A stretch of DNA of 63,143 nt, counting the filler. It is 9 parts of 9 records of this genome, joined end to end, with 100 filler letters (N's around TTAATTAATTAA, not from the genome) between each part and the next. Parts side by side here need not be neighbours in the genome. Positions count along the whole stretch, not along the records: positions 53,923 to 58,545 come from SRR15195285_1725; 8 more parts are not named here. One strand, written 5' to 3'. The position numbers and the translations under genes are program-made. Every line of letters starts with the position of its first letter. Positions within the stretch are counted from its first letter, which is position 1. A model generated the notes under the pieces. It was not told where the DNA came from. It saw nothing but the letters and a program-made list of their open reading frames with translations, and ran no database searches. Shown here one piece after another: positions 1 through 63,143 of the stretch.

Positions 1-896
1 ATGTGCATCGGTGCGTACGAGGAATGGTAGGCGCAGAAAGGAACGTTGAGGTCCATGTCGTCGTTGCCGTGGTTTGTCACCTTCATGAAGACCTCGCCAC
101 GCTGCGTGAACAGTCCGTCCATTGGCACGGATCCTTGCTCGTTGGCCGCCCGCATCTTGATGTCCGTGAGGTTGGTCGTGAGCACGATCGCGTCAATATT
201 GCGGTCAGCTAGCGGAGCGAGACCGGGTTTGGAAGTGGTGTTGGTGATGCTGACCTCAAAAGTTGCGCTGCCCGCTGCCAGGGGCACAGGGTAGTATTCC
301 CAGACCCAGTTTTCAGTGGCTCCCCAGGTCCAATGGCACTCGGGTGTCGGGTCGCCGGGGCACCCAGCGATGTCGTGGTTGCGCTCGGAGTAGCCGAACG
401 ACCACATCTTCGGCGAAGCACGCTGTCCGTACAGCTTTGTGAATTTCGTCGCAGAACCCTGCTTGACTGTGAGCGTGAACTCCGTCTCGAAGCGGTAGGC
501 AGCCTCATACCGCACTCCCACGTAGTACGTGGCAGCTTTCGGGATCCCGACTGGTGGGGAGGTGGCGGTGCCAACGGAGTTGTTGGTCGAGTGCAGCAGC
601 GCTTTCCGGTGGGCGAAGGTGTTCTCGAACGTGGCGCCGTAGTAGTGGTCACGCCCCCATTCCGTCACGTTGAATGGTGGTGGCATCCCAGGCGGCGCGG
701 CGATTGTGAAGTTCTCCGCCTCGGTGTAGATCGCACCCATCAGCCCGCCATCGCCCGGCACCGGCGGCGGGTCGAGCGACACGAACTCCCCCGCGGTGTT
801 CCATGGAGACTGCGCGTACACATCGGGCGATCTGGAGCCGAGCGCCCGCCCAGTACACGCCGCCAGCAAGGCGGTGCGTGCGACTGCGAGCAGCAT
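1..896 (-). CDS. Secreted hypothetical protein, bacterial (PVC)-like; 3'-truncated at window edge and absent from the ORF track
   Basis: Manual translation from ATG at 896 stays open to base 1: MLLAVARTALLAACTGRALGS (signal-like)...IYTEAENF...WGRDHYYGATFENTFAHRKALL...VRYEAAYRFETEF...KLYGQRASPKMWSFG...WTWGATENWVWE...DRNIDAIVLT...PMDGLFTQRGEVFMKV. 298 codons with no stop. Confidence 0.75.
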   Translation of the reverse strand, partial: MLLAVARTALLAACTGRALGSRSPDVYAQSPWNTAGEFVSLDPPPVPGDGGLMGAIYTEAENFTIAAPPGMPPPFNVTEWGRDHYYGATFENTFAHRKALLHSTNNSVGTATSPPVGIPKAATYYVGVRYEAAYRFETEFTLTVKQGSATKFTKLYGQRASPKMWSFGYSERNHDIAGCPGDPTPECHWTWGATENWVWEYYPVPLAAGSATFEVSITNTTSKPGLAPLADRNIDAIVLTTNLTDIKMRAANEQGSVPMDGLFTQRGEVFMKVTNHGNDDMDLNVPFCAYHSSYAPMH

Positions 897-1380
897 CAGC
901 CGCGGTGCACGCGTTCACGCAACGCTGCGCATGATCGGCGTGCGTGCGCTCGCGAGCGACCTTTAAAAAAAACCTACGCATAGGCATGCCTCATGCACCG
1001 ACCTCCGCGACTCCCCGGGTTCCGGGCAGGACGCGGATCCGGCCGGGGGATTGGAGGTATACGCGGGATAGCATCAAGCTTGCAGAGTGCCAGATTCGGA
1101 ATAATCAGAATCACATTGCATTCCCATAAAGACTCGGTCGCGACCGCGCGGGAAGTTGTCAGTCCCCGGCGCGGGGGGGGACGGATCGCCGGACTTGAAG
1201 GCAAATTTTGATTCTCCATCCCTAGCTAGGAATTCCTAGGAAGTTCCTAGCCGCTTGAGAACTCACGAGCCGCCGCTCGTGAGCATCGCATGCATGCTCG
1301 TGAGCATGCATGCTCGCGAGGTGGTGGGGCTGGCGCGGCGTAAGGGCGTGGTGGGCGCGTCCACGCAGCGCATCTCGGTG

Positions 1381-1711
1381 CAGTTGTCTCAACTTTTGCT
1401 TCGTTGGTGTCGCAATACACGCAATGTTCATTTGCTGCGGGGTGTGCTGTCAGTGCCAGCACGTTTGGTGACGGCAGCGGCGGAGCGTCAGCGTCATGAC
1501 CAACCGGTGAAGGTAGCGTGTGCAACTTCATTGGGGTTCTATGATGTGACGGGCGGCGATGCGCTAGATTTCTTGCGCAGTGTCTTATACGCTATTTTGC
1601 CTCCGGATTTTGTTCGCGCATATGACCAGATCCGGTTGGATGCGAAGGTGGGTGGGCACGGTCTGCGGGCGTGGTCTTTGCACGCGGATGCAGCTTTTGT
1701 AAGGCAATGGG
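1381..1711 (+). mobile_element. Degenerate fragment of a non-LTR retrotransposon (CRE-like) RT thumb/domain X
   Basis: Translation QLLLRWCRNTRNVHLLRGV...AYDQIRLDAKVGGHGLRAWSLHADAAFVRQW matches the LLLRxC..R..HLLR / Q..L....GGLGLR....A.AAF..W pattern that follows the RT domain in RLE-type LINEs. No RT core (YxDD) is visible. Confidence 0.55.
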
Positions 1712-1952
1712 CCTTGACGGTACAGTCGGCACAGATACGTGAGTTAGATACTAGGAATGATCACTTGGTTTTAAGCATGTGCGTGACATTCAACTTGACT
1801 ACCCTGACCCGCTTGAAGTGGCTGGAATAAGAGCACCTTTGTGGCCACTGAACGTGTCAATGCCAATGTACTTTACATTTTCGTGTGGCGAGCGCCGTAC
1901 ATGCAGTTCCAAACCCGGTTGCCATCGCCCAATCTCGTCGCGTTCAGCTAAA

Positions 1953-4900
1953 TCACCGATCTCTGCGAGCCGTGAGCACCAACTGAGTATCTTCAAGTCG
2001 CTGAAGGTGCCTGTCTACGACGTCGGCACCAAGCAGACTCCACCCCGTGCAGTCCGATCGCCAATACTCACACTGATTGCGCAAGCGTTCCATCGTATGT
2101 GGTGCTGTGAAAGGCGACTCAGCTGGCAGTCCGTGCTCGAACCATGGCGCAAGAGAATACAGTGGATTCGAGTCGTCCAGCTTTGAAAAAATCTCGAAGA
2201 ACTCTTGGTGTGTAGCGCAGCGACGTAGCTGCACGCCTCTGCCTTCTAGTGCATCGAAGAAGACAGAGATCGGTGTACAGCCTGCAGCGTTCAAGAGATG
2301 GTAGATGGTTGGGCTGCCAGAGTCCGTGCAGGCGATCTCATGTTGTTGCAAGAAAAACAGATCTACCATCGCGCGAGCCACAATGTCAACCGGGGCTAGA
2401 TTCACCGACGGGGTTGCAACGGACACTGGTGGAGCTGCAGCCGCCTGTGCCACACCAACAAGCAATTTGTGAAACCAGCCATTCGAGTTCGCGACTCCAG
2501 AACAGGTGCTAAACGAGACATATCCAATCCGGTGGATGCAGACCGGGATGCGCCACCGGCAGTGGAGCGCAGCTCGCGATACCAGCTTCTCGCATACCCA
2601 CTTTGACTGTGAATAGCCCTCCGACTGCAGCACTCCTGACGCCGCTGCATTCACACCAATAGGAAAGCTCTCGTCGATGCCTCTACTTTCCTGCGTGCCA
2701 CGATCACCAAATACGCTCAACGTTGAGGCATGATGCAGAACCTTTCGGGGAGTTGACGCTGCACACAGTCGCAATACTGTGACAGTGCCAACGACATTGA
2801 CCCGTGCCTCCGCATATTCATCCCAGAACGCGACTTGCGCTGCAAGATGAACAACGGTGCGCACGTGAGAGCACAGCTCCGCCCATGCAGGTTCGTCCAG
2901 CCCGAAGTGATCCTCATTCATGGAACCAGAAACAACCTGCACTCGTGTTGACCAGCATGCCTCATCCACAGAAAGCAAATACTGGGTGGTGACGACATTC
3001 CTTAATCGCTGCAAACCTGCAGGCGCGTCTTTGCAGCGGACCAAACATCTGATCTTCCACTGACATCCACATTCTGAGCTCAGCCTCAGTAGTTCTGCCA
3101 AAAAGTGCGCTCCCACATATCCAGTAGCCCCAGTCAAAAAAACATCTGTTGCTGCTGTCGCATCGTACTTCTCAGCTGTGCTTTCCTGCAACTCGGGAAG
3201 TACACAGTCACGATCCATCTGGGATGATAAGCTATCGAGCTTTGCCTGCTTCCACGTAGAGAGCATGCTGCCAGTGATGTTGCCTTGCAATACAGTAGCT
3301 AGCTCTCTCAAAGGCTTGTGCAGAGTCACTGAGTTTGACAATGACGTGGCAACAGCATTCAGCCCTCCAATTTTCGTTTTGAACAACATACTCTTGACGC
3401 TATCAGCACCAAGTTCGGCAAATGAATGAGACAGCAGCTCATCGCGGCAAATCGATGAATCCAGTCCAAGTACACTGACAACAAGATCGTGGAGGCGTCC
3501 TTCCATCGATGTGTCAGTCGCAGATCCATTCTCCACGTTGCGCACATCAGCGCTCACGGGTTCGGTTGCTTCTGCACCTGTGGCACCAGCAGAGAGCATC
3601 ATATCGATGGCGTCTCGGTACCGATCCCGGAGTGTGATGCGGTTTGGCTTCTCGCTTGGCGTTAGTAGCAGATTGTCTATGGACCAGTCATCTGGGCTCA
3701 AGTCAAGATAGATCGCAGACGGCACTTCAGCAGGCCGGAGGTTGTGCATACTTGCTGTCGCCCGCATTTGCTGGAAAATTGTGTCGCGAAACTGCTCAAC
3801 AATCTTCTGGTCACAGTCTCCTGCATTAATCACGCCCACGCGGGCTAGAGCACTGTCAGCAGGGCGAATGACAGCAACCACCCTCGGAGCTAATCCACTA
3901 GCCTCAACAAAAATCCTCAGAATATCATCGCACTCATCGTATATCGTTTCGATTTTGGTCGGACTGACAAACTCTCCTGTCGCAAGCTTCAACTGGTCCT
4001 TGCACCGCCCAATGATGCGAAGCACACCTTCAGGCTGCAGCTCAACAACGTCTCCAGTGTGATAATAACCATCGGCGTCCCACGCGGCTCGAGTTTTATC
4101 GGCCGCATGGTAATATTCTGCGCCGATGCAGTCTGGGGTCTTAACTAGTGCCTCGCCCCTTGGGTACGGCAGATCACTGACGAGATATCCAAGTTCAGGC
4201 ATCGATACCAGCTTGAAATGGCATGGTTTGTCTGGCCCACCATCACGAAAGCGCTCGTCAAGGCGGCCGTTCGTTGCAATGTTACCAACTTCGGTACAGC
4301 CATAGTTCACACCAACCAGAGCGCCGTCAGTACCAATATTGAAAATCCTCCTCATCCAATCGAGAACCGCTGGGCTGATGGGAGCACCTCCGGTGCCCAC
4401 TATCTCGCAGCGCCCTCCCAGCGCGCCCCTGTAGCGTTTTTCGATCTGATCTCTGGTTTGCTGGTCGCTAGTCGCTTTGATTTCGTCACTGTATGCAGAG
4501 AACAGGGTATTGAAATAGATAGGCGGTGCGGAGAAAATCGTCGGTCGAAGTGATAGCAGGCCGGCCTCCAGGTCGGACGACTCAATAAACCCTGTCTGTC
4601 CACCAGTCATCATCAAGCCATAGACTCCCAGCCGATCTGCCATCAAGCTGGCGGGTGTGAAGGAGAGCTGAACGCATGGGCCCGACTCTGGCTGTGACAC
4701 GATTTCCCGAATCCACCGACGTTCTAAAACGACAACAGCCTTGGAGCGCCCTGTGGATCCCGAGGTAAGCATCATGGTGTAGACGCGTCGATCTAATTGA
4801 GTAGTACATGTGGCAGCATGCCCTTCAAAGAACTCCGCCTCCAACGAACTGATTGGAGCATGGCCAACCTGCGCCACTTCAGCTAGTGTGCATATCTGGG

Positions 4901-6527
4901 TGTGCATCTGTGCCATCTCTTTGTGCTCCGACAGAGCTGCCTGAGTTATCACCTGGCCAACCGTGCTGTGGCCGTCTACAGACTTTTCCTCGGCATCAAA
5001 GCATACGACCACGCAATCACTCGTATGCATTGCAACAGCATCGACGCACATCTTCAGGTACTTTGCGCTCACAAATATAATCCCGATTTCCAACTCTTCA
5101 AGAGCCTGTCGTATATCATCCAACGACCACGACAAATGCAGCCCGACCGTGGTACGATCGGCGAGCACAGCAGCCATGTCCGCATAATACCACTCCGGCC
5201 TGTTCTCACTCAAAATCCCGACTCGCGAGCCTGGCGGGGCAGACAGCACATGCTGAACCCGGGCGTGCAGAGTTCGTAGTAGGCCGCGGCCGATGTACTC
5301 TGCCTGCTGCAATGCATGTGCGTACGTCACAAACTCCCACCCGGCCATATCAATATCTAAGACACTGGTGCCTGGCACTGCCTCATACAGCGTTTGATCA
5401 CCAGTTGTACCAAGTGTGTGCGCGTGCAAGCGTGGCACGCCGAACAGTGGCCTCGGTCCAAAGGTACTGCAAGCTGACCGGATCAACTCTCTGAAGGTGT
5501 CGGTAGAGCTGGTACATCGGATGTACTGAAACACTGGGTGGTCGTGCTCTGGCACGACAAGATCCAATATTTTGCGATCGTGCGTTAGCAGCATATCTAC
5601 AGCACTCTGCGCGCCTGGGATGCCTTGTTTTAGGCCATTGTGGACGACGCTCCTGATCGCACAAAGCAACTGGTGTGCTGGTGCAGACCTGTCGGCGTCT
5701 TCACTTGAAAGGGAGTGGTATCGCATCCGTCCCTGGCCATGCCCACCATTCTGAAGAACGAGGCCTGTTAGGTAGCAGCGACTCTCCCAAATGCTTCGCC
5801 CGTCTTTGTCTGTGATGTCGCCACCTTCGAGTGTGACCATGTTGTCTGCCTCGTCCTGCTCGGATCGCACGAGGGTGTACTCAATCTCGAACGGGCGCGG
5901 GCGGCCGTACTGGGCGAGCGTGTACTCGCTAATCGACTCGACCGCAAGGCGAAAGTCATCTCGAGCTTGCTCCCACAAGCGAGCGTCCTCTGAAGACGCC
6001 GCTTCTTGCTGCAGCGATGCCTCGAGATCAGCCATCTCGCGCCGCCCAGAGGCGAGCCCTTCGATGAGTCGCTTTGCCGTCAGCTCCACAGTGCCCGATT
6101 GTGGGTGGTCGGCCACTAGAGCAGCCTGCAGCTCCCGCAGGTGGGCCCAGTGTCTGTCTAGCACGCGGTTCGCTGCGTTTTTCAACAGTGCACTCGCCCC
6201 ACCCTGTGCGTCGGCCTCACGCTCTGCGGCTCGCACACTCGTGGCATCCATGAGCGTCGAGGCAGCACGGGCGTAGTCGTTAAGGGTCTTGTACCGCCGC
6301 ATCAGCTCATCATCAGACTCCATGAGCTGTTCAAACTCGCCCATTGTCAGCATCTCAGCGCGTTCTGCGGTTGCCGTTCTGGACTTGACCCGCACCAACC
6401 CGCGCGCTGGCCGTGGCGACAGCGACGTGACTGTGTTGCTGCTGTCGAGACCGGGAGGCGTGCTCTGGGCGCCGCCTCGCTTGCTGAGCGAACGGGCGAG
6501 CCCAGCAGCTGCATCGTCCCCCTCCAT
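1953..6527 (-). CDS. Carboxylic acid reductase-like NRPS-type enzyme (adenylation-thiolation-reductase) with N-terminal extension
   Basis: A domain: LTSGSTGRSK, YGCTEVG, KLVSMPELGY...PYPRGEALVK, YYHTGDVV, KLATGEFVSP. Carrier Ser: LGADSV. R domain: FLTGATGYVG, VVHLAA, GYSQSKW. The ORF is intronless; the start is either Met42 (6527) or 6650. Confidence 0.9.
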   Translation of the reverse strand: MEGDDAAAGLARSLSKRGGAQSTPPGLDSSNTVTSLSPRPARGLVRVKSRTATAERAEMLTMGEFEQLMESDDELMRRYKTLNDYARAASTLMDATSVRAAEREADAQGGASALLKNAANRVLDRHWAHLRELQAALVADHPQSGTVELTAKRLIEGLASGRREMADLEASLQQEAASSEDARLWEQARDDFRLAVESISEYTLAQYGRPRPFEIEYTLVRSEQDEADNMVTLEGGDITDKDGRSIWESRCYLTGLVLQNGGHGQGRMRYHSLSSEDADRSAPAHQLLCAIRSVVHNGLKQGIPGAQSAVDMLLTHDRKILDLVVPEHDHPVFQYIRCTSSTDTFRELIRSACSTFGPRPLFGVPRLHAHTLGTTGDQTLYEAVPGTSVLDIDMAGWEFVTYAHALQQAEYIGRGLLRTLHARVQHVLSAPPGSRVGILSENRPEWYYADMAAVLADRTTVGLHLSWSLDDIRQALEELEIGIIFVSAKYLKMCVDAVAMHTSDCVVVCFDAEEKSVDGHSTVGQVITQAALSEHKEMAQMHTQICTLAEVAQVGHAPISSLEAEFFEGHAATCTTQLDRRVYTMMLTSGSTGRSKAVVVLERRWIREIVSQPESGPCVQLSFTPASLMADRLGVYGLMMTGGQTGFIESSDLEAGLLSLRPTIFSAPPIYFNTLFSAYSDEIKATSDQQTRDQIEKRYRGALGGRCEIVGTGGAPISPAVLDWMRRIFNIGTDGALVGVNYGCTEVGNIATNGRLDERFRDGGPDKPCHFKLVSMPELGYLVSDLPYPRGEALVKTPDCIGAEYYHAADKTRAAWDADGYYHTGDVVELQPEGVLRIIGRCKDQLKLATGEFVSPTKIETIYDECDDILRIFVEASGLAPRVVAVIRPADSALARVGVINAGDCDQKIVEQFRDTIFQQMRATASMHNLRPAEVPSAIYLDLSPDDWSIDNLLLTPSEKPNRITLRDRYRDAIDMMLSAGATGAEATEPVSADVRNVENGSATDTSMEGRLHDLVVSVLGLDSSICRDELLSHSFAELGADSVKSMLFKTKIGGLNAVATSLSNSVTLHKPLRELATVLQGNITGSMLSTWKQAKLDSLSSQMDRDCVLPELQESTAEKYDATAATDVFLTGATGYVGAHFLAELLRLSSECGCQWKIRCLVRCKDAPAGLQRLRNVVTTQYLLSVDEACWSTRVQVVSGSMNEDHFGLDEPAWAELCSHVRTVVHLAAQVAFWDEYAEARVNVVGTVTVLRLCAASTPRKVLHHASTLSVFGDRGTQESRGIDESFPIGVNAAASGVLQSEGYSQSKWVCEKLVSRAALHCRWRIPVCIHRIGYVSFSTCSGVANSNGWFHKLLVGVAQAAAAPPVSVATPSVNLAPVDIVARAMVDLFFLQQHEIACTDSGSPTIYHLLNAAGCTPISVFFDALEGRGVQLRRCATHQEFFEIFSKLDDSNPLYSLAPWFEHGLPAESPFTAPHTMERLRNQCEYWRSDCTGWSLLGADVVDRHLQRLEDTQLVLTARRDR

Positions 6528-6667
6528 CGCCGCGAGTGCCGGTGCGCGCCGGGTGGACGCGTTTCTGGCTCTATATCTCCTCTCGCGGCGTGCATATGCG
6601 CGCGCGCTTTTCGACCTCTCTGCGTATGCACGTCCCTCTGCCGATTGCATGTTAAGTGACGCCGGCA

Positions 6668-6767
6668 NNNNNNNNNNNNNNNNNNNNNNNNNNNNNNNNN
6701 NNNNNNNNNNNTTAATTAATTAANNNNNNNNNNNNNNNNNNNNNNNNNNNNNNNNNNNNNNNNNNNN
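6668..6767. other. Artificial contig spacer
   Basis: N44-TTAATTAATTAA-N44 (stops in all six frames). Confidence 0.99.
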
Positions 6768-9700
6768 TCTGGCTCTGGCTCTGGCTCTAGCTCTGGCACA
6801 CCCTCCTCGACTAACGAGGTCTCAGCAGCAGGACTACCACTGTAGCCAGGCTGCACGGAGCGAATGAACGCGCCCAGCTGGCTCGGTAGGTCTGCGTCGT
6901 CGTCCTCGATGTCGTCGTCACTCTCTGCCGGAGCATCAGCATACATCATCTCCGCGACCTGCTGGAAGCTACTCGCCACATCATCGGCGTTGTCCGCGCC
7001 GAAGGTCATGCAGTTATCGCCGCATGCTTTCTGCATTAGCTCTGTGTTGGCATCAAACGTCCGCCACAACTCGCTCCCTGGGTTCCAGCCGGACGCCTGC
7101 TTAGAGTTGATGAGCATGAACTTTAGCCGCGGCATCCGTTCCAGTGTCTCGACCACCTTGCGCGCGTTGTGTCGGGCACACTCCGTCCGAGCTTGGCGCC
7201 CAGCCACTAGGTCAGACTCCTGTACGTTAAACTGGAATGCCGTTACATCAGAGCTAGGTCCCGTGCCGTGGCAGGTACCTTCGAACACCTTCAACCCATG
7301 CACAACGCCCTCTGCACCGGGGACTGGGTTGGCGATCGGAACATTGCTCCGCATAACACACTTGAAAGGCTTGGAGTCACAGCCAGAGTGGTTCCGCACG
7401 AAGCAGCGATACTGCCCAGGCACCAAACGATCGAAGAATACGTTCTCAACTGGCTTCGGCGCAGATGCCTGCATGTCAACATCGAGAAAGCCTCGGCCAC
7501 TTTGTTTGTCTCCTGGTTGACCGTAATAGATCTCTGGGGCGCCAGGGACTTGGACGTACAGGTCGAGGTCAGTCGGTGGTTCTTGGTCCCACATCAACGA
7601 GATGGTCAGATCCTCGCCCGTTCGCGCACCAGCTTCTGAAAGCCGTTGTTTCATATCTGCACTCATGCTCTGTGCATCGTTGGACAGCTGTAGGTCGACC
7701 GTGTCTGACAAGACGATCAGCCACGGTGTGGTGTATGCCTTCTTTAGCTCCTCGAGGCACTCGGTCATGCTCGTGTACAGGGAGGGGCTGCCGCTCAGCT
7801 TCTCGGCTTTCCTGATCTTCCGCAGCAACGAACGCTCATTCCCACCTTTTCTCGTCAGCGGGAAGACCCACCCAGTACCAACGGAGTACAGACCCACCTC
7901 GTCCCGCACACCAATCATCTCCTCGAACTGCTGGGCCACCGCATCAATCGCAGTTTTCAGAATTGGCTTCCAGGTCCGGTCGATGAGGAAGACAACCGAT
8001 TTGGCGGGACCCCCAGCCGCCGCAACTGCACCGCAGACGCCTGAGGTCAACGATTCCAGCGCTTTGCTTCGGCGCCGTGGATCCTGCTGGTGTACCAGAT
8101 TGTCTACGAATTCCATCGACCTGTCATGTGCATCCTTTGCACTCTTCACGTCCTGGGTACGGGTCTCTGCGAGCCCAGCAGAGAACTCCTGCCGCCTGCG
8201 GTCCAGAAAGCTGTAGATGTCATTGCGCTGCACGTGCTCGTCTACTTCTTGTCGAGTAATGTTGAAGCTCAGATCAAGGTCGGTCGCATTCAAAACCAGC
8301 GAGAAGGAACCAGACCTGTCTTGGCGTGCGGTGCGTCCCATGATCTGAATCTCCTCGCTCTTCTCAAGCGACAGGAACGTCTGTATCACATGGACACCCC
8401 CGACGTCCTCAACACCCGTTTGCGTAGCCTGAAAATCGATCCCTCTTCCAAAGACGGCAGGGAACAATGTGACGCGTCCAGGGTAGCAAGCCTGTCGGAT
8501 CCTCTGGTCCACAATGGTCTGGTGCCCTGGTGTTGAGCCAGTCTTGACGTCGAAGAGCATGTTTTGGCCGTGCTCGTCGACGAACACGTCGGGGTAGTCA
8601 CTCTCAGCTAGCCACTGCAGCCAGATCTGCAGCTTCTCCTCGGTCTCGAAGAAGACGAGGACAGGGCGTCCCTTCGCAACCTCCTTTTGGATGCTTGCCT
8701 GGATCTTGAGATTGTACTGCTGGACCTCTGTCTCGACGTAAACATGGTCCTTTGTGGCAAACTTGATCTTGTTCTTCCCAAACATCGACGGCATTTCGCT
8801 AGTCTCTGTGATGCCATAGTCGTCGCGGATGATCTCGTTCTCAAATTTACCGAGACAGCGGAGAGTGCCCGTAACACCCAAGATGTAGCGGTACGGTGCC
8901 GGTGCTGAGGGGCCCGTCTTGGCCATCTCCGCATACGAAAAGCTGCCACACGGGATGATCATGCCCATGTAGTCCTCCACCGCCATCTCTGGGTCTGATG
9001 CCTTCTCCTTCATCGCCGCAAACAGCGTCTGGTAGCGCACACGCTGTGTTGTCACGACACGCTCTTGCTGCTGGTACCCGATGTGGTGGTTGCAGTCTTG
9101 CGTCTCATACGGCTTCATGGTGTTTGTGTTGACCTTGTGCGCATCCTCGATCATTGCTGTAATCTCCTTCTTACACAGACTGTTCAGGTGCGGATACTGC
9201 CGGACCAGCGACTCGAACGCCTCAAGGCGGAAAATTTGGCTGTGCAATGCATCCCTCTTCGTTTCTTCGCAGTCGGCACGGTGCTGCCAGATGTACCTCT
9301 GCACGTCCTGCAACTGCGGCGGGTTGAACTTCGCAGCCGGGTTGTAGGTCGCACCATAGAAGTCTTCCGAAAAGAACACGTCCACCTCGTCGATTAACAG
9401 GATCTTCGTCGGATAGGCATCGAGCTCGCGTGTGGAACCATTGAAAGACTGGTTGACGAGCTGCTGGGCCAGCTCCCGCACCTTGCCCCTGGCGTTGATC
9501 GATCTCTCCGCGAGCTGCTGGAACGTGCCGTACCGTACCCTGTCAGTGACGCTGAATGCATGGAAGACCTTCTTAAAGGAGGCGTAGTCTCGCTTGGACA
9601 AGGTCGCTTGGTAGCTCACACAGTCGACCTCGCACCCTAGTACAGCCAAGAATGTTGCAAGGACCCCCAGTAGCACCGACTTCCCTTCGCCTGTGCCCAC

Positions 9701-12700
9701 CTGGATGAGGTGGCTCTGAGTAAGGCTTGGGATCGGGAACATATCGGATGACCATGAGTTCGCTTTCCGTCGCAGCCAGCCTGCGCCGCCCTTGTCGGCA
9801 CCGATCAGTAAAAACATCGCCATTAGCTGCACTGAGTGTGGTGCAATCTTGTCGCCCTTATTGGAACCGCTGGCGGAAGCGCTAACACTCCACACAGCAC
9901 AAATCCCGCCGATCAATTTCGGTATGCTCTTCTCTTGATCGTAGACCAGGCACACCTCTTTGGCCATCGCGATGTAGGTCGCCGCATCACTTCCCCAAGC
10001 GTATTTTTGGTCGTCGACGAGCCTTTCCCACTCGGCTTTTGCGCCTTCCAGATGCTCCCGCAGATGATTCTGTTGACTCTTCGACAACTGGTTGAGGTCT
10101 TTGATAGCATCGAGCTGCTGAGCGTCAGACACAACCGCCATCCGCTGCTTTCTAGCCCTGATTTTAGCGATCATGAATTCAGGAAACGAGTCCGTGTCGT
10201 TGACGATCTCGGGACCGTTGCCAGTGTCAGACATCAAGGCTTCACCGAGAGCGCTAAAGTCGAAAGCAGACAGCCGCGCTGCGTCCGTGGTCGCACGTTG
10301 TCGATCAGCTTCGGAGCGTTCCAAGCAGTACTTCACAACCTTGCCCATATGTGCCAAGGCGTGCTCCCGAACGTTTGGGTTGCCGATTTGGGAGGGCAAC
10401 TGATAGATGTGTATCAGCGCTCGCGCAACTTCTGCAGGCCGGAAGGCGTGAGGATCGTCGTGCATCTTCTCTAGTTCTTTGGCGATGACATCTTCGGTGT
10501 ACTTCATCATCACAACCTCCAACTGCCTCTCGCCATACTGCTCAAAGAGCTGCGCGTAGTGAGCTATTTGCTTCAGTGGTGAATCTTCAGCCAGCCGAAG
10601 CAGCTCCATTAGACGGTTTGTCTCAACAAACGACCCATGGTCGGAGTGGCACTCTTGATTGTACGTGGTCTGTAGTTTTTCAGCGTGCAGCTTGAATCGC
10701 TTTGATGCTTGAACGTTGTCCGATTGAGTTGCCTTGCAGGCCCGCTCAGCAATTCCGCAACCGATTTCGCCGCACACCTGGATAGATGCACACTTCTCCA
10801 GTGCGGTGAGCAACTTTTCAATGCGCGCGTAGCCCTCCGGCTCTGGGTATTGTGTGGCCCAGACAGAGGATAGCTCGGTTGTGACATCGGTGATCTGCTT
10901 CTCAAAAGCATCGTTTACTTTCCCGAGAGCCACTCCTTGTCTGGCGAACACCAAGCCCCTCCTGCCAGCGAAGAACATCTTCTTTTCGTTCAAGTATTGC
11001 ATGTCGGCGTTGACGGTTGCTGCATCGAAGGTGTCGGCCTTTATGTCGGTGGCCACTAGGCGTTCGAAAGCTTCCTTGATTTTCTGATGGACCTGTTCAT
11101 CGTCCTTGAACCGCTGCTCTGCGTCCTCGATGGCCTTCTCCACAAATTCAATCAGATTGTCCAGAGCTCTATGCTCAGAGAGTTCAGGCTCGAAATCGAG
11201 TGCGGGTGTTGCTGTACGTTCGACGTCAACCGCACGGTCTTCGCCGGTGATTCTGCGACGAGCACCGCGCAAATGCTCCAACGCATTCTCTTCAAGCACT
11301 GGGCAGGCTTCACGCAAAATGGCCTCCGTCTTGGATTGCAGTGTAGTATCGTGCGTCAGCTGAGCGTCTTCTGCTTGCTCACAAGCTTTATGGATTCTCT
11401 GAACAAGCGCCTGCACAATCGAGTGGTACAAGCTAGTGACACCAGCAGCACCGTAAGCCATCAGCCGAGCTTCGATCGTGGCCAGCTCTTTCAGTGCCGT
11501 GTCGCATTTGATTCGAATCGTATCGGTCGTACACAGAGAGTCCGATTCCAACTCGGTCCTGATCTCGTCGTACCTGAGCGGGAGCTGCCTGTTGATAAAT
11601 CGGTTCAATTGCCCTCGGAATCTCGTCGCAGCAGTTGCCTGAAAGTCTGCCAGAGTATCATTCACTCTTCTCGCGTCAGCGCTGGTCAGCTCGCTCACAG
11701 TGAAAATGCTAAATGTCTGGACAAGGCAGTCGCGCTTGATCCGTTGGAGATCTTCGATTTCGCAGTGCCCCTGCAGGACTTCAGTGTATATGTCCAGGTC
11801 TCGCTGAAAACGCTCGAGCTTCTCTGTAGCCTCCTCCAAGAGCACATAGTCATCGGCCGCATGTTTGTGCTCTTGGGCCAGACCTCTCTGGTACACCGTG
11901 AGACCCTCGTAGAAACTTAACTGGGTGGACTCGAACTCATCGGGGAGAATGGCTTTGTAGCCGTCTAAGGCTCTCCTGACGACAGACTTGTCAGAAGTCA
12001 CCTTGAGACCTAAGAACTTGGCTTCACCAGACACTGTGCTGAACATGAAGATTTGGTCCGTCCTCGTCTTCAGTTTCTTGTCTAGACGTTGACACTCCTC
12101 GTGCAGGTCGACCTCCCTCTTTGCGTGCTCCGACTTCTTCATGTCTTTCAGTCGCTTGATGAGGTCGTGAGCGAGGCACAAGTCACGACGATCGAGAGCC
12201 TTATCACACCTCTGTACCAAGTCCTCGAGCGTCTGCTTCAGCTGCGTTCTACAGTTGGCAGCGGCTAAGTCGTCGATGAGAAGCGCCTCGTCCTCTGCAC
12301 GCTTCAACCCAGCAAGAATGCGGTCCACCTCGTCGGGATCCTTGCGCGCTACTGCGTCAGCTACCACAACATGTGCGTCACGAAGCTGACGTTCGATGCA
12401 TTCAGTCAATTGACCGTGCACCGCCATGAAGGGATCCATAGCGGCCTGCTCTGGACTGTCCAATAGTGGTCGCGGTGGTGTCACAGCCCGTGGTGGCGTC
12501 GAAGCCCTCGGCGGTGTCGCAGCTCTCGGTGGGATATCACATGAAGACCCACTGTCCGCAAATTCCTCTGCCAGCCCGCGCACCTGAGCCTGAATCTCTT
12601 GCTCGCGTTCACAAACGTCCTGATAAGCTCCTGAGTTCTGAAGTAATTTGGGCTCATCGACAGTAAAGCCCTTGCTGCTTGATTTCCAAAGCGTACTCAC

Positions 12701-15700
12701 TGTCGCATCGGCAGGCTTGATCCAATGAGTATTACTACCAATCAGACTCCTCTCGAAGCGTTCATACGTCCCGCTGCCGTACCCACTGACAATGACAGCC
12801 ACACCCTTCATCAGTGGCTCATCGTCTTCACGGGCATCCTCTTGAGAGCGCACAGAGGCCACTGCACGCTCCTCACAATGTCTCTTCTCGGCTAGGATCT
12901 GCTCCAGTTGACGCTGGAGATCTGCGTGCTTTTGCTGCTGTTGCTTCCACTCCTGCTCGAGCTGCAGTTCTCGCTGCCTTAGCTCCTCTTGCTTGCGGTC
13001 GCGCAGCGCTTGTTCTTCCTGGAGTTGCTGTTCACGCGCTGCCTTCTCTGCCACTTGCTCTCCGGCGCTTGCCATCTCGGTCAGAGGAAATCCGATGAAC
13101 TGCTGCAGATTGTCGAGGCCGTCGAACGCAGGAACGATCTTCCACTGGCGAAGCGGTTTCTCGATATTAGACTTCATCCTCTGGAGCAGTGTCTGTACTG
13201 ACCGCTCCAAACTGTTCACAAATGCAGCGTACTGGCCATCAGGAAGCAGCTCAGAGAGTGGCTCCGCATCCTTGATCATCTGCATCTGATCCTTCGTCCT
13301 TTGGAGCAGACCACCATCCATGGCTTGTGACGTACCACGTCCCTTCAGTGTCCCAACTGCACTGTCCAGGGACTTCTTTGATTCTCGGTACGCCGTGTGA
13401 AGGTGCTCGCAGATGTGTTGCTGTACTTGCGAGAAGTTGTCCGCTCCAGGTCCAATGCGAACGGCGCCGTCCATGCGCCTCGCAACTTCAACATAGTTTT
13501 TCCTCTCAAAAAGTCCGACGGTGGTTTGCACAAACGCGTCGCGCTTCGATACAAGTTCACGTATCATCTTCTCGTACTCCAGCTCCACGGCTTCTACATA
13601 CCCTCGCAGGTTCTGCATATTCATGACGATAGTCTGCACTTGCTCAGCGTCTGCAATGTTCTGCTCCGCAATCGCCTGCCAAAATTTGCCCACCTGGCCC
13701 GATGGGTCTCGGTCTTGCCCTCCCTGCTGCCCTAGAAACTCCTTGGTATCAGCCAGGAGCTGCTCGGTCGCAACCTGGTAGCACTCACTGGCCACCTTGT
13801 TGAGGGGCTCGCAAGCAGCAAAACTATTGAGAACGCCCTCCACCCGCTGGAATGCCTTGTCTGGTAGCTCTAGAGCCTCTGCTTCGAGGCAGCTCTGACC
13901 AATCGACAGCTGCTCGCTGCAAACTTGAGCGAGGGAGTCGGGCGTTCCCGTAACAGTGTCAACAACAGTACTCAGTAGCGAGTTCACAGATACTTCGAAA
14001 GCGTCTGTGTCCCCAGTGAACGTCAAGATCATGCCGTCTGATTGAGTCTCCACCTGGGTCTGCTCGACAAGTTCGCGCAGCTGCAGCTCGTACTTCTGCA
14101 AGAGTGCGTGCAAGTAGATCACACGCGGGACTTGTTCACGGTTCAGGGTCTCCGTGGTCAACGAAGCACACTCACTGCACACGCCTGCCACGAAGCTTTC
14201 CACTCTTCCCCATAGCGCAATCGCGTGCTCCTCGATGCCTTTGCGGGATGCATCTGAAGCATCGCCTCCGCATTCGTGAGTCGGAGTCACGTGGCCGCTC
14301 AGGTACTTTCTCATGAACATGACTTGTCGCACCATTTCGACGACAGTCTCCGGGCCGAGCTGCTGCGCCTCCTCGAGGTCATCCGAGCACGACTCGAGGC
14401 ATTTAATCACCAACGTCCACATCGACCACGCAGTAGTGTCCAGCTGGTTGCACAGGTCGGCATATCGGCTACGGTAGGTGGCCACAGAGGCCTCTGATAT
14501 GATACCCTCCATGTGCTCTGTTGCCTCGTGGATCTGGTCTGCCATTGTACGGAGGTCCTGAAAGTCACGTTCGCGGAATACAGGTCGCGGCTGTCCGTCA
14601 GTACCAGCGGATACAGTGGCATTGGCGTCCTGAATGAGGGAATTCACACGTTCCGCAATAGTAACTTTCTTCAGCCCTCGCTTGTGGTGGATGTTGCCAG
14701 TGGGATCCAAGCTCTCCAAACATGCAGCGATGTTCATGTGAGCGGCAAGTTCGGCGAAGTTCCTCTCGTGCAGCGAACTGTCCACGGAAGCGAAACACTC
14801 GTCGCTCGCGCGGTCCAGCTGCCTGTCGCAGTTTGCTGAGAGTTCGGAGAACAACACCTCGGGGGAGTACTTGCGAGAGAGATGTATATGCATGTGCTCG
14901 GTTGCGGATCGAATTGTGGAAAAGTTGCTTTCCAATTGTGGCTGTGTGTCGGGTAGACCATGTAGGTGGTCTGGCACAGAGTCAAACGCTGCACGTAGGG
15001 GCAACTCTAACTGCGCGATCCGTTTCTCGTAATGGTCCGTCTCGTCGAGGTGGTCTTGCAGCTTAGAAGTCAGCTCTTGTAGGAGACTTAAGTTGTCTCC
15101 GAGGGTCACATTGAATTCCTTGTGTTTCAGCGCGTGGTCAATGCGCTTGCAGACGACAGCGTCACGGAATTGCCTCACCACACCAACAGAGGTTTCGTAG
15201 CAGTCCCGGTCTGCAAGAAAGGGTGTCTCTTTGGAGCAGAAGTGCTGCGTCAGATGCTGCAACGCGTCCAAGTGGTGACACAAGTCGGTAACATTATCGA
15301 AGGTGGCCGAAACGGTTAGATCATCGGCCGTCATGGTCTTGACTTTGCTAGTCAACGAGCTGGCTCGCGAATTGATTCCATTGAGCAGTTCCTGCCATAT
15401 TTCTTTGAAGCATTCAGCTGGACGACCTTGAAGTTGCATTGGATCTGCTTGGAGCAACACCCCCGCGTCGTCAGTCTGACCTGCTGTTGCTGTCGCCTCG
15501 GTGATCAACCGAGCTTCGTGAACAATCGCATCGAAGTCCAGATGCTCTGCAACATCTCCGTACCGCTGAATTGCCTTCATGTGGTGCGCCACCTTTGCGA
15601 AGCGGTCTGCGGCCTGCGACAGGTCCGGCTCGTTGATAGCGCGGCTTGCCTGGTCCGCGTTGTCCTGGAAGAAGCTGCAGATCGCCTGATTGCTGGCGGA

Positions 15701-17389
15701 GTAGCTGGCTTGTACGTCGGCTACATCTAGCGAATCCCTGAGGATTTTGAGCACGCGGACGTCTGCGGCAATGAACCGGTTCAGGCAGCGCTCACCGTGC
15801 AACTGGTCTGAAATGCTCGCCTCAAGGTTCTTGCAAGCTGACACGAGCCGCACGCTGGCACTGTCAGCGATCGGAGAGTCCAGCGAGGCAGTGACATCCT
15901 CGATGGGAGGGATGTCGTTGCACAGCTTGTCGAGCAGTGCTTTGTGGTCATCTGGCTTCTCGTCAGGCTTGAAAATCACAAGTTCCTTGTACTTCCTCAG
16001 CTGGGCAATCATATGCTCGAGAATCTTGGTGATGGTTGGGTTGCTGGCGACGTCCTTCTGCCTGCTTAAGCCTTGCAACGTCTTCCTGATATGATGTGCC
16101 TGATCGCCGGGGTCACAGTGGCTGTACAGGATGAGTACCGACATCAGGGCAACGTCAATCACCTTCAGCGTGTGTGACATCATCTTCAGATGCTCAACCA
16201 GGTCCGCGCATTTGTTATGTATCAGCGTTTTTTCGTTGCCCTTCAGAACCCAGACGATCCTCGCACTGGCCAACGTCAGCAGCAGCCTCTTGATGGTGAT
16301 CGAGTTGGCGACATCAATCGTGGCATCGTTGATTCGCTGGCAGTCGGTGGCTCCGCAACCTTTGCACAGCTCCTCGTGGAACGCTGTCGTACACTCCCTA
16401 CAGAAGTTGAGCCCGCCAGAGTTGCGTTGACCCGGGATGTCATACGCGTGCAAAGAAGAGTTCTGAATGCGCCTGCTTTCGATCGCGCTGGTGCAAGAAC
16501 GGAAACGGCTCGTTCCGATTTCAACCACAGCGTCTGGGCCGTCGACCTGCAATACTTCCCTATACGACGGTGGGTCATCTGGATCGGTATCCTCTGTTGG
16601 CTCGTCCTTTACTGTCCGCTTCACAATGCGTTGGCCGTTGATCCAACAAATGAACGTGGATTTGCCGACGCCTGTATTGCCGATCATCAAAGAGGCGTGG
16701 CGCGGCTCCGTGTCTCCGTGATCCTCGAGCTCGCACGCGGCTTCTTGCACCAGATCAGCAACGATCTGGACATCAACGTCATCGGCCCTCGAATCGTCCT
16801 TCATCTGGGCCTCGTCCCTCATGAACACATCAACGACCTTCTTGGAAGTATACACGGGGGTCTCGTCGGTCATGGGAGTTGAGGCCGGCGGCGGCGTCAC
16901 TGGCACCGACGCAGGACTAGGCACGTCGACGCCAACCTGTCCATCGTTGGGCTGCGGCTGTGGCTCCGGCTGCGGCTCCGGCTGTGGTTCGGGTTCGGGC
17001 TGCGGCTGCGGAACTGGTTCGTTGTTGGTACTGGCGGCATTGGACGCGACTCCGGGCGACTGCGACTGTGAATCCTCCTGCGTGGACTGCGTCTCCCACA
17101 TGTGGGCCACAGAGTTGTGGGCCACAGAGTTGATCTGTGATTCAAGCCGCCGCCGCGGATCCAGCTGTGCATTCACTGGAGATTCAGATGGTGGAGGCAC
17201 AGCTGCCTCCTCGTCCGGGGAGTCCGGGGCTCCGTCCACTGGACCAGATGATGGAGTCGTCGCTCTCGGACCAGATGATGGAGTCACAGGCCCAGAAGCG
17301 CACGGGGCCGCGATTGCCTGCTCGAGCGCAGTGGCCGGACGTGGAACTCCTTCCGATTCAGTCTCCTGCCTCGACATCTGAGCAGCCAT
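6768..17389 (-). CDS. Giant protein (>3500 aa): P-loop GTPase + long helical region + SecA-like SF2 ATPase + vWA with YfaP/DUF2135-like insert; 3' end truncated at the contig break
   Basis: GNTGVGKST and DIPG (G1/G3). QVGTGEGKS, LLIDEVD, GVTGTL, PVLVFFE, FGRGIDF, GGVHVIQTF, QIMGRTARQ (SecA-type motifs). VVFLID...WLIVLSD (vWA). ISLMWD..TDLDLYV...LDVD...VENVF...PGQY (YfaP-like). Ends in EPEPEP at the gap. Confidence 0.85.
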
Positions 17390-17426
17390 GATGAGATCGA
17401 TGAGCGCTGCCTTGGGGTTGTCGGCC

Positions 17427-17526
17427 NNNNNNNNNNNNNNNNNNNNNNNNNNNNNNNNNNNNNNNNNNNNTTAATTAATTAANNNNNNNNNNNNNNNNNN
17501 NNNNNNNNNNNNNNNNNNNNNNNNNN
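17427..17526. other. Artificial contig spacer
   Basis: N44-TTAATTAATTAA-N44. Confidence 0.99.
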
Positions 17527-17915
17527 TCTCCACGAATGAACTCTCATTTTCAGTCAACACCGGCGGCAATACATATTCACATTACACGGTATAATACCGC
17601 GACCTGCTACAGCATAACAGAACTTAGAAGGTACTATGTACATAGCAATTCATTTAAAAATACTATATTTTATACGCACGGTTCGGAAGCGGACGGTGCT
17701 CCCACAAGTGCCCAGATTGGACGCAACGGCGATGGCGGAGCCGACGATGGCACACGCGTGCACGGCAGGTGATGTGTTCGTGATGGGCAGCCTTCCGATG
17801 GGCTCCAGACGTCCTGCACTGCAGGCTGCAGCTGGGTGATGCGCGTGGGAGCCTGCGCTGCCAGACGGACGGAGAGCGTCCTGAACGAGTCCTGCCGACT
17901 GCCGCAGCCTGCAGT

Positions 17916-20900
17916 GTGATGGGTGCTGCAGCCAGCGCTGCGGCTGCTGCCCGAAAGCTTCGCTTGCCTGCGTTGCCAGGGGATGACGAGCGGCCGTCCA
18001 GCAGCTATAGTGCGGGGTCTGGCAGCTACAGTGTGCGGTCTGGCAGCGTGCAGGCGGATGCGGATGAAGCGCTGCCTGCGTGGCAGCAGTGGGCGAGGGC
18101 GCGGGCCGCAGCAGCGGAGCCAGCGAGCTGCCGGGCGGGTGCGTGCCGGACGGCGGACGGCAAACGGCTTGCGCTGCAGGCGGCGCTAGAGGAGGCCCGG
18201 TCCATTTCACGGCAGTGGGAAACGGAAGCCAAGGCCGCCGCAGAGGCGGAAGCGGCGCGAATTGCACAGGCGAAGGCCGAGGAAGAGGCCGAGGCCGCGC
18301 AAGCTGGTCGTGCCAAGCCAGCCACTCAACTGCGTGCCATCGCGAACCTGCGGCGGCACACGCCCTCGCCGCTGGATGCTGGGTGTGCCGAGCGTCGCGC
18401 CATCCCGCTGCAACCAGGCTCGGACACGGCACTGGTCGTTGCGACCCAAGAGCCGCCGCTATCGATGGCGCGGGCACTAGTTGAAGAGGAAGCGGCGCCG
18501 GTGGACGAGGAGCAACTGCAAGCGGAGCGTGTGCGCGCTGACTTTCGCGTCCTGCGCGACGCTCCAGTGCTGGACGCGATGCTGCATGGTGCGACACAGG
18601 TGGACAACCTAAGCGCAAACCAGCTCGTTGCAGATCTACCGATTTACGTGGACTCGGGGGGCGCAGAGTGGCTTTATTTTGATCCGCACGATTCGAGTCG
18701 CACTGCAGGCTGGGTGAGTGTGCTTGCACTGGACGGACGGACAATTCAGCTTGGTCGGGAGGGCGAGCGCGCTGATTTTCGCGTCCTGCGTGATGCTCCA
18801 GTGTTGGATGCGATGCTGCACGGTGCGACACAGGTGGACAACCTAACTGCACGGGATCTTATTGAGAGTGCAGTGACCCAGGTGAGCACCCGCGGCGGAG
18901 AGGGGGGTGAGTGGGTCTTTTTCAATCCTCAGAATCCGAATCGCACTGCAGGCTGGGTGAGTGTGCTCGCACCAGACGGATGGACGCTCCAGCTTGGCCG
19001 AGATCACTTTGGAAAGCTTAGACACACTAAGCGCAAGGTAAAGAAAGTGGCACTTGGCCACTCCACTACGTCCACGGCACTTGCTACCACTCGAGCGAAG
19101 GACGAGGAGAAGGAGTTACTGCGAAAGCGGGACGAAGCCAGGGCTACAGGCAGAGATGAGCCGCTGGCGGAAGGTGCTGTCACGTGTATGCTCATGACAG
19201 GCGACGCTCGCATCTTTAAACGATCGCCAGAGATTGCCGAGTGGTACGAGGCCACTGGACAAGCTATTAAGCTTAAAGGGATGGGTGAAAATTCCTACAA
19301 ACTGCTCCCAGAAGCTCATCTCCCTAACGGGGTTGCGGTCTACGAAATTCCGGAACCTGAGCCTGAAACCGAAGACATCACGCTGGAGAAGTACATGGAA
19401 GAACAATCAAGCAACAAGGACATGAAGTTTGCAGAGTCGAACTCCGGTCGTCGGCAGAAGCCTACGTACATGATGTTCGCAGACAAAGCAGGACAACTGG
19501 ACTCGAGCACGAACCATCCAAAAGGTGTGCGTTCAGTCAGCAGCACCGAGGAAGTTATAGCTGCGGTGGATCCAAATGATTGGTGGAAAAAGCGGAATGA
19601 TAGCCTTGTTCCCCGCACGAATGAATTTGACAATGGGTGCCCAAACACGCGGGGGATTCAGGACAAGACGCTGAAAGCGGTCAACGTGAAACCAGGTGAT
19701 GTGATTCTCGAGGTTGGCTTCTTCCTTGGCGAGGCAATGGTGAAGGCTGCTGAGAGCCTGGCAACAGCGGCTGCAGCGTGCCACTTAGACATTCCCGGAC
19801 GCAGACGAATTGCGGATGCGAATGAGCAGGTAGAGAAATGCAGTGCCGCGTTGCAAGAAGCAAAAGCTGAGGCTAGTGAAGCTTTAGCAGTAGCTGCAAG
19901 GGCCTCAAAAGCAGCTGATGAGCTTGCAGCGGCAATAGCGAAGGAAGAGGAGCTCAAGCGAGCTGAGCGAGACGCGCAGATGGAAGGGGCGACGCCACTG
20001 GAACTTCTCAAAATATTGTCTACGGAGAACAAAGACAGCACTATGGATGATGATGCACTAACCGCGGAGACTATCACTGAAAACGAGGAGGCACTGGAGC
20101 AGGGGCAACAGCAGGGGTCCTCTTTGGTAAAGCTCAAAGAGGTTGCTGAAAGCACTGCGATCGCGTCGGCACAGGCAGCGAAGAAATGCAAGGACGTTGC
20201 AGAAGCATTGGATCAAGCCTACAAACACTTGGACCATGAATGCATCGTTGGAGGCGGCGTTGGTCGGGTTCATGGCTGCGAGCTAGAAGGCAGATTTGAC
20301 GAGCTCTCTGACTATCTGACGAGGCACCTTTCTGATAGTGCTATGGACATCGCCCAAATCAGCAAGGCTGACGTCGGGAAAGGCGTTGGCTCCTTGCCCT
20401 TTCCTGACGAGGTGTTCGACAAGGCTTACTCAATTGGCGCGTTGCACTTTTGGCCAGACCTGCCAGCTGCACTTGCTGAGCTCCGTCGCGTGCTGGACCC
20501 ACAAGGTGTACTAGTACTGGCCCTCCAGCCAAAGCTGATTGCTGCAGGCCAGCGGGATGGTTACCTCCCAGTTGGGATGCCGTGGAGCGAGCGTGACATC
20601 ATCCAAGCTCTGCGAGAGGCTGGGTTTGAGGTCGAGACGCCACAGTTGGCAGAGCGATTCACACTTGGCGATGACACAGACGACGTGGACGCAAATGAAG
20701 CTAGGCTGGACGAACAGGAAGAGCGGTTGAAGCTGGCACAGCAACAGCAGAGGGCTGCAGAAGCACGCAATCTGAAGATTGTCCCTGACATTCAGATCAA
20801 GTACGTTGGTGCCCCCTGCTACCGAACTGTTTACTGTATCTGTTGCCGAGGATTTATCGGCTCCGGATCACCCCTGTACCAACCAGTGGGCGACAACCCA

Positions 20901-21866
20901 CCTCCTAAACCTCAGCCAAAATACAAGCTGAGCTTTGGCCCAACGAGCTGCGAGTGCCTGCTCCCGTTGCTCGATGCCGACTATGTCGACGAGTTGCAGC
21001 TGGACGTCGCACACCCGTGGTCTCCAGATGTGATTGTTACACACACCTTTGGGAAACAGGAGTTCCCACCGGTCGATCTGGAGAATCACCATACCCTTCC
21101 TGTCTTGGACTACCATTTCACGACCGAACAGACGGAGATGCTGATGAAAGCCTTGAGCACAAACAAGCGCGCGATGCATGTCACTGTGAAAGCATATGCC
21201 GCGGAGGTTGACTATAAGGGAGACGTCACAACACGTACGCTCCTAGGCACCGGTACAGTTGACCTCGGTGTGTTTCTGCTCAACAAAGCGAGTCAATCAG
21301 AAGCACCTCTGGGCAAGGCCGACGATAGCAGCAGCAAAGAATCAGGTGTGCAGTATCAGATGACAGTCTTGGTCGAGTCGAACACAGCTTCCCGTGATCC
21401 TATGGCACGGGTCACCCTTGATTTTCGTGGAGACGCCCGGGCATGGAATGTGGCGTATGCATGGAGGCTGCGAAGAATTTATCACCCGGAGCAAGAGGAG
21501 GTCAATATATGCAGGGACTGTTTTCGGATGGCTGCGACCTTCAACAAACAGCAAAAGGAAATCACTCACAGGTGGGTGAGCAAGCACAAGGAGCTAAGGG
21601 ACCGTGCTGAGGAGACGCATCGCAACAAGGGAGCCCTAGGAGTAGGACTGGACTACGTAATTTTCATAGCCTGTCCATCGAAAGGTCGAAATGCTGCAGC
21701 ACGATCGCTAGCCGAGGCTGATCGACTATCAAACAATTTCTTGTCGCATATCAAAGATGCGACTCTCGCAGTTCCTGCCGAGTTCTTTTCACCTGAACAA
21801 CTCGGTGGCTCTAAACATTGGGGCCCCAAGTTGGCTACTGGGCCCCCAAACTTCGAGCGTGAATGA
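17916..21866 (+). CDS. Multidomain protein: two SH3b-like repeats + class I SAM-methyltransferase-like fold interrupted by coiled coils + C2-like region
   Basis: 1316-aa ORF. VKPGDVILEVGFFLG (motif I-like), VHGCEL, LPFPDEVFDKAYSIGALHFWPDLPAALAELRRVLDPQGVL, ALREAGFEV. The true start is uncertain. Confidence 0.7.
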   Translation: MMGAAASAAAAARKLRLPALPGDDERPSSSYSAGSGSYSVRSGSVQADADEALPAWQQWARARAAAAEPASCRAGACRTADGKRLALQAALEEARSISRQWETEAKAAAEAEAARIAQAKAEEEAEAAQAGRAKPATQLRAIANLRRHTPSPLDAGCAERRAIPLQPGSDTALVVATQEPPLSMARALVEEEAAPVDEEQLQAERVRADFRVLRDAPVLDAMLHGATQVDNLSANQLVADLPIYVDSGGAEWLYFDPHDSSRTAGWVSVLALDGRTIQLGREGERADFRVLRDAPVLDAMLHGATQVDNLTARDLIESAVTQVSTRGGEGGEWVFFNPQNPNRTAGWVSVLAPDGWTLQLGRDHFGKLRHTKRKVKKVALGHSTTSTALATTRAKDEEKELLRKRDEARATGRDEPLAEGAVTCMLMTGDARIFKRSPEIAEWYEATGQAIKLKGMGENSYKLLPEAHLPNGVAVYEIPEPEPETEDITLEKYMEEQSSNKDMKFAESNSGRRQKPTYMMFADKAGQLDSSTNHPKGVRSVSSTEEVIAAVDPNDWWKKRNDSLVPRTNEFDNGCPNTRGIQDKTLKAVNVKPGDVILEVGFFLGEAMVKAAESLATAAAACHLDIPGRRRIADANEQVEKCSAALQEAKAEASEALAVAARASKAADELAAAIAKEEELKRAERDAQMEGATPLELLKILSTENKDSTMDDDALTAETITENEEALEQGQQQGSSLVKLKEVAESTAIASAQAAKKCKDVAEALDQAYKHLDHECIVGGGVGRVHGCELEGRFDELSDYLTRHLSDSAMDIAQISKADVGKGVGSLPFPDEVFDKAYSIGALHFWPDLPAALAELRRVLDPQGVLVLALQPKLIAAGQRDGYLPVGMPWSERDIIQALREAGFEVETPQLAERFTLGDDTDDVDANEARLDEQEERLKLAQQQQRAAEARNLKIVPDIQIKYVGAPCYRTVYCICCRGFIGSGSPLYQPVGDNPPPKPQPKYKLSFGPTSCECLLPLLDADYVDELQLDVAHPWSPDVIVTHTFGKQEFPPVDLENHHTLPVLDYHFTTEQTEMLMKALSTNKRAMHVTVKAYAAEVDYKGDVTTRTLLGTGTVDLGVFLLNKASQSEAPLGKADDSSSKESGVQYQMTVLVESNTASRDPMARVTLDFRGDARAWNVAYAWRLRRIYHPEQEEVNICRDCFRMAATFNKQQKEITHRWVSKHKELRDRAEETHRNKGALGVGLDYVIFIACPSKGRNAAARSLAEADRLSNNFLSHIKDATLAVPAEFFSPEQLGGSKHWGPKLATGPPNFERE
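18534..19003 (+). repeat. Intragenic tandem duplication (two copies, about 234-243 nt each)
   Basis: RADFRVLRDAPVLDAMLHGATQVDNL...RTAGWVSVLAxDGxTxQLGR occurs twice. The DNA copies start at 18534 and 18768 and are near-identical at their 5' ends. Confidence 0.95.
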
Positions 21867-22171
21867 TGCATCGTGATGACGTGAATGAAGTTATCAGCTT
21901 GGAACGCAGGAAGATTCTTGATAATTATGGTTGGCGGCTTCTACGGCTAGGCACGGCAGCTTCAGGTTAAGTAGCAGCCCACGCGGCACTTTTCGCCCTT
22001 GCAAAGTGGCACGTTCAATAAATCGTGGCAAAAGGTCTCCTTTTTCCCTGTGGCATCGTGCAGCACAGAGCCGCCTAGCAACAGCTCTCAGCCCCCCAGT
22101 CCGCCCCGTTGCTCGCCCGGGCTGCGGAGCACCATCATTCGGGGTCGCGGCCCAGTCACTTTACACTCTAG

Positions 22172-22271
22172 NNNNNNNNNNNNNNNNNNNNNNNNNNNNN
22201 NNNNNNNNNNNNNNNTTAATTAATTAANNNNNNNNNNNNNNNNNNNNNNNNNNNNNNNNNNNNNNNNNNNN
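22172..22271. other. Artificial contig spacer
   Basis: N44-TTAATTAATTAA-N44. Confidence 0.99.
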
Positions 22272-22487
22272 TCACCAGGATACGAGAATAAACCACTACC
22301 AATCCCCCGTCGTTATCGTGAAACACCTCGTAGCTCTTGATTTTACCCTTGGTCAACTTCGATAGTTGATACCGGATCACTCCCCCTTGGGTGGAGCTGG
22401 GACCTACGGACCCAAATCCAGTCCTGTGCACAGCAACCGGAACAAGTGTGGCGAGCTCTCTTCTCCCTCTCTGTCTACGCAGGTACG

Positions 22488-22802
22488 ATGTCCGGCGAGA
22501 ACGATGAGTACATGAAAGCGCTCGCCGTCATTGAGGAGACAGGAATCATCCGGGCGCGCGAAGTACCCGAGCTCTCGGACGATGAGAAGCTCAAGGTCAT
22601 TGAATTCGCAAAGACGCTGTGGGGCTGGTGGCGCCAACCCGCCCAGCACGGACCTGAGACGAAGACCGGAGTTTGCATCCTCTGCAAGGGCGAGTTTGTC
22701 AGGTATGGGAACAACCCAGACCCACTCTCGACAACGGGCCGCTGCTGCGACACATGCAACGGTGTGAGGGTCATTCCCGCTCGCATGGCTGCGTGGCAGT
22801 AG
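22488..22802 (+). CDS. Small zinc-finger protein, virus/phage-like (CxxC...YGNNPxP...RCCDxCN...VIPAR)
   Basis: 104-aa ORF ending CILCKGEFVRYGNNPDPLSTTGRCCDTCNGVRVIPARM. A pyrimidine tract and CAG lie immediately upstream (about 22456-22482). Confidence 0.7.
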   Translation: MSGENDEYMKALAVIEETGIIRAREVPELSDDEKLKVIEFAKTLWGWWRQPAQHGPETKTGVCILCKGEFVRYGNNPDPLSTTGRCCDTCNGVRVIPARMAAWQ

Positions 22803-23484
22803 TGAGAACTGTCGCGAGGGAGCGGAGAACTGAGACTGAACGTGTACAAGTGTACTAGGAGATTTTGCAGCTCCACACGCGAGCCCACCACCAGCAGAGG
22901 GCCAGCTTCCGCCATCCGAACCTCCTCGACGGCCTCAGCGTGGCGCCCAACCCCGTGCAGCATGCGCGCGTACGTGTCTGTGTGCCGATTTACCGTAAAT
23001 GAATCAATTTCTGCATCTACTGTATACATGCCGTCCAATCTAACTCCTCGATCCATCGATCCTACGAGTTTTAGATATCCTGCTGCAGTACCCAGATTGA
23101 GCCCTAACTAAACCCTCACAATCTGGGCACTGTGCTGTGTGCACTCTGCTGATCCCAGCGACTCATCATGCATCTCTGCCGCGGCCTGTACATACTACTA
23201 TTGATATCAATAGTAGTATATTCGAATACCGGTACAAGTATATAGAGGCACGCGTATTTGACAATGAATTGTATACATCTCTGCGCTCGTGGCCACTGAG
23301 CCCGTGCGTGGTGGCGGCGTCGATACTGCTATCCGATACTCTATCCATGTCGGAGTCCGGTTAGTTGTCGAAGCGTTACGTTGGCACGCGCAGCAGGGAG
23401 GGTGCCACGCAATCAAGGGACAAGACTTGCGCGGGTTCGATTCCTTCGCGCCCGGCGCATCGCGCGTGCACGCCGGCGCGCTCG

Positions 23485-25220
23485 ATGGCGAAGGTCGCTC
23501 CGAGCAGCGCTAGCCGACGCTGGGAGGACGGCCTCGATGAGGACGAGAAGTACGCCTTCGACACGGGCGGCTACCTTGTACTTCGTCAGCTGCTGACACC
23601 TGAGGAAGTCAGCGCGTGCAACGAGGCGATCGATGCGATGACGCAGTACGCCGAACTGGTCGGCTCCGAGTCTTACTCTGGCGGCTCGCCTCTGATGCGC
23701 GGAAGAATCCATCTGTTCAATCGGCTCGTCAGTCCGATCTTGGCTCTTGTAGAACCGAGTACAGGCGCCCTTGGTGTCGAAGCAGACGCGGTTGCTGATG
23801 CCTTGCACGCCGCCGCCGAGGCAGTGCCACAAGTGGGCCGTGGAATGATCGCACCGGAGGACCTCCGGGCAGTTCTAAACCGTTTTGAACTCGATGGGTG
23901 GAGGCTACACACAGATCAAGTCGAGGCCCTGGTTCAGACAGCTGACAAGCTCTCTCGCGAAGGATTCGAGCCCGTGGTGGGAAAGCCCTACCGCCTAGGC
24001 GAGGCAGCAAATGGACTCATCTCGCTCGGGTGCTCTAACTGGAGGATCGGCGGGCAGCTGAGCTGGCCACAGCCGTACTGCGAACCTTTCCGCGAGTTTC
24101 TCTGTCATCCACGGCTTCAACCTGTGCTCAACACTATCCTCGGTCCTGGGTATAGGCTTGACCATGGCCCTTGTGCGTCACGCTTCAGAGCTTTACTAGC
24201 AATACCTCTACTCTGGTAGTCCGTTTGTAAAAATGATGTGTGCGCAGACGTGGCCATCATGCGCGATGGATGTGATGGCCACAGTCTGCATGGTGGTGGC
24301 TACGAGCGCTTCAACGAAAGTGGTTTTACGGAGGGCTACCAAGCAAGTACTCTATCCTCCTCCAGCTCGTGCTCCTTCTTGAACTGCTCGTGCTCCTTCT
24401 TCCTCCTCCTTCCTCCTCCTCCTCCTCCGCCTCCTCTTCCTCCTCTTCCTCCACCTCCTCTTTGAGGAAGAAGATAGTACCGGTACGTAAAAGCGCCTAA
24501 TTGACATTAGAATGCGATTTCTGGTCTTCGCTGCTGTCCAGTTCCACGCGGGCCAATTTCGCACAGGCTTAACAGTCGTCGAGATCAAGCTGCACGACCA
24601 CTGCGAAGGCGATGGTGGTCTCTGTGGTGCGCGTGCGCCTGTCGTGGTCCCAGAGTCCGTTCTGTGCTCGCATTTACAGTCTGGTGCGATACAGTTGTGC
24701 CCGGGAGCCACAAAAGCAATTACCGCTGCCCGCCAGCACTGAAGAATGGCGACCGGTTCTCGGAGTATATCAAGCAAGTTGATGCGAATGCCGGAGATGT
24801 GGTCATAATGACGGAAACAACCACACATGGAACTCTCCCGTGGGTACAGCCCGCGTACGATAGGCGCTCGCTTGTCTGTAAGTGCAGCGACGACGAGCCA
24901 CCTTTCGTTTGCGTTTCGGTCCATCTGCTGACTCCTCGTTGGCGATGCAGATAAGTTCTCACCTGGCACCTCGGCATGTGCGCCACTCTGCAGAGCAGAC
25001 AAGCTGCCTGCATCCCACACGCAGCAACTATCGACTACACTGCGTTGATACCTGGGAGACATGATCGTTAATGTAATTTATGGTTAACATCATTTTCTGA
25101 TTGGTGTGCGCAGACTCCGCTGGGGTTGGTGAGACCACGTTCCCATCGTGGGTGGAGGAAATGAAACCGGGGCAAAGGGATGTTTTACAGAAGCCTTCTC
25201 TGCGCCGCGCAAACATGTGA
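23485..25220 (+). CDS. Phytanoyl-CoA dioxygenase (PhyH)-family 2OG-Fe(II) oxygenase, six exons
   Basis: Introns at 24173-24247, 24343-24541 (GC-AG), 24627-24694, 24878-24950 and 24978-25113 splice in frame to give EKYAFDTGGYLVL...DHGPYV...LHGGG...GGLCVVPGSHK...AGDVVIMTETTTHGTLPW...RRSLVYKFSPG. Confidence 0.88.
24352..24462 (+). repeat. (CCT)n-rich microsatellite / polypyrimidine tract within an intron
   Basis: cctcctcctcttcctcctcctcctcctccg... lies inside the predicted intron 24343-24541. Confidence 0.9.
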
Positions 25221-25385
25221 AGTTCGGTGAAGCAACGCTTGAAATATCATCAGTTCAATGGAATCAACAAAATCGCGTTGATCGTGCACATTCTCTGGTT
25301 CATGACTTTCTATGATAGAGCCATATTCGCGTATTCGCTGTGTCCCCGCGACTGGCTCTCTCCGAGCTGGAACGCATTGCTGCTG

Positions 25386-28064
25386 CTAGTACAGGCCGGG
25401 AACAATCTTATACGGCACAAGCGCACAGTACTTTTGCCAAGCCTTCCCGTACCTGCATTCGCAGACACAGTTTCAGATGGTGCGTTGTTGCAGAATAGAA
25501 TAGGTGCTAAACAGTGAAGGGTGTCGCAGGCAATCAGTCGTGTCGTATTGGGCTACGCACTTGACTTCACAGGCCTCGTCATCCTCGACTTGGCGCGGCA
25601 CGAAAAGCGCCACGTAATATAGCGGATAGAGCCACGGGAGTAGCGAGCCTGTCGTAAGGTAGCCAGGTAGCGCAAGCGCGACAGCCTGCATGATCTCCCC
25701 AAAGTAGTTGATGTGGCGAGACAAGCCCCACCAGCCCGAACAGAGCAGCCGTCCACCACTGCCAGGGACCGTATCACCAAGCCCACGCCAGCCTAATGAT
25801 GACGATGCAAACTCAACAAGAATCCCAGCTGGGTGAGTGGCCACGTACTCGTGCAGAGTCTCTAGTCCGCCGGTCTGAGCATCAGCAGCCTTTGAAGATT
25901 GAACACACTTGTGCCAAAACTTCTGTAAATTTGCACCGCGCGTCAAGCCCCATCCGAAGAAGAATATTGATACAATGGCAAGTGCGGTTGATTGCGATAG
26001 GTCGTCCGCAGGGTCCGTCAGATCCAGCATCGACCATACGCCGATACAATAAAAGTGCGGGTAGAAACAGAGACACCCCCAGACTAGTTTGAAACCAAGA
26101 CGCTCAGCAAATAGGTCATAGGTGAACGTGTGCACATCCTCAAAATACAGGTACTCAGTGCAGAACCAGGCAAAACAGCAGAGGTACACAGACATTGCAC
26201 GAGACAGCAGGCAACCCGAACTGTTCCCCACCGTCATCACCATGTCGCTGCCAGAGGTAGCGATGGCCGCAGCTTCCCAGCGCTGTGCGTGCAAGGCCGC
26301 GCCGCCGAGCAGGTGCAGCGTGAGCATGATGGCGCCAGCGAGGTAAAGGAACATCTTTCCATCGATCTGACCAAGAAAGCGATGCCATGACAGTCATGCT
26401 CGTGGATGTCAGGCTAGATGTCCACCCAAAAGTAGAAAGAAGATTGAACGCATACCGCAGGCAGGACAACACACCTGGCTACCAAGAAGTGACCACTGCG
26501 GATTGAATTCCCAGCCACAGTAGAAGTGCTCCGCTGCACCACGGGCAAGGAACTGTGGGCACGGAGCGGATACACTGCGTCCACTGCCACGGGTAGAGCA
26601 TCGACGGGTAGTTGAAATTGAGCCTCGGCTGTGCAACGTCGCCCCACGAGCATACAGCATCGCTGACAACGAGAAGCCGAGCGCACATGACGCACAGAGC
26701 ATGGCGTGATAACGTTCTCCTATCAGTCGCAGCGCCAAGAGCACAGGGTTCATTGGGTCGTCTGCTCGGTTTGTTAAGAGAAGCTGCAAGGTAACGGGGA
26801 GCACCACAACTATCAGAATCATCACGCGCAGACCATTGAGTCGATACAACAGCGGCCTTCCGTCTGAATCCAGTACATATCCAGAAAACTCTCGCGCTGG
26901 AACGAGACAGTGGAGTATCAAGCATGTGCCATATACTGCTGCAACCAGAAGTCCCCCAACTTGCAGCTCAGCAAACGAAGGGAATTTGTGCAACGATAGT
27001 ACCAGCGACAGGGACCCAGCTGCTGACGATACTTGCTCTACGAGGGGCACAGGTGACATGACTCGGCGCACAATTCGGTCCAGGGTGTCTGGGAGGAGTG
27101 GGCGCAGTAGTACCGATATCCCAATTTCTGAAGCGGGATAATGCACCTCCCGAGAGCGCAGCACCCCACCTTTAGCAATGGTCGTGGCACACTCATCGGC
27201 AGGCGCCCAAGCCACATTTGGTAGCGCTGGTGTCCCGTCGGGCAGAGAAGTGCCCTTCCGCGCAGACTCAGTGTTGATGGATCCGAGGACCACCGTGGTG
27301 ACCGAAACGTTACTCCCAGAATTGATCAGGTCGTGACGCAAGCTGTCGAAAAATCCGTGTAGTGCGTGCTTACTGCCAGAGTAGACAGCGACTGCCGGCA
27401 GACCCATTTTGCCTGCCATCGAAGAGACGGCGACGATCGCACCACTAGACGCTTCCAGCTCAGGCAGCGCCGCAGTGGCCAAAGCGACGTAGGAGAAGGT
27501 ATTGACATCGAAAGTTTCACGTAGAATTGCTAGCTGCTGAGTCCACTCCCCACCACCGGCAGCCAGCCAGCCTCTGCTATCGTATGCCGAGCCTGAGTTG
27601 ACGATGTGATTTAGGACTAAGATGTCCAGGCCACCGAGTTCTGCTTTCGCAGCACCGATAACCTTCGCACCGCAGCCATCAACGTCGGACAGGTCTGCCG
27701 ACAGCGTGGCGACAGTGATCGTGGCGTCCGCGCCACTGTCGCTGGGCGAGCGGCGGCGGCACTCTTCGGCCACGCGATCGAGCTTTGCTTGTGAGCGGGC
27801 GACCAGCAGGACGGACGCGCCAGCGCTGCAGTGGACGTACGCCATCTGTTCGCCGATACCCTGCGACGAGCCAGTGATGACGACGCGCTTGCCAGCGAGC
27901 CTGTCCAGGCTCGTATCGTTCAAACGCCCGATAATGAGAACTGCGATCGTGAACACTGCAGTCACCACGCCAGCGCCCCCGGTGTATCGAAACGGAGCCC
28001 CTGCAGCAGGGCTGGGCGAGCGCGAGCCTTCGCCAGTGCGGGCGCGGCTCCGACCGACCGCCAT
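25386..28064 (-). CDS. Fusion of an 11-beta-HSD-like short-chain dehydrogenase with an ERG4/ERG24-family sterol reductase, three exons
   Basis: SDR: VVITGSSQGIG, GGLDILVLNHI, YSGSKHALHGFF. Reductase: YRLNGL, EFNPQ, IDGKMFLY, YDLFAERLGFKLVWG, RGANLQK, LLCSGWWGLSRHINYFGE, KYGKAWQKYCALVPYKIVPGLY*. Introns at 26367-26474 and 25453-25560. Confidence 0.88.
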
Positions 28065-28292
28065 GACGGAGGACCCGAACCACTGGCTCCTGGATAGAGA
28101 CACGCTGGACACGTCACTGGCAGCGCGCGCCGATATTATATGTAGTCAGTCAGGCAGTCGCTCGTCACGCGGCTGTTGCAGATCGCACGCGAGAGTGTCC
28201 CTCGTGCCTGTTTCGGAGCACGCGCATGCACGCGTGCGCCGCGCGCGCGTGTTCCGCGCTCGCGCTGCTGCTGCCGGCGCTGTCTCTCTCCG

Positions 28293-29849
28293 ATGTCGGA
28301 TGACCCGTCGCTGGCGCAACTGCTGAAAAGTGTGGGCGGGCCAGGGGCGAATGCTCGGCCGCGTGGGCAGATGCGGCGGGGGCGCATCGCAACGGAGCAT
28401 GTGAAGCCGGGCAGCAGCCGGGCGCTGCAGGCGCGAGAGACAGCGATGCGCGAACGGGCGAAACTGCAGCTAGTGAAGCGCGGGGACACGTATCTCACGC
28501 CGAAGACGCGGGCGGACGCCGTTACTGGTCGGCAAAAGTTGCTCGCACGCCGTTCGCGAGGATTGGGGCATGCAGGGCCGCCCGCCAAGCACGACTATCA
28601 CCACCAGACTCGGCGGCGCACCGGGCCGAGCGGGGATCACCGCAGCATGGCGCCTCACGAATGGTTCGCTTGGCACGCAGGGCAGAGTGACCACGCCCTT
28701 GGGATGGTTGGTGGCAAGCAACCACGGTCGGTCAGCGGCACTCCGCAACGTCGTGCCGTGGCAGCAAGTATCAGCGAACCGTTTGTGTCGCCGGTGCCGG
28801 CTGGAGCTGTTGGCGAGCGACAAGCTGTGCGCCGCACCGTGACTGGCCGGCGTACAACAGGGTCACCGTGGGCGGGGACACGGGGATCGCCCACGCCGGT
28901 AGCGCTTGTTCCAGATGCGCGTGTGAGAAAAGACGGCTCTGGGCTCTCCCTGAGTGGTGGATCAGTCGAGACTAGATCCCAGAGCGCAGCGAGCTCGACG
29001 AGTCCTGAGCGTTCGGCCGCATCTGGCGAGACCTGTGAGCTGCCGTCTGAGCGGGTCACGCGACTGGCCGGAGAGCCACCAAACAAGTTCGTGGCACAGG
29101 CCCTCGACAACAGCAGCCCGCACCTCGACCTTGGTCTAGAGTCAGAGACTGGGCTGATCTCGCCGATGGGAGTGGACCTCAGCAAAAGCCAGGGATCGGC
29201 ACATAGGAGGTACCGTACGAACGGACACCGCTCTGGGTCCTTCACAACCGCGCCGACGCGCCAAGTGGTCGCGGGGCGGCCGCATGCGAACCGAACAGGT
29301 GTTGCTGAAGGACGAATGGAGCAGCACAGGCTCAACGCTGGTGTGGAGCCGAGCAGCAGCGCAGCAGAGGCATCTCAGCTAGATGCCACACCGCTGCGAA
29401 TTCTCGAGGCTGGTCTGGATGCATTGACCGAGGAGTCAAGCGCGGAGCATGGCCCTGTGAGGCCTTCAAGCTCTGCATTCACCATCAAACCAACTGACCT
29501 CGATGCAGAGCTGAAGTCGCTCTCAGCTTTAGAGCTGCAGACGAAGTGGAACAAAAAGATGACAGAGCTCGAAATCTTGGGCTGCCAAAGCAAGCAGGGA
29601 TGGACAGCCCCACGCCCTGGTTCAGGTGCGACACGCCGTCCTGATCGGCCACCGTCCGCTCCACTTGAGCGGCGCCGTCAAGCCAACGCGCAGAAAGGCA
29701 AGAAGGGAGATCTGAAGTCGAGAGGCGCGCTTCGTCCACCTTCACGGGAGGGCTCAATGCCGCAGCGTTACGAATCACCGCGTGAGGTGGTGCCTGAGTA
29801 CCGCTCACCAGCATTATTACAGCCAGAAGTGCTTCTGACGGATAAGTGA
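28293..29849 (+). CDS. Hypothetical low-complexity, basic, probably disordered protein
   Basis: About 518-aa ORF from ATG 28293, divergent from the SDR-reductase gene. No recognisable motif; may have further 3' exons. Confidence 0.55.
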   Translation: MSDDPSLAQLLKSVGGPGANARPRGQMRRGRIATEHVKPGSSRALQARETAMRERAKLQLVKRGDTYLTPKTRADAVTGRQKLLARRSRGLGHAGPPAKHDYHHQTRRRTGPSGDHRSMAPHEWFAWHAGQSDHALGMVGGKQPRSVSGTPQRRAVAASISEPFVSPVPAGAVGERQAVRRTVTGRRTTGSPWAGTRGSPTPVALVPDARVRKDGSGLSLSGGSVETRSQSAASSTSPERSAASGETCELPSERVTRLAGEPPNKFVAQALDNSSPHLDLGLESETGLISPMGVDLSKSQGSAHRRYRTNGHRSGSFTTAPTRQVVAGRPHANRTGVAEGRMEQHRLNAGVEPSSSAAEASQLDATPLRILEAGLDALTEESSAEHGPVRPSSSAFTIKPTDLDAELKSLSALELQTKWNKKMTELEILGCQSKQGWTAPRPGSGATRRPDRPPSAPLERRRQANAQKGKKGDLKSRGALRPPSREGSMPQRYESPREVVPEYRSPALLQPEVLLTDK

Positions 29850-30247
29850 AGACCAACTTGTGGCAGGGCTAATGTATCCAATGGAGTGACTTGGCCGGCA
29901 ACACCGCACTCTGTACGTGCTCACTTGCATGAGCGCTGCACTTGTGCTCCGCTCCCTCACGCAATCGTCGAATCAAGCCATCACGTTACAGACCACAGTC
30001 AGGCACCTTCCCTCTAGCTCAACAACGATTGTCGCACAACAACATACGTTGAAGGAGTTTCCGAAGGCGTATTGTCCACTTGATCGAGTCCACTTGATCG
30101 AGTTCTAGCTCGAGTCGTGCTACCAAGCATCCATCGCTACAAGTGCGGCGCTCAGTTTCTGGGCGGCCTATCGAGTGTAACACTGTTGGAAAAACATCGT
30201 TTTCAACCTGTTGTGCGGTTTTCAGTGGCGTTTCATTTTCACTACCG

Positions 30248-30803
30248 CTATGACTGCACGTTCTCATCACTGTGTTCTGCTTCTTCGGACTCGTAGAGTC
30301 GCTCGCCGACTCGGACTCGCTCATAAAGTTTCATAACGTTGCTGCATGCGTGTCGCAACGCCCTCACTTGACCCGCTTGATACCACATTACTCGAGACAG
30401 CAGCTCCTGATCAAAGGCAGAGGGCGTCGCCAGTGCTGGTGGCACGGTGCGATGTCTTTTCGAAGGCCGTGGGTGCACAGAGCTTTGCTGGTCATCGTGC
30501 CGCTCGTGATCCAGTTTAGAGCTACAATCAAGAGCCAAAAGCCGCTCCAACGCCGCGTGCAGCTTTGCGTGTAACGCTTGAAGTTGGATCGAGGTGAGAC
30601 CTGGTTCGTCATCTGCGTCGCGCAACCCGATGACACCAAGGGCTGCGAGTACAAATGGCAAACCGCCCGATGCGTTATTCGATGCCCAGCTGGACCCGTC
30701 GTCCTCCTCCTCTTCACCAGCGTCATCGTCTGCCTCCCCACCTTGTTGTTCTCCTACTACTACCTCCTCAATCTCTTCCTCCTCCTCCTCCTCCTCTTCC
30801 TCT
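30248..30803 (-). CDS. 3' portion of a hypothetical protein (acidic tract, helical C-terminus); 5' end lost at the contig break
   Basis: The frame is open from the gap (poly-Glu from GAG repeats) to the stop at 30248. Confidence 0.5.
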
Positions 30804-30903
30804 NNNNNNNNNNNNNNNNNNNNNNNNNNNNNNNNNNNNNNNNNNNNTTAATTAATTAANNNNNNNNNNNNNNNNNNNNNNNNNNNNNNNNNNNNNNNNN
30901 NNN
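30804..30903. other. Artificial contig spacer
   Basis: N44-TTAATTAATTAA-N44. Confidence 0.99.
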
Positions 30904-30931
30904 AGAGAGAGAGAGAGAGAGAGAGAGAGAG
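30904..30931 (+). repeat. (AG)n microsatellite at the contig start
   Basis: agagagagag... immediately after the gap. Confidence 0.95.
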
Positions 30932-31119
30932 CTCCTCAGAGAGCACTCCGCCAGTACTTCCGCTCCTTTAGCACTCATTTGGCATCGCACAGTGCCGAAG
31001 TACTGAGCTGGTTGTCAGTCAGTCCGGACTGGGATGGCGGGGCTACTAATACTCTCCTTAGCATTTTTTCAGCTTGAGAGTGTGTTGCGGGGCGCTTGCT
31101 CTTACCAGTCTTCTTGCAG

Positions 31120-34100
31120 TCACTGGATCAACGAGGGTTGTTGTTGGTCGGAGCAGGGACCGGCTTCAGTGCACTGAAGACGAAAAAGTGGCAGCGGCGA
31201 TACTTCAGGCTGGCAGAGGGCATGCTGCGCTGGGCGCACAGCCCGGAGACGATCGACGACGAGTCCCCTGCGCAGGTGTCGCTAGGCGGTGCGCGGATTG
31301 TGCACGTCGGTGAGTCGCTGGAGTTCAAGCTCATCCCGTCGAGGGACGTAGAGCGGGCCAGCGCGAAGGTCCGCGCGGAGTACGAGCTGCGAGCTACGAA
31401 CGCATACGCGGCGTCTCGCTGGAGCAACCTGATCGACCGCTCCATCCAGCAGCTGCAGTGGCGCGCGGACATTGAGTCTTCGGGGGTGTTCTCCAACCGC
31501 AAACCGGATGCAGTGGACATGACGATCGGCACGCCTGTTAGACCATTTCCTCTCGATGCCAACTCAAGCGTTGCAAGCCTCGCCAGCGTGGCGAGCACTG
31601 ATGATCTAAGAACACCCGGCTCGTCCCGGCCGCCCGACTCCCCAGGCTCAGCGGCCGCTAGCGTGCATGCGCGTGCCGCTGTTGCGGCTGCTCAGGTCCA
31701 TCCATCCTCGCCACTTCCTGCAGACTCTGAGCCCGACGGGGCTGGTCTGACGAGACGTCTTGCCGCCGGTGAAACCGAGCCGATCTGTGCTGTGGCCGGC
31801 AAGCTGCAGGCGTACGAGAATTCCAAGTACTTATCCGCCGCCACATCATTTGACCTCCTTGATGTCGAGAGGAGAATGTTGAAGGCGGCCGACGTGCACG
31901 AAAGAAAAGGATATTTGGGCAGGCAGTACTTCCGGCGGCTGTTTCTGTTCAATGACTCGCTCCTCGTCGTGAGACCGTACTCGGATGACATGTACCAGTT
32001 CCAGTCACTTTTTTCGCTGGAGGAAATCACGTTGGCACACACAAGTGACGAGCAACATCTGGAGGTGGGACGCACGGCTGCGTCCGGCGAGCAAGAGCAG
32101 TGGCACCTATTCTTTGAGTCCGCAGCAGCAGCTGATGAGTGGTATACGACGATAACCAGCGTGGCTCGACGGCGGAGATGTAGCTCCAGAATGTCTGCTC
32201 CGCCGCCAACTCCTGGCTCAAGCCAGGAGCTGGTTGCCAGGACAATCGAATTCGACCAGGACGAAGATGAGACGTGCAGAGTAATATCAGGAAACCTTGA
32301 GCTGCTGGTTCAGGGCTCAGACCAATGGCACAAAGTTTTCGCCCACGCCAGGAACGGTCACCTGCATTTCTATAGCGACTCCAGCAAATGCCCTTTCCCG
32401 ACCGCAGCTGTCGATGCTCCCCCCGCGTCGCCGATTAGTGCTCTTTCACAACGGCAGTCTGACGAGTTGACTCTAGAGGAGCGGCTCCAGCAGCAAGGTT
32501 TGTCAGCGGCATTTGTTGCTGCAATCTGTGGCACGGTCACGCTTGAGGACATAAGAATTTATTGCGAGGACACTGAGTACTGGGAACAGCTAAGGCTTGT
32601 TGACCCACTGAGTTCGAATCTGAGCGGTATGGATGAAGAGTGGAGTGCATTTGCAGCATCATTTGATGCAATCCTAACTGCGGAGCCCGCACCTCTGGAA
32701 CCACTCGCGTCCCCGACTCACACCAGGCAGGCGTCAAGTCACGCTCTGCTCAAGCTCGGAGCGACCTTATCCAGCATGGGACTCGAGCAGCAATCGAGCG
32801 CGGTAGTCGAGTGTGTGCTCCGTGACGACCCCGAAGACCCGATGGCACTGCAGATTCGCGACGAGCTAGCTGCACGCGGGCATCCGGTGGTGCTCTCCAT
32901 AAATCTGGGAGAGCTGATTGGACTTGAGATGATCGAGTTCTCGCTTGCAGTCGCTCACGATCAGCAGATTACGATTCGACACGAAGAGCTGGGAGTATTC
33001 AGGCTGAAACCAACCTCAGGAAGTCTTGACCAGTGGTACATACAGCTGCAGCAGATATGGCTGGAGTTTGTAGCTCTACTTGGCACACCCAAATATGAGC
33101 ACTGGGTGACGATGTCGCAAACAACATCAAAGCTAGTGCTTGCATACAAAGAGAGCGCTGAGCTTGTCGGCTCGTGCACTCCAGGGGCGAAACATGACAA
33201 GCAAGTGGCATCTGAACGGTCCAGATGTGTGGAAGAAAAGTTTCAAGCGGCGTTTCGACGAGTAGATCCTAGACAGGACGCAACTAGGTGGCGCAAGTGG
33301 ATCGCCACTAAACCACAGGCGGCCATCAAGCAGGCAGACAATTTGATGGAGGACCTTGCTCTTGGGATGGCGCAAGCTGGTAGGAATTTAGAGATTATTG
33401 AGTGGTATGCAACTGAGTTCTACAAACGATTTCATCAGATGTTGCGTGCATTTGGTATGGGCGTCGGAGAGGACCGGCGTACGAGATCGTGCGAATCGGT
33501 CGAATCAGAAGAAGCTGGCCTGGACTGTTCGGTTGCTAGCTCGGTAGCTCTGGACGAACTACAGACAGCAGATGCAATGGCGATTATTGGCTGGTGCCGG
33601 CGATTCAAACAGCGATGTGTTGGGATGCGCATCCCGGACGGGTTGTTTGAAGAGGATCCAACGGACAGTGGGCTCTTCCGCGGGCTTGTAAATGCACACA
33701 TGCCCTCTTACCAAGGTTTTCTCAAGAAGAAAGGTGGGTATCACAGCGGCGGTGCTGTAAAAAGCATGGGCCTCAATGGGTGGCAGAAGCGATACTTTTG
33801 CCTGCAAAACGCAACTCTACGCTACTACAAGACGAAGCAGATGCTCGGTGAACGCGGCAGTATACCCGCAGAGGAAATCACAGATCTTACAATGAACGAT
33901 CAGACCATCAGAATTACTGAGTCTGGGCGGGTGCTGGAGTTGTACGCTCCTTCACCTGAAGAGGCGAGTGTGTGGTGTGATCGCTTGACCAAAGCGCGTG
34001 CAGCAGCTCAGGCGATGGAAGAGTTGTCGAGTGCATCCACTACATGCATCGAGGTACAGGCATTCGACGGCCAACAGCAAGTGGTAGCACATTCCATTGC

Positions 34101-37100
34101 TCGCAACTGCCAGGAACGATTCGACGAAGCAAATGAGAAACTGCAGCTGCATCTGTTGAACCACGACGACACAGCAATTGTAGACTCCTCAGCAATCCAG
34201 GCAGAGCTGTTTATGAAAGCAGCAGATGCACTGCTTGAGGCTTGCTCTGATCGATTGCGACGAGTCCCAACAGACCGTACCGATGTAAAAACCTTCTACG
34301 CGCTCGAGTATCACCACAATATTTGTCGCCAAATGAGAACAATTAGAGGCTTGGGGGTATGGCCAGCGGTGAGCGTCTGTCGCTTGATGTTTTGGGCGCG
34401 CGAGCACGATCAAACGATTGCCAGGTTGATCGGTCAAGTGCTGACCGCTGTTGACAAACCTCTTGCTCGTAGCGCAGAGTGGGAGGAAGATCTCAAAGGT
34501 TTTTCGAAACACCCACTACCAAGGTTCAGTGGGTGGCTCACAAGACAGCGGTGGGAAGACCACGAGTGGGAGAAAAACTACGTCGTGATTGAGAACATGT
34601 GTGTCACGTGGTATGAAGTTGAGGGAGTCCAAAATACCGCACGAGATTCTGAACCGGAGCCCGAGCCTGAACTTGAGCGTGAAAATGCTGCACCGACATT
34701 GACTGAGCTCATGGCTAGCCTAAAAGAGCTGGAGGACATCATGATGGAGAAAGACGACTCAGACCCGGGCATGGAAAAGCTGCAGGCCTCTGCCAACGAG
34801 GTAAGGGAAGAAATCTCCGCAGCTGAGCACCACTTGAAGGTCCAAGGCACCCTCAGTCTTTCGGAGACGACGCGAGTCAAATCCAGCATGATTCGAGATT
34901 CAGCAGCGCCTTCGGCTGATGTCAAGATAAGCTCGGTAGATGCAAGCGTGTACTTGAAGGTTCCGAGAGAGCTCATGCCCGAGCTGATGGAGTGTCTGAA
35001 TCAATCGTGTTACCCATCACTGCCTGGTCAGTCTCGAGATCGAGCTCTCAGCGCCGGCGATGCCGCCAATACAGCTGGAGCCAAGATTGTTGCGGACTAC
35101 CACGCGAAATCTCGTGAGGAGCTTACTGCCGAAATTGCAGATCAGTTCCGAGAGGCGTTTGCTGCAGAGGGTGAGCAGCTGACCAGGTCAGCAACTGGTA
35201 CAGTTGATCTCGACGCGGTCCTATCAGTCTTCTCTGTCATGCTGGAGCAGCTGGTGGAGGTAGTTGACGAGGTATTGTTCAGTGGGCTCATTGAGGAAGA
35301 GATCATAAACTTCAATATCGAAAAGCGCCACGAGCAATTCGTGGAATACTTCACGAATCTTTGCGATCCGGAGAAGGAACTGTTTCCAGGCTCAGATCTG
35401 AATATTACTGTGACTCAGACCGACATCGTGCCACTTCTGAGGTGGGCGGCGGAATATCACGCTTGTGTGGACTCGATTGGTCTGCAGAATGCGGACGTGA
35501 AGCCGCTGTACGTATGCTGCAGACCGCCAATGGCAGACCACATTGCTTCCACAAGGAAAGTATTCGAGACTTGGTGTAGCAAGTGGTTGCCGCCAATGTC
35601 AATCCAAACAAAGGTGGAGACAGTGCGACAACAGAGGAACGGACAGTACATCAGCTCACTACCAACTGACCTTTTCCGCTTGATCTGCGATGCTACACGG
35701 AGAGCCTCGGACTCTTCATGCGAGCGACTACTGGTCCATACCGTGATGGGCGTGATTGAGCCTCAGGTGCGATTTTGGGCGGCAAGCTTCGCGGATATGT
35801 TGTCTCCAGAGGATCCCCACGGCGAGCTCAAGCAGTGCTTTCCTTGTCAGGGTATCTCGTACAAGGAGTATTTATGTGCGTGTTTGAACAATATGGACAT
35901 CTGTTACCGCAACACTGCGTCCTGGTCTGAGGACGTAGAGGAGCGGATTGAGTCTAAAGATATGATGCAGATGGTTGGAGCCGATGATGAGTTCGGCACG
36001 ATGAACACCGATCGGCTAAGCGATTCCTTCCAGCAGATCAGCAACGCCGCGGTGGCATGTTTGTGCAACCTTATTATGGCTGAGATTGAGCCAGAGCTGC
36101 AGAGCATATCGAGAGCAGACTGGCTCACGCATAACAAGATGATCCCGATGCTCGACTCACTCGCGTCGTGGTGCACTAATTTGGAAGAGGTTTTGGCGAA
36201 GCGCTACTCTAAGAAAGTGATCAGTACTCTGATGAGCACGATGATTGAGCGCTATGTCAAGCAGCTACTCCAACTGGCACGCACACCCAAAGAGAAGAAG
36301 CGAGCGAGGCAGGGAAATGGCCTCACGCACAAGGACTTTTCAGCAGCCATGCAGGAGGACATCGGCAAGCTCAAGAAATTCTTTGGCACCTACCTAAAAG
36401 ACACGGCCGTTCGGGCAGCTCTGCTGAGTGCAGAAGTTGTGGCACAACTCCACGGGTGCGAGCTCGAAAGCTTTGTGGCAGAGTGCACAAAGGCTGCATA
36501 TCACCCAGAATTTAGCATAAAAGAGGTAGAGCTGGTTCTCAATGCACGAGAGGATGTCACTCCGCACGACAAGAAGAGACTGATTGCTGAGGCAAATGAT
36601 TCAATAGCGATGATCAAGGAGGCGCTCAATCCGGCTGCACCGCCTCGTGCTAGCGCGCCTGAGGCTGTCAGCGCGCAGCCTGTTGCGGCTTTTGCTGCTG
36701 GTACAGTTCCAATGTCCCCACCTCCGATTCCAGATACACCAGGCAAGACTGTGAGTCTTGAAAAGACTCAGAGCAGACAGCCAAAGCGCAGAGTACAAGC
36801 TCTACACGCGTTTACCGCAATGCAGGCAGATGACCTATCTTTCATGCCAGGGGCAGTCATCGTAGTGACGGACTCAAGTAAGCCGTGGTGGGAAGGCTAC
36901 GTCGAGCGGGTGAGGCTTGTGTCCATGATAGCCCTGATCTAGTTGTGCCAAGCGTGTGGAATTGTGACAACTGTCTAACTATTGCGCTGGACATATGGTG
37001 CTCACTCACTCGTGCTGCTCTTCATCCAGCTTGGTGACGGAACTCCCATCACGCCGGTTGATGTCGAGACGCGGGTCGGCACCTTCCCTCCAAACTTTGT

Positions 37101-37835
37101 GCAAGAGTTGGCTAGCGGCACACAGAAGCTATCTGCTGATGAAACAACAACTGCTGTTGCAGCGGCTGAAGGGAAAGAAGTGGAGATTGAGGATATGAAC
37201 CTTGCGACTCTTGACTTCGGCGAGCTGCTGAAAGTTGCGACAGACCTGCAGCGCAGGGTAAAAGAGCACAAGCAAGTCAATTTGGACCTGATAGAAGAGG
37301 AAGAAATAGCGCAGCAGGAGCGCATCATTGCAGTAAGACCAAGCCTGCTATTACCCCTTTTTATCACTCGACTCGCGCTCAGTGCGTGGACACGCATACA
37401 ACTTCACGCTTCCAGGCAGTCTACAATCGGAATAATGCATGGTTTGAATATCATGGTGTAGGCTGAGGCTGCTGCAGCTGAGGTCACAGACCTGCAGACC
37501 GCTCTCGCCGACGCCCAATACGAGCTTCATGCACAGAAGCAGAGCCATGACCAAGAAATCGAGGTCTTGGTGAGCAATCGCAATAGCACAACCATTCTCA
37601 CAGTATGATCATTTGTGCAACAAAATCAAGCGGGTTCGCAAGCGAACAGATAGTATACATCCCTCCGACCTGCACTGGATATCAGTACAGATGTACAGCA
37701 GAGTGCATGGCTGGAAGTAGATTTGCGCGACAACTGAATTCCACTTCGATACTGTATGTTGACAACTTACGTCATGTTGCACAGAGTCGTGCGATGGCTG
37801 ACGCGATGAAGGCCATGATTGATACAGCACTCTAG
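31120..37835 (+). CDS. Multi-PH-domain protein with a Sec6/EXOC3-like helical region, SH3 domain and C-terminal coiled coil
   Basis: PH motifs: KKWQRRYFRL, RRLFLFNDSLL, QGFLKKKG...WQKRYFCL. Sec6-like: SSLPTDLFRLI, YLCACLNN, EDIGKLKKFF, ELVLNAREDV. SH3: ALHAFTAMQADDLSF...PWWEG, completed after the intron starting at 36910 by GTFPPNFV. The 5' exon is unresolved. Confidence 0.8.
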
Positions 37836-38158
37836 AGATGCCAACACAATGCGATCGTCAGCTCGCGCAAATTGCTCTTAAGTATGATCCGAAGCGTCTA
37901 CCTGTCAAACTAGTTTTGTCCAGCTCGACCTGCTGTGCGCTGGAGAGTTGTGGTTGCTGGCAAAGAAATGCTGGGAAATCATGAGAAAATCATCGGAAAC
38001 GTCGACGAATCACGTTTGGTCTTGCGAGCGCAGAACCGGCCCGAGCACCGACAACACTTGCATACATATGTGTACTTCACAGCTTTGTCGACGGACCCGA
38101 GCCGTCGCCGCCATTCTTCTCGTGCTGCGTGTAGTAACTGCTCCAGACACGACAGTTG

Positions 38159-39942
38159 TCAACCATCGATTGAGACACTGCCGAATGAGTATCTGACTAC
38201 TGACTGTGCGACGTACACCCGGTCCCCCCAGCTTTCAACGCAATCATCTTTCAACACAAAACACCCACCGCCAATCCACCTGCCACCGCCAATCACATGC
38301 CCTGTGCATTGAAAAGCTCATTTTAGCGTGATGCTCAACGCACTTCATAGAGTGCGCACTATCCGGATATGAGAATGAGATCAGAACGACAGCATGCTCA
38401 TAGCGTACCTAGAAACGCCGCCTGCAACGTCGAATCGTCGGCTGTTGGATGTGTCCCTGCTCTCGGTGCCTCGTACGGAGCAAAAAGCCGCTCGTAGCCG
38501 GATAGGCCATTGCCATCCGCACCAGTTGGGTAGCAGTACCTGTATTTTAAAAACAACCGCAACCAGAGTATGTACTAGGTCACACAACACGGGCTCGAGC
38601 TGCGTTGCAAATGATATTGCAAGTAAGTTTGAGTATGAACTCGTGCAGCACTCACGTCTCGCGCTGTAGTCGCACGATATTCGAGGTCGGTGGCAGCAGT
38701 TCTGCGTAGTGTGGATCCAACATCCAAGATGAACACGTAAATCCCATCCACGCATCCTGGCCAGGTGTCCAGCTGCTATACTCGCGCACGGTGCGCTGCA
38801 GACCCTCTCCGCACGCTGCGATGTCCATTGGGCCACCCTCCGGTATGTGGATCTCCAGTATAGGATCATTTTTCTGTAGTGCCACTTCCCACTCGCTGGG
38901 GTCAAGCGCGATAGTGTCACGCTCTGCCATACCAGTCGGTGAGATCTTGGTTGCGACCAGGAGTGTTTTCTCGCCTACTCGTTGCTGATCATGGACGCTG
39001 ACCCACGCAGGCTCGTGCCCTGTCTGCACGAGGAGCCCCTTATCATCAAAGCCAACACCAGGCTGTGCAGCTACCATGGTGACAGCTCTGGTAACTCGAT
39101 GCCTGTAAACAGTAAACGGCGCGTCAAACCTACCACTTTTATGCTGCAAGCGTCCGACCCTCAGAATCTCGCCTGTCAGACTCAGCATTGGCCAGCTGAG
39201 GTTGCTCAGACCCCACGATGACATCGTCGAGGGAGCTTCTGCGCTCTGTGCACGGAGATGCACTGGCGACAGCCCGTTTGTCTTGTGCGCTCTCGCCCAG
39301 ATACCAATGTCGCTCAGGGTCGAGCGGGTAACATCCGCAGGAATGCCCCGCTGCTGATGCTGAAGCAGCAAACCTGGCACGCCGTCAAGGTAAAGCAGCA
39401 GATACAACATCGCTGTCTCGCTATCGGAGAAGTTTTTGAGAACCTTAGGGAAGTGCCCCTGGCACCCAGGCAAGTGTTAGTAAGTCATGAGTGTCCAGGG
39501 TGCAAAATAGTGGGTAATTTGAGAGCCCATGCGGCTCCTTACGAGATTGGGATTCGGGTGCACGGCACACTGCTTGCTCGACCCTGCCGGGTCTCCAGCA
39601 CGTGCTGGGTAGATCTTCTTGTGCAGATGGTGCGCGATCAAGGACATATTGTAATCTGACTCGACCTTCCGTCCAAAAGCCTGGCATTCCTCAACGGCTT
39701 CAGCCGGGAGATCACACCACTCCGCGTTGGCAGCAATGCAGTCCGCCCTAGGCACACCAGTGGCAACAGCGTTGGAGCCAAAACGGCCGTTTCAACTTTT
39801 TCCCACTCCATGCACCGCGGATTTTCACAGACCTTGCAAAATTGACGCACCTCGTCAATGACCACTCACTCGCTGGCGGTGGTCCCGCTGCTACCGTCTG
39901 CTCCCAGTCTGCCCGCAGCGGCTCGGGCAGAGCTTCTGCCAT
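38159..39942 (-). CDS. DUF5596/GNAT_C-type acyltransferase-domain protein, intron-containing
   Basis: RGIPADVTRSTLSDIGIW, WGL, ILRVGRLQH, ILEIHIPEGGPM, CSSWMLDP..LLPPTSNIVRLQRE. Spliced 3' exons give STLQAAFL|GHVIGGGRWIGGGCF. Start MAEALPEP at 39942. Confidence 0.8.
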
Positions 39943-40261
39943 CGTGAGCAGGGGCACCGAGCTGCGGAACACGCACGCGCGCACGCGCGCACCCCCTCCG
40001 GCGCGCGCGGGGCCCGGGGCGCCGGCGCTCGGATGCACGCGCGCCTGCGTGCAGGTACTGTACACGATTCGCGGAACCGATACTTGAAGAGCCTGACCTA
40101 CAGCATCTGTAGATCATAATATCGGATTGTGCTGGTCAAACCATAGCATGCACGGCGGCGAATCGAATCGGTGCGGCGCCGCCCCCCCGATCTCGCGAGC
40201 ACCCTCGCGCGGCGCCCCCCGCGCCCCGGCGGCCCCGTCGACTCCGAGGACGTAGTCCGAA

Positions 40262-40361
40262 NNNNNNNNNNNNNNNNNNNNNNNNNNNNNNNNNNNNNNN
40301 NNNNNTTAATTAATTAANNNNNNNNNNNNNNNNNNNNNNNNNNNNNNNNNNNNNNNNNNNN
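40262..40361. other. Artificial contig spacer
   Basis: N44-TTAATTAATTAA-N44. Confidence 0.99.
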
Positions 40362-40425
40362 TGTCGTCTACCGCCTAAACCACACTTCTGCGCTGAGCCG
40401 TGGATGGTAAGGCGCAAGCTGGCTA

Positions 40426-43400
40426 TCATAAATCATATATCGGCGACACTTGTTGGAGCGAAAAGGCACTAATGAGATCTCTTGGTAGTGGTACAATTGT
40501 GTCGTCAACCTGTGAGAGTATCACAATGCAACAATAGCGATCAGGTGAGACAAACGAGAGCCAAGCTCTCGCACAGTGTAGCACGCAGGGCGCACAATTT
40601 AGCACATGCCAAAGTCTGTTCGGGTACTCACAGGCATATCGTCTTCCCATGGCAAGCCAGTTGCATACTTGCCTCGGTGAACCGGCAAAGTCCTCTCGAA
40701 GCAAGTCATCGCAAACTCGTTGGAGTGTGCACACTCTGACGCCCAGAAGACGACATTGATTGACGTGCGCACTGTGTCACCGCTCCTCGTCCTCTGAAAG
40801 TGCAGACGAGCCCATGGACCTTTCAGCCACGCACAACCATAGCGAACATGTGCTCTCTATAGGCTCTTGCCTGCCTTGGTATAATGTCCCAAAAAGGCCC
40901 ATACCGATCTGACCGGACTCACCTTGTGATCTTCAGAGAACGCCGGCATTACACCGTGGAGTAGTGTTGAGTCAAAACAGTACACCGTTCCGGGGCGATC
41001 AGGCCGAACCAACCAGCCTCGTCCTGCCAGCTTGCCGTCATCTCTTGTTTGGTCCAAAATCAGAGTCGGTCCGCCTACTGCTTCTGAAAGGAACACCACG
41101 CACGTGGCAATCGGGAATCGCCACTCGCCCGTCTGTGCTCGGTGAGGAGAGTCCATATCGTCTGAATACGTGACATTAGGCCGGTGTCAGTAAAGCCCGG
41201 TTGTACGCAAACTGGATTGACCTGTACATGACTTAGAGAATGTATAGGAGTGTGCGTGGTTAATAATTCTCTGTTGAGGCAACGCTGTGTGGAATGCAGC
41301 ACCAAAACCCACAGTGAAAAGCGTGCCCTCCTTTGCTGAGGTCTTGGTTGTAGCCCCAATACTCTGCACCAACAGCCCGCTCCTGCACGTAGCTCGGGAG
41401 CAACGGTAGGAGCATGCGTGGTGCCTGGTCCATCAGGCTCGTTGGGGGATTATCGAAGCCAGTCCAGTAGCTCACGAATTGCTTATCCTCTTTGTGAGCC
41501 TTCTCCTGGAACTGCCAGAAGGGAGATCCTTGGGCAAGACCGCTTGCAATGCCACTGAGAAGTGACGGGGGCAAAGCACCTTGAAAAGCTCGCGAATACG
41601 CGCCACTCCACGTATCGTCCCAGGCTTTGTTGGCGGGCAACTCTGATAATGGGGGGAACGGCACAGAAACATACGGTGCCAGGTTTCGGTGCAACGGATA
41701 CACACCTGTACAGCAACCGATTACAGATAGTCATGCCAGCAGAAAAACGTTTGGCGTGTGCCAGGTCGGTTTGATAACGGCGAGTAGAGCAAACAATACC
41801 CTGTGCATACTAGCATAATGCACTTGACGTGTGTTGCGCAAGAACAAGGCACGTGGATAGCACTTCTCACCTTGTACGCAGGTCTTTGGCTGGCAGGCTT
41901 GCCCATAGAGCCACAACCCGAGCTCAGCCTCACCCATTCCTGCCAGTGCGGCAGCTTCGATTTTGTAAGCACCTTCCCTGTGACCATATCCGAATCCGAA
42001 AAGAACCGTTATGCCTATCCAAATTTGCTTGACGCAAGACTATCGCAATATAGTTGAGAAGACCTCGCGCTGACTCTTCTAAACGATTGACTCAGCTAGG
42101 CTACACTTACCGTCCGCGCACTGATCCGAGTGGTGCCTTGCCCCGAGCTTCAAACCATTGTTGGCTCTCTTGGTTAGCAAGCTGCCCGAATCCATCGATG
42201 AGACCGTTCCCGTCGACAATCTCGTGCAGCACCTGCTTGTACAGAGGACGAAGTGACTCTTTGGAGCGATTGCGTGCTTCTGGCGTCGAGAAGTCCAGTG
42301 AGAAACGAAACGTTGGATCTGCTACGACAAGCTCATTTGCGGCCTGTAGGTACATTTCCCAGAAGTTGTGGACATAATCTTTGCCCGTCTGCGGATGCGG
42401 GACTGGGGAGCGTGCAGTGATAGGCCGATCGATCGTCTGTCCTACTGAGTGCATCGCCAGGATTTTCGCCAGCGGTGCAGCCTTCGTACCGACATCTACT
42501 GCTTCTTCTTCCGCGCGCAGGACATGTATACGCACACTCATGTGCAATGATCGGCTGGAGCTTGGCTGCTCAATGGACGGGCTCGTCGATGTGATGGTGC
42601 CGCGTGGAATGTACAGCATCTCTCCAGGCTGCAGCTCCACGTCCAAATATGGATCCCCAAGCTTCTCAACCTCCATCTGACGTGACTTTGTGCGGCCGAA
42701 CAGAAGTGCACCACCACCTACTGGCAGCATCGCTGCAGCTTTTGGCCAGAGCCGCCAGCGTTTTGATCCCTGGACCTGCAAGATGACAGTGCACTGGTTG
42801 TCGTTGTGTGGGGCTACGCCTGCTCCGCCGAGGTACGCAGAGACAGAAATCCGCATGGCCAACTTCCGGGCGACATCCTGCGTCAACTCCGCAATGGCGG
42901 CCTCCCACATGCCAACGTCGGAGTAGATAGCTGTGGCACCAGCGTCCAGCGCGCGAACGATCTCTTCTTTGCTCACCACGATGCCGCTAGAAGGTTTCTG
43001 CGTAGCCAGAGCACCGGTGCAGCAGGATCAGAGCAAAATTTCTACGCTGAGGACACCGGGCGAGTGTGATTGGCATCGCACCGGCCAGTCGTCAGCTGGT
43101 GCACCGTCGGGGCGCGTCTGATCCAGCGCGCCAAACGCAAACTGGACGTTATTGGTCCCCACTAAGCCGCTGCTGCACAGGTGGGCCCGCCGATCGACGC
43201 ACGGCCTCTCGACGTCGGCCCGGCTGCGCGGCTGCCCAAGATGGAACTCGCGCACAAGGAGTTGCCCCTCTGCGATATTACAGATCTGTTTGCGCCGTCT
43301 GGCCCCATCGACCACAATATGCACTGGCAGCTTCTCGAAATAGTTATCCATGAAGCTGACCGACGCGAGGAACGCGACGAGTGCGTTGGGGTGCCCCGGC

Positions 43401-43696
43401 GGGTCAGCGGGCAGTGTCAATTCCTTCGGCGGGCGAACTCCACCATTCAGCGTGATCCACTCGCTACCGTCGTCGGCATAGAGCGCATCTCGCCAGCCTT
43501 TGGGCGGCTCACGTGGCACATTGACCTCAAGCACCGGCACCGCGAGCGGGTTCTTACTGCCCGGCACACCCTTCGCACCTGGCGCCGCTGGTGCCGGGCT
43601 GCTCTTGGGCTTGCCACGTGCCTTCCGCGCATGCGGTGTCTGCGCAAGTAGCAGCAGCGCAGCCAGCGCGAGCGCCGCTGCACGGTAGCACCCCAT
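40426..43696 (-). CDS. Signal-peptide protein with a JmjC/cupin_4 (ROX-like) domain followed by a second 2OG-Fe(II) oxygenase domain; multi-exon
   Basis: MGCYRAAALALAALLLLA (signal). YFEKLPVHI; SAYL..GVAPHND..VILQVQGSKRWRLW; LQPGEMLYIPRG; SLHMSV. Second domain: GAEYW..GHAFH|YD, GGPTLILDQ, FDSTLLHGV, RTSINVVFW. The 3' end is approximate. Confidence 0.7.
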
Positions 43697-43945
43697 GCAG
43701 AGCGTCGGTACGTACGTACGCACGCACGGCCAGGCACGACACAGGCTGTGTCTCCAGGACAGCCCCTCGGAGGGGCTACGGGGCACAAAGAGGTCGCGGC
43801 CGCCGCGGGCGCGCGCGCGCGCCTTGGGCCTTGCACGCGCGCGCGACCAGTCCAACACTCCAACTGGTCCCCCGACCCAGGAATGAGGAATCACATTGCG
43901 GTCTCCCGGCGGCTGCCGCGCCTCCCTCTGCCCGACGTCGTGGGC

Positions 43946-45525
43946 ATGGCGATGATGCTCGCCCTCCTGTTTGCTTGCATTTGTACAAATTGTATGTATG
44001 TCGGCGCGATCAGCCATCGTCCAGATCTAAACGACTGCTTCGAGATGCTCGAAGGCGCGGAGCCCCCCGTCTTCTGCGCCGCGAGCACACCGAGAGAGTT
44101 CGACTCATGCTTTCTGCAGTGCGGCTTCTGTACTGTACCCACCTTGCGTTCTGGTATGTCCGCTAGCGACCGCGCAACGTACTGCGACAAGAACCACTCG
44201 AACCTCGACTTCGACCGTGAAAAGGTTGGAGCCCTGGCTGCCAACGCCCTGATCAACGTCTCTGCCGCCCACGGGTACTTCTGGGCGCGGCCGGAATCGA
44301 ACTCGACCGCTGCACTCACACACATTCTCTCCTACATGGGCCGGGCCGACTTGCAGGTGTTGTTTACCCAGCCGTTTCTCATGCTGGACTATCTCCACGA
44401 GCATGTCACTTATGCAACTGCTGCACGTGGTGGTGGTATCCTGACGAACGTGACGGATGAACTCTGGCTTGAATACGTCGTTCCGTTCGGCTTCATGGAC
44501 GAAAAGCGCGACCTGTTCTGGCGATGGAGGCCAACATTCCACAGGACATTCTCCACGAGCGAGGAGGTGCGCCACGCAATCCCGTCCGCATATGGCAAAA
44601 TACTACCCAAGTATAAGCGCGCTCTCCAACTCTGCACCTCACATACGTGGTGTGTATAATGTTGCAGTTCACAAGCGCTACGACTATCACAGAGGCGGTA
44701 AAAGGGCTTGCTTCGCTCATTCCAAAGGCAGAGATGGCGGGCGTCACCGCATTGGAGCGTGGGAACGGCGATCGCGAATTCATATCCGGGAATCCTGTGA
44801 CGTGGCATTCAGGGTCCTCGCCGCTCGACATGTCCTCGCAACAGATTGTGCAGCACGGGGGTTCCTGTACCGGCACGGCGATACTTCTCGCGGCAGCATT
44901 GCGTTCGGTTGGTATCCCAGCGCGCGTTACAGGCTGCTCGACGGAGCTGCCAGACAATGATAATGACCATCAGTGAGTTGAAATCTTCCGGACTGTATGG
45001 CAATTTTGCAGTCCCTTTGGCACGCCTTGGTTTGAAATCGTTTCTGTGTGGACACCTTTCGTCGCAGCTGGGTAGAGTTTTTCGATCCTACGTCTGCTGG
45101 ACCTTTTGGTGACTACTGGCACACAAAGGAAGGCGTCAGCAAAGGCAATGCGGGTGGACCTTGGGATGGAGCGTCGGGACCTATGAACGGCTGCATGAAA
45201 GGCCTGAAGGCTAAATCTTCTCTGGATATGTTGTGGTACGTGGCTACACCAAGCTGCTGCTGATCCTCGCTGGCACACCCTCCTAACAATGAGAAGCCGA
45301 CTCCTCGCGTATACCCTGAATTCAACGCTCGCTTTGTTGCTGCGTAGGTCTGGCTCATGGTCTGCACCACGGTACATGCCTACACTGTGGGGTGAAAGTG
45401 AGTGGGCCGCAGCACAGCGCTGGAAGGGAGGGATCCCACGCTGCGCTGCCTACTGCCCGGTATGGGGTTGTGGCCCCAACCAGACGAAGGTTGGATGGGA
45501 AGGATGCGAGCCGACGATACAGTGA
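43946..45525 (+). CDS. Secreted transglutaminase-like domain protein, four exons
   Basis: Hydrophobic N-terminus; EYVVPF..DEKRD..WRWR; GGSCTGTAILLAAALRSVGIPARVTGC; spliced DHHWVEF (Cys/His of the catalytic core). Confidence 0.78.
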
Positions 45526-45669
45526 GCTTAGCTAGCTTCGACGAATGCTAACATGTTGTCAAGCATCGAGATTGCATTCCGGCAGATTACACGTCACAAT
45601 CGAGATGCCTAGACAATAGACACAGATCCATGTAGTCCGATGGCTCCGCGCTCAATCAACACCGTCTGT

Positions 45670-48652
45670 TCATCCCTCGACTATCACCGTTGTGCGCTGC
45701 CTTATATCACAGGAACTGCTCCCCACCATCACCTCGAACTCACCAGTGGAGACAACAAATCCATGCACCCCCACATCCCAGATGCTTAAGTCACGTGACT
45801 CCAGCGTGAAGGTCACTAGCTCGGATGAACCGGGAACAAGTGTCCCAGTTTTTCTGAATCCTTTTAGTTGCTTCGGTGGCTCTCCAGCATCTGCTGGGAA
45901 TCGCAAATACAATTGTGGAGTCTCCTTGCCGGCGACTGTGCCGACATTAGTCACAGAAAATATTACAGCAAAGGATCCTCGATCCTCGAAAGAGCGAACG
46001 TCCAGCTCGCCGTACGAAAACCTTGTGTACGAGATCCCCTGCAGCACCATGACAGGGTTCGCTAGCATGAACGCAAAGAAATTTGAAATGTGCTGTGGGT
46101 AGATCACAAACAACGAATGCACAACTAACGTTCTAGTGGCAGCGCAAATGTGAGAGCTCTCTACAGAACCTACATGGCCAAAGCAAAAAGCAGGTGTCGC
46201 GTTGTGAGCTTCAAACCAGCGGTAACCAACTTCCAAGCGCTCTGAATAGACAGATCTCCCCCCTCCAGGACAAGTTGGAAAAGGCCCAGCCATTGGCCCG
46301 GTACATGGACGGGGCATGGGGGTCGCTTCATTGCCATCAATGAGTCCAGGGTAAGCGGAAGGGGGCATGACCTGCTGGTCCTCAAAGGCTGGGAACGTGA
46401 TTGGGAGTCTAGCAGAGGGGTTGCAGTCACCAAACAAGATAGCAGTCAACGCTGCAACGTGGCAACACGTAAGTATTAGCACATTCAACAGCATTCCAAC
46501 GACGCTCATCGTTTGCCATGTGCGCAGCAAAACTGAAATCACTCACCTTCAGCGTATGCTTGTCCGGGCATAAATGAAACGAGAACCGATGCGCTTTGCT
46601 CTGCCCAAGGTGTCAACAGCGCTCCAGGTGTTACCGCGATCACTGCGGTCTTTTCTCCCGCTATCTCTACAACGCTGTTGATCAGTACATCCTGATCTTC
46701 GTGCTGCACACTGTTGTCGCACACCGGCAGTCCAAATTCTGACACTTTCTCTGTCTGGCAAGAAGATGTGAGACTTAAGTTGTCGCGGTCGGCTCCCTCC
46801 ATGGAATCTGTTGCTACAAACACAAAGACGTGTGTAGACGCCTGCGCAAGCTTGCGAGCGAGGTCTATATCGGTCTGTTCCTGCACGTTCTGAAATCTGA
46901 CACACACGGTACCTGATGTGGTGCAATCACTGTTGCCGGTGATACCTGCTCGCCTCCGAATCAAATCCTTCGGTGTACTAAAGTTTGACGGGTATACTCC
47001 CCCACTACCGCCGCCTCCAACTGTCGTCCCAAGTGCTTCATGACCAATCAATGCAATGTTGATCTGTTGGCCCATACCAGGCGCTTCGTCCGACAGCTGT
47101 ATGGGCAGAAAGTCACCGTCATTCTTCAACAACACCATCCCAGCAGCTGCGAGCTCAGCTGCTATAGCATGGTGTTCTGCACTGGTTACAGGCCCGTCTT
47201 CTGGTGAATTTGGATTTGGTTCGTCCTGCATACCGCAAGAACAGACAGTACCGCATGCGTTCAAAGACGCCACGCTGCTCGTAAGATGGCCGAAGGGAAA
47301 TACACAGCTTACGAATTCCCCAATCGCGAACAAGGCTTGAAGGATGCGCATGACAGAGTCGTCCAACTTGGCCAGCTCCAACTCATCATTTTCGATTGCG
47401 CTAACAACTTTTGCTGTTGAGAGGTGTGTACACGCGGCATTCAAACCGCCAAAGAGCTCAAAGTCCTCGGGAATCAGCATCCGTAGTAGCCAATTGCATT
47501 TTGCCCCAGGCATTTCAATGTCCAGCCCGGCAGCAACAGACATGCTATGTGTCGCGCCCTGATCAGAAACCATAAACCAATCGCAAACCATTGAATATTT
47601 GAGACGTGTTATAGAGAGTCTGTAATTGGAGAGGCATGATGGGATGGGTCGTGTTGACCGCGCGTGATTCATGCTGTGTGACGCACCCAGTCAGAAACCA
47701 CGAATCCATCGAACCCCATTGCATCTTTGAGATCATGTTGGAGTGTCTGTGAGTTCTCACAGGAATAGGTGCCTTCACTCTGTCCTGGCGTCAGTTGAAT
47801 TTTGTTGTACCTAGTCAAGGAGAGCCTGATGAGGAGTGGAGAACGAGTTGAAGTGCAAAGTACTGACGTAAACTGATTGCATGAACTCATTGTGCCAAGC
47901 TCACGAGCACATAATGGAGTGAATCCCTGCATCGATCGCGCCCTTAAAAGGTGGATAGTAAAGCTCCTGCAGTGTGACCATGTCAACCCAATTTTCAGAC
48001 GGTGAGGTAGCAAGAGAGAGGGTGTGGTGCTACGTGATGAGCAATGTCGCACGACAAATATGTCCAGCACGATGGTTACCAGCGGCTCCACACCCAAGTT
48101 TATCGCGGCACACGCACCCATTGCGATCGTTCATCGACGACTTCTGTCTGAGTCCAGCGTCCGATTTCCTGCGAGTTGTCGACATAATGTTTGGCATTTG
48201 CAATGACCTTGTTCCGTTGTATTCCAGCTACTGCAGGACCAGCTAGCTGTGAGCCCAAGTAAGGATCTTCACCAGATAGATACTGAACGCGATCCAGACG
48301 CATTGCGTCGCGGTTTGTCAGCACGGGGGCGGAGAGTCACAGGCATCAACATGTACACACCTCAAAGTTGCGGCCGTTGTGAGGCACTCGCGCTAGCGAC
48401 AGACCAGGGCCAAGAGCCATGTTGCAGCCCATGCCATAAAATTCTGCGCCCATTGTGTTGCCCCACTGCTCAGCAGCAGACACGTCAAAACTTGCCGCAA
48501 CAGTAAGCGCTGCAGGAAAGGCAGTCGTGTAGGTGTCGGGCATCTTGTACGTCACCGTGCCGACGCCCGTAAGTACAATTAGCAGCCCCATCAGACCCGC
48601 TGCCAGTGCAGTCGGTAGTAGCTTCGTGTGGATATCGCTCTCATCCCGCTGC
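45670..48652 (-). CDS. Glycoside hydrolase family 3 beta-glucosidase, multi-exon, 5'-truncated
   Basis: TAFPAALTVAASFD, GPGLSLARVPHNGRNFE|YLSGEDPYL, NAKHY, GFVVSDW|GATHS (nucleophile Asp), AGLDIEMPG, VLLKN, EGADR, VGYRWF, and Fn3-like ETPQLYL...PPKQLKGF. Confidence 0.93.
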
Positions 48653-48752
48653 NNNNNNNNNNNNNNNNNNNNNNNNNNNNNNNNNNNNNNNNNNNNTTAA
48701 TTAATTAANNNNNNNNNNNNNNNNNNNNNNNNNNNNNNNNNNNNNNNNNNNN
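48653..48752. other. Artificial contig spacer
   Basis: N44-TTAATTAATTAA-N44. Confidence 0.99.
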
Positions 48753-49507
48753 TGTATGAAACGAAACGTTCAAGGCAATACCTTTGCAACACTATTGGTT
48801 GCCCCCTCGAGAGACGACTACATTAGTCTCTGTCGTTGGTTAGTCAGTAGCCTAACGGGCTTTTGTTATTGCAAGGGTCCCAAGTGGAGTGTGCAAATGC
48901 TCTAAGTCGACGAACGCGCTTCGCACGCTTCATGCGGTTTAAACGGACGGGCTCGCGGGCCGCTACGCCCTCCGCCCTAGCACTCCACCGTATGACGGTT
49001 AACATTAACATTACTGCTGCCGTTGCTGGACATGGACGGCGTGAGAAGGCGTAGGAAGGCGTAGCGGGCGGCTGAGGCAGTTTCATTTTGCTGTTTTGCG
49101 ACGGGTGCTCCGAAAAAGGTACCACCGTATCACCGCCCCCGGCTGCTTTACAATCTCGTATATCATTCCACTAAAATACGGTTTTTTGATATACACGAAT
49201 TGGAAATTGTAACTGGGTGAGTTCTGCCGCTCCGTGATATAAACTCGTATTAATTACTCAGTAATTGTATACCATAACTACGGGCCGTTGGACAGGTATA
49301 CCAAGGTGCCGCTGCTCCGTGCTCGTCGAGGAGCCCTGTGGCCGTTACACGGAAAGGGCCGTCCGTTCGTTCGTTCGTGTGCTGTCGTTTGTTGCTGTTT
49401 CGGTTACTTTGGGTGGTGCGAGCTGTCGGCACCAGTCGTGGTGGGGTTGTGGTAGGGTTTTTTTTACTCGGGGGGTGGGGGCTGCTGTGGTGCTTGCATC
49501 CGCGGGG

Positions 49508-50947
49508 ATGACGGAGGTGGCACCGGTCCCGACGTGGGGTCCCGATGGGATGGGGCCGATCTTGGCGGACGAGGGCGGCGTGCTGAAGGGCTCGTCGGTC
49601 TTCGTCGGGAGCGGGGGCGTGGAGGACCCGCGGCGGGCGGACCCGAACCTGGAGATCCAGCAGTTTAGCGAGATCCTGGCGGGCTGGGTTCAGGCGGTGG
49701 AGGAGAAGCCCACACAGGAGGAGATTAATCAGACGCTGCTCAGCGAAGTGAACCGCTGGAACAAGCGCATCCAGCGCTATCAGGAGGAGAACCGCGAGCT
49801 GGTCGCAAAGAACGAGAGTCTGGCGCAAGATGTGGAGAAGGCGCGAGTGGACCAGCTCGACATCATCTACGATCTGCGCGAGGAAGAGAAGCAAAAGAAG
49901 AAGCAGCTGGCCGACACCCAGACCGAGCTGAAGAAGACGACGGAGGAGAAGGACGCGAAAATCGAGGAGCTGACGCGGGAGCTTGCTGACTACAACGAGT
50001 CATCTACGGCGAAGATCGAGTGCCTCACGGAGCAGATAGCCAACGTGGAGCGGCAGCTCGATTCGCTGAAGCACTTTGAGCAGGAGAAGGCGAAGATGGA
50101 CGCGGAGCTCAAGCAGCTCAACGAGACCATCATGCGGGATCAGATCGAGCACCGCGAGAAGATCCGCACCCTGGAGCGTGAGTGGGAGATAGAGCGCGAC
50201 CGCAGCGAGAAAGAAAAGAAGCGGGCCATCGCGCGGGCGAAGCAGGACATGCTGAAGATTCAGGATCAGCATATTAGCGAGGTGACGCGCAAGGCGATCG
50301 AAGACAACGCCCAGCTGGAACTAGAGATCGCGTACCAGTCACGGCAGGTGAAGCTACTGTACGAAGAAAATAGCGAGTACAACCGCTCCACGGTACAGCT
50401 GCGTCGCGAGCTGGAGGTGCAGCAGGATGCAGAGCGCGTCCTGGCGCAGAAGAACTGCTCGTACCAGAAAACGATCAAGGCTCTGCTAGCCAAGATGAAG
50501 AAGCTGGAGGGCGAGAACGGGAGCTACAAGGCGGACATCGACACCTTCACTGCTGCGGGCGGAGCGCCGACCAAGTTTGCGGCGACGAGCTCGACTGAAG
50601 GTGGGTTCGCCGACGAGGATGTGGCGACCACTTCGCTTGTGGACATGCAGGCAAAGCTCGGCGCGCTTAAAAAGGATTGCAAGGCAAATCGTGCGGAGGT
50701 AAAGCGCCTAAGATCGAAGCTCAACGCGTTTGAGGAAGTGATGGAGGAGGCGTCGCGATACATCATGTCCACGGGCAGCAGCAACGCCGGCAGCCGCCCG
50801 ACAACCACGGGTTCTAGCGGCAGCTTGCGGCAGGGAGGACGGGGGCAACTGCCACCCATGAAAGGCATGGCACCAGCCGGTGACAGCCCCGGGTCGGACT
50901 ACGCGGTGCAGCTTTACATCAAAATCAAGTCGCAGCTGGGCTCGTGA
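49508..50947 (+). CDS. Coiled-coil cilia/flagella protein, CFAP157-like
   Basis: Long heptad coil with LDSLKHFEQEK, IRTLERE...ERDR, VTRKAIEDN..L..EIAYQSRQ...EN, LAQKN..YQKTIK, a pattern I associate with CFAP157. Confidence 0.65.
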   Translation: MTEVAPVPTWGPDGMGPILADEGGVLKGSSVFVGSGGVEDPRRADPNLEIQQFSEILAGWVQAVEEKPTQEEINQTLLSEVNRWNKRIQRYQEENRELVAKNESLAQDVEKARVDQLDIIYDLREEEKQKKKQLADTQTELKKTTEEKDAKIEELTRELADYNESSTAKIECLTEQIANVERQLDSLKHFEQEKAKMDAELKQLNETIMRDQIEHREKIRTLEREWEIERDRSEKEKKRAIARAKQDMLKIQDQHISEVTRKAIEDNAQLELEIAYQSRQVKLLYEENSEYNRSTVQLRRELEVQQDAERVLAQKNCSYQKTIKALLAKMKKLEGENGSYKADIDTFTAAGGAPTKFAATSSTEGGFADEDVATTSLVDMQAKLGALKKDCKANRAEVKRLRSKLNAFEEVMEEASRYIMSTGSSNAGSRPTTTGSSGSLRQGGRGQLPPMKGMAPAGDSPGSDYAVQLYIKIKSQLGS

Positions 50948-51133
50948 CAGATTATTTTCTTGCACGCATCGAGCACTGTTGTATCAACTAGGTTGATTAT
51001 GTCTGGCGCGCTGCGGCGCGTAAGTGTGGCGAGACCAAATGAAAGTATCGTCGTTGCAGGTTGCCACCGGCACACGCCAGGCACTCCATTGGCCTTCGCG
51101 TCGTTTCGCAGCTGCAAGTTCGACGAAGGTGGA

Positions 51134-53607
51134 TCAGAAGCGGCCTTCTTTCACGCGCTTCGCCTTCTTCGCCTGTTCTTTCGCCATGTTCTCGGCCATC
51201 TGTCCAGTCAGTCAGTCAGTCAGTCAGTTAGTAGTCAGTCAGTCAGTCAGGGAAGGCGATTCACAACAACTGCTTGGCACGCTGGTTCTTACCGCCTGCT
51301 CAACCTTCTGGTGCTTTGAAGCAGCCTCCTCTTCGCTGTCTTGCTTCACCGTTGCAGGCCGCGGCATCGATGCTTCTGCGATATCTGGGCCGTTCACAGC
51401 TTCCCCGCTCTGCTTTGCCACTTGCAGCGCCACGAAGACACGAATGTTCGTGTGCAGCTGGGCTGCTTGCTCTGGCGGCAGGTCTCCGGTGTCACGAATG
51501 GTCGCTAGGACATCGGGTACGGCTCCCTCCACATACTGCACAAGCTCAGAGTCGGCCCTGGATGCAAACCAGCCATGTTGATCCAAAACAAAGCGTCTGA
51601 GTGGCACTGCTAGGATTTGCACGACGGACATTTGCATGTGTGTGTGCGCGCGCGCGTGCGTGCATTTGTGAGTAAGCTGCGCACCCTCCCCGAAGTACAG
51701 ACAAAGGCGCGCAGCGCTGCGCATCACTTGCCGCTGACGAGAAGTACCTGCACACATCACAAAGCGCAAAGCAAATTACACGCGCACTCGCTGCCAAGCA
51801 TGCAGCTGGATGCTGGGATTACCCTTTTGAAACTGCGAATAGCAGCACCACTGCGTGTTCCAAGGAGAGTGGTTGGGCTGGTGGCTGGCGCAACACAGCC
51901 TGCCATGCGGCGAGCTGCGCCCGCATCGCGCGCGTCTCTGGCCGAGCGCTTTCCTTTGCCTCAGTCGAGAGGTCAGCATATGCTGACATCAGGAATCGTA
52001 GCTTGTTGCCAACTTCTTGCAGCGCCGAGCTCCGGGTGTCGCGAATCCTTGTCAGGGATCTGGAGAACACGGCGAACCGCAGCAGTGGCTCTCAGATAAG
52101 TCGGCTGCGGACTAATCGGCCATACTCGACCTACTGGGGAGCAAGCGCGTGAGTGCGTGTGTGCGTACGTGGTCGGGCTGATGGCAGGCAGTTGCGCCTC
52201 TGCGCCATCAGACCGCAAAAACTCGTCAGCGTCTAGCAGTATGTGCCCGTCAGACAGGGACATCATCTCTTCAGTGTGCCTGCGCTGCGGTGAGACGGGT
52301 GCTCCCCTGGCCTCAGCATTTGCACTAGTATGTGTGCCTTGTGGATCCTCGTCGGCACTGGCCGATTGCAGCTCTACCTCTGGTATTGGCAAGTGCATCT
52401 TCTTCAGTACTTCATCCGTGATCGGGACATTGTACGCTGATAGTTTTCCCAACCGAGCCAAAGCGTCAGCTGCGTACCCTTCTTCCTCAAAGACGGAGAG
52501 CGGATATCCGCTCTCAGCGGTCGGCCGTTCGCTAGCTTCATCCTCACAGCGCGTGACCTCGGCTGCAACCAGTGTCAGGACAGACATGGAGCCCGCGTCT
52601 GCAAGCTTCGCGGACCGCTGAAGCAGAGCCGAGTAGTACGGCCGCAGCTCCGTGATCTCATGCTGACCGCTAAGGTAGCGCAGCCGAGGGTCATATGACG
52701 CGGACAGCTCTGCGGCGGTCTGCCACAGGTTGCGGAACGCTGACAGTTCGTCGAGAATGACAAGCGAGTCGTGGCCTCCGTCACGGTACGCCTCTCCAAT
52801 GGCGACAGCAGTCGCTGCGGCGAAGTACCGCTCAATCGAGGGCAGCATTGCTGCAGCGCCCGTGACACGCGGCGCGAGCGAGATGACGGGCACTCCGAGC
52901 GACTCGAGGGCGCGCACGCCATCGTCGTCCGAGATGCATCCGTAGATGGTGTGCAGTGGGGGAGTCCCTGGGAGTCGGCTGGCCTGGACTGCGCCGGTAG
53001 CTATGGTCGTCTTGCCTGCGCCATCCGGCCCGACTAGAAGCATCGACTGGCCACGCCCCACGGGCGTGAGGGCGTCGATCGCGAGCCACCCAGTGTGCAG
53101 GTTGTCCATGATTAGCCCACGCTGTGATCCAGATGGCTGGTTTGCGAAGACCGGCACGGTGATCTCGCTCTGGGAGAACGGCGCGCCGCCGTCTAGCGGC
53201 CTCGCAAAGCAGTCCACCTGCCGCCCAACCATCTCCTCGCGCGGTGGTAAGCCGATCGAGAGGACATCCGGTGTGGGCACGCAGCCCTGCCCACACAGCG
53301 CGTCGTAGCCCTCGTCATCCGTGCGCTCCAGCAGCGTCGCAAAGTAGTGGCCGTGCTGCTGGAATAGCACGCAGGCCTTCTGCTCGTCCTCTCCCACCGC
53401 CATAATCCTCCCTGTGGGGAGGTCGAGCAGGTTGCTCTCCAGCATGAGTAAGCCGCGCGTCGCACCAACAACAACGATCGGCGGACGGTGCGCCTCTTTT
53501 GCGGGCGGTCCGTCGCACAGGCAGCGCCTGTGCCTGCGTCGCAAGGGCAGGGAGCTGCGAAACGACGCACTCGGCCGTCGACGCAGCGCCGTACCGACAC
53601 CACGCAT
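51134..53607 (-). CDS. Divergent F1-ATPase alpha-subunit-like protein with a predicted mitochondrial presequence; multi-exon
   Basis: Arg/Ser-rich N-terminus; VGRQVDCFARPLDG, LHTGWLAIDALTPVGRGQ, GPDGAGKT (Walker A), GEAYRDGGHDSLVILDELS, YSALLQRSAKL, SLSDGHILLD, PAIS..SLTRI. Confidence 0.8.
51205..51250 (+). repeat. (CAGT)n tetranucleotide microsatellite within an intron
   Basis: cagtcagtcagtcagtcagtcagttagtagtcagtcagtcagtcag. Confidence 0.95.
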
Positions 53608-53740
53608 ACTACTGCCCCACCTACTACAGCCCACACTGCAGCCCTCGACAAGCAAGCCGACGCCACAAGGCAAGGTCCCCTGCACGGCTTGCGGAGCACA
53701 AACAGCTCGCCGAGAAGCGCCTCTCTGTCTCTCTCCGTCC

Positions 53741-53811
53741 CTCACCACGCACTGTATGGGCCACACCACCCTCTTTGTCTCTCACCACGCACTGTATGGT
53801 CCCCACCACCT
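53741..53811 (+). repeat. 40-bp-period tandem repeat at the contig end
   Basis: CTCACCACGCACTGTATGGxCCxCACCACC at 53741 and 53781. Confidence 0.9.
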
Positions 53812-53822
53812 CCTACAAGCCG

Positions 53823-53922
53823 NNNNNNNNNNNNNNNNNNNNNNNNNNNNNNNNNNNNNNNNNNNNTTAATTAATTAANNNNNNNNNNNNNNNNNNNNNN
53901 NNNNNNNNNNNNNNNNNNNNNN
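53823..53922. other. Artificial contig spacer
   Basis: N44-TTAATTAATTAA-N44. Confidence 0.99.
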
Positions 53923-53942
53923 GCCAGTATGAAGGCAGGTGC

Positions 53943-56900
53943 ATGGAGAGAAGGGAAGAAGTTGAGCAGAGTCACAGAAACGTCAAGGCCTTCAAGCGAA
54001 CGCCAGCACAATGGCTCCCACGCTTACGCGCGTCGATGTCGCCACCTGCTATCGGTGAATCTGGTATGCACGCCTGTGCTAGTGAGATGGACAACGTCCT
54101 AGCGGAAGCGGAAACTTCCTTTGAGCAGCAAGAAGACATATGGCAGAAGCTGCAAGCGCGCCAACGTCTGGCCAAAGACGGCGACATCCGAAGAGAATAT
54201 TTGGCACAGAAAGCTCAACTGGAAGCTGCCCATTGGGAGCGGCTGGCAGGAGACTGTCAGGAAGACATGCAGCTTGCGCTGAAACTTGATCGCGAGGAAA
54301 AGCAGCAGGCAGCCGCGGCAAAGAAGAGACAAGAGGAGGAGGACGAAGCCATGGCCAAGAGATGCCAGGAGGAGCACGATAAGGTCGCGACAACGGAGCG
54401 AGCTCGGATGCAAGAGGCGGAGCAGAAATCTGTGGCAGTCGTGAAAGCGCTTCAATGTGGTCGGCCGAAGCGAAAGGCTAGCGCCGTTATCGACATCGGC
54501 GTTGAACAAAGCACGACGAGTAGTAGCGATGACGATGATGACGATGATGACCATCTTTCTGCCGCCATTCGGATAGTGCCACTGCGGCCGAAGGCAAAAC
54601 GGCAACGCTCAGCATCGCCTCGTGAGATCCAACTGCCAGCTTCTGCAGCACAAGCGTCTGTATCGCGAACCGCGGCCGCTGCTCCAGCTATGTGCCGCAA
54701 GGAAGATGCGTCGGTAGCGCAAGCCACCGGCGTCCATTCTGTGCACCACAGGCATTCTGAGGGTGGCAGGTCGAGTCGACCGCGGGCTCCAGCTATCAAC
54801 GAAAACATCAAAGACCGAGGAATCCGTCTTGTGCTGGACAGACAGACAGAATGGCATCGGGCAGTTTTGGTCGACTGGGCGAAAGGCACAATCAAGCCAG
54901 GTGAGCCGCGCGCAGGCGATCGTTTGATAGACCACCGATGGGCTGTATGTTCTATGATTTTGACGGAGAAGATAGAAGAACCTGCTGATCTGTTGGTGCA
55001 GTTATCAGACGAAAAGTATGGACGCAAGTGGGCATGGGAAGAGGATGAAAGGTTTGACGAGGGTTACCAGCAGCGTCAGCAGGAAAATTTTATCCGAAGC
55101 GAGTTCTACTGCCCTGCTATTGCGTACACACTGTGGCGAAAGCTGAAGCAGCTGCAATTATTCTGGGCACACGAAACCTTTCGAATTGAGGACTTCATCG
55201 CTAATCACAGCAGGTTTGCAGACGAGTGGCCGCTAATTGTGCGGAGTGTCTTGAAGGATCTTCTGCGCGACCACTTTCTGATGGAAGCAAAAACGATGAC
55301 CAAATTTGATGGAACTGTGTCGCTGACACTCAGCGATGTCCGCTTGGACACTGAGCAATTCAAGGGCGTGTTCTCAGTTGCAGACGGTTGGACAATTTGG
55401 AAAGTCAGTGATTTGACTCGGCTGATGAAAGACGTGGCGAGTCGCATTGACGGCCCGTTTGTGCAGTGGCCTGAAGGCGGAGTGGAGAGATGGATCAGTA
55501 CGCTAGAAGCTGATGTGCACTATGATGTGGAACAGCACAATGGCCACGCCCACTCGAAATGCTGCAGTGGCTGTCTGAAAGCTGCTGAGCCAGATGGGAC
55601 ACCGATTGATCTCTGTGTTCATCCGATGTTCGACAACCTGTTCATGTGTGATGGGCCTGAAGGCTGCAAGAACAACTATGAAAACGAAGAGAACTGGTTA
55701 GTTTCTGGAGATGGCGAAGAGGCTTGCAGATGCTGCGGTTACGAACATGAGTATATGCCACTCGTACGATGTGATGCTTGCACGGCCTGTTTCTGTCATG
55801 GCTGCATCAATGGGCAATGTCCAAACTACGGAGCTGCCGAGTTCAAGGCTATTGAAGAAAGTGCTGACGCGGCAAATGCTCCGCCGTGGCTCTGTTTTCT
55901 TTGCCGGCCTCAGAACCTGTCTGTGTTAAAGGTTAACAAACAGGCGTTGCAGCGATTCCGTAGCAAAGAGGCAGATCAGAGGCCGTCGCGCCGAGCCAGT
56001 GTGTTGCGATCACCGCAGAAGGTATATCTCCGACTGGATGTCGACACCGATAGTGGTGACGACAGCGACGATGAGGAGGTTGTATATGGAAGTGAACCAT
56101 CTGAGTCGGACGGCGATGATAATGGTGTTGACAGTGATCAGAACGAAGAGGTAGCGGCCGCTAGACCACGGCGGAGGTCTACCGGAGGTCGTGCTCGCAG
56201 AACTGGTGGGCAAAGGAGACAGGTGAGAAGACAGGTACCGAGTCGCGTGTTCGAGCGAAATATTGAGCACTGGAGACTGCGCTCGCGTCATGAGCCATAC
56301 ATTCTTATCGAAAACGTCAAGGGTATGTCGACAGGGGACAGGAAGACCATACAGCAGACGCTTCATCTTGACATGACTGTGATTGATTCTGTGAGATTCT
56401 CTTTTGCAACACGAAAGAGGCTGTACTTTGGCAACTTTGATTGCCTAAGTGAGAGCGAGCTTCCTGCACTTGACGGCTCACCAGTGATGTCGAAGGAGTT
56501 GGAGACAGCCATTCCTGATCAGGCTGAGATGCGGGCTTACTTCGACGAGAGTCGAACTATCGACTCTCGTTTCATTGAGACTGACGCGCCTAGCCACAAC
56601 GCCACCCCATGGGACAAGACCCTGTGCATTATGCCAGACAAAGGTGAGGACCTCGTCATGGCGGGCTTGAATGACAAGTTGCGGGCCATTGCTCGGTCTG
56701 GATTTGACAGCACGCAAGTTCCGAAGCTAAATCAGGAGGATGTGAAGAAGATGAGGAAGTACAACATGATTTTCTACAAGGACGACGGAGTACCCTATTT
56801 GCAGTTAAGGCTGCTTACAGTAAGAAAACCACCCTTGTCGCGCGGTTGCAATTGTAGTACCGGTATCAGATTGGCACACCTCGGTGGCGCACACATGCCC

Positions 56901-57873
56901 GTGCCCGTGCTTTTCCGTGCCTTAACGTATCCCCATCGATGTCTATGGATCAGCTTGCAGAGCGCGAGAATGGCATGGGCTTCGAACCGCTACCAAACGG
57001 CAAACTGTGGACGCATGCGGCGAGGTGAGTAGCCTACATTGGATCAATGTTTTTGTACGTTTAGCTGCAGCTTCAGGCTTTCTAAGCACTACAGCAGAGA
57101 CGTGAAAAACTGCATCCATACGCGGACACAATTCACGTGGAGCGGCTGAATGCAAATTGACAGATCGGAAAAGGTCGCGCGAAGCCAGCTCGGGGATTCA
57201 TTCGAGGTGCGAACGATTTGCTGGCGGCTACAGAAGATTCATGCGGAGCTGTCCGAACGTTGTAGGCGGGAGCAGCGGCCTTTGCGTGTTCTTTCTATTT
57301 GCGATGGGATTGCGGGCTGTCTCGCCGCCTTAAACCGTGAGGCCCCGCCTACCCACCCTCCTTCTCCACACAGCAGGAAGATTTGGCCAATTCCGACCGT
57401 GCTGTGATTTCCGACCGTGCGCTGATTTGACAGGGCTGGGTGGTTTCGACGAATATGGCATCACGTACATAGCGATAGAGAAGAATAGAGACGCGAGGCG
57501 GGTGGTGGAGTGCAACTGCGATCTGTTGCCGTGGGTTAAGCTGATCCACATCCCACAGTGTAGTGATGCCGAGAACAAACGAGATTGTTCCCCAGGCTGT
57601 CACTGTGGCGACCTCCTTTCGATGCGTGCTCACGATAAATGTGGTCTAAACGACGGCCCCACGCTGCTTTCGTACTTGGAGAACTACAGTAAGGGCACCA
57701 TAGATCTCTGCATGACTGGATATCCTTGCAAAGGGCACAGTTCAGCGAACCGGCAAGGGCAAGGCAATCGGAATCGGGCAGGGCGGACTGGTCATGACAG
57801 TGTTCAGTCGGGGGACACATGGTGGGCGGTTCTATACATGCTACAAGTGCTGTGTTACACACATGACGCATAA
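53943..57873 (+). CDS. ADD-domain C5 DNA methyltransferase with a DRM-type circularly permuted catalytic domain, four exons
   Basis: ADD at about 55560-55910 (CSGC..CVHPMF..MC..CK..CRCC..CDAC..CFC..CI..WLCFLCRP). Motif VI IENV; VIII TRKRLYFGN; IX RLLT|LAERENGMGF; X SQLGDSFEVRTI; I LRVLSICDGIAG; II IAIEKN; IV IDLCMTGYPC. GT-AG introns at 56820-56953, 57025-57163 and 57337-57433 all preserve the frame. Confidence 0.88.
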
Positions 57874-58545
57874 GGGCGATAAACCCCGCGTTCCGAGGAG
57901 GGCGATGGTTAGGTTGCGACGGCGTTTGGGGCGGCAAACGACGATGCAGAGCGCGGCAGCTGGCGCAATCAACGCAGCACGGGCCAGGGCGTTAATGCAG
58001 CGTTGTGTGGAGTGTGGTAACGTCGAAATGGAATTGTGTTTCTTGCATTGTTGTGGTTGCACCACCCATTGACCAGCTGTTGATATTTTGCTATTCGGTA
58101 GCTCCGGGATGTCGTCTGTCGCTCTAGATTGGCAGACGAAACAGTACCAGTCAGCTTGCGGGTGGGAATGTTCGGAATGTGGTCAATGTGCAGTTCTTCG
58201 CTCACAATTTAACAAGCTGGTCGTAGTTTGATCAGGGAGGCGCGCCAGAAGGTCACAACGCGAAAAGACGACGGTGTCATGCACATGTGCCAGGACCACT
58301 TTGAATTCATGAAATAATACCGCCACAATAGCTAGTACGAGCTAGAATAAAGAAACGTTCTAGCTAGAATGATTGGATGCACATCATGCATCTCGTCCAT
58401 GAGTCGAATACCACCTATCGGGTCGCCCAGTACATAGAAACCACGGTCGAGCGCGACAAAAAGGGGGGTTTCGTGGTGTTGCCCCTCGGCACCGAGTTGG
58501 ACCGGCTCGATCGGCCCGCCCGGTACCCACAACCCCGCCAGCGCA

Positions 58546-58645
58546 NNNNNNNNNNNNNNNNNNNNNNNNNNNNNNNNNNNNNNNNNNNNTTAATTAATTA
58601 ANNNNNNNNNNNNNNNNNNNNNNNNNNNNNNNNNNNNNNNNNNNN
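58546..58645. other. Artificial contig spacer
   Basis: N44-TTAATTAATTAA-N44. Confidence 0.99.
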
Positions 58646-59000
58646 TTTTTTGCGCGCGCGGGATGAACCAGAGAGAGGAGAGAGTCGGGCGCGGAAGGCA
58701 ATCCGCGTACACTGATGATACACGATGCAGGCAGGCGTGAGTCAAGAGTCATGCCCACCCAGGGCATACTGTATAGAGTACTGTACTACAGTACGGAAGG
58801 GAGGTACAGCCTTTTTTTCAAATGGAAAATGTACCGTAACAGCGTATCCGCGCGTTGTCGCGTGCACACCATGCACTCACGCACCGACCGCCGCGCGCGC
58901 GACCGCCGGCGTCGCGCGTCGGTCTCTAGGTCCCCGGCCCCCCGCCCAAACACACCACCACCACCACCACCACCCCACACACACCGCGTCCCCTCCACCC

Positions 59001-59510
59001 ATGCCACTGCCATCGGAGGCTGTGTCTGTGGCTCGACGGCTGCTGCAGAACGGTCACAACGATCCAGGCGATCAACCAGCCTGGTTTCACGCCCTCTGGA
59101 TCGGCGGCACCGTTCTCCTTTTTCTTTTTTTCGCTTACCATTGTGGCGTGTGTGACAACAAACTGGACCCGCCCCGTCCCGAGGAGGACGAGTACAACCG
59201 GGCCGGCAATGAACCACTTCACATCCGTGCTTGCGACGTCCCGCGAGAGACTGCGAGGGAGTTCCTGGCAGCTCTGCACAAGCAGCACCGTTCACGAGAA
59301 GTGTTTGGCGAAGCAGGAAAAGACTTCGTGAAGCAACAGGCCACGAACATACAGAAAGCGCTCAAGTGGGACCTGACCCGAATGGACCGCGACGGCCACG
59401 ACAAGGAGGAGACATGGAGGAAGCTCGTGGACCGCTGGGGCTTCAAAATCGAGCAGTTCCCCGACGCTCAAAATGAGCCGATTCAGCCAAAACAGACTCA
59501 TGCTGCTTAA
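59001..59510 (+). CDS. Hypothetical single-pass membrane protein
   Basis: 169-aa ORF with one hydrophobic segment (WFHALWIGGTVLLFLFFAY) followed by a charged tail. Confidence 0.6.
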   Translation: MPLPSEAVSVARRLLQNGHNDPGDQPAWFHALWIGGTVLLFLFFAYHCGVCDNKLDPPRPEEDEYNRAGNEPLHIRACDVPRETAREFLAALHKQHRSREVFGEAGKDFVKQQATNIQKALKWDLTRMDRDGHDKEETWRKLVDRWGFKIEQFPDAQNEPIQPKQTHAA

Positions 59511-59652
59511 GCGCCGTTTCCCGTTTGTCGCTACGGCAGTCGGCATACCCAGCCGCACTATGGCGCTGACGAGGCGGTCCTATAGCAAGGTCAGGACTGA
59601 ACGCACCAGCTGGCGTCAAAGCTATCTTAGAAGCTAGCATAATAATAGTTTC

Positions 59653-62600
59653 TTATAAATCAGTTGTCCGCACAGCAACGACAGTTGCTGCCGCTTGCGC
59701 TGCTTCCGATTTGGCCAGCAGCGCTTTCTCCTCCCCCTTACCCATGTGGCAGCAGCTGCATGGTCGGCTGGTGGGCCCGCACATCATCGACCCCGCCGCA
59801 AAGAACACGATGGCAAACACAAGAGCGAAGCTGATCGTGAAGATCAGGAAGAGGCCGAACGCGTGGAAGAACTCGATGATGCCCTGCGATAGCGCGACCG
59901 CTGCGACAAGTGTCGTGACGGCAGCGGACGTGACGCTGATCCCCATCGAACCCAAGGCGAACTGTGTCCGCGCGAAGCGCACACGCTGGAGCAAGAGCTT
60001 CTCCTCCGCCTTCGCCACAGCCGGCTCAGCATCAACCGCGCGAGCAACCTCATCCACCAGCGTGCTCCGATTGCGCGGGAATGATTTCGCCGCATCATAC
60101 ACTAGCGTAGACTCCTGCAGCCCAAGCTGCTGTCGCATTTCGCTGGCAATGGCCCGTAGCTCCTCTTCGTTCCTCGCTCGCAGGATCCGCTGCCCTGGTG
60201 GCGCGTGGGCTTTCGTATCAACCATATCGCCAGCGGTCACGTACGCCCACGCGATGTGGACGACAAAGTCGCAGGAAATCCCGATCAGGATCGCTAAGCA
60301 CATCGACTCGATGATGCCCATCTCCCATCCTAGAGCAACCAGCACTGCCATAGTGCAGCAGAGCACCCCAGCAATCGCAACCGTGGCAATGACTGTCGCC
60401 TGCGCAGACCGCGTCGCGAGGAGCAGCACAATCAGCGTGATCGCGGTCGCCAGCACCATCGACTCCAGGGCGGAGCTGGCTAGATTCGCCTGCAAGTCTG
60501 AGATCGTGAACCACCAGTGTGTGAAAAACCCTCCGTCACCCGCAGACGCCGGACGGATCGCTCTGTGTCTCTGTAGAATTTCCTCCAAGCGATCAAAAAT
60601 CCCGATTGTCTTATAGTAGTCCCAGGACCCGACTTCATTCGTGGCCAAGTTCCACTTGAAGAACCGTGTGGCGGGTGCACGGACGGGCATAGATCCAACC
60701 AGAGAATTGGGCGGGACTGTCGAGTTCCTGAACCAATATGTACCTCCGGGTTCGTTCCCGGAGCCCGGTGCTGCCAGACCTGGCGCAAAGCGAAAGCCCG
60801 TCCGAAGGAACTGCTCGTGGCATTCGTAGAACGTAGCCGGCTCTAGGGGCAGCCTCGACAGTGGGCACTGCCCGTCGCAGCGGGTGCAGTTGCACCGTGG
60901 CACGCAGGGTTGATCCATCGCTTCGCCTCCCCACTCTCTCAGCCAGCGGTCGAAATTTTCGAGCGGGTGTTCCCGCGTGCGCTCGTGGTCTACCCATGAT
61001 TGCGCTCGCAGCTCAGATACGAGGCCCAGCATCCAGGTCTGTGCCGCAGGATCGGCGATGTCGAAGTCAAGGTCCACCGCCAGCTCCCCCCGGTTTGAGT
61101 TGATGTAGTAGCAGAGCACCTCCGTGCAGTCAGCAGGGACGACACCAAAGTAAAGCTCGACTGTCATTTTGCGGCCTACACGATGTGGCGACGCTCGGAA
61201 CAGGTCGACCTGCTGCAGGTAACGACTGAACTGATGGTTGCTCCGCAGAAGCTGCACCTCCTGGGTCGCCAGTGTCAGCTGATCGAAGACCAGGTATCCA
61301 GCAGCCACACTTACCCCCAGCAGAACAACTGCAATGTGAGCGCGAATGCGGAAAATCATGGCTGACCATCCGGAGTGGAAGCAGCGTTCGATTCGTCCCT
61401 CAAACTCCGAACCTCCACCTCCCACTTCGGAGGTGGGGCCTGCTTTTTTCTGGCTCTTCGCTCGGCGACAGAAGCAACAGCACCATTTACCGCGGCACAT
61501 CTTGTGGTTTGCGAGCTGAATAAGAGGGTACCATGTTATCACGAGCGCGTAGTCCACGCAAATCAGCAGTGCCATCCAGATTCCAAAGAGACGGATCGGA
61601 GGGATTGGGCTGACTGTGTTGACGAGAAACGCCACAGCTGTAGTAAAAGAGGTGATCAGCATAGCTGTGGCTGCACGCCTGTAGGCAAACGACAGCCTTG
61701 CTGCTAGCGGAGCATCCTCCGGCAGTAAGTAAAAGCTCTGCTTCCAGGCATCTGTAAACACGTAAATGTCGTCGACACCGATACCAGCTACAACAAAGAT
61801 TCCAATGAGATTGATGTATGGGAAGACCTCGAACTCTAGCTGTTGCATGTAAATGCCGTACGATATTGGCACTGACAGCACAATGTGGAGCATTCCACAT
61901 GTGGCCATGCAAATCGACCCAGTATGAAACGCCAAGCACAGGAACAGCAGCACAAAAGCTGCTCCGGCCAAGTACAAGTCGCGGAACAGCTGCTTGAGAA
62001 AGAACGCGTGGACTGCATAAAGCAAACGAACGATCTATTGTCAGACTGAGCAACAAAGATGCAGATTGATACTACATTGAGCAGAAGGTTGCTTACAGAG
62101 ATGCATATTGAAGATGAATCGACGTGGCTCATCTTCGCTGATATCTCGCGCCGCTTGCTCTAAGTGATCATCGTACGGAATCAGAACCGTCTTACCGAGA
62201 GCCTCGTTGCTACCAGCTCTTGAGCCCTCAATGCGTGGGTAACTGCCCGCGTTCAAGCAGAGAATTGAACGAGAATGAGTTGCCAGGCTAATATCGGCAG
62301 CTCCAAGCCACTCCTCGTTGATGAACCCGTCCGCAATCGTATCCAGACTGACGGTGCCGAGAGAAATACTACCGAGATTCAGCATTGATAGTAAGCTGGA
62401 GATGTGCTCGTCGGTGAGAGAGGCACACGGAATCCGCAACGCAGAAGAGAGCATCCGCGGCAACGATTGTGGTAGACAGCAGCTGCCAGAGCTAGACGCT
62501 TGGCAGTGAGAGGAATAGGCGAGCATTTCGTCTGACATCAGAGTGTCTTCCCACTCGCAGATGCTGTGAAATGCCGCCGCCGTCAATATACTTGCACCCT

Positions 62601-63143
62601 CTGGTGCAGCAAAGATCGTATCAAGATTCGTCCCGCAGCTGCAGACGTCAACATTGCCAAGTCCTTGTGCGGGGGAGGCCCGCCTTGGTCTAGTCTCCGT
62701 CATATTGAGCGGCTCGAACGATGAGGACCCAGGTGACAGAATCGAGACTTGGAGTCCACCATCCCCATGTTGGCTCATCGAGTAGTACACTAGCACAATT
62801 GTGTGCCAGCCTGCTGTCAGTCTTGCCGTGCCTGACTGCTCAGTCATGCTGTGGCGCCCGTCATTGTCAATGATTTGCCTTCCTCCTACATACAGGCGAG
62901 AACCATCGCCAGACCGGAGCTTGAAAACGTACTGCCCAGATACTGCCGTGTGGAGACGCCCTGACCATCTCGCCACCAGAGCACTCGGTCGATTTTCATT
63001 TAAAATCGACTCGTACACAGCTTCCCGGGTGCTCCACCATAGTTCTGAGTCAAAAACGCCTTGTTCAAGCAGAGCTCCACCGTTCCATCCTGCTCCTAAA
63101 ATTCCACGCTCAATAGACGCGATACTCTCGCTAGAAAACGAGT
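59653..63143 (-). CDS. Dispatched/Patched-like RND (sterol-sensing domain) transporter with a PA14 domain; 5'-truncated
   Basis: PA14: ARWSG...GQYVFKLRSGDGSRLYVGG..IIDNDGRH...LTAGWHTI. SSD TM4 motif GIGVDDIYVF; AMLITSFTTAVAF; second-half motif GISCDFVVH. Intron 62013-62096 joins the two ORFs in frame. Confidence 0.88.

Follow-up and report, generated by a model that had tools for sequence, protein, structure and literature searches.

Does a single gene of a marine microbial eukaryote encode both an ADD finger, of the kind that reads histone tails, and a cytosine methyltransferase whose motifs run in the rearranged order of the plant DRM enzymes, and where would such a combination have come from? 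In the parts of recent surveys considered here, DRM is confined to streptophytes (PMC12344493), protist and algal DNMT3s are described without companion domains (PMC12344493; PMC9998398), and the gain of PWWP and ADD domains by DNMT3 is treated as an animal innovation (PMC11244446). The same parts assign an ADD plus a DRM-style permuted methyltransferase to no group, protists included, and the family described below contradicts all three statements as they stand there. Homologue alignments, profile comparisons, and predicted folds confirm that the two modules occur in one gene, as the initial annotation had proposed. We consider it quite probable that the locus is a genuine nuclear gene, that it comes from a marine eukaryote not in culture, and that its product is a large cytosine-5 DNA methyltransferase with several domains, a member of the DNMT3/DRM superfamily.

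Gene structure

The window analyzed here, a stretch of 63,143 nucleotides, consists of nine contigs strung on artificial N..TTAATTAATTAA..N linkers; because the contigs are artificially chained, genes that flank the locus in the window are not its true genomic neighbors. Linkers with N runs at 53867-53878 and 58590-58601 lie on either side of the contig that carries the gene. The gene model is as follows.

53923..58546, no strand: gene-carrying contig, 4.6 kb, with artificial linkers at both bounds
53923..56819, + strand: exon 1, open at the 5′ edge of the contig
56820..56953, + strand: intron 1, 134 nt, GTAAG..CAG; the junction restores LRLLT/LAERE, as in P0024, P0038, and P0026
56954..57024, + strand: exon 2, with motif IX MGFE at 56975-56986
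57025..57163, + strand: intron 2, 139 nt, GTGAG..ACAG
57164..57336, + strand: exon 3, with motif X LGDSF (57189-57203), the junction helix, and motif I LSICDGIAG (57291-57317)
57337..57433, + strand: intron 3, 97 nt, GTGAG..ACAG
57434..57873, + strand: exon 4, with motif II (57469-57483), motif IV (57718-57744), and a motif-V-like helix from 57790
57871-57873, + strand: stop codon TAA

Splicing out the three introns, all of which are bounded by GT..AG and none of which has a length divisible by 3, leaves a 3561-nt frame of four exons that encodes 1186 amino acids with zero internal stops. The claim that three introns join the split ORFs into one protein is borne out by this frame and by relatives whose uninterrupted ORFs align in one blastp HSP over all three junctions, namely, P0026 (51% identity over window aa 765-1151, E 8e-124), P0039 (41% over aa 872-1180), and P0038 (60% over aa 934-1092). 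The homologous locus L001 is without interruption at all three intron sites and has its own 58-nt GT-AG intron at another site, the removal of which restores the same C-terminus. The three GT-AG introns annotated initially therefore stand, with the placement of intron 1 corrected to 56820-56953.

The ATG at 53943, which had been taken as the start, is an internal Met, because P0001, which is 99% identical over the searched part, aligns from residue 301 and extends about 300 amino acids further upstream, over a stretch that includes a C3HC4 RING finger. No stop closes the frame before it reaches the contig edge at 53923, and ORF 53871..57032 runs open through the N run. The contig is 5′-truncated relative to the gene, a point that had been missed. 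A single Logan DNA contig of X1, an independent run, spans 54637-58124, and a second Logan DNA contig extends 723 nt past the 5′ edge of the contig. Contigs from X1 and X7 carry a 6-nt in-frame insertion behind 56162.

N-terminal domains

Upstream of the catalytic domain, the spliced protein contains the following regions.

53943..54794, + strand: charged region, probably coiled-coil plus acidic, aa 1-284, read from the translation
54795..55532, + strand: conserved domain of unassigned family, a five-strand β-barrel followed by helices, aa 285-530
55563..55934, + strand: ADD (GATA-like plus PHD zinc fingers), aa 541-664
55935..56270, + strand: linker from the ADD to the catalytic domain, acidic then basic, low-complexity, read from the translation and variable in alignment A3

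The RING finger scores above the Pfam cutoff of 21 bits in P0001 (aa 224-266, 30.5 bits) and P0033 (aa 218-260, 31 bits), and in both it lies in one ORF with the remainder of the protein; it is absent from the window, its place being upstream of the contig. Pfam gave only subthreshold noise for the charged region at aa 1-284, in which P0001 has an additional 36-aa repeat. The barrel/helical domain has 24 invariant columns, many of them Trp (alignment A6), and the strands of the barrel in the AF2 model are at 8-13, 20-28, 49-54, 65-69, and 81-83. Compared with chromo-barrel, PWWP, and Tudor folds, the barrel reaches no more than Z 5.0-5.7, scores that the tool classes as common (PWWP, Z 5.5), and a sequence-level search of the PDB returned no match for it. 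Both the upstream RING and the barrel/helical domain before the ADD had escaped the initial annotation.

The ADD is recognizable both in sequence and in predicted structure. The family profile aligns over its full length with the ATRX ADD, including both Cys clusters (E 1.6e-16, 63.8 bits), and also matches the ADDs of DNMT3B (E 2.3e-11), DNMT3L (3.9e-9), and DNMT3A (8.5e-9). The predicted fold superposes on the DNMT3A ADD with Z 10.5 and an rmsd of 2.6 Å over 115 residues, followed by DNMT3L (Z 10.2), DNMT3B (9.7), and ATRX (7.4). Its landmarks in the spliced protein are HPMF at aa 560 and WLCFLC at aa 649. The Pfam model DNMT3_ADD_GATA1-like matches 5 of 13 family members (best E 0.0018) and ADD_ATRX matches 1 of 13, while the window's own piece has no match to the Pfam ADD models.

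A catalytic domain with the DRM motif order

The exon 1 part of the catalytic domain comprises three features.

56304..56318, + strand: motif VI LIENV with the catalytic Glu, aa 788, aligned to DNMT3B motif VI
56412..56426, + strand: motif VIII RKRLY, the RxR, aa 824, aligned to DNMT3B
56445..56792, + strand: target-recognition region (TRD) between VIII and IX, HMMER-colinear with the TRD of DRM2 and NtDRM

The remaining motifs follow in the spliced protein at aa 967 (IX, MGFE), 992 (X, LGDSF), 1026 (I, LSICDGIAG), 1053 (II, IAIEK), 1136 (IV, GYPCKGHSS), and 1160 (V-like, GHDSVQSGDTW), so that the order VI, VIII, TRD, IX, X, I, II, IV reads as first reported, with V after it. Motif IV aligns with that of DNMT3A, and the codon of its catalytic Cys is at 57727-57729. 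The C-terminal GHDS.QSG..W helix is kept in P0038, in P0039, and, past the 58-nt intron, in L001.

The permutation is evident from comparisons with both superfamily branches. P0026 matches DNMT3A in three stretches of swapped order (I-II at 274-322, IV at 383-408, and VI-VIII at 24-75), whereas HMMER aligns DRM2 in a single colinear stretch (profile 23-277 to chain 34-252); with DRM2 and NtDRM this stretch extends from the TRD, by way of IX and X, to motif I and thus spans the X-to-I junction. The catalytic fold was predicted, with moderate model quality (pLDDT 60.4, pTM 0.62), for P0026, which is 51% identical to the window, and not for the window's spliced protein, and all eight of its Foldseek matches at E<=1e-3 are DRM (E 6e-11 to 5e-9). 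The same P0026 fold gives VIA Z scores of 16.5-17.6 over 274-287 residues against DRM versus 4.4-5.0 over 152-165 residues against DNMT3A/B, the latter covering one half only because the order in DNMT3 is the canonical I-X. These results uphold both the permutation relative to DNMT3 and the DRM-like topology that had been suggested. UBA domains were found neither in P0001 and P0033, where Pfam reports no families other than RING at E<=0.1, nor in exon 1 of the window.

The catalytic residues were checked in the spliced protein and in 37 family sequences, many of which are fragments or models ending early; among the 37, ENV occurs in 18, RxR in 22, motif X in 10, and GYPCKGHSS in 8. As the initial annotation had it, the catalytic Cys and Glu and the RxR are all unaltered, and the replacement of Phe by Cys in motif I is a family-wide trait (9 sequences with Cys and 0 with Phe among the 37 examined). 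A Lys directly follows the catalytic PC (PCK). A Pfam scan of the four exon pieces, in which the range scanned for exon 2 was wrong, gave no DNA_methylase or ADD at E<=1, and P0026 scores 13 bits against PF00145, below the cutoff of 22. That the family escapes the Pfam DNA_methylase and ADD models could explain why Pfam/HMM-based surveys would miss it.

Origin of the permutation

Two accounts of the shared motif order compete. There is an even chance that the permutation arose independently of plant DRM, in an ADD-bearing or ADD-acquiring DNMT3-like gene, by tandem duplication and trimming at the natural V/VI domain boundary, and that the likeness to DRM is convergent. The family stands at about equal sequence distance from DNMT3A (34.9 bits, E 9e-8) and DRM2 (33.8 bits, E 1.9e-7), and its VI-VIII piece scores 19.7 bits with DNMT3B but 3.1 bits with DRM2. 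Used alone as a query, P0026 retrieves DNMT3A/B but, at E<=10, no DRM; the UBA domains of DRM have no relation to the N-terminal domains here; and DRM is restricted to streptophytes in the part of the survey considered (PMC12344493). Against convergence, the breakpoints are the same as in DRM, in that the new N-terminus precedes ENV by about 25 residues and the motif-V helix is followed by the C-terminus; the region from the TRD through IX and X matches DRM at 22-24 bits in one stretch versus -1.2 bits for the IX-X piece with DNMT3A; and the string LGNSFQVDT is common to P0013 and DRM chains.

The other account, to which we give somewhat less credence, is that one permutation event lies behind both this family and plant DRM, through common descent or because the catalytic module was passed between some lineage of protists and the stem of the streptophytes, and that the ADD and UBA front ends were swapped later. 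DRM alone gives colinear matches in sequence and structure, and the similarity in the TRD is specific to it. The nearest ESM-Atlas feature cluster (PF00145, eukaryotes, score 0.97) has Streptophyta as its commonest group and serves as a lead only. However, any permutation at the same boundary would yield colinearity, and identity in structural alignments is only 20-24% to DRM versus 17-21% to DNMT3. We would only tentatively suggest that the DRM-type permutation was not a streptophyte invention but a single event in an ancestral ADD-guided enzyme, for which plants later substituted UBA domains and RNA-directed targeting. On that reading, the joining of ADD and DNMT3-type methyltransferase, at present regarded as an animal innovation, would likewise be older or recurrent. 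The family is either a possible missing link in the origin of DRM or a striking convergence upon it.

Predicted function

The full protein, of at least about 1490 amino acids, would comprise the RING, a charged coiled coil, the barrel/helical domain, the ADD, the acidic/basic linker, and the permuted catalytic domain. The enzyme is predicted to be active, with the GYPCK Cys as the nucleophile at C6, the ENV Glu and the RxR as the residues that would grip the flipped cytosine, and motifs I to III as the SAM-binding site in spite of the motif I Cys in place of Phe. By analogy with DNMT3 and ATRX, the ADD may dock on the N-terminal tail of H3, and such docking would guide, and perhaps gate, de novo methylation; histone-guided de novo methylation by an ADD and a permuted methyltransferase is accordingly the function we infer. 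The RING may give the chromatin-bound protein an additional ubiquitin-ligase activity. One polypeptide would in this way unite a predicted ubiquitin-ligase RING, predicted histone readers, and a predicted de novo methyltransferase, and the family lends itself, as a natural experiment, to asking whether an ADD can gate a catalytic domain that is permuted.

It is improbable that the protein is instead a catalytically dead regulator like DRM3 or DNMT3L, in which the ADD and RING would act on chromatin and the methyltransferase fold would be a partner surface. The Cys that replaces the SAM-stacking Phe in motif I, the Lys after PC, and the missed Pfam DNA_methylase threshold would fit such a regulator. 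Catalytic residues are lost in DRM3 and DNMT3L, and a dead paralogue would be expected to lose them; here, wherever the sequence extends far enough, all lineages retain the Cys of PC, the Glu residues of ENV and motif II, the RxR, and the Asp of motif III (alignments A5 and A7).

Relationship to known systems

In topology, the catalytic domain is most like that of plant DOMAINS REARRANGED METHYLTRANSFERASES (AtDRM2 and NtDRM; PDB 7l4c/f/h/n and 4onj/4onq), which share the order VI-X then I-V with the break at V/VI, the presence of the catalytic residues, and structural colinearity over the full domain. The plant enzymes have UBA domains where this family has the RING, the β-barrel/helical domain, and the ADD; they are streptophyte proteins, whereas this family comes from a marine protist; sequence identity between the two is only 18-24%; DRM chains have Phe in motif I and PCN, in contrast to Cys and PCK here; and the X-to-I linker of the family is 7 residues longer. 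Animal DNMT3A/3B/3L share an ADD N-terminal of the methyltransferase (Z 9.7-10.5) and motif-level likeness in I-II, IV, and VI-VIII. A possible reader barrel at the PWWP position is suggested by a weak Foldseek match to DNMT3A2 chains (383-390 columns, E 1e-4). DNMT3 has the canonical I-X order and no RING, whereas this family is permuted and has one. The ATRX ADD is the best sequence match to the family ADD, but its structural score is below those of the DNMT3 ADDs (Z 7.4 versus 10.5), and ATRX is a SNF2 remodeler without a methyltransferase.

Bacterial permuted C5-methyltransferases such as M.BssHII differ in their prokaryotic origin and in having no chromatin domains; M.BssHII illustrates that the C5-methyltransferase fold tolerates circular permutation, with a breakpoint unlike the one here. 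UHRF1/ORTH (RING, Tudor, and PHD) and DNMT5, compared by description only, also place a RING beside histone-reader or DNA methylation machinery. UHRF1 is without a methyltransferase domain, and DNMT5 combines a RING and an SNF2 ATPase with an unpermuted methyltransferase domain. A RING is also among the domains named for microeukaryotic DNMT enzymes in the legend to Fig. 1b of one survey (PMC9998398).

Expression and distribution

RNA-labeled runs did not confirm the junctions: no splice joint was seen in X7, X15, or X16, whose contigs are unspliced over the introns (X7, 56827-57102 and 57084-57413; X15, 56983-57133 and 57168-57413; X16, 57238-57388), which may reflect DNA carry-over. This unspliced coverage of all three introns, together with the models P0001, P0003, and P0033, which read through the intron 1 donor and then break off, would suit a pseudogene or a product ending in intron 1 (RING, ADD, and half a methyltransferase, as P0001 reads), a reading that we consider very unlikely, as the read-through models are products of intron-blind gene calling, the downstream exons are 41-60% identical to distant lineages and in frame only after GT-AG removal, and the motif-bearing exons have no stop or frameshift.

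The family is small and environmental, with 24 matches among 1.84 billion representatives. At least half of the words of the stretch are held by each of 13 marine or seawater metagenome runs, which speaks against the plant contamination that had been considered. Relatives were found in 0 of 56 candidate stretches of viral contigs. The presence of the gene leads us to expect 5mC in this lineage of marine protists, which is abundant but uncultured. One further element of the contig lies outside the gene.

58418..58546, no strand: repeat at the 3′ contig end, marked by depth and loose ends

Its summed contig depth is 140 in X7, 42.5 in X16, and 179 in X1, versus about 2-9 elsewhere, and many loose contig ends fall within it.

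Gene structure and splicing

The gene is a new architectural variant inside the DNMT3/DRM superfamily, and the observation of the initial annotation, an ADD-bearing DNA methyltransferase with a rearranged catalytic domain, was confirmed and its interpretation supported. The gene lies on its own 4.6-kb contig (53923-58546), and its long frame, 53871..57032, extends without a stop through the N run on the 5' side. The proposal that three introns join the pieces into one protein is supported by an uninterrupted spliced frame of 3,561 nt, the sole stop of which is terminal, and by single BLASTP HSPs that cross every splice junction. The exons are as follows.

to 56819, + strand, exon 1, followed by a GTAAG donor
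56954-57024, + strand, exon 2
57164-57336, + strand, exon 3
57434-57873, + strand, exon 4

The introns are 134, 139, and 97 nt long, all three bounded by GT..AG and none a multiple of three. The acceptor of intron 1 was placed at 56952-56953 by the homologue reading LRLLT(V/L)AERE..GFP; candidate acceptors at 56857 and 56869 were ruled out by this reading in the homologous proteins P0024, P0026, and P0038. The HSPs spanning the junctions were those of P0026 (51% identity, aa 765-1151 of the window protein, E 8e-124), P0039 (41%, aa 872-1180), and P0038 (60%, aa 934-1092).

L001, a metagenome locus of the P0031 lineage, has no interruption at any of the three intron sites of the gene; its own 58-nt GT-AG intron (L001 1300-1357) lies past motif IV, at a point where the window gene has none. 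Removal of this intron restores the conserved C terminus ..GRTGHDSERSGDTWW.., with a stop a few residues on, and the intron accounts for the wrong and mutually different C termini of the automatic models P0010, P0026, P0027, P0030, and P0031. Such lineage-specific introns within a conserved frame have the look of a nuclear gene family. Contigs from three RNA-labelled runs (X7, X16, and X15) and one DNA run (X1) contain no splice joint, and the introns are covered unspliced. Because the data are low-depth contigs and may include DNA, the RNA comparison speaks neither for nor against splicing at the junctions. A single X1 contig covers 54637-58124, which shows contiguity independently of the window's assembly, and another contig in the comparison reaches 723 nt past the 5' edge of the gene's contig.

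Motif order and the catalytic domain

In the spliced product, the order of the ADD and motifs VI, VIII, IX, X, I, II, and IV is as claimed, with the following amino acid positions.

aa 560 and 649, ADD landmarks
aa 788, motif VI (LIENV)
aa 824, motif VIII (RKRLY)
aa 967, motif IX (MGFE)
aa 992, motif X (LGDSF)
aa 1026, motif I (LSICDGIAG)
aa 1053, motif II (IAIEK)
aa 1136, motif IV (GYPCKGHSS)
aa 1160, V-like helix (GHDSVQSGDTW)
aa 1186, protein end

P0026 aligns with a DNMT3A chain in three stretches of swapped order (274-322 to 5-53, 383-408 to 73-98, and 24-75 to 121-173), from which the permutation is evident at the sequence level without reliance on motif knowledge.

The catalytic domain did not reach Pfam thresholds, and exon 4 alone had a sole, irrelevant match in the PDB (E 0.23). 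With the family profile A1, plant DRM ranks first (NtDRM, 8e-6; AtDRM2, 9e-6 to 4e-5) and aligns as one colinear stretch running from the TRD through IX, X, and the junction to motif I, whereas DNMT3B, -3A, and -3C match in VI-VIII alone, from E 5e-3. With the fuller profile A5, DRM2 (33.8 bits, one stretch, 23-277 to 34-252) and DNMT3A (34.9 bits, pieces in swapped order) are level. The sequence distance of the family to DRM is about equal to that to DNMT3, with DNMT3 closer in VI-VIII and DRM closer in TRD-IX-X. As a lead only, the nearest feature cluster in the ESM Atlas (0.97) is one of PF00145 from eukaryotes, mostly streptophytes.

The fold was assessed on an AF2 model of P0026, so that it is the homologue's, at moderate confidence (pLDDT 60.4, pTM 0.62). 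All eight Foldseek matches with E≤1e-3 are DRM catalytic domains (E 6e-11 to 5e-9, 375-426 columns), and the next match follows at E 9e-3. In VIA-align, DRM structures superpose with Z 16.5-17.6 over 274-287 residues, spanning model residues 9 to 398, whereas DNMT3A/B reach Z 4.4-5.0 over 152-165 residues within the first 271-277 residues of the model. The colinearity with DRM in both comparisons indicates that the topology and the V/VI breakpoint of the family are those of DRM, in agreement with the DRM-style rearrangement proposed initially.

In the passages of the literature covered, microalgal DNMT3s are described without chromatin domains (PMC9998398), DRMs as plant specific with the DNMT3 domain rearranged (PMC6453930), and PWWP and ADD as acquisitions of animals (PMC11244446). 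A permuted DNMT that bears an ADD or a RING is not described in the texts covered, although the supplementary tables of the surveys could list such sequences.

The ADD and the domain in front of it

The ADD was assigned from family profiles and structural models. Exon 1 alone matched both DNMT3B (E 4.5e-4, owing to motifs VI-VIII) and the ATRX ADD (E 0.7) only weakly, and Pfam gave no ADD match in the window's own piece. Among 13 family members, 5 matched Pfam DNMT3_ADD_GATA1-like (best E 0.0018) and 1 matched ADD_ATRX. The family profile A3 matched the ATRX ADD over its full length (E 1.6e-16, 63.8 bits), followed by DNMT3B (2.3e-11), DNMT3L (3.9e-9), and DNMT3A (8.5e-9). An AF2 model of aa 285-670 of the window protein, which covers exon 1 only at moderate confidence (pLDDT 69.9), superposes on the DNMT3A ADD with Z 10.5 (rmsd 2.6 Å, 115 residues) and on the ADDs of DNMT3L, DNMT3B, and ATRX with Z 10.2, 9.7, and 7.4, respectively. 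The profile and the model together uphold the presence of the ADD.

Residues 285-530, in front of the ADD, form a conserved domain (24 columns of the family alignment A6 are invariant) that is modeled as a five-strand barrel followed by helices. A sequence search of the PDB with this domain returned no match. In fold, the barrel is similar to the chromo-barrel, PWWP, Tudor, and Agenet domains, with Z 5.0-5.7, scores that the tool itself warns are common. The best Foldseek matches of the aa 285-670 model are DNMT3A2 chains over 383-390 columns (E 1e-4), and ADD-only chains align over about 145-150 columns (E 6e-3); these lengths hint, and do no more than hint, that the barrel of the model may occupy a PWWP-like position.

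The 5' end and the RING finger

The ATG at 53943, taken as the start in the initial annotation, is instead internal, as P0001 continues 300 residues upstream. P0001 (1,365 aa) is 99% identical to the window protein over the searched part and 95% identical over 998 columns when an extra 36-aa repeat is included. Its C3HC4 RING finger occupies aa 224-266 (30.5 bits; cutoff, 21), and this RING is found again in P0033 (62% identical), at aa 218-260; the RING-bearing part lies outside the window. The automatic models of P0001 and P0033 both run through intron 1 and end inside it, and therefore motifs IX to V are missing from both.

The extra repeat of P0001 is a 36-aa tandem repeat in a charged coiled-coil region, relative to window 54300-54420. 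P0001 also differs by 6 nt inserted behind 56162 and, within intron 1, 6 nt deleted at 56857; both of these small in-frame changes recur in other runs. Variation in the population or collapse of a repeat accounts for the repeat and indel differences.

Predicted function

The residues required for catalysis, reported as intact in the initial annotation, are kept in every lineage whose sequence reaches them. The Cys in place of Phe in motif I extends across the whole family, as does a second oddity, a Lys directly after the PC of motif IV, and this family-wide occurrence argues for selection rather than decay. The protein is probably an active C5 DNA methyltransferase, judging from its residues. 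By analogy, there is an even chance that docking of the predicted ADD on the H3 tail guides or gates the methyltransferase, and the RING could, with similar odds, add ubiquitin-ligase activity.

Family distribution and host

Among 1.84 billion representatives, scanned exhaustively with HMMER, 24 proteins match at E≤1e-3, 14 of them at E≤1e-10 and 7 at E≤1e-30; a search with A1 as the profile (E≤10) returned 4 family proteins only, and a metagenome locus search with the profile A7 returned 2 loci only, both short. The ADD and the permuted methyltransferase occur together in several lineages, namely, the window protein with P0033, P0005 with P0038 on one contig, P0002, and P0013/P0014. On viral contigs, 56 candidate stretches were examined, and no relative is encoded by any of them. 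The gene's stretch recurs, at no less than half of its words, in 13 metagenome runs of marine or seawater origin, and the entries containing it come from 15 studies. Of the ten clusters looked up, all are environmental but one, an 86-aa fragment that EukProt labels Picozoa; it is 54% identical to the window protein over 78 aa and too weak to name the host. An ERG24 fragment on another contig of the window has environmental matches at 75-85%, and the named matches examined are no more than 41-47% identical and belong to scattered groups: choanoflagellates, an oomycete, a chytrid, and a dinoflagellate.

Other contigs of the window

Eight artificial linkers, each an N run, TTAATTAATTAA, and an N run, make the window nine separate contigs.

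window 6712, 17471, 22216, 30848, 40306, 48697, 53867, and 58590, artificial linkers

The flanking genes are therefore not neighbours of the gene, and synteny across contigs is meaningless. The other contigs encode ordinary eukaryotic domains (Sec6/PH/SH3, Patched/SSD, ERG4/24, JmjC, and GH3), and no Rfam family reached threshold within the window. A 3,584-aa open frame (6716-17470, - strand) occupies an entire contig; no Pfam family matches it at E≤1e-5. On the adjoining contig, a 602-aa ORF (51973-53781, - strand), whose sole Pfam match is a weak one to the ATP-synt_ab nucleotide-binding family (E 5.6e-14), encodes a putative divergent ATPase alpha/beta-like protein, and the end of that contig holds two copies of a direct repeat of about 40 bases (..ctctcaccacgcactgtatgg..; 53730-53810). 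The final ~130 bases of the gene's contig (58418-58546) are a repeat with many different loose ends; the summed contig depth there is 140 (X7), 42.5 (X16), and 179 (X1), versus about 2-9 elsewhere, and this repeat probably explains the assembly end at the 3' edge. Two large ORFs without introns encode an AMP-binding and NAD_binding_4 enzyme of carboxylate-reductase-like architecture (1953-6719, - strand) and a 1,954-aa PH/Sec6/SH3 protein (31078-36942, + strand). The organism's genes seem to be intron poor.
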